From: Spironucleus salmonicida | Taxonomy: Eukaryota | Direction: 5' to 3' | Assembly (NCBI RefSeq): GCF_000497125.1 | Contig: NW_027150713.1 | Span: 1-33,199 of the forward strand | Length of the DNA stretch: 33,199 nt | Shown: piece after piece, positions 1 through 33,199 of the stretch | Layout of the letters: every line of letters begins with the position of its first letter | How positions within the stretch are numbered: the first letter of the stretch is position 1 | The notes under the pieces: model-generated | What the model saw: only the letters and a program-made list of their open reading frames with translations | Database searches by the model: none | Told to the model about the DNA's origin: nothing | Made by a program: the position numbers and the translations under genes

Positions 1-500
1 AACCTACTACCTACCTACCTACCTACCTACCTACCTACCTACCTACCTACCTACCTACCTACCTACCTACCTACCTACCTACCTACCTACCTACCTACCT
101 ACCTACCTACCTACCTACCTACCTACCTACCTACCTACCTACCTACCTACCTACCTACCTACCTACCTACCTACCTACCTACCTACCTACCTACCTACCT
201 ACCTACCTACCTACCTACCTACCTACCTACCTACCTACCTACCTACCTACCTACCTACCTACCTACCTACCTACCTACCTACCTACCTACCTACCTACCT
301 ACCTACCTACCTACCTACCTACCTACCTACCTACCTACCTACCTACCTACCTACCTACCTACCTACCTACCTACCTACCTACCTACCTACCTACCTACCT
401 ACCTACCTACCTACCTACCTACCTACCTACCTACCTACCTACCTACCTACCTACCTACCTACCTACCTACCTACCTACCTACCTACCTACCTATACCTAC
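1..500 (-). repeat. Telomeric repeat tract (TAGG)n, seen as (ACCT)n on the + strand
   Basis: Perfect ACCT tetramers run from 9 to 492 (121 units), with one ACT variant at 6-8 and a degenerate ATACCTAC at 493-500. The C-rich strand sits at the 5' end of the window, as expected for a left chromosome end. Confidence 0.93.
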
Positions 501-523
501 ATGTTATACTAATATATATTTCT

Positions 524-681
524 TTCCTTTTACGGATATAACCTTCCTAAAAGTGATATAACCTTCCTTTTACGGATATAACCTTCCTAAAAGTGATATA
601 ACCTTCCTTTTACGGATATAACCTTCCTAAAAGTGATATAACCTTCCTTTTACGGATATAACCTTCCTAAAAGTGATATAA
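524..681. repeat. Subtelomeric minisatellite: 4 x 40 bp made of alternating 20-bp monomers TTCCTTTTACGGATATAACC / TTCCTAAAAGTGATATAACC
   Basis: Eight 20-bp monomers are directly visible in ABABABAB order. The GATATAA core recurs at 751, 771 and 791 with the same 20-nt spacing. Confidence 0.95.
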
Positions 682-1005
682 TCTTCATATTCTCCTTAAA
701 TTAAAAAAAATAAAAATAATTCCTTTCATATAATAATTTATTTTTTATCTGATATAACACTAATTCAGGTGATATAATATGTGTTTAAATGATATAACAT
801 TACTTAAATTGAAGTATGTAGTATTTATAATTTTTTAAAAAGTTAAAAATAAAAATAAAAAATCAGTATTCTTCAGGATAAAATATTGCTAATTTTCATA
901 TAGCTTAATACTATAAATATTATTATTTACTTATATCACTAATGGAATTTAAAATTAAATTAATATTTTCATTCCTAAAATATATTTGAAAAAAAATCAA
1001 CATTT

Positions 1006-1207
1006 GGCAGATGACTGGTATAGCTGAATTCATACATGGCCAGAACAGGTGCTAAAATTTACCCTAAAATAGGTACGATGGAGCTGTAGTGGTTACCTGC
1101 AAGCATAATTAAAAAAATTAGTGTGCGAAATAATAAAACTAAATGGTAGTATTGACGGTTTTAATCAAAAAGACAATAGACAGTGAGTTCAATTCCCACT
1201 GTCTGCA
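1006..1207 (-). other. Putative 3' external transcribed spacer with stem-loops
   Basis: GC-richer island just downstream of the LSU on the minus strand. A 10-bp hairpin at 1178-1204 reads AGACAGTGGG-AATTGAA-CTCACTGTCT on minus, giving a G-U pair on minus but an A-C mismatch on plus. Confidence 0.45.
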
Positions 1208-1239
1208 AAATTAATAATCTAAACTATATATTTTGCATA

Positions 1240-1501
1240 GCTTAACGACTCAATCGAAACTTTATCGTGAACACTAGCAAATATTTTCTAGAAAAGATTT
1301 GCTAATTGCAAATCAGCATTCTTGCCTCAATGATCTATTGATCGCGACGCTCTTGTGGGGTAGTTTCACACTTAGATGCAGTCAGCGCTAATCTGTCTTG
1401 GGTGGCTTCGCAGCACTGGTATGTCAACCAACTGCATAAACTAGAGCCAAGTACAAATGGTTCCTCTCGTACTGAAATTGTATGCCACTTAAGTGATAGG
1501 A

Positions 1502-1558
<57 letters not shown>

Positions 1559-1649
1559 CACGGGTGAACAATCCGACACTTTCACAATTATGCTTGTGAA
1601 TGATAGGAAGAGCCGACATCGAAGAATCAAAAAGCCACGTCGCTATGAT

Positions 1650-1693
<44 letters not shown>

Positions 1694-4102
1694 TCACCTT
1701 TATGTTAACAATCTAAACAAGTTAAAGGATCGATAGGCCACGCTTTCACGGTGTATCTCGCCAATGACGAAATAAATCAGGTGAGCTTTTGCCCTTTTAC
1801 TCTACAACAGGTTTCCGTCCTGTTTGAGCTCACTTTAGGACGCCTGCGTTGCTTTTTAGCAGGCGCGCCGCCCCAGCCAAACTCCCCATCAAACGATGTA
1901 TATGAATAACATTAATTACTAAGATAATGGATTTACCATATAAGCGGAACAATGAGAGGTATCAGGGTTTTTCATGGTTGATTACTCTGCCCTGTAGCCT
2001 ACATTACCACCATCGTTCCACAACGTCTAACTAGAGTCAAGCTCAACAGGGTCTTCTTGCCCCGCTGGCCATTACCACTCGCCCGTTCCCGAGTCTGTAG
2101 TTTCGCGAAGATGCATCTAGGGACAGTAAGAACCTCGTTAATCCATTCATGCACGTCCAAAATTACTGGACGAGGCATTTGGCTACCTTAAAAGAGTCAT
2201 AGTTACTCCCGCCGTTTACCAGAGCTTGAATAACTTTCATCATATTGACATGCATAGCACTGGGCAGAAATCACATCGTGTCAAAACAAGTTGAAGCTAT
2301 CACGATGCTATGTTTTAATTAGACAGTCAGGTTCTTCTTGTCCGTTCCAGTTCTGATAGTAAGGAATTATCATCTCTTGAAGAGCAGTTCTATTCAACTA
2401 GACCTGAAAGTAAACCCTCAAGTTTCGTCGGTAGACATAAGCAGGACAAAAGATGATCCTAGATCAGAGCCACCCCTTTTCCCAAAGTTACGGAGCTAAT
2501 TTGCCGACTTCCCTTAGACACGTTATCTTCACACTAGAGGTTGTTAACCTTAGAGACCTGATGCGGTTATGGGTACGCCGTGACATGTTTATTAACTGGT
2601 ATTTTTCATGGGACTTCCCTAATCACGTTATACCGCAAATGCGATATTCTTCCGGTTACAATGCAGCTTCTATGACTAAATCATTCCACTGCGTTGACGC
2701 CGTTAAGAAGAAAAGACTATCCTTCAACGGACTAAAAGAAGTCTGGTACCAGGCAACTAGTCGCCTATAACAAATCACTAACGGGAATATTAACCCGTTT
2801 CCCTTTCGACCAGAGAATGGGACTAGCCACATGCCTTCTATTTTTCAACAGTCGCTTAGGAACGTATCACCCACGAGTCGTATAACGGCGCCGTGGAAGC
2901 CTTCTCTTCTTCAGTCTTCTGGCATACCAGAATAATTGCTACTACTACCTAGATCTGCACTAAAGTAACCTCTATACGACCTCACGATCATACTTCTAAG
3001 GTAACTTCACGACCTCCTACCCATTTTTGTGGTGCAGTATAAATACCAGGTTTAAGCGCGATCCATTTTTCGGACTAGGTAATTCGGCTGGTGGGTTGTT
3101 ACACACTCCTTAGAGAATTCCAACTTCTATGGCCATCTTCCAGCTGTCAATATTACCTAACGCCGTTTAGTCTGATGAACCTGGTTTACGCACTTTAACT
3201 GCACTATCGGAGCAATCCGCCTTGCCAATCCTGCTTACCAAGAGGGGCCCACTAGTTAACACTTGTATTTAAAATTACCCTTCAATTAAGAAAGAATAAC
3301 GCTCTGTATTCGGAGTTTGAGAGTCGGATGAGGACTGATCCCCACTATCTCCAATCATTGTCTCTACTACTAGAAACTACATTGTTAACCGCTATCCTGA
3401 GAGAAATTTCGGAGGTAACCAGCTACTAGATGGTTCGATGAGTCTTTCGCCCCTATACCCAACTCTGACAAGCGATTTGCACGTCAGCAACGTTACGAAC
3501 CTCCATCAGTCTTTCGACTGACTTCATTCTGGTCAGGTATAGATCACTATCTTTCGGGTCTACTTCGGCCGGCTTAGCCTAAAAGAATTATGGCAATTTA
3601 ATTATGACTTTCATTGCGCAGGATAGTTTAACACTATAATACTCGCCGGTCAAAATAAGTCCTAGGTCCGTGTTTCGAGACGGGCGAGAAGCCTGCAAAT
3701 ATTAATTACAGACATCCCCTTTAAGAAAGGGTTTCACGTCCTTTTAAATGACCCTTTAAGAGTCTGCTTTTCACAATTCGCTCACGCTACTCGGTACACT
3801 ATCGGTCTTGGATCGCTATTTAGTCTTAGAAGGATTGTACCTCCTGATTCATACTATACTCTCAAACAGTACTACTTAATCCATCATAAAGTGCAACGTT
3901 CTACAGGGACTTTCACCCTCTTTGGTCAGCCATTCCGGACTGTTACGAACTCTAGCAATATGAAGACAGACAACTCAGACGATTACTGTCAGACATTTCC
4001 CTTTTCGCTCGCCGCTACTAGAGGAATCTCTGTTGATTTCTTTTCCTTGGCTTATTGATATGCTTAAGTTCAGCCAGTAATCCACATTGAACCAGACGAC
4101 AA
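1240..4102 (-). rRNA. Large-subunit (28S-type) rRNA, compact, about 2.86 kb
   Basis: Reverse complements of universal motifs are present: sarcin-ricin loop AGTACGAGAGGAAC (1460-1473), peptidyl-transferase region GGGATAACTGGCTTGTGG...TTCGATGTCGGCTCTTCC (about 1606-1678), TTAAGGTAGCCAAA (2178-2191) and 5' GCTGAACTTAAGCATATCAATAAGC (about 4050-4074). The 3' end is approximate. Confidence 0.97.
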
Positions 4103-4140
4103 ATGATTTTGTTTATCTTTAATTAACGTTAGTTATTTTT
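4103..4140 (-). other. ITS2, about 38 nt, AT-rich
   Basis: Lies between the 5.8S 3' end (ACATTGTTCCAGAACGG) and the LSU 5' end (TCGTCTGGTTCAATGT). These two ends base-pair with each other, as in the canonical proximal stem. Confidence 0.75.
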
Positions 4141-4280
4141 GAGACCGTTCTGGAACAATGTTTAGAGTATTACATTCAAGAATCGATGCTTCGCAGGTCA
4201 TTACAGGTCCACATCGCAAATATCGCTTTGTGTCACGCTCTTCCTCGATATCCAAACCAATGGATCCACCCAATCCTATT
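4141..4280 (-). rRNA. 5.8S rRNA, about 140 nt
   Basis: Minus strand reads GGTGGATCCATTGGTTTGGATATCGAGGAAGAGCGTGAC...GCATCGATTCTTGAATGTAA, matching the 5.8S GGATC..TTGG, TCGATGAAGAACG and CATCGAATCTTTGAACGCA motifs. Its 3' end pairs with the LSU 5' end. Boundaries are approximate. Confidence 0.88.
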
Positions 4281-4328
4281 GGTAGTAAAGAGCGAACTCC
4301 TACTACCTAAAATTGTGAGATGATAATT
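4281..4328 (-). other. ITS1, about 48 nt, containing one UUCG-capped hairpin
   Basis: Minus strand GGTAGTAGGAG-TTCG-CTCTTTACTACC at 4281-4307, between the SSU 3' end and the 5.8S. Confidence 0.75.
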
Positions 4329-5823
4329 TAATGATCCTGCTGCAGGTTCCCCTACAGCAGCCTTGTTACGACTTCTCCTTCCTCTAGAAGAGCGGGCTCG
4401 CAATTGTTGCTACATAACGATACGAAATGTAGGTCCGAATAACTCACCAGATCTTCCCAATCAGTAGGAGCGACGGGCGGTGTGTACAAGGGGTAGGGAC
4501 GTAATCAGCGTAGATTCATAACCTACACTTACTAGACATTCCTCATTTATGAAGGATAATTTCAACCTTCAAGCCTAACCACGACAAGTTTTAATGAACT
4601 GCCACCATTTTCAGGGAAGCAACACGATGAACCTGCCATTGTAGTACGCGTGCGGCCTAGGGCTTCTAAGGGCATCACAGACCTGTTTTTGCCTCTGCCT
4701 TCCTCTAGTTCATCACTAGCAGTCTCAGATAATTAATCTGATAGAGGTCTCGTTCGTTATCGCAATAAAGCAGACAATTTAAATCACGGACTAAGAACGG
4801 CCATGCACCACCAACAACTTAATCATGAAAGATCACTCATCTGTCAATCCTCAAAGCTTCTGGGCCTAGTAAGATTTGCGTGTTGAGTCAAATTGAGCCG
4901 CAGACTCCACGTCTGGTGGTACCTCTCCGTCAATCCCTTCAAGTTTCAACCTTGCGATCATACTTCCCCCAGAGTCTGAAACCTTACGATTTCTCTTGGC
5001 AAATGAAGTAAAAACCCCATCAGCTAGGCGACATCGTTTAGGGTCAGGAATAAAACGGTTTCTAATCGTCGTCTATCCCCTGACTTTAGTTCTTGATCGT
5101 GATACTTAGACTGCGTTGGGAGCCTCCGCTACCGTTGGTCTTCGATAGATCATCCTATTTCACCTGTCCCTATCGAGTACCCCAAACTACGCCAAATACC
5201 GCATTATAATTTCATACTATAAAAACAGTTAAGTAGTTATAAACACTTAGATTTACTTATAGTGAAAAAGAAAATAAACTACGAACTTTTTAACTGCAGC
5301 AACACAATAGAATACTCTCCGTGTCGGAATTACCGCGGCTGCTGGCACCGAGCTTTCCCACGAATAACCGGTTAGCTTAGATATAACAGGCCCTAGATGG
5401 TGTACAAAAGTACCCTTCATTTCTTGTCACTGCCTCGTAACGAATACATTGGGCAATTTCCGCGCCTGCTGCCTTCCTTAGATGTATGAGCTGTTTCTCA
5501 TGCTCATTCTCCGGAGTCAAACCCTAATTCCCCGTAAGCGTCGAATCCTTGGTAGGCAAATACCCCACCAACGTAAGATGATGCTGCAGTGGCAGATATG
5601 CAAACGTACTTACTATTATCTTTAGTAGAATACTAAACATAGTTCATGTATTACTAACAGATTTTCCGTTACTATCCAACGAAATACATTGCATGTACTA
5701 ACCACTGATAAATGAGCTGTTCGCCGTCTTCGCTCCACAATAATGAATATAACTGTCTACACATAGGCATGCATGGCTTAATCTTTAAGAGAAGTATGCT
5801 ATCCTGGCAGGGTCAACCAGATA
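4329..5823 (-). rRNA. Small-subunit (18S-type) rRNA, about 1495 nt
   Basis: Minus strand has 5' TATCTGGTTGACCCTGCCAG (5804-5823), GTGCCAGCAGCCGCGGTAATTCC (about 5326-5348), TGTACACACCGCCCGT (4473-4488) and 3' GTCGTAACAAGG...GGATCATTA. The short length and AATTCCGACAC after the 530 loop resemble hexamitid diplomonad SSU as I recall it (not searched). Confidence 0.98.
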
Positions 5824-6076
5824 ATAATAATGAAAAAATTTCAAAAGTAAAATTAAGTAGTACCCGAATATTAATAAATATTAATTATATTTTTTAACAT
5901 ATTTTGTTAAATATATCCCGCATTAAAAATGCGATTGAATGATGATTAAAAGGTGATATTAATAGTTAACCCCGCTAATAGGGGTGTTTTGTTGTATTCT
6001 ATAGTTAAAAAGATACTTGTAGTTATAGAATACATTGCATAATGAAGAAATGTGTTGAATAAATATATTTATATGA

Positions 6077-6534
6077 TTTTAGGTAGGGCGGCATTATTTT
6101 AGGTAAGGGTGGTTTTAGGTAAGGGTGGTTTAAGGAAGGGTGGTTTAAGGAAGGGTGGTTTAAGGGAATGGAGGTATTATTTTAGGTAAGGGTGGTTTTA
6201 GGTAAGGGTGGTTTAAGGAAGGGTGGTTTAAGGGAATGGAGGTATTATTTTAGGTAAGGGTGGTTTTAGGTAAGGGTGGTTTAAGGAAGGGTGGTTTAAG
6301 GGAATGGAGGTATTATTTTAGGTAAGGGTGGTTTTAGGTAAGGGTGGTTTTAAGGAAGGGTGATTTAAGGGAATGGAGGTATTATTTTAGGTAAGGGTGG
6401 TTTTAGGTAAGGGTGGTTTTAAGGAAGGGTGATTTAAGGAAGGGTGATTTAAGGGAATGGAGGTATTATTTTAGGTAAGGGTGGTTTTAGGTAAGGGTGA
6501 TTTAAGGAAGGGTGATTTAAGGGAAGGGTGATTT
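6077..6534. repeat. G-rich intergenic-spacer minisatellite with higher-order structure
   Basis: 15-16-bp monomers TTTTAGGTAAGGGTGG, TTTAAGGAAGGGTGG/A and TTTAAGGGAATGGAGG are arranged in blocks of about 67-83 bp, each starting at (G/C)ATTATTTTAGG. The array begins about 250 nt upstream of the SSU 5' end. Confidence 0.92.
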
Positions 6535-6644
6535 ATTTTTAAGAGAACAAAAAAATACATAATTGCAACTAAGCACTATTCTACTTCCGTAGTTAAAATT
6601 ACTACAAAATTCTTGATAATACAGTTATTCTAATTCATCATTTT

Positions 6645-6982
6645 GTTATTTGTGACAACAAATTAGACGAATCTAATTATCATGTCAAATCTCAATGTCT
6701 ATTAAAAGCCTTCGCGCATAATCCTGAATGACTATCATTACCCCCTAAGTATGAAGTTTAAAATTTCACCGGTTAAGGTTATCGACCAACTTGCAGGTAT
6801 TTAAGCGATAGCAGCCGCAGAACATATGCAGCTTAAAATAGACATTATGCTCGTTATCCGAAAATAACGAGTTGAGATAATCCAACCTAAAATAAGATCT
6901 AGACATAGGGATAGGTCACAAGAGACAAGCATCATCCGCAGGCCTCTTCCTCACTATCGATAGTAGGTCAGTTTCAAATAAC
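6645..6982 (-). ncRNA. Candidate structured RNA domain A (paralog of domain B), family unknown
   Basis: Closed by GTTATTTG/CAAATAAC (6645-6652/6975-6982). It has UUCG hairpins at 6661-6678 and 6850-6871, and the stem AATGTCTATT/AATAGACATT (6694-6703/6837-6846) encloses a 133-nt insert. Stems covary with domain B. Confidence 0.6.
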
Positions 6983-7114
6983 GCTAATCTGATTCAGAAT
7001 GATAGTATTATCAATACAATTGCATAATCTATTTTATTTAGGGGGACGTGTTAATTTTACAATTGGGTCTGTCCCAAAACTTCATAGTAGATCGTAATCT
7101 CCACTATCTACTCA

Positions 7115-7404
7115 CACTATCTGGAAACAACAAACCAGACGAATCTGGTTCAAAGCACTACAAGGGTGAATACCGACACGTAATCTTTTAGCGTGGTCAA
7201 ACCACCGTTACGAAGAGTTCTGTTATGTAGTGCAGATGTCAAATTTTAATGTCTATAAATAGACATTCTTGTTATCCGAAAATAACAAGTTAAATAAATT
7301 AACTTAAGATAAGATCTTGCGATGCATAGGGACAGATCATAAGGAGCATGCATCGCTGCATGCCACATGGTCACTATCGATAATAAGCTTCATTTCAAAT
7401 AGTG
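7115..7404 (-). ncRNA. Candidate structured RNA domain B (paralog of domain A), family unknown
   Basis: Closed on minus by CACTATTTG/CAGATAGTG (7396-7404/7115-7123, one G-U). It has UUCG hairpins at 7133-7150 and 7268-7289, a GCGATGCAT/ATGCATCGC stem, and an insert closed by GCACTACA/TGTAGTGC (7155-7162/7226-7233). Confidence 0.6.
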
Positions 7405-7569
7405 CTAGTAGATTGTGTTATCTAAATATAGATAATTTTCTACTATTGGGTTTCTCTCCTAATCAGTAATACCTTTCCTTATTACCGATAGTGGGACCCG
7501 ACCCAATTGGTCCCACATATATATAGTCAATTTCAAGAGGACAGCTTAGATGCCTGGGTATATTAGTTA

Positions 7570-8005
7570 AACTTCATTTTTTCTTACAATATTTTTTTCT
7601 AAAAATAGATTCATCAATAATATATTATGTATAATATAAAATTTAGTAAAATAAATAATAGTTATTATATATTTATAATTATATTTTTATTTATCTTATA
7701 CTATAAATAGAATAAACATTTAAAATATCATTTATATATAAATATTACTAATATATTATATATTATTGAGTTTTTAGATTAATTTTCAGTTTCTAATATT
7801 TTAAAAATATATATATACTACTATATAATAATGTGTTATTACTATTAATCTTATATTCAATATAATAATATGTTTAATTAATTTTTCACTTTAATAATTT
7901 TAATAATTTATAAATATGTATTTATATATATTATATAACACATATTTTTTAAAATATATAAATTTTACAAATAATTATAAAATTTAATAAAATTTAATAT
8001 CTATG
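7570..8005. other. Extremely AT-rich low-complexity tract
   Basis: Almost only A/T, with TA runs. It has a sharp boundary with the GC-richer structured island at about 7565. Confidence 0.7.
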
Positions 8006-8518
8006 TATAATAATAGCATAATGCAAAACTATATTTTGAAAGTCTGCAAAAAGTATACTTATTTTTTCAGTATTGTATATATACTCCGCCACTATATTAA
8101 TATGTATTGTATTAAAATTTACACCAACTTATCATATGCATAAAAAGTAGCTACTTTATATATAAATCATATATAATAATAGCATAATGCAAAACTATAT
8201 TTTGAAAGTCTGCAAAAAGTATACTTATTTTTTCAGTATTGTATATATACTCCGCCACTATATTAATATGTATTGTATTAAAATTTACACCAACTTATCA
8301 TATGCATAAAAAGTAGCTATTTTATATATAAATCATATATAATAATAGCATAATGCAAAACTATATTTTGAAAGTCTGCAAAAAGTATACTTATTTTTTC
8401 AGTATTGTATATATACTCCGCCACTATATTAATATGTATTGTATTAAAATTTACACCAACTTATCATATGCATAAAAAGTAGCTACTTTATATATAAATC
8501 ATATATAATAATAGCATA
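8006..8518. repeat. Tandem repeat, 3.1 x 166 bp
   Basis: TATAATAATAGCATA starts at 8006, 8172, 8338 and 8504. Copies look identical except CTACTTT vs CTATTTT in copy 2. Confidence 0.95.
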
Positions 8519-9565
8519 CACTTTGAAATATGTGTATTATATTATTATATATTAATAATCATAACCTTATAATTTCAAATGAGGCATATAGGTAACCCGT
8601 AATTAGGATAAATATATAATTAACTATGTTATTATAACCTTATATATATATAAAGTACTAATAATATAGTTAATTATAACTATATTTAACATAATTATAG
8701 TATTCTTTAATGTGTGTATTAATTTTATTATTAATTCTTAAACAAACATTACGACGTGCCTCGCAACTCCGGGTGCAGTTTATAGTTGTTGGTATAAATA
8801 TAATTATCTATAGAAATTTGAACTTTTTCATCTTATGCCAGCAAACTTCATTTTTAGCTTCGAATTGAAAAGTAAAAAAGTAGGTTTTGGTGGCATAGAC
8901 GATATCACCATCCACTAGGTGGGTACATAATATTAGCATCATATGTATGATTAGAATTAAGCTTAAGATCCATTTTTGTCATCATAGCAATGTTAAATTA
9001 AATTCGAGATTTCAAAAAATTAGGCCATCCTAAAATTCAACTTTCAACAATCATTCCCCTATATGATCACGGTGATTAGGAATATTTAAATATATATATG
9101 GATGCTAATTGCTTTTTAGCATCTTTACATCCTATTATTGTATCAAATAATAGGAGTTAGTGTACATGAATCTAGTATATTTTATAATGTTACGTGCTTA
9201 ACATTTGCGTGCTCATATACTTCTATATCTCTTAATAGTTATTTTCATCACTTTGTGTCAATCATTTATCTAGTAATTTATTCATTTAATACCATGCAGT
9301 TTTATCTCCATTGAATAAGGAATGTAAAAATCGGAGAGATTACAAATATGTATATAATGATTATTATATATTTAAATTAATATATAATATTTTGAGATAA
9401 ATCAAAAATAAATTGCTTGCATTTGGAGTGTTAAAACTATATAAATTATTAATATCAATATATTCTAGTTATTATTTTTTTTACGTTTTATTGACGTACT
9501 AATTTATTGTAGTAGTATATCTTTTTATAAGTTTGTTGTTAAAATATAGATTATAAACATAAATC

Positions 9566-12500
9566 TATAATATTATGTTTTTTCCACTTTATTTTCTATT
9601 CCTTACTTAATATTATATAGTATATAATAACTTTTAGCTTTTGAAAACTACGAAACTATATATCTCCCACTTCTGCTGTTGTATACTTAAATCTTTTTAA
9701 GTATTATAGCCAATATATAGTATAATATAATTGTGTATAGTAGAAGTTTCCTACGTATGGGTAACGGCAATTATAAATTTTTAACGATGCCTCTGGGCTT
9801 AAGTCCAGATAATGGCATAATAGTTTGGCCGAAAGTTGAAATCCCAAAAAAGGTCAATTGTGAGTGGAGGCTCAGTTTCATTTTTAGCAAGACAGAACTG
9901 TCTGTTACAATAAAAATGAAACAATGAAAATTAATTTAACAAAAATAAAATAGAAAACGACCTTTTATCATCAGGTCGGCCAAAACTATTATCGATTAAA
10001 ATTTTTGAGTAGGAATTTTAAAAAAGTGATTTTTCAAACATTCACTAGGCGACTAGCAATTGAGGGTCCTTGTGTTAACACATTTTGGTGGTGCTAGATG
10101 ACTTCTCGGGATGACCTTGTGCGAAACATGATCTAGGTTTGTCAGAGAGATGAGAACCGACATAAATATTATATATTCTATATATCGACAATATATGCAT
10201 AAATTAGTTTTTTCTACGTATACAATTCTGCAAAAACTGAAATGTTGATATTTGTTGAGGTTACTAGTTTTTTAGTTTCTGTATTGTGAAAACAATACAA
10301 AATTTAATATAATATAAAAAATATACAAATATTTTTGTATAATATAAAATTAAGATTTAGATTTATGTATTAGTATTATATATATTACGAATATTAACGT
10401 TTTTCAATTTACTGTATATGTTAGTTTCTGGCAGAGATAGAAAAGGAAAAAATATAGTATATATATAATAGATATATATATTCTATATTGTATTTTAAAA
10501 GTACTTATTTTTCAAACGATTCGTCCAAAAAGGTCAAAAAATCATTATTTTGACACCTGTTGTGGAGTGGTACTTTTTGAAAAAAGGAGTTATGTAATTA
10601 TTATATAGGATTATGTTAAACTTATTTTTTTCAAATTTTCACACACTTTGTTATGGTGTAGTATTATGCAATTTTTCTATTGTTTAAAGTGGTGAAAAAA
10701 ATAATATATATATATTATAGGTATATTTTTTTGGTTTATAATATTGGAAAGATTTGTATTTTATATTAGTTTTGTACATAATTACATCAAAATTATACAT
10801 ACAAAATTACTATAAAATTCAGTTTCTACAGTTTCTATAGATTATTCAATATACAGACATATTATATTTACATATATATTAATAAATGTATTTTAAAGTA
10901 CTCAAATTTATCAAACAAACCCATCAACACTATCACAAAACTCACTATAAAATTTTATTAAAATTTTAAAGCCTATACTTGTATGGTTAAAATAAAACTT
11001 TTGTATTTTAAAAGTATATATATATAATAATATGTTTTAGAGTGGCAATATTTTTAGTATATTCTGGTATATAATATTATGTTTTTTCCACTTTATTTTC
11101 TATTCCTTACTTAATATTATATAGTATATAATAACTTTTAGCTTTTGAAAACTACGAAACTATATATCTCCCACTTCTGCTGTTGTATACTTAAATCTTT
11201 TTAAGTATTATAGCCAATATATAGTATAATATAATTGTGTATAGTAGAAGTTTCCTACGTATGGGTAACGGCAATTATAAATTTTTAACGATGCCTCTGG
11301 GCTTAAGTCCAGATAATGGCATAATAGTTTGGCCGAAAGTTGAAATCCCAAAAAAGGTCAATTGTGAGTGGAGGCTCAGTTTCATTTTTAGCAAGACAGA
11401 ACTGTCTGTTACAATAAAAATGAAACAATGAAAATTAATTTAACAAAAATAAAATAGAAAACGACCTTTTATCATCAGGTCGGCCAAAACTATTATCGAT
11501 TAAAATTTTTGAGTAGGAATTTTAAAAAAGTGATTTTTCAAACATTCACTAGGCGACTAGCAATTGAGGGTCCTTGTGTTAACACATTTTGGTGGTGCTA
11601 GATGACTTCTCGGGATGACCTTGTGCGAAACATGATCTAGGTTTGTCAGAGAGATGAGAACCGACATAAATATTATATATTCTATATATCGACAATATAT
11701 GCATAAATTAGTTTTTTCTACGTATACAATTCTGCAAAAACTGAAATGTTGATATTTGTTGAGGTTACTAGTTTTTTAGTTTCTGTATTGTGAAAACAAT
11801 ACAAAATTTAATATAATATAAAAAATATACAAATATTTTTGTATAATATAAAATTAAGATTTAGATTTATGTATTAGTATTATATATATTACGAATATTA
11901 ACGTTTTTCAATTTACTGTATATGTTAGTTTCTGGCAGAGATAGAAAAGGAAAAAATATAGTATATATATAATAGATATATATATTCTATATTGTATTTT
12001 AAAAGTACTTATTTTTCAAACGATTCGTCCAAAAAGGTCAAAAAATCATTATTTTGACACCTGTTGTGGAGTGGTACTTTTTGAAAAAAGGAGTTATGTA
12101 ATTATTATATAGGATTATGTTAAACTTATTTTTTTCAAATTTTCACACACTTTGTTATGGTGTAGTATTATGCAATTTTTCTATTGTTTAAAGTGGTGAA
12201 AAAAATAATATATATATATTATAGGTATATTTTTTTGGTTTATAATATTGGAAAGATTTGTATTTTATATTAGTTTTGTACATAATTACATCAAAATTAT
12301 ACATACAAAATTACTATAAAATTCAGTTTCTACAGTTTCTATAGATTATTCAATATACAGACATATTATATTTACATATATATTAATAAATGTATTTTAA
12401 AGTACTCAAATTTATCAAACAAACCCATCAACACTATCACAAAACTCACTATAAAATTTTATTAAAATTTTAAAGCCTATACTTGTATGGTTAAAATAAA

Positions 12501-15500
12501 ACTTTTGTATTTTAAAAGTATATATATATAATAATATGTTTTAGAGTGGCAATATTTTTAGTATATTCTGGTATATAATATTATGTTTTTTCCACTTTAT
12601 TTTCTATTCCTTACTTAATATTATATAGTATATAATAACTTTTAGCTTTTGAAAACTACGAAACTATATATCTCCCACTTCTGCTGTTGTATACTTAAAT
12701 CTTTTTAAGTATTATAGCCAATATATAGTATAATATAATTGTGTATAGTAGAAGTTTCCTACGTATGGGTAACGGCAATTATAAATTTTTAACGATGCCT
12801 CTGGGCTTAAGTCCAGATAATGGCATAATAGTTTGGCCGAAAGTTGAAATCCCAAAAAAGGTCAATTGTGAGTGGAGGCTCAGTTTCATTTTTAGCAAGA
12901 CAGAACTGTCTGTTACAATAAAAATGAAACAATGAAAATTAATTTAACAAAAATAAAATAGAAAACGACCTTTTATCATCAGGTCGGCCAAAACTATTAT
13001 CGATTAAAATTTTTGAGTAGGAATTTTAAAAAAGTGATTTTTCAAACATTCACTAGGCGACTAGCAATTGAGGGTCCTTGTGTTAACACATTTTGGTGGT
13101 GCTAGATGACTTCTCGGGATGACCTTGTGCGAAACATGATCTAGGTTTGTCAGAGAGATGAGAACCGACATAAATATTATATATTCTATATATCGACAAT
13201 ATATGCATAAATTAGTTTTTTCTACGTATACAATTCTGCAAAAACTGAAATGTTGATATTTGTTGAGGTTACTAGTTTTTTAGTTTCTGTATTGTGAAAA
13301 CAATACAAAATTTAATATAATATAAAAAATATACAAATATTTTTGTATAATATAAAATTAAGATTTAGATTTATGTATTAGTATTATATATATTACGAAT
13401 ATTAACGTTTTTCAATTTACTGTATATGTTAGTTTCTGGCAGAGATAGAAAAGGAAAAAATATAGTATATATATAATAGATATATATATTCTATATTGTA
13501 TTTTAAAAGTACTTATTTTTCAAACGATTCGTCCAAAAAGGTCAAAAAATCATTATTTTGACACCTGTTGTGGAGTGGTACTTTTTGAAAAAAGGAGTTA
13601 TGTAATTATTATATAGGATTATGTTAAACTTATTTTTTTCAAATTTTCACACACTTTGTTATGGTGTAGTATTATGCAATTTTTCTATTGTTTAAAGTGG
13701 TGAAAAAAATAATATATATATATTATAGGTATATTTTTTTGGTTTATAATATTGGAAAGATTTGTATTTTATATTAGTTTTGTACATAATTACATCAAAA
13801 TTATACATACAAAATTACTATAAAATTCAGTTTCTACAGTTTCTATAGATTATTCAATATACAGACATATTATATTTACATATATATTAATAAATGTATT
13901 TTAAAGTACTCAAATTTATCAAACAAACCCATCAACACTATCACAAAACTCACTATAAAATTTTATTAAAATTTTAAAGCCTATACTTGTATGGTTAAAA
14001 TAAAACTTTTGTATTTTAAAAGTATATATATATAATAATATGTTTTAGAGTGGCAATATTTTTAGTATATTCTGGTATATAATATTATGTTTTTTCCACT
14101 TTATTTTCTATTCCTTACTTAATATTATATAGTATATAATAACTTTTAGCTTTTGAAAACTACGAAACTATATATCTCCCACTTCTGCTGTTGTATACTT
14201 AAATCTTTTTAAGTATTATAGCCAATATATAGTATAATATAATTGTGTATAGTAGAAGTTTCCTACGTATGGGTAACGGCAATTATAAATTTTTAACGAT
14301 GCCTCTGGGCTTAAGTCCAGATAATGGCATAATAGTTTGGCCGAAAGTTGAAATCCCAAAAAAGGGCAATTGTGAGTGGAGGCTCAGTTTCATTTTTAGC
14401 AAGACAGAACTGTCTGTTACAATAAAAATGAAACAATGAAAATTAATTTAACAAAAATAAAATAGAAAACGACCTTTTATCATCAGGTCGGCCAAAACTA
14501 TTATCGATTAAAATTTTTGAGTAGGAATTTTAAAAAAGTGATTTTTCAAACATTCACTAGGCGACTAGCAATTGAGGGTCCTTGTGTTAACACATTTTGG
14601 TGGTGCTAGATGACTTCTCGGGATGACCTTGTGCGAAACATGATCTAGGTTTGTCAGAGAGATGAGAACCGACATAAATATTATATATTCTATATATCGA
14701 CAATATATGCATAAATTAGTTTTTTCTACGTATACAATTCTGCAAAAACTGAAATGTTGATATTTGTTGAGGTTACTAGTTTTTTAGTTTCTGTATTGTG
14801 AAAACAATACAAAATTTAATATAATATAAAAAATATACAAATATTTTTGTATAATATAAAATTAAGATTTAGATTTATGTATTAGTATTATATATATTAC
14901 GAATATTAACGTTTTTCAATTTACTGTATATGTTAGTTTCTGGCAGAGATAGAAAAGGAAAAAATATAGTATATATATAATAGATATATATATTCTATAT
15001 TGTATTTTAAAAGTACTTATTTTTCAAACGATTCGTCCAAAAAGGTCAAAAAATCATTATTTTGACACCTGTTGTGGAGTGGTACTTTTTGAAAAAAGGA
15101 GTTATGTAATTATTATATAGGATTATGTTAAACTTATTTTTTTCAAATTTTCACACACTTTGTTATGGTGTAGTATTATGCAATTTTTCTATTGTTTAAA
15201 GTGGTGAAAAAAATAATATATATATATTATAGGTATATTTTTTTGGTTTATAATATTGGAAAGATTTGTATTTTATATTAGTTTTGTACATAATTACATC
15301 AAAATTATACATACAAAATTACTATAAAATTCAGTTTCTACAGTTTCTATAGATTATTCAATATACAGACATATTATATTTACATATATATTAATAAATG
15401 TATTTTAAAGTACTCAAATTTATCAAACAAACCCATCAACACTATCACAAAACTCACTATAAAATTTTATTAAAATTTTAAAGCCTATACTTGTATGGTT

Positions 15501-18500
15501 AAAATAAAACTTTTGTATTTTAAAAGTATATATATATAATAATATGTTTTAGAGTGGCAATATTTTTAGTATATTCTGGTATATAATATTATGTTTTTTC
15601 CACTTTATTTTCTATTCCTTACTTAATATTATATAGTATATAATAACTTTTAGCTTTTGAAAACTACGAAACTATATATCTCCCACTTCTGCTGTTGTAT
15701 ACTTAAATCTTTTTAAGTATTATAGCCAATATATAGTATAATATAATTGTGTATAGTAGAAGTTTCCTACGTATGGGTAACGGCAATTATAAATTTTTAA
15801 CGATGCCTCTGGGCTTAAGTCCAGATAATGGCATAATAGTTTGGCCGAAAGTTGAAATCCCAAAAAAGGGCAATTGTGAGTGGAGGCTCAGTTTCATTTT
15901 TAGCAAGACAGAACTGTCTGTTACAATAAAAATGAAACAATGAAAATTAATTTAACAAAAATAAAATAGAAAACGACCTTTTATCATCAGGTCGGCCAAA
16001 ACTATTATCGATTAAAATTTTTGAGTAGGAATTTTAAAAAAGTGATTTTTCAAACATTCACTAGGCGACTAGCAATTGAGGGTCCTTGTGTTAACACATT
16101 TTGGTGGTGCTAGATGACTTCTCGGGATGACCTTGTGCGAAACATGATCTAGGTTTGTCAGAGAGATGAGAACCGACATAAATATTATATATTCTATATA
16201 TCGACAATATATGCATAAATTAGTTTTTTCTACGTATACAATTCTGCAAAAACTGAAATGTTGATATTTGTTGAGGTTACTAGTTTTTTAGTTTCTGTAT
16301 TGTGAAAACAATACAAAATTTAATATAATATAAAAAATATACAAATATTTTTGTATAATATAAAATTAAGATTTAGATTTATGTATTAGTATTATATATA
16401 TTACGAATATTAACGTTTTTCAATTTACTGTATATGTTAGTTTCTGGCAGAGATAGAAAAGGAAAAAATATAGTATATATATAATAGATATATATATTCT
16501 ATATTGTATTTTAAAAGTACTTATTTTTCAAACGATTCGTCCAAAAAGGTCAAAAAATCATTATTTTGACACCTGTTGTGGAGTGGTACTTTTTGAAAAA
16601 AGGAGTTATGTAATTATTATATAGGATTATGTTAAACTTATTTTTTTCAAATTTTCACACACTTTGTTATGGTGTAGTATTATGCAATTTTTCTATTGTT
16701 TAAAGTGGTGAAAAAAATAATATATATATATTATAGGTATATTTTTTTGGTTTATAATATTGGAAAGATTTGTATTTTATATTAGTTTTGTACATAATTA
16801 CATCAAAATTATACATACAAAATTACTATAAAATTCAGTTTCTACAGTTTCTATAGATTATTCAATATACAGACATATTATATTTACATATATATTAATA
16901 AATGTATTTTAAAGTACTCAAATTTATCAAACAAACCCATCAACACTATCACAAAACTCACTATAAAATTTTATTAAAATTTTAAAGCCTATACTTGTAT
17001 GGTTAAAATAAAACTTTTGTATTTTAAAAGTATATATATATAATAATATGTTTTAGAGTGGCAATATTTTTAGTATATTCTGGTATATAATATTATGTTT
17101 TTTCCACTTTATTTTCTATTCCTTACTTAATATTATATAGTATATAATAACTTTTAGCTTTTGAAAACTACGAAACTATATATCTCCCACTTCTGCTGTT
17201 GTATACTTAAATCTTTTTAAGTATTATAGCCAATATATAGTATAATATAATTGTGTATAGTAGAAGTTTCCTACGTATGGGTAACGGCAATTATAAATTT
17301 TTAACGATGCCTCTGGGCTTAAGTCCAGATAATGGCATAATAGTTTGGCCGAAAGTTGAAATCCCAAAAAAGGGCAATTGTGAGTGGAGGCTCAGTTTCA
17401 TTTTTAGCAAGACAGAACTGTCTGTTACAATAAAAATGAAACAATGAAAATTAATTTAACAAAAATAAAATAGAAAACGACCTTTTATCATCAGGTCGGC
17501 CAAAACTATTATCGATTAAAATTTTTGAGTAGGAATTTTAAAAAAGTGATTTTTCAAACATTCACTAGGCGACTAGCAATTGAGGGTCCTTGTGTTAACA
17601 CATTTTGGTGGTGCTAGATGACTTCTCGGGATGACCTTGTGCGAAACATGATCTAGGTTTGTCAGAGAGATGAGAACCGACATAAATATTATATATTCTA
17701 TATATCGACAATATATGCATAAATTAGTTTTTTCTACGTATACAATTCTGCAAAAACTGAAATGTTGATATTTGTTGAGGTTACTAGTTTTTTAGTTTCT
17801 GTATTGTGAAAACAATACAAAATTTAATATAATATAAAAAATATACAAATATTTTTGTATAATATAAAATTAAGATTTAGATTTATGTATTAGTATTATA
17901 TATATTACGAATATTAACGTTTTTCAATTTACTGTATATGTTAGTTTCTGGCAGAGATAGAAAAGGAAAAAATATAGTATATATATAATAGATATATATA
18001 TTCTATATTGTATTTTAAAAGTACTTATTTTTCAAACGATTCGTCCAAAAAGGTCAAAAAATCATTATTTTGACACCTGTTGTGGAGTGGTACTTTTTGA
18101 AAAAAGGAGTTATGTAATTATTATATAGGATTATGTTAAACTTATTTTTTTCAAATTTTCACACACTTTGTTATGGTGTAGTATTATGCAATTTTTCTAT
18201 TGTTTAAAGTGGTGAAAAAAATAATATATATATATTATAGGTATATTTTTTTGGTTTATAATATTGGAAAGATTTGTATTTTATATTAGTTTTGTACATA
18301 ATTACATCAAAATTATACATACAAAATTACTATAAAATTCAGTTTCTACAGTTTCTATAGATTATTCAATATACAGACATATTATATTTACATATATATT
18401 AATAAATGTATTTTAAAGTACTCAAATTTATCAAACAAACCCATCAACACTATCACAAAACTCACTATAAAATTTTATTAAAATTTTAAAGCCTATACTT

Positions 18501-21500
18501 GTATGGTTAAAATAAAACTTTTGTATTTTAAAAGTATATATATATAATAATATGTTTTAGAGTGGCAATATTTTTAGTATATTCTGGTATATAATATTAT
18601 GTTTTTTCCACTTTATTTTCTATTCCTTACTTAATATTATATAGTATATAATAACTTTTAGCTTTTGAAAACTACGAAACTATATATCTCCCACTTCTGC
18701 TGTTGTATACTTAAATCTTTTTAAGTATTATAGCCAATATATAGTATAATATAATTGTGTATAGTAGAAGTTTCCTACGTATGGGTAACGGCAATTATAA
18801 ATTTTTAACGATGCCTCTGGGCTTAAGTCCAGATAATGGCATAATAGTTTGGCCGAAAGTTGAAATCCCAAAAAAGGTCAATTGTGAGTGGAGGCTCAGT
18901 TTCATTTTTAGCAAGACAGAACTGTCTGTTACAATAAAAATGAAACAATGAAAATTAATTTAACAAAAATAAAATAGAAAACGACCTTTTATCATCAGGT
19001 CGGCCAAAACTATTATCGATTAAAATTTTTGAGTAGGAATTTTAAAAAAGTGATTTTTCAAACATTCACTAGGCGACTAGCAATTGAGGGTCCTTGTGTT
19101 AACACATTTTGGTGGTGCTAGATGACTTCTCGGGATGACCTTGTGCGAAACATGATCTAGGTTTGTCAGAGAGATGAGAACCGACATAAATATTATATAT
19201 TCTATATATCGACAATATATGCATAAATTAGTTTTTTCTACGTATACAATTCTGCAAAAACTGAAATGTTGATATTTGTTGAGGTTACTAGTTTTTTAGT
19301 TTCTGTATTGTGAAAACAATACAAAATTTAATATAATATAAAAAATATACAAATATTTTTGTATAATATAAAATTAAGATTTAGATTTATGTATTAGTAT
19401 TATATATATTACGAATATTAACGTTTTTCAATTTACTGTATATGTTAGTTTCTGGCAGAGATAGAAAAGGAAAAAATATAGTATATATATAATAGATATA
19501 TATATTCTATATTGTATTTTAAAAGTACTTATTTTTCAAACGATTCGTCCAAAAAGGTCAAAAAATCATTATTTTGACACCTGTTGTGGAGTGGTACTTT
19601 TTGAAAAAAGGAGTTATGTAATTATTATATAGGATTATGTTAAACTTATTTTTTTCAAATTTTCACACACTTTGTTATGGTGTAGTATTATGCAATTTTT
19701 CTATTGTTTAAAGTGGTGAAAAAAATAATATATATATATTATAGGTATATTTTTTTGGTTTATAATATTGGAAAGATTTGTATTTTATATTAGTTTTGTA
19801 CATAATTACATCAAAATTATACATACAAAATTACTATAAAATTCAGTTTCTACAGTTTCTATAGATTATTCAATATACAGACATATTATATTTACATATA
19901 TATTAATAAATGTATTTTAAAGTACTCAAATTTATCAAACAAACCCATCAACACTATCACAAAACTCACTATAAAATTTTATTAAAATTTTAAAGCCTAT
20001 ACTTGTATGGTTAAAATAAAACTTTTGTATTTTAAAAGTATATATATATAATAATATGTTTTAGAGTGGCAATATTTTTAGTATATTCTGGTATATAATA
20101 TTATGTTTTTTCCACTTTATTTTCTATTCCTTACTTAATATTATATAGTATATAATAACTTTTAGCTTTTGAAAACTACGAAACTATATATCTCCCACTT
20201 CTGCTGTTGTATACTTAAATCTTTTTAAGTATTATAGCCAATATATAGTATAATATAATTGTGTATAGTAGAAGTTTCCTACGTATGGGTAACGGCAATT
20301 ATAAATTTTTAACGATGCCTCTGGGCTTAAGTCCAGATAATGGCATAATAGTTTGGCCGAAAGTTGAAATCCCAAAAAAGGGCAATTGTGAGTGGAGGCT
20401 CAGTTTCATTTTTAGCAAGACAGAACTGTCTGTTACAATAAAAATGAAACAATGAAAATTAATTTAACAAAAATAAAATAGAAAACGACCTTTTATCATC
20501 AGGTCGGCCAAAACTATTATCGATTAAAATTTTTGAGTAGGAATTTTAAAAAAGTGATTTTTCAAACATTCACTAGGCGACTAGCAATTGAGGGTCCTTG
20601 TGTTAACACATTTTGGTGGTGCTAGATGACTTCTCGGGATGACCTTGTGCGAAACATGATCTAGGTTTGTCAGAGAGATGAGAACCGACATAAATATTAT
20701 ATATTCTATATATCGACAATATATGCATAAATTAGTTTTTTCTACGTATACAATTCTGCAAAAACTGAAATGTTGATATTTGTTGAGGTTACTAGTTTTT
20801 TAGTTTCTGTATTGTGAAAACAATACAAAATTTAATATAATATAAAAAATATACAAATATTTTTGTATAATATAAAATTAAGATTTAGATTTATGTATTA
20901 GTATTATATATATTACGAATATTAACGTTTTTCAATTTACTGTATATGTTAGTTTCTGGCAGAGATAGAAAAGGAAAAAATATAGTATATATATAATAGA
21001 TATATATATTCTATATTGTATTTTAAAAGTACTTATTTTTCAAACGATTCGTCCAAAAAGGTCAAAAAATCATTATTTTGACACCTGTTGTGGAGTGGTA
21101 CTTTTTGAAAAAAGGAGTTATGTAATTATTATATAGGATTATGTTAAACTTATTTTTTTCAAATTTTCACACACTTTGTTATGGTGTAGTATTATGCAAT
21201 TTTTCTATTGTTTAAAGTGGTGAAAAAAATAATATATATATATTATAGGTATATTTTTTTGGTTTATAATATTGGAAAGATTTGTATTTTATATTAGTTT
21301 TGTACATAATTACATCAAAATTATACATACAAAATTACTATAAAATTCAGTTTCTACAGTTTCTATAGATTATTCAATATACAGACATATTATATTTACA
21401 TATATATTAATAAATGTATTTTAAAGTACTCAAATTTATCAAACAAACCCATCAACACTATCACAAAACTCACTATAAAATTTTATTAAAATTTTAAAGC

Positions 21501-22999
21501 CTATACTTGTATGGTTAAAATAAAACTTTTGTATTTTAAAAGTATATATATATAATAATATGTTTTAGAGTGGCAATATTTTTAGTATATTCTGGTATAT
21601 AATATTATGTTTTTTCCACTTTATTTTCTATTCCTTACTTAATATTATATAGTATATAATAACTTTTAGCTTTTGAAAACTACGAAACTATATATCTCCC
21701 ACTTCTGCTGTTGTATACTTAAATCTTTTTAAGTATTATAGCCAATATATAGTATAATATAATTGTGTATAGTAGAAGTTTCCTACGTATGGGTAACGGC
21801 AATTATAAATTTTTAACGATGCCTCTGGGCTTAAGTCCAGATAATGGCATAATAGTTTGGCCGAAAGTTGAAATCCCAAAAAAGGGCAATTGTGAGTGGA
21901 GGCTCAGTTTCATTTTTAGCAAGACAGAACTGTCTGTTACAATAAAAATGAAACAATGAAAATTAATTTAACAAAAATAAAATAGAAAACGACCTTTTAT
22001 CATCAGGTCGGCCAAAACTATTATCGATTAAAATTTTTGAGTAGGAATTTTAAAAAAGTGATTTTTCAAACATTCACTAGGCGACTAGCAATTGAGGGTC
22101 CTTGTGTTAACACATTTTGGTGGTGCTAGATGACTTCTCGGGATGACCTTGTGCGAAACATGATCTAGGTTTGTCAGAGAGATGAGAACCGACATAAATA
22201 TTATATATTCTATATATCGACAATATATGCATAAATTAGTTTTTTCTACGTATACAATTCTGCAAAAACTGAAATGTTGATATTTGTTGAGGTTACTAGT
22301 TTTTTAGTTTCTGTATTGTGAAAACAATACAAAATTTAATATAATATAAAAAATATACAAATATTTTTGTATAATATAAAATTAAGATTTAGATTTATGT
22401 ATTAGTATTATATATATTACGAATATTAACGTTTTTCAATTTACTGTATATGTTAGTTTCTGGCAGAGATAGAAAAGGAAAAAATATAGTATATATATAA
22501 TAGATATATATATTCTATATTGTATTTTAAAAGTACTTATTTTTCAAACGATTCGTCCAAAAAGGTCAAAAAATCATTATTTTGACACCTGTTGTGGAGT
22601 GGTACTTTTTGAAAAAAGGAGTTATGTAATTATTATATAGGATTATGTTAAACTTATTTTTTTCAAATTTTCACACACTTTGTTATGGTGTAGTATTATG
22701 CAATTTTTCTATTGTTTAAAGTGGTGAAAAAAATAATATATATATATTATAGGTATATTTTTTTGGTTTATAATATTGGAAAGATTTGTATTTTATATTA
22801 GTTTTGTACATAATTACATCAAAATTATACATACAAAATTACTATAAAATTCAGTTTCTACAGTTTCTATAGATTATTCAATATACAGACATATTATATT
22901 TACATATATATTAATAAATGTATTTTAAAGTACTCAAATTTATCAAACAAACCCATCAACACTATCACAAAACTCACTATAAAATTTTATTAAAATTTT
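9566..22999. repeat. Tandem array, about 8.9 x 1504 bp (subtelomeric macrosatellite)
   Basis: Units start at 9566, 11070, 12574, 14078, 15582, 17086, 18590, 20094 and 21598, and the ORF track repeats with exact 1504 spacing. The only difference I noticed between copies is a T/G at unit position equivalent to 9854. Confidence 0.97.
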
Positions 23000-23755
23000 T
23001 TAACCCTTGTTTGAAGCTTATTATTAAAAATATCAAATAAAATTATTTTTAATATATATTATTATATGTTTTAAAATAAAATATTTACAATTAATTATTC
23101 TAGTTTCTTCTATAATTTGTGTGGCAATAATATATATATCTAAAATATACAATTATTTTCCTTTTTTAAGAGAGTATAATTTATTGAATATTACTATTAT
23201 ATTTGTATATTATATTAGTTGTTATAAGTTTTCCTTTTCTTTTTTACATTAATATAATTATAATTATATAAAATTAATAATTTTAAAATGGGTAATGATA
23301 ATAAAAATTAAAATGATCAAAAAAGTAAAGGAAATGGAAATTTATATTATTATATAATGAATATAATTTTATTAAAAAAAATAATGATCTATTCAGAGTT
23401 GAACCCAGTATTAGTAAAATTAAAAAAAATCGCTTATAACATCTAAACAAAAATTATTATTTATAGATTTTTGGAGTGGAAATATTTTTAAGAATTTAAA
23501 TAAATGGATATTATTATTATATATATTTAGATATACCATGGAAAGAAGAAATATTACGTATAATAAACAATAATATTAACAAATCAATTTATCGTAAAAA
23601 TGGATAATTAATAATTTCATATATATAAAATAGTACTAAAAATAGTCTCTAGAATATATTATATATAAAACTTTTTCTACCAGAAAAAGGAAGTATTGTA
23701 TAATACAATATAAAAATTATAATCCTATTTTTTTTTATAATTGAAAAATAATATG

Positions 23756-26700
23756 ATTATATATGAATAATATAGTGTTTGGTGATGCTAAAAAACTATT
23801 TAGAAATCTACAAAACCGATCTATTTTTAGAATTAACATTTTAGAATAAGTGTATATGATTATATAATAATATGTAGTTTGCCCAGAAAAAACGCTTCAT
23901 TTTTATGATTATAGATAATTTACTATTATAATAGGTTTGGTAACTTCCGGATTTTTAGCCAACTGTAGATGTATAGGTTTTTCCTTTCCTAAACATAACC
24001 TTTTGGTATTTTTTTCTAATAGTGATTCTGCATTGTTATAATATATTATCTGGGCCCAAAAGTGTTACACAAAAAAGTGATTTTTTTAATTTTACTATGA
24101 TAATAGATATATATTGAATAGGTGGTGTTTGTATTATTGAAAAAAAAGTGTGGGTAGGGGTGCGACGATTTTCAAAAAAAGTGAAAAATGGCCTTCCCTT
24201 CCACAGTATATCTATTATATATTAAATAGAAGGATGCATTTGGGTCCAAAAAAGATTTGCCCTTCCAAAAAAAGATTTGAATTTGGCTGTTTAGTATTTG
24301 TGGAAGGGACCCTGTTTTTTTCCTATATAAATATATATATGTTAATATAGAACCCGGGCGGATCGAAAAAAATCTAGGTATTTATACAAACGAGTTATGA
24401 AAAGCGCACTTTCTTGTTTTGACCTTTTTGCAGCCACGATCCATTAATCTTGGGAAAACTTATGGAGTGATATTAATATATATATGTAGATAATTTTTTC
24501 CCCCGAATTCAGATCATTGAAATCAATACAAATTGGTGATCTTAACAAACTTCATTTTTTAACCCATTTTTGCCCAAGCTCGACCCACCTTCAACAGAAA
24601 CCGAAAAAAAAAATTATTGACTTATAAAAGTCATTAAACAATATATATGCAACTTTTTCTACACCAAAAAAAATGCTTGCTAAAATGAAGGCCCAAAAAG
24701 TTATTTTTCAAAACTGCTCATTTTAGCTAAAAGTCACCACAATGATTATAATCACTTAAAACGCGTTTCTACGACCATCTTTATGCCAAAATCGGTCTTT
24801 AGAAGGATTCGATATCTCATGTTAAATACTATGTTTTGAAAATAAATCGATAGCTTATTTTAGAGGGTCAGAGTATAGTCGTCCGTTCCTCGGAATATTC
24901 AATAAACTTTAAGTTTTTTGATTTTCAAAGTTTAGAAAGGGAGAAGTGGACAGTGAATATTATGGGTTGAAAAATGATATATAATTTGCATACTTTTTTT
25001 CAGTCCTTTTTACGAAGTGGAAGACCGACCAGCATAAATCGTTAAATCCACTTTTATCTTGGCTATTTTTATAGTAAAAACTAATTTAAAAGTTTTTCAA
25101 TGTATATATATCTATGACGCATATAACCCTCTTACAAATTTCCTGTAGTATTTTTGAACCTTGAGAAAAAAAAAGCAAAAAGTCAAAATAAGGTTTTTTG
25201 TATACTTTTGTTAATATAAAAGAGATGAAGCGGTGTCATTTTGTGACAACTTTTTCTGGTTAATATAATTGTATTATATATAGATTATTCCACTCCAAAA
25301 GATTTTTAAAGATTGAGCTAAGAACGAACAATTATTTTTTTAACTCACTAATTCTCCCTTTTTTCATTCCTTTTTTTTTTAAAGCAGAGGGAATGGAAAT
25401 TTGTCTTATTATGATAAATAATATAAAAAGATATTAATAATCCCCCGATTTTAGTGTCATATTTTCATAATTTCAAAAATTGATTATTTTGAGAAATTAA
25501 AATTTAATTCTCGCCTCGAAATGACATGAATTTTTAAATTTCACTATGAGACTCTATATTTATTATAGACAATATAATATATTTGTAAATTTAAAAAATT
25601 TACGAATCAAAAAATGAAAGTCAAGACAGTGAAAAAATGAAAAATCCATGTGGTCAAGTTTTGGCATTTGAATATGATTTGTAAATTTCACACGTTTTTT
25701 TGGTACAATTGTGGTAGGCATAGCGAAAGCGATACCTTCTAGAGCCTCTAGCGTATTCGGTCCTGGGTTCAAACCTCGCCAAAAAAATCAAAAAGATAGT
25801 GCTTTTGGATATGGATTTCGGCCACTTTGGCCAAAATTCAAAATTTGAAGTCGAATTTTGGACCAAATTTTGGCTAGTTAGTAGATTTTGCGAATTTTTG
25901 GAGAAAGTCTGGAGCTACACGTCTTTCGATATTTTTCATGATAAATGACGTTTTCACCCACTAGACTGTGGAAAGAAGCCAAAATAATCTCTGAATTAGG
26001 AGTGGAAAACGAGTGAAAACCAGAGGTGGAATGGAAAAAGTGCAAATTTCTTCGTTTTGGATAAAAATTAAAGATGGTATGTTGCTACTAATTTTCAAAA
26101 TTTGGGAGACAGACTCATGACCCATTTTTGGATTTTGCTCCATTTTTCTCCATTTTTAGAGCGGAAAGTTTATATATATATATAATAATTGATTTGATAA
26201 ACTTTTCTTACCTATTTTTCCAAAAATTGGAGTGGTGATTTTTAGTTAAGCCATAGGTCACTGGCAAAATCTGAAATTTTGTGAAAACATCAAATTTGGA
26301 AGGGAAAACGTCATATACTACTATTTATAGGCTAAATAGTTGTATGGTGAGATACACAAATGGAAAGAAATGAATATTCGAAATACATTATTTAAATCAT
26401 ATTATTTTTTCTACGATTTTTCTTCAAAATAAGTTAATATAATAGGAATATATTAATCTTTTTTTTTAATTTGTCCGGCTTTTTTTTAATACTTGTAAAT
26501 ATATATATAATAATGTTATTATTGTTATTCACGACACTATTTTGTCGAAAATTGGTTCTTCAAAATGCTAAAACTTACGAGCAGCTATATTACGGATATA
26601 TATTAACATTATTTTTTAAATGTACTCAATTTTTATTCTATTTTTAGTATTTTATGAATATATATTGAATATAATTCTGTTACAATTCCTTTTCATTATT

Positions 26701-29700
26701 TGAGAAACTATGTATATTAACATATATATAGTATTCATGAAAATTATCGTTTTTATAGAATTCAGTTTTTTTGGATAAAAATGAATATAATAATATATCA
26801 ACATATATTTAGCATAAATTTAATTATTTTAAATTTTAAGTATAATGTCACACATTTTATGCTATTTTCAAAATCTGATAATTCATTTGATATAGATTAA
26901 GAAAGCTTTAAAATTAATTATTGTTAATTTACAAAGTTTAAATTATATAAAACCAATAAGAGATTGATAAGCTTATATTTGATTTCCTTCTAAGGCTTAT
27001 TAGCAATATTTTTTATTAATATAGGTAGATTGTCAATAGTTATATAGTTTTAATTAAATATTGACAAATATATATATACTATATTAATATTATTCCAATA
27101 GATATAAAGTTTATAAATATATAAATAGATTTATGGTTAAAGTTAAACATCCTTTTTGAGCAAAGTTGCAAAATAGGCCAAAAAAGTGTTTTGCAAACAA
27201 ACATATAATATTTTTGAGAATATTTTTTTTTCATTTCTTTCCTATTCGGAAAGGAGGAAGGATATTTATATTAATAGTAAATATTGATAAATCACTTTTT
27301 TGCAAATTCCAAAAGTTGGTTTATATTCATATAATATTTTTGTAGTTAATATTTTTATGAAATTGCGCCTAGTTATGACAAAATTATTAAACGATATAAA
27401 TATTAAGTATATAATATATTAAATATTGTCAAATTTTACCACTCCACTAAATATGTGTTATTAATAATAATCAATTTAAGTGATTATATATTTTATAAAA
27501 AATAATTATGCATAATGTATTTATATATTTAGAATGGTGGACTTTGTAATATAATTTTACTGGAACTATCTTCACTTCACATCAATATTAATTTAAATAA
27601 TATAATATAGATATAGGAATAGAAAATTTTGCCTATTATATAGGCGATTATCAGGTCAAGACCGTTGAATTTTGAAAATTGATATATATAATTGAAATTA
27701 ATAAATATAAATATAAGTAATTTCTCAAAAACTCGTAAAAAAGAAACTTACTATGGGGGAAAAAATAATACTTTATTAATATTATATCAAAATACAACTA
27801 ATGAGATTATCCAGTCATCTTAAGAAAAAGTCAAATTAATTTCATTTTTCATTCCACTTGAGGGCCCCTTTCTAAAATTAGGAATGGAAAAGGAATGGAA
27901 AATATATGCTAATGGACTGACAACAATGAAACGAAAATTTAATTTGTTTTTGAATATTCCGTAAGCATGTGGAGTGGTAAACACTACTTGCAATAAATCT
28001 AAAAATAGATTTTTAAAAAATAAAAAATAAAATAATAAATCCTATTTTTAGAAAAACTAGTAGTCTATCAATAGATAAAAAATTACATATCACTTATTTA
28101 TCATTATATATTTATATTTTTTGTTAAAATAATTTTTTTTGTAACCACAATTCTTATGAAAATATTATATATTTTTAGTCATTATATCTCTCTATTTAAT
28201 AATTTACTTTTCTTAATGTTAATTTTTAATGATATTTATATCTATATTACTATAAGATATAAACTATTTAATTTAATTATTCTAATTTTACCTTATAGTT
28301 CTTGAGAAAACTTGATAATATTTTTTCAAAAAATATTTTTATTAAAAAATCAATGAGTACCCCCCTTACGATATTTTTTAAAATATAAAAATCTATAGAT
28401 ATATTTATTAACATATATATAATATATATTTTATGAAAATTATTTTATTGGTTATAATGATTTTATATATGTTAATATATGTATATCTTATATTTAAAAA
28501 CTGTATATATGATTTCTTTGATTTAATATTATATTGAATATTATATATTTTATATCAATATAATCTTTCTAAAAATTCTATACAATTTAGAGTGGTGTAT
28601 AAAAAGTAAAATCAAGGCAATTAAATATTATCTATTTATAATAATAAATAATTTAAACCAGTAGCTGGTTTCTTGTCTCGTGTCATAAAAATAGACATAT
28701 ATTATTATATGCTTAATAATAATGTAAATTTATCATAATATTATAAATAATATTAATAAATATTAGGAATCTGTTTTTATACAGCATTTTAATATATAGA
28801 TATTATATGATTTAAATAAGTTATAAAAACACTCAAAATATATATTATATACAAAAACTAATTTTGTAGAAAAAGGAAGTAATATATATTTACAATATTA
28901 AATGTTAGTTTCAATTCCTTTTTTAAAATCGTAATAATATCATTATATATGAATAATATAGTGTTTGGTGATGCTAAAAAACTATTTAGAAATCTACAAA
29001 ACCGATCTATTTTTAGAATTAACATTTTAGAATAAGTGTATATGATTATATAATAATATGTAGTTTGCCCAGAAAAAACGCTTCATTTTTATGATTATAG
29101 ATAATTTACTATTATAATAGGTTTGGTAACTTCCGGATTTTTAGCCAACTGTAGATGTATAGGTTTTTCCTTTCCTAAACATAACCTTTTGGTATTTTTT
29201 TCTAATAGTGATTCTGCATTGTTATAATATATTATCTGGGCCCAAAAGTGTTACACAAAAAAGTGATTTTTTTAATTTTACTATGATAATAGATATATAT
29301 TGAATAGGTGGTGTTTGTATTATTGAAAAAAAAGTGTGGGTAGGGGTGCGACGATTTTCAAAAAAAGTGAAAAATGGCCTTCCCTTCCACAGTATATCTA
29401 TTATATATTAAATAGAAGGATGCATTTGGGTCCAAAAAAGATTTGCCCTTCCAAAAAAAGATTTGAATTTGGCTGTTTAGTATTTGTGGAAGGGACCCTG
29501 TTTTTTTCCTATATAAATATATATATGTTAATATAGAACCCGGGCGGATCGAAAAAAATCTAGGTATTTATACAAACGAGTTATGAAAAGCGCACTTTCT
29601 TGTTTTGACCTTTTTGCAGCCACGATCCATTAATCTTGGGAAAACTTATGGAGTGATATTAATATATATATGTAGATAATTTTTTCCCCCGAATTCAGAT

Positions 29701-32700
29701 CATTGAAATCAATACAAATTGGTGATCTTAACAAACTTCATTTTTTAACCCATTTTTGCCCAAGCTCGACCCACCTTCAACAGAAACCGAAAAAAAAAAT
29801 TATTGACTTATAAAAGTCATTAAACAATATATATGCAACTTTTTCTACACCAAAAAAAATGCTTGCTAAAATGAAGGCCCAAAAAGTTATTTTTCAAAAC
29901 TGCTCATTTTAGCTAAAAGTCACCACAATGATTATAATCACTTAAAACGCGTTTCTACGACCATCTTTATGCCAAAATCGGTCTTTAGAAGGATTCGATA
30001 TCTCATGTTAAATACTATGTTTTGAAAATAAATCGATAGCTTATTTTAGAGGGTCAGAGTATAGTCGTCCGTTCCTCGGAATATTCAATAAACTTTAAGT
30101 TTTTTGATTTTCAAAGTTTAGAAAGGGAGAAGTGGACAGTGAATATTATGGGTTGAAAAATGATATATAATTTGCATACTTTTTTTCAGTCCTTTTTACG
30201 AAGTGGAAGACCGACCAGCATAAATCGTTAAATCCACTTTTATCTTGGCTATTTTTATAGTAAAAACTAATTTAAAAGTTTTTCAATGTATATATATCTA
30301 TGACGCATATAACCCTCTTACAAATTTCCTGTAGTATTTTTGAACCTTGAGAAAAAAAAAGCAAAAAGTCAAAATAAGGTTTTTTGTATACTTTTGTTAA
30401 TATAAAAGAGATGAAGCGGTGTCATTTTGTGACAACTTTTTCTGGTTAATATAATTGTATTATATATAGATTATTCCACTCCAAAAGATTTTTAAAGATT
30501 GAGCTAAGAACGAACAATTATTTTTTTAACTCACTAATTCTCCCTTTTTTCATTCCTTTTTTTTTTAAAGCAGAGGGAATGGAAATTTGTCTTATTATGA
30601 TAAATAATATAAAAAGATATTAATAATCCCCCGATTTTAGTGTCATATTTTCATAATTTCAAAAATTGATTATTTTGAGAAATTAAAATTTAATTCTCGC
30701 CTCGAAATGACATGAATTTTTAAATTTCACTATGAGACTCTATATTTATTATAGACAATATAATATATTTGTAAATTTAAAAAATTTACGAATCAAAAAA
30801 TGAAAGTCAAGACAGTGAAAAAATGAAAAATCCATGTGGTCAAGTTTTGGCATTTGAATATGATTTGTAAATTTCACACGTTTTTTTGGTACAATTGTGG
30901 TAGGCATAGCGAAAGCGATACCTTCTAGAGCCTCTAGCGTATTCGGTCCTGGGTTCAAACCTCGCCAAAAAAATCAAAAAGATAGTGCTTTTGGATATGG
31001 ATTTCGGCCACTTTGGCCAAAATTCAAAATTTGAAGTCGAATTTTGGACCAAATTTTGGCTAGTTAGTAGATTTTGCGAATTTTTGGAGAAAGTCTGGAG
31101 CTACACGTCTTTCGATATTTTTCATGATAAATGACGTTTTCACCCACTAGACTGTGGAAAGAAGCCAAAATAATCTCTGAATTAGGAGTGGAAAACGAGT
31201 GAAAACCAGAGGTGGAATGGAAAAAGTGCAAATTTCTTCGTTTTGGATAAAAATTAAAGATGGTATGTTGCTACTAATTTTCAAAATTTGGGAGACAGAC
31301 TCATGACCCATTTTTGGATTTTGCTCCATTTTTCTCCATTTTTAGAGCGGAAAGTTTATATATATATATAATAATTGATTTGATAAACTTTTCTTACCTA
31401 TTTTTCCAAAAATTGGAGTGGTGATTTTTAGTTAAGCCATAGGTCACTGGCAAAATCTGAAATTTTGTGAAAACATCAAATTTGGAAGGGAAAACGTCAT
31501 ATACTACTATTTATAGGCTAAATAGTTGTATGGTGAGATACACAAATGGAAAGAAATGAATATTCGAAATACATTATTTAAATCATATTATTTTTTCTAC
31601 GATTTTTCTTCAAAATAAGTTAATATAATAGGAATATATTAATCTTTTTTTTTAATTTGTCCGGCTTTTTTTTAATACTTGTAAATATATATATAATAAT
31701 GTTATTATTGTTATTCACGACACTATTTTGTCGAAAATTGGTTCTTCAAAATGCTAAAACTTACGAGCAGCTATATTACGGATATATATTAACATTATTT
31801 TTTAAATGTACTCAATTTTTATTCTATTTTTAGTATTTTATGAATATATATTGAATATAATTCTGTTACAATTCCTTTTCATTATTTGAGAAACTATGTA
31901 TATTAACATATATATAGTATTCATGAAAATTATCGTTTTTATAGAATTCAGTTTTTTTGGATAAAAATGAATATAATAATATATCAACATATATTTAGCA
32001 TAAATTTAATTATTTTAAATTTTAAGTATAATGTCACACATTTTATGCTATTTTCAAAATCTGATAATTCATTTGATATAGATTAAGAAAGCTTTAAAAT
32101 TAATTATTGTTAATTTACAAAGTTTAAATTATATAAAACCAATAAGAGATTGATAAGCTTATATTTGATTTCCTTCTAAGGCTTATTAGCAATATTTTTT
32201 ATTAATATAGGTAGATTGTCAATAGTTATATAGTTTTAATTAAATATTGACAAATATATATATACTATATTAATATTATTCCAATAGATATAAAGTTTAT
32301 AAATATATAAATAGATTTATGGTTAAAGTTAAACATCCTTTTTGAGCAAAGTTGCAAAATAGGCCAAAAAAGTGTTTTGCAAACAAACATATAATATTTT
32401 TGAGAATATTTTTTTTTCATTTCTTTCCTATTCGGAAAGGAGGAAGGATATTTATATTAATAGTAAATATTGATAAATCACTTTTTTGCAAATTCCAAAA
32501 GTTGGTTTATATTCATATAATATTTTTGTAGTTAATATTTTTATGAAATTGCGCCTAGTTATGACAAAATTATTAAACGATATAAATATTAAGTATATAA
32601 TATATTAAATATTGTCAAATTTTACCACTCCACTAAATATGTGTTATTAATAATAATCAATTTAAGTGATTATATATTTTATAAAAAATAATTATGCATA

Positions 32701-33199
32701 ATGTATTTATATATTTAGAATGGTGGACTTTGTAATATAATTTTACTGGAACTATCTTCACTTCACATCAATATTAATTTAAATAATATAATATAGATAT
32801 AGGAATAGAAAATTTTGCCTATTATATAGGCGATTATCAGGTCAAGACCGTTGAATTTTGAAAATTGATATATATAATTGAAATTAATAAATATAAATAT
32901 AAGTAATTTCTCAAAAACTCGTAAAAAAGAAACTTACTATGGGGGAAAAAATAATACTTTATTAATATTATATCAAAATACAACTAATGAGATTATCCAG
33001 TCATCTTAAGAAAAAGTCAAATTAATTTCATTTTTCATTCCACTTGAGGGCCCCTTTCTAAAATTAGGAATGGAAAAGGAATGGAAAATATATGCTAATG
33101 GACTGACAACAATGAAACGAAAATTTAATTTGTTTTTGAATATTCCGTAAGCATGTGGAGTGGTAAACACTACTTGCAATAAATCTAAAAATAGATTTT
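23756..33199. repeat. Tandem duplication of a 5186-bp unit (copy 1 23756-28941; copy 2 28942 to window end, incomplete)
   Basis: ATTATATATGAATAATATAGTGTTTGGTG occurs at 23756 and 28942. All four small ORFs recur at +5186, and the window end 33191-33199 matches 28005-28013. Confidence 0.96.

Follow-up and report, generated by a model that had tools for sequence, protein, structure and literature searches.

A 961-nt island (6560-7520) in the 33,199-nt stretch of DNA that we analysed, called the window below, is a tandem duplication of a module of ~460 nt. Selection has kept the pairing within the module while the two copies diverged by ~22%, and the island most likely acts as RNA. In folding models, the copies are two independent tandem modules and not one pseudoknotted RNA of 1 kb. 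The island lies upstream of rRNA genes near a telomere, and we tentatively favor the explanation that it is a structured part of the upstream transcribed spacer of the rDNA. The two copies are listed here.

Positions ~6592 to ~7049, minus strand: unit A, predicted to fold alone as a stem-closed multi-hairpin domain; borders approximate.
Positions ~7050 to ~7520, minus strand: unit B, predicted to fold alone as a stem-closed domain.
Positions 7155 to 7233, minus strand: insertion of ~80 nt found only in B, between hairpins H1 and H2, with its own predicted 8-bp stem (GCACTACA/TGTAGTGC).

The duplication was apparent from direct-repeat families in the island with spacings of 417-421, 472, and 554 nt, and blastn aligned 6836-6986 with 7257-7407 at 74.5% identity. 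Whole-unit alignment with MAFFT misplaced the left halves of the units, so we used an anchored alignment instead. In this alignment, A and B are 78% identical over 204 confidently aligned columns. Unit A also carries an insertion of its own, ~135 nt inside the H2 loop (6703-6837), which is itself stem-closed and folds at -38.3 kcal/mol on the minus strand (z = -2.23). We found no third copy in the 33-kb window at E < 0.01 with a word size of 7. Two candidate partial units were rejected: the alignment of 7504-7534 with the start of B was reached by 62 of 300 shuffles, and that of 6554-6596 with the end of A by 212 of 1000.

The window comprises the end of a chromosome. Positions 2-493 are filled by a perfect array with a 4-nt unit, (ACCT)n, and 40-nt repeats come after it. 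On the G-strand, the array reads (TAGG)n, which has been reported as the telomere repeat of Spironucleus salmonicida. The following features lie between the telomere and the island.

Positions 4100 to 1169, minus strand: LSU rRNA gene, identified with Rfam.
Positions 4329 to 5823, minus strand: SSU rRNA gene, 1495 nt (Rfam RF01960, 1172.8 bits).
Positions 6097 to 6535, no strand assigned: tandem array of 16/68-nt repeats with a G-rich plus strand; it separates the island from the rRNA gene.

Both rRNA matches cover their Rfam models at full length. A 5.8S-like stretch (4280-4145) scored 35.8 bits, below the gathering score of 42, and the internal transcribed spacers (ITS) on either side of it measure only ~48 and ~44 nt. 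The reduced rRNAs, tiny ITS, and AT-rich spacer are consistent with a diplomonad. Reading upstream from the SSU gene in the rRNA sense, which is the minus strand, one meets 270 nt of AT-rich DNA, the 440-nt array, the island, and then long tandem repeats. The island lies 737 nt from the 5' end of the SSU rRNA and spans 0.7-1.7 kb upstream of it. Its GC content is 34-36% and falls sharply just past 7520, from 0.36 to 0.13. No structure was predicted for minus-strand RNA of the 6097-6535 array (MFE 0.0 in 200-nt windows).

With the standard code, the window holds no ORF of at least 90 aa outside the rDNA and the telomere. With code 6, all six frames are open in the AT-rich DNA (182 ORFs), and none of the 16 longest gave a Pfam match. 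The surrounding 25 kb is repeat-rich and without a recognizable gene. According to the portion of PMC9509377 available, the 18S, 5.8S, and 28S genes of S. salmonicida are on one small contig with 15-fold read coverage; if this figure applies here, the locus is present in many copies. Eight sequencing runs from two studies contain 92-100% of the island's words. None of the eight is recorded as RNA, and four were guessed to be RNA.

The island had been singled out by an initial annotation for its long-range complementarity. The seven long-range pairs listed there, together with the hairpin 7491-7498/7509-7516, are all exact reverse complements. Counting maximal inverted matches of at least 8 nt in 6560-7520 gave 33, compared with 14.0 ± 3.6 in dinucleotide shuffles, and none of 300 shuffles reached the observed number. 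Similar counts in shuffled sequence would have spoken against the annotated complementarity, and the shuffles held far fewer. The same 300-shuffle comparison gave 15 maximal inverted matches of at least 9 nt (3.8 ± 1.9 in shuffles) and 8 of at least 10 nt (2.0 ± 1.4). Matches with arms at least 100 nt apart were in approximately threefold excess (23 versus 7.25 ± 2.76; 0 of 500 shuffles), and local matches numbered 7 versus 3.29 ± 1.84 (31 of 500 shuffles). The predicted fold of the whole island was also more stable than that of any of 20 shuffles on either strand (z = -6.15 plus, -5.92 minus).

We sorted the 23 long-range matches into classes by inspection. About five are helices of the predicted per-unit folds. 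About six are echoes of the duplication: one arm of a hairpin finds its match in the other unit, in the opposite arm of the homologous hairpin. A/T-only words account for six more. The remaining ~6 equal the chance expectation, and they include five of the seven annotated pairs. Four of the seven rest on a single motif family, (C)ACTAT(C)/(G)ATAGT(G); CACTATC/GATAGTG is the commonest hexamer family of the island (8 and 7 occurrences). The island also contains the perfect palindromes ACTATCGATAGT (6953-6964) and TATCGATA (7375-7382). Segments of the rRNA genes showed no excess of exact 8-mers (6 versus 4.5 and 2 versus 4.5), and one AT-rich control segment exceeded its shuffles (80 versus 46.7 ± 7.6). 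These controls indicate that exact 8-mers are a poor proxy for RNA structure and that the many perfect matches of the island are atypical of old structured RNAs.

We examined the predicted fold of each unit. In the models, the two ends of a unit pair in a long, interrupted stem that closes it, and hairpins radiate from the junction. Minimum free energies were -107.9 (plus) and -120.3 (minus) for unit A and -134.8 (plus) and -144.7 (minus) for unit B. The predicted elements are as follows.

Positions 6594 to 6652, minus strand: unit A closing stem, left arm; partner 6975-7036.
Positions 6975 to 7036, minus strand: unit A closing stem, right arm; two both-sided compensations relative to B lie in the inner 9 bp.
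Positions 7060 to 7126, minus strand: unit B closing stem, left arm; partner 7393-7509.
Positions 7393 to 7509, minus strand: unit B closing stem, right arm; local hairpins at 7418-7435 and 7463-7488 interrupt it.
Positions 6661 to 6678, minus strand: H1 of unit A, 7 bp; minus-strand loop UUCG.
Positions 7133 to 7150, minus strand: H1 of unit B, 7-8 bp, UUCG loop.
Positions 6694 to 6846, minus strand: H2 of unit A, with a 9-bp base identical to that of B; its loop carries the A-only insertion.
Positions 7248 to 7267, minus strand: H2 of unit B, 9-bp stem as in A; loop center only 2 nt.
Positions 6850 to 6871, minus strand: H3 of unit A, 8-9 bp; minus-strand loop U[UUCG]G.
Positions 7268 to 7289, minus strand: H3 of unit B, homologue of H3 in unit A.
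Positions 6872 to 6970, minus strand: conserved core, unit A part, with three further minus-strand helices.
Positions 7290 to 7392, minus strand: conserved core, unit B part, with a GCGA-capped 8-bp hairpin at 7345-7364.

The closing stems were predicted with high pairing probabilities. In unit A, whose 40-nt closing-stem arms are 73% complementary, these are 0.96-0.97 for the 10-bp helix 6613-6622/7005-7014 and 0.85-0.98 for 6644-6652/6975-6983. In unit B, the helix 7060-7069/7500-7509 has a probability of 0.99 and is followed by 7071-7076/7492-7497. Further inward are 7084-7091/7439-7446 (0.96-0.97) and the helices 7106-7112/7407-7413 and 7115-7123/7396-7404 (0.87-0.96).

These folds upheld part of the initial annotation, which had read its seven pairs as one ornate fold. 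Two of the pairs, 7060/7500 and 7084/7439, belong to the closing stem of B (0.96-1.00 on both strands), and the island does have conserved secondary structure with genuine long-range helices whose arms are 280-430 nt apart. The other five pairs, including 7101/7487 and 6572/7398, each have a probability of at most 0.001 in the nested ensemble, a pseudoknot-free model that leaves tertiary contacts outside its scope. They are without covariation support, and because they involve unit-specific inserts or flanks, comparing the paralogues cannot test them. Three of the five start from neighboring arms in the A insert and have partners in the same order, which had been taken to imply pseudoknots or alternative conformers. 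A cluster like that at 6731-6759, in which three neighboring arms fit into 32 nt and do not overlap, occurred in 76 of 1000 shuffles.

The proposal of a single 1-kb fold joining A, the linker, B, and the flanks was not supported. When the partition function was computed for all 961 nt, 130-139 of the 287-304 expected pairs fell within A, ~147 within B, and only ~6 between A and B, so that ~96% of expected pairs are intra-unit and ~2% inter-unit. The loop of the 7491-7516 hairpin had been proposed to make a tertiary contact. This hairpin has a probability of 0.004 on the plus strand and 0.000 on the minus strand, being out-competed: its 5' arm together with the loop (7492-7509) pairs with 7060-7076 in a closing helix of 10+6 bp. 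In the model, the 7491-7516 hairpin and the 7060/7500 helix are alternative conformers.

We tested whether pairing is conserved between the paralogues by transferring the MFE structure of one unit, folded alone, to the other over the 204 aligned columns. For the A-to-B direction, the null distribution was obtained by permuting the letters of B among columns that share the same A letter. The results of the transfer were as follows.

A to B, minus strand: 64 of 67 pairs kept (null 51.4 ± 2.4; 0 of 5000) and 7 both-sided compensations (null 1.66 ± 1.15; 0 of 5000).
A to B, plus strand: 54 of 62 pairs kept (P = 0.0014) and 6 both-sided compensations (P = 0.0018).
B to A, minus strand: 53 of 60 pairs kept (P = 0.018) and 6 both-sided compensations (P = 0.0006).
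B to A, plus strand: 48 of 59 pairs kept (P = 0.019) and 5 both-sided compensations (P = 0.0096).

The compensations are spread over several helices. In H1, two adjacent pairs change on both sides between A and B, from T-A, T-A to C-G, C-G. H3 shows a C-G to T-A compensation, and a further site lies in the helix flanking H2. In the inner closing stem, G6645-C6982 is replaced by A7116-T7403 and T6646-A6981 by C7117-G7402. For the right arm of this stem, the flanking sequence leaves no ambiguity in the alignment; for the left arm, a 1-nt indel has to be introduced, and the four differences that then remain are all transitions. Because the arms of the closing stem are ~300 nt apart (~330 and ~280), these compensations cannot have arisen by hairpin-templated mutation of quasi-palindromes. 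RNAalifold likewise scored the alignment well below column-shuffled alignments (z = -7.66 minus, -5.19 plus; 0 of 100 in each case). Shuffles scored by pair count had no power with two rows (144 of 500), and a slide control gave 100% versus 35-48% paired. All of this covariation comes from a single pair of paralogues, and the same two sequences also served to predict the structures.

Several features distinguish the two strands. The minus-strand consensus contains 9 helices at -41.6 kcal/mol, compared with 5 helices at -30.8 on the plus strand. In the core (6838-6990 versus 7259-7411), the RNAalifold structure of the minus strand has 25 pairs, none of them broken, with two both-sided changes, and all six one-sided changes are kept as G-U. 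The plus strand has 19 pairs there, at -12 compared with -19.7 kcal/mol on the minus strand. RNAalifold selects the structures with most kept pairs, a bias that counts against this contrast between the strands. Among the 14 minus-strand hairpin loops in the unit MFE structures, four are UUCG (H1 and H3 of both units) and one is GCGA; UUCG and GNRA are both absent from the 19 loops of the plus strand. One-sided changes were kept in 11 of 18 cases on the minus strand versus 7 of 23 on the plus strand, a trend only. The z-scores of the whole-island fold do not separate the strands. On balance these comparisons favor the minus strand, and we infer from them an RNA with the sense of that strand, which is also the sense of the adjacent SSU and LSU rRNA genes.

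The rRNA gene is solitary and directed toward the telomere, and the island lies 0.7-1.7 kb upstream of it. This position, together with the sharp edge in composition at 7520, leads us to favor a structured upstream transcribed spacer. Under this explanation, RNA would be made from the minus strand, in the same direction as the SSU and LSU rRNA genes. One possibility is a long Pol I leader (5' ETS) running from ~7517 to 5824, with the island as its first part; another is a spacer transcript that arises immediately upstream of the gene. The two copies would fold independently as they are transcribed. The ends of each would pair to form the interrupted closing stem, and from its junction would radiate H1, H2, H3, and the three-helix core, at least five hairpins in all. 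Each copy has gained its own stem-closed insertion in the manner of expansion segments. The domains may serve as landing platforms for proteins or RNPs and be discarded later. The minus-strand sequence ending in TATATATATGTGGGAC (7530 to 7505) may resemble plant and protist Pol I initiators.

We compared the island to spacer elements of other eukaryotes. It shares with the 5' ETS of eukaryotic pre-rRNA, for example that of yeast with its helices, a position upstream of the SSU rRNA (minus strand, 5823 to 4329), and its strand signals favor that same strand; both are also richly structured, non-coding, fast-evolving, and built of independent helical domains. It differs from a 5' ETS in being separated from the SSU gene by the 440-nt array. 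The structure-less array, C-rich on the minus strand, and the 270 nt of AT-rich DNA before the SSU gene count against the favored explanation, as does the length of a 1.7-kb leader, which would be out of keeping with rDNA whose ITS are only ~45 nt.

The island also resembles intergenic spacer subrepeats and Pol I spacer transcripts, represented by the spacer promoters of Xenopus and Drosophila and the promoter RNA of mouse. Both have tandem units, a few hundred bases long, immediately upstream of an rRNA gene, and hairpin-forming transcripts are known from such subrepeats. The island differs in having only two units, in their far greater divergence across the alignable part, and in that each unit is a large stem-closed multi-helix domain with compensatory changes. 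Neither unit contains a copy resembling the gene-proximal region 5824-6096: the best local alignment of this region with the island scored 26 (24.2 ± 3.1 in shuffles), which gives no sign of a duplicated gene promoter, provided that the promoter lies within 5824-6096, and counts against the favored explanation.

An origin as two adjacent copies of a mobile element is unlikely. Non-autonomous transposons, or the truncated ends of retroelements, could have landed beside the rDNA after their RNA or DNA structure had been selected in active master copies, and covariation between copies is expected from diverged, selected masters as well. The units match MITEs in size, in having inverted arms at their ends (40 nt with 73% complementarity in A; 10+6+8 bp in B), and in a strong predicted fold on both strands, and the unit-specific insertions are themselves foldback-like. 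Repeats accumulate next to rDNA, the 25 kb around the island is repeat-rich, and the available portion of PMC12449221 describes rRNA genes and transposable elements lying together in microsporidia, a different lineage. Against this origin, the window contains no other copy, no target-site duplication was seen by eye at the arm ends (the unit ends being imprecise), the unit ends carry no poly(A) or simple-repeat tail, and no protein or reverse transcriptase signal lies nearby. The interior of each unit consists of several conserved local hairpins and a closing stem, unlike the one long foldback of a MITE.

We consider it quite unlikely that the units are two paralogous, stand-alone non-coding RNA genes of an undescribed family, transcribed independently of the rRNA gene. 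The conserved structure and the strand signals fit this explanation equally well, and each unit is self-contained, stem-closed, and of a size typical of RNase P, SRP, and telomerase-like RNAs. Head-to-tail units without a spacer point to one transcript or none, which argues against independent genes. We recognized no promoter or terminator elements, and no Rfam family matched at E = 1 across the units.

Searches for known RNA families gave a similar picture. In the whole window, only the LSU and SSU rRNAs passed the gathering thresholds of Rfam 15. Between 5800 and 8100, there was no match at E <= 10 to a ribozyme, RNase P/MRP, SRP, snRNA, or telomerase RNA, and none to the self-cleaving classes (hammerhead, twister, HDV-like, and others). 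A snoR10 (C/D snoRNA) candidate at 6613-6688 was rejected; it scored 25.8 bits (gathering score 65; E = 1.2) and is not conserved in B. We also rejected a telomerase RNA, whose template would be expected to span at least 1.5 repeats of (TAGG)n. Only one 6-mer was found, ACCUAC on the minus strand of unit A (6968 to 6963), and it is paired in the MFE structure, absent at the homologous site in B, and expected by chance according to simple arithmetic. A 31-base degenerate pattern for H2/H3 had no match in metagenome or viral contigs. A 20-base H1 pattern matched two metagenome loci, which we regard as chance hits because similarity ends at the pattern and neither locus forms a hairpin. The 3'-end motif of Giardia non-coding RNAs is described as not conserved in Spironucleus in the available portion of PMC6679479.

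A DNA-level element is also rather improbable. The units could be protein-binding spacer subrepeats, a replication origin or fork barrier, or a satellite, with the dyads acting as duplex or cruciform and no functional RNA. The over-representation of CACTATC/GATAGTG in both orientations, the perfect palindromes, the equal fold z-scores on both strands, and an excess of perfect 8-10-mers that the rRNA genes lack all fit such an element. There is also a precedent in Tetrahymena, where two tandem domains of ~430 bp in the 5' non-transcribed spacer of the rDNA act as origins. Like these domains 1 and 2, units A and B are two imperfect tandem copies of ~450 bp upstream of a telomere-linked rRNA gene. 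The Tetrahymena domains function as duplex DNA through A/T-rich elements, whereas the island conserves helices with covariation that tolerates G-U and is strand-asymmetric. Compensation in a helix whose arms are ~300 nt apart, conservation that favors one strand through G-U-compatible changes, and UUCG and GNRA loops on one strand only are RNA-specific features and argue against a DNA-level element.

The model of the initial annotation, in which the whole 1 kb is one pseudoknotted RNA or switch whose A insert contacts the 3' arm of A, the A/B junction, and the 5' arm of B while the loop at 7500 docks onto 7060-7069, is very improbable: its pairs are exact, nested-fold programs cannot score pseudoknots, and the 7491-7516 hairpin and 7060/7500 helix are true alternative conformers, but the number of pairs is that of chance once fold helices and duplication echoes are removed, and B lacks the A insert, so that contacts of the insert are not a conserved feature of the module. 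This corrects the more dramatic reading of the island as a pseudoknotted 1-kb machine, for which we found no supporting evidence.

The structured modules may bear on how rRNA genes are transcribed in reduced eukaryotes. To our knowledge, many expected non-coding RNAs have not been found in the diplomonad lineage. It is conceivable, though doubtful, that the modules are more than discarded spacer and belong to an undescribed family of structured, independently functional RNAs of ~460 nt, with two diverged copies next to the rRNA gene at many chromosome ends of a diplomonad. Such RNAs might be a scaffold for the regulation of Pol I or of subtelomeric chromatin, or might take part as a component in the biogenesis of ribosomes or telomeres. 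If the minus-strand RNA of the favored transcribed spacer exists, the island would join the small set of structured non-coding elements that are backed by covariation in a diplomonad-like genome, and it would mark the Pol I start for a telomere-linked rRNA gene. The locus is a natural experiment in which two paralogues with different helix insertions may inform how spacer RNA domains evolve.

The small and large subunit rRNA genes both lie on the minus strand, and a stretch resembling 5.8S rRNA occupies positions 4145-4280 between them. Its score of 35.8 bits falls below the Rfam gathering score of 42, the acceptance threshold for the family. Gaps of only about 48 nt towards the SSU gene and about 44 nt towards the start of the LSU model flank this stretch, which a bacterial LSU model spans in one contiguous alignment. 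The 270 nt immediately 5' of the SSU gene (within 5800-6099) fold more stably than shuffled sequence only on the minus strand, which is the rRNA sense (z of about -3, against -0.7 to -1.2 on the plus strand). This upstream stretch may represent the true short pre-rRNA leader.

Farther upstream, unit A of the tandem duplication contains a weak C/D-box-like match to snoR10 on the minus strand (6613-6688; 25.8 bits, E = 1.2). The match, which is found in unit A only, shows a terminal stem together with an AUGAUGA box. Beyond the duplication, a 166-bp unit is repeated in tandem at 8006-8518 (3.1 copies, 99%). Adjoining this repeat is a cluster of AT-rich palindromes at 8494-8700, including overlapping 40-nt arms at 8608-8685, whose local fold is the strongest in the neighbourhood (z of -4.4 to -5.9).

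Longer repeats fill much of the remaining sequence. A 1504-bp unit occurs nine times head to tail across 9566-23000, and its copies are 100% identical when compared over 300-nt reference stretches. This region contains no ORF of at least 90 aa under the standard genetic code and gave no Pfam matches under the alternative code 6. A direct repeat follows at 23714-33199, with two copies spaced 5186 bp apart that are 94% identical over the reference stretch. It includes sub-blocks with 30-33% GC and no recognisable coding sequence.

The opposite end of the window begins with a perfect array of the 4-nt unit ACCT at positions 2-493, which reads (TAGG)n on the G-rich strand. PMC9509377 reports (TAGG)n as the telomere repeat of Spironucleus salmonicida. 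Four 40-nt repeats with 99% matches follow the telomere array at 524-686. A telomere-like 16/68-nt array at 6097-6535, with the unit TTTTAGGTAAGGGTGG, is G-rich on the plus strand; local folding predicted no structure in its minus-strand RNA. Because this array is opposite in orientation to the terminal telomere, the rDNA segment at 1-6535 has a C-rich array at its left end and a G-rich one at its right. In this arrangement, the segment resembles a self-contained linear unit.

Follow-up and report, generated by a model that had tools for sequence, protein, structure and literature searches.

Upstream of the rRNA genes in a 33,199-nt stretch of Spironucleus salmonicida DNA, which was analysed over its whole length and is called the window here, lie two related modules, A and B. 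Judged from their sequences, these are real and well-supported paralogous folded modules that go back to an old tandem duplication. Pairing has been kept in both copies through compensatory changes, each copy has a closing stem of its own, and both are located on the rRNA-sense strand. The evidence supports selection on a fold, probably an RNA fold on this strand. We give about even credence to the reading that A and B are old tandem duplicates of a lineage-specific structural domain, located in the 5' ETS leader of the pre-rRNA from a subtelomeric rDNA unit.

Two diverged copies of one module

The positions of the modules and of the features around them are given in Table 1. A first-pass annotation, made from the letters by a model, had described the two cores as diverged copies, and its coordinates and sequences proved correct by MAFFT, blastn and block alignment. 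MAFFT aligned 6640-6990(-) with 7110-7410(-) at a mean column identity of 76%, blastn returned an HSP between A and B of 157 columns (74.5%, E 1e-19), and 166 of 209 columns were identical in a block alignment built from sequence alone. A and B are thus homologous, at a divergence of 21%.

A covariance model of the 5' half of the module (R1) scored A with 161 bits at 6847-6983 and B with 165.5 bits at 7265-7404. In an unfiltered search of the window with this half, the best score beyond A and B was 13.3 bits (E 1.5), and blastn found no third copy of the module in the 33-kb window. The leader at 7405-7600 shows marginal homology to the inter-module spacer, equalled by 24 of 300 shuffles, which leaves the extent of the original duplication unit undecided. 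The motif CGATAG has a partial third copy at 7466-7493.

Table 1. Positions in the window of modules A and B, their closing stems and insertions, and neighbouring rDNA features.
Feature	Position	Strand	Description and basis
LSU rRNA gene	1169..4100	minus	RF02543, 2122.8 bits
SSU rRNA gene	4329..5823	minus	RF01960, 1172.8 bits
Tandem array, 16-nt/68-nt units	6097..6539	minus	443 bp between A and the SSU gene
A closing stem, 3' arm	6605..6644	minus	inverted repeat, fold, duplex test
Module A core	6645..6982	minus	338 nt; P1, P2 domain with P3, P4 domain with P5 and extended P6, P7, P8
A-specific insertion	6704..6836	minus	133 nt at the P6 tip; B has a 4-nt loop there
A closing stem, 5' arm	6983..7022	minus	inverted repeat I2; duplex energy vs shuffles
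B closing stem, 3' arm	7075..7114	minus	fold, duplex test
Module B core	7115..7404	minus	290 nt; helices P1-P8 as in A
B-specific insertion	7153..7235	minus	83 nt between AUUUGACAU and P7; closed by an 8-bp helix (centroid fold)
B closing stem, 5' arm	7405..7448	minus	fold; carries a small side hairpin
Leader of normal composition	7449..7590	minus	between the AT-rich block and B; GGGACC...GGUCCC hairpin (fold)
Block of 4-13% G+C	7600..8000		putative non-transcribed spacer/promoter region; composition

The common fold

Read on the minus strand, the module consists, in order, of the extended stem, helix P1, the sequence AAA, the P2 domain, the P4 domain, AUUUGACAU, P7, UUUGUUGU and the 3' strand of P1. 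The P2 domain contains UAUCGAUAGUGA, the hairpin P3, UCCCUAUG and AGAUCUUAU, and the stem sequence of P3 is wholly unlike between A and B. The P4 domain is made up of the invariant UUCG hairpin P5 and the hairpin P6. P7 is a UUCG hairpin as well and, like P5, invariant in both copies.

All five helix pairs proposed in the first-pass annotation were found, each of them paired in A and in B, and all of its conserved runs were recovered in both copies. The closing helix P1 is GUUAUUUG/CAAAUAAC in A and ACUAUUUG/CAGAUAGU in B, and P5 is CUCGUUAUU/GAUAACGAG in A and CUUGUUAUU/GAUAACAAG in B. The corresponding strands, with A given first, are (G)ACCUA/UAGGU(U) and (A)GCUUA/UAAGU(U) for P2, CUCAA/UUGAG and UUUAA/UUAAA for P4, and AAUUAGA/UCUAAUU and AACCAGA/UCUGGUU for P7. 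The best-conserved unpaired motifs, TATCGATA and AGATCT, are perfect palindromes at the DNA level.

Folded in isolation, neither of the copy-specific insertions was significantly structured relative to shuffled sequences (A, z -1.26, 23 of 200 shuffles as good; B, z -1.78, 13 of 200). Being large indels at a hairpin tip in A and at a junction in B, they resemble expansion segments. When the 5' half was analysed alone, RNAalifold returned a local helix, GGUUGG/UCAACU vs AGUUAA/UUAACU, with one compensatory change. This helix competes with P2 and P4 and was excluded from the model; it is a possible alternative conformation.

Preservation of pairing

Base pairs were taken from the minimum free energy (MFE) structure of one copy alone and carried over to the other copy via an alignment that used sequence only. 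The null model consisted of 20000 simulations, each with as many substituted stem sites as observed; sites were drawn at random and changed independently, following the observed substitution spectrum. Covariation is assessed here in one pairwise comparison, between two paralogous sequences.

With A as the source of the structure, 63 of the 67 minus-strand MFE pairs were kept in B (null 53.1, sd 2.4; 0/20000) and four were broken. Seven double changes were still paired, against 1.03 under the null (0/20000). In the reverse direction 51 of 60 pairs were kept (1217/20000), including five double changes (null 1.11; 35/20000), and the broken pairs comprised two lost by double and seven by one-sided change. 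This test is the weaker of the two since some helices in the MFE structure of B compete with the shared ones. Substituted sites made up 17.9% of stem positions vs 25.3% of the other aligned positions.

A curated core shared by both copies, with 51 pairs in eight helices, contains eight double compensatory changes, five one-sided changes and no break; these counts are biased by construction and are given purely as a description of the model. Of the eight double changes, five are long-range (two in P1, one in P2 and two in P4), with partners ~40-330 nt apart, and local hairpin-templated DNA repair is therefore a poor explanation for them.

Extended closing stems

Beyond P1, each copy is closed by its own interrupted stem of ~28 bp. 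In A it involves the inverted repeat I2 (6613-6652/6975-7014), which extends over 40 nt and is 73% complementary; the two arms form a duplex of -19.2 kcal/mol, a value reached by one of 500 shuffles. The arms of B form a duplex of -19.7 kcal/mol (two of 500 shuffles as good). Arms swapped between A and B paired at chance level (80/500 and 341/500 shuffles), and the flanks of A could not be aligned with those of B, 53/300 and 84/300 shuffles scoring equally. As the flanks are complementary within each copy and unalignable between the copies, each copy has kept a stem of ~28 bp while the stem sequences drifted. Of all single lines of evidence, we regard these closing stems as the one that points most strongly to a closed, folded domain as the object of selection.

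Choice of strand

Both copies fold better than shuffled sequences on either strand (minus strand, z -3.6 and -4.0; plus strand, z -3.8 and -5.4), so that the fold energies leave the strand undecided. An excess of double changes is also seen on the plus strand (6; 2/20000). Such an excess is unavoidable for Watson-Crick swaps, and the strand choice therefore rests on a few wobble pairs. The first-pass annotation had argued for the minus strand from G-U rather than A-C pairs. Its argument is borne out by the A-to-B direction, in which 6/10 one-sided changes were still paired on the minus strand vs 1/7 on the plus strand. It is also borne out by the curated core, where all five one-sided changes give G.U on the minus strand, with 7 G.U and 0 A.C in total. 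It gains nothing from the B-to-A direction (3/10 minus vs 6/17 plus) or from the fold energies. Taken together, the rRNA-sense strand appears modestly favoured over the plus strand.

The rDNA context

The window starts with 123 copies of ACCT, which read (TAGG)n on the other strand and are oriented like a chromosome end. (TAGG)n is described as the telomeric repeat of S. salmonicida in a genome report that places 18S, 5.8S and 28S once, on one small contig at 15x average coverage (PMC9509377); the 2014 genome paper gives the same rRNA contig with tenfold coverage (PMC3916229). The window agrees with a subtelomeric rDNA unit, in which the two rRNAs are short. Near 4292, ~36 nt past the SSU end, there is a 5.8S-like start; ITS1 is tiny, and there are just ~63 extra nt where ITS2 would be expected. 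This layout, with its short rRNAs and tiny ITS1, is diplomonad-like. The tiny ITS1 and the (TAGG)n repeat agree with the diplomonad origin assumed in the first-pass annotation.

The SSU gene has its 5' end at 5823, and A and B occupy the interval 822-1581 nt ahead of it, in sense orientation. Their G+C content is 29-43%, close to the 38-44% of the rRNA, and that of the block at 7600-8000 just upstream is 4-13% in 100-nt windows. The sequence is of normal complexity from ~7590 down to 5824. In the tandem array between A and the SSU gene, the rRNA-sense strand is G-free over most of its length, and the adjoining ~270 nt (5824-6096) are AT-rich (19-30% G+C, 100-nt windows). Further upstream of the modules follow three 166-bp repeats, a 1504-bp unit present about nine times with 100% identity, and a 5186-bp repeat that reaches the window end.

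No recognisable genes were seen in the window upstream of the modules, and no tRNA was found there. With translation table 11, no ORF of >=100 aa exists in the window beyond the telomeric repeat and the rRNA genes. With table 6, the Hexamita code, frames are open on both strands, overlapping and chance-like, and six table-6 ORFs from elsewhere in the window gave no Pfam match. A protein-coding gene was rejected, given that no table-11 ORF of >=100 aa overlaps the region and that the table-6 frames look like chance.

Searches for known families and relatives

At the Rfam gathering thresholds only LSU and SSU rRNA passed in the whole window. The regions 5700-8100, 6600-7030 and 7080-7600 were additionally searched against Rfam 15 at E up to 10; the families covered include RNase P/MRP, U3, snRNAs, SRP, telomerase RNA, group I/II introns and small ribozymes. 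The search returned noise far below threshold, led by snoR10 with 25.8 bits (threshold 65) and RUF1 with 18.7 bits (threshold 70), and none of the noise families was common to A and B. The first-pass annotation had recognised no known family by eye, and Rfam 15 is likewise without a match in either module that comes to even one tenth of significance.

The covariance model of the 5' half detected only A and B in the window and returned chance-level matches in prokaryotes. Pattern scans for relatives gave 0 matches in metagenome contigs and 0 in viral contigs. In prokaryote genome contigs there were 15 pattern matches, of which 0/15 carried any further A/B motif; scored by the covariance model, the best of them reached 15.5 bits (E 2.5), and the 15 matches are due to chance. 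When ten conserved runs were compared with the SSU-LSU region, no duplex went beyond chance after multiple testing; 1/10 runs beat all 60 shuffles, and this run is a stem strand.

Individual RNA classes were considered by their motifs. The topology of RNase P/MRP does not fit, as judged by eye: P2 is already closed behind the first hairpin domain and not near the 3' end, and a CR-I/CR-V-like pair was not seen. Telomerase RNA was rejected: the ACCUAC of A fits a (TAGG)n template, the GCUUAU of B does not, and the ACCUAC segment forms one strand of a helix in which a compensatory change has occurred. Candidate Sm sites, AAUUUGA and GAUUUGA, were also rejected, as they hold only three U, fewer than RAU4-6GR, the criterion used for Spironucleus snRNAs (PMC6679479). 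By eye, no canonical box C/D, H/ACA or Sm element common to both copies was found.

Giardia ncRNA genes are described as carrying a 12-nt 3'-end processing motif (PMC3510501). This motif, [T/A/C]C[C/A]TT[T/C][A/T/C][C/T/A]T[C/T/A]AA, has 14 minus-strand matches in the tandem array (6129-6528), starting ~105 nt after A. The window as a whole contains 29 matches vs 9.6 expected, a number inflated by repeats; the matches in the array are copies of one or two units. Counted as independent units, the matches in the whole window come near the chance value of 9.6. The motif is reportedly not conserved in Spironucleus (PMC6679479).

Discussion

The data argue for a folded, duplicated RNA domain, and the earlier proposal that selection has acted on an RNA fold is supported by the compensatory-change test, the copy-specific closing stems and the absence of an Rfam match. 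The first-pass annotation had entitled its find a candidate undescribed structured ncRNA. The structured part of this claim stands, in that the fold appears to be under selection. A discrete ncRNA is not established, since no homologue was found beyond the window and no ribozyme signature was found.

A proposed origin in the pre-rRNA leader

A duplicated 5' ETS domain had been the third option named in the first-pass annotation. It is the best fit by position and composition, and our confidence in it is evenly balanced. Position, strand and composition favour it, as does the fact that no other identity was found. A and B (6645-7404) lie upstream of 18S (SSU 4329-5823, minus) on the rRNA-sense strand, and their structure is conserved despite sequence change (63/67 pairs, 7 double changes, two paralogues). 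The putative leader, from ~7590 to the SSU gene, would measure ~1.77 kb, a plausible length in that it falls within the known protist range; the 5' ETS of Entamoeba is given as 2.67 kb (PMC3294279).

In a working model, RNA polymerase I would start near the border of the 4-13% G+C block (~7590) and transcribe the minus strand. From composition alone, we infer that the primary transcript starts near the upstream border of the leader segment 7449-7590. The nascent leader would fold B first and then A, each copy giving an autonomous domain of ~360-420 nt closed by its own interrupted ~28-bp stem. The eight-helix core with its two invariant UUCG hairpins would present UAUCGAUAGUGA, UCCCUAUG, AGAUCUUAU, AUUUGACAU and UUUGUUGU in single-stranded form, as putative sites at which early factors of small-subunit assembly or processing would bind. 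Thanks to their long closing stems, the domains may not disturb the folding of 18S, and a double-strand-specific nuclease might enter at these stems to remove the leader. We infer that the modules are transcribed, that this occurs together with 18S and that they bind factors.

Some points weigh against a 5' ETS. A promoter within the array or within the AT-rich 270 nt could place A and B in the non-transcribed spacer. The palindromic TATCGATA and AGATCT have a form typical of protein-binding sites on DNA. Between the conserved motifs and the region of the mature rRNAs, complementarity does not rise above chance.

Alternative explanations

A and B may instead be stable ncRNAs, belonging to an undescribed lineage-specific family and acting in trans, which we consider the main rival reading and a tentative possibility. 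They would be released from the leader by cleavage in the closing stems, of RNase III type, or be made from their own promoters, with putative roles for example in ribosome biogenesis or in subtelomeric rDNA control. The module is indeed self-contained, its ends being joined by an interrupted helix of ~28 bp that was maintained independently in each copy, and it combines a conserved core with variable insertions. That the fold was kept in both copies after 21% divergence suggests that each is needed, and a precedent is provided by the circular 5' ETS RNAs of Entamoeba, of 666-912 nt (PMC3294279). The 14 same-strand matches to the Giardia motif in the array, from ~105 nt downstream of A, would suit 3'-end formation of such RNAs, but conservation of this motif reportedly does not extend to Spironucleus (PMC6679479), and the unit-wise count in the window is near the chance value of 9.6. 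The lack of a match in Rfam, of a further copy within the window and, by eye, of a canonical box C/D, H/ACA or Sm element common to A and B also speaks against stable ncRNAs.

A more far-reaching version, which we regard as doubtful, would make A and B the first members of a new diplomonad family of mid-size RNAs that are excised via their stems, perhaps circularised as are the etsRNAs, and trans-acting. The identical palindromic loops (UAUCGAUA, AGAUCU) would then let A and B pair with each other.

It is improbable, in our estimate, that the repeats act as DNA, for instance as a duplicated spacer promoter, enhancer, terminator or origin with palindromes that bind dimeric proteins. On this view, processes at the DNA level would maintain the inverted repeats, and the apparent RNA fold would merely follow from them. 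Sub-repeats in rDNA spacers are described as commonly duplicated (PMC10319768), TATCGATA and AGATCT as the best-conserved unpaired motifs are perfect palindromes, both strands fold about equally well vs shuffles, and CGATAG recurs in its partial third copy at 7466-7493. A DNA element would, however, hardly account for the finding that, of eight double compensatory changes, five fall in helices with arms ~40-330 nt apart, for closing stems that co-vary without sequence conservation, or for one-sided changes that favour G.U on one strand, a pairing useless to DNA.

Remnants of a non-autonomous foldback or MITE-like element inserted twice upstream of the rDNA would agree with the size of 360-420 bp, flanks in the form of terminal inverted repeats, the AT-rich setting and the missing ORF, but are highly improbable: in a transposon family the terminal inverted arms are the most conserved part, and here they are the least conserved and unalignable (53/300, 84/300 shuffles) around a conserved interior, no target-site duplication is visible by eye at A or B, the 33-kb window holds only two adjacent copies, and compensatory changes in internal helices are unexpected for such an element.

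Significance

A leader domain that was duplicated long ago and has held its fold in both copies marks where in the spacer selection is at work, in a lineage whose apparatus for ribosome biogenesis is much reduced. A and B thereby offer targets for mapping the polymerase I start, early cleavage sites and binding factors. The published genome papers, in what they report on this region, give only the rRNA genes on one collapsed high-coverage contig (PMC9509377, PMC3916229). Judged by title, none of the papers listed for Spironucleus and rDNA spacers is about this region, and nothing in print was found there on diplomonad pre-rRNA transcription or processing upstream of 18S. Release of the modules as stable RNAs, if it occurs, would make them a new RNA family; should they be plain ETS helices, the find is a useful annotation and no surprise.

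Comparison with known systems

The 5' ETS of yeast is 700 nt long. A and B are like it in being structured and lineage-specific, in lying on the sense strand upstream of 18S and in consisting of autonomous helical elements, with a conserved structure and a fast-evolving sequence. Yeast helices H1-H10 recruit U3 snoRNA and 90S factors (PMC7297118). Unlike in yeast, where no paralogous domain pair such as A/B is known, a whole multi-helix domain is duplicated here, and each copy is closed by a long stem.

A second parallel is the etsRNA of Entamoeba histolytica, in which the A'-A0 part of the 5' ETS is reported to accumulate as circles of 666-912 nt (PMC3294279). Entamoeba is likewise an anaerobic protist with a long 5' ETS, which is putative in our case. 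There, a part of the spacer becomes a discrete and possibly regulatory RNA whose ends are joined; here, the ends are joined by predicted stems. A and B differ from the etsRNA in being half that size and in being duplicated.

Bacterial and archaeal rRNA operons and snoRNA precursors possess enclosing processing stems that are subject to RNase III-type cleavage. The closing stems of A and B are similar in that the flanks form a long helix around a structured RNA and co-vary while their sequence drifts. Unlike in the known cases, the RNA enclosed here does not correspond to any known mature species, and its cleavage would be hypothetical. The ncRNA genes of Giardia share with A and B the order of a structured RNA candidate followed by same-strand motif matches (14 here), but in the present case the motif is the unit of a tandem array and not a single site beside a mature 3' end. 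Set beside these systems, A and B are most likely a new lineage-specific instance of a structured 5' ETS domain.

Subtelomeric position of the rDNA unit

The tandem repeat at the start of the window has the orientation of a chromosome end and is the same as the (TAGG)n telomeric repeat published for Spironucleus salmonicida (PMC9509377); the rDNA unit is therefore subtelomeric. The 3' end of the LSU gene points towards the telomere at a distance of ~680 bp, and the 40-bp repeat on that side is built of two 20-bp half-units, with GGAAGGTTATATC common to both.

Repeats and compositional features of the window
Feature	Position	Description	Context
ACCT tandem repeat	2-493	123 copies	(TAGG)n on the minus strand
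40-bp repeat	524-686	four copies	between telomeric repeat and 3' spacer
Tandem array	6097-6539	16-nt units grouped into higher-order repeats of 68 nt	between module A and SSU
CGATAG-containing motif	7466-7493	partial third copy (repeat family D2)	leader upstream of module B
Low-G+C block	7600-8000	~400 bp, 4-13% G+C (100-nt windows)	adjoins leader, upstream side
166-bp tandem repeat	8006-8518	3.1 copies, 99% identity	
1504-bp unit	about 9560-23000	~9 copies, 100% identity	
5186-bp unit	23801-33186	~1.8 copies	extends to window end

The SSU and LSU genes are separated by 228 nt (4101-4328). A 5.8S-like sequence starts near 4292 within this gap, which leaves an ITS1 of ~36 nt, and at the position of ITS2 the extra sequence amounts to only ~63 nt. 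The 5.8S-like sequence was not reported by the Rfam 5.8S model and was picked up by the bacterial LSU model.

Sequences upstream of the rDNA unit

Modules A and B are diverged paralogs upstream of SSU that probably fold as minus-strand RNA. In the leader, the CGATAG-containing copy matches that in A at 64%. A weak stretch, CCCAAU(A/U)GU..AAAAUUA, is common to the leader and the B-A spacer, and 24 of 300 shuffles gave an equally good one. The adjoining low-G+C block may act as a polymerase I promoter or mark a spacer boundary.

Further upstream, the 1504-bp unit gave no Pfam match when translated with genetic code 6 (Hexamita code), and Rfam at gathering thresholds reported nothing in the region of this repeat. 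Copies of the 5186-bp unit, parts of which reach ~30% G+C, are 94% identical as measured in a 300-nt sample; searches of this unit for RNA families, tRNA and Pfam domains found none.

A G-free array and the Giardia processing motif

Over most of its length the array between A and SSU is devoid of G on the rRNA-sense (minus) strand, with a skew of 1.0 in windows 6100-6499. On the plus strand its units resemble degenerate telomeric repeats (TAGGT, AAGGG). In Giardia, a 12-nt motif for ncRNA 3'-end processing, [T/A/C]C[C/A]TT[T/C][A/T/C][C/T/A]T[C/T/A]AA, has been described (PMC3510501); PMC6679479 reports it as not conserved in Spironucleus. The array units CCCTTCCTTAAA and CCATTCCCTTAA provide 14 matches to this motif on the rRNA-sense strand, and each 1504-bp unit carries one, TCCTTTTTTCAA, on the minus strand.
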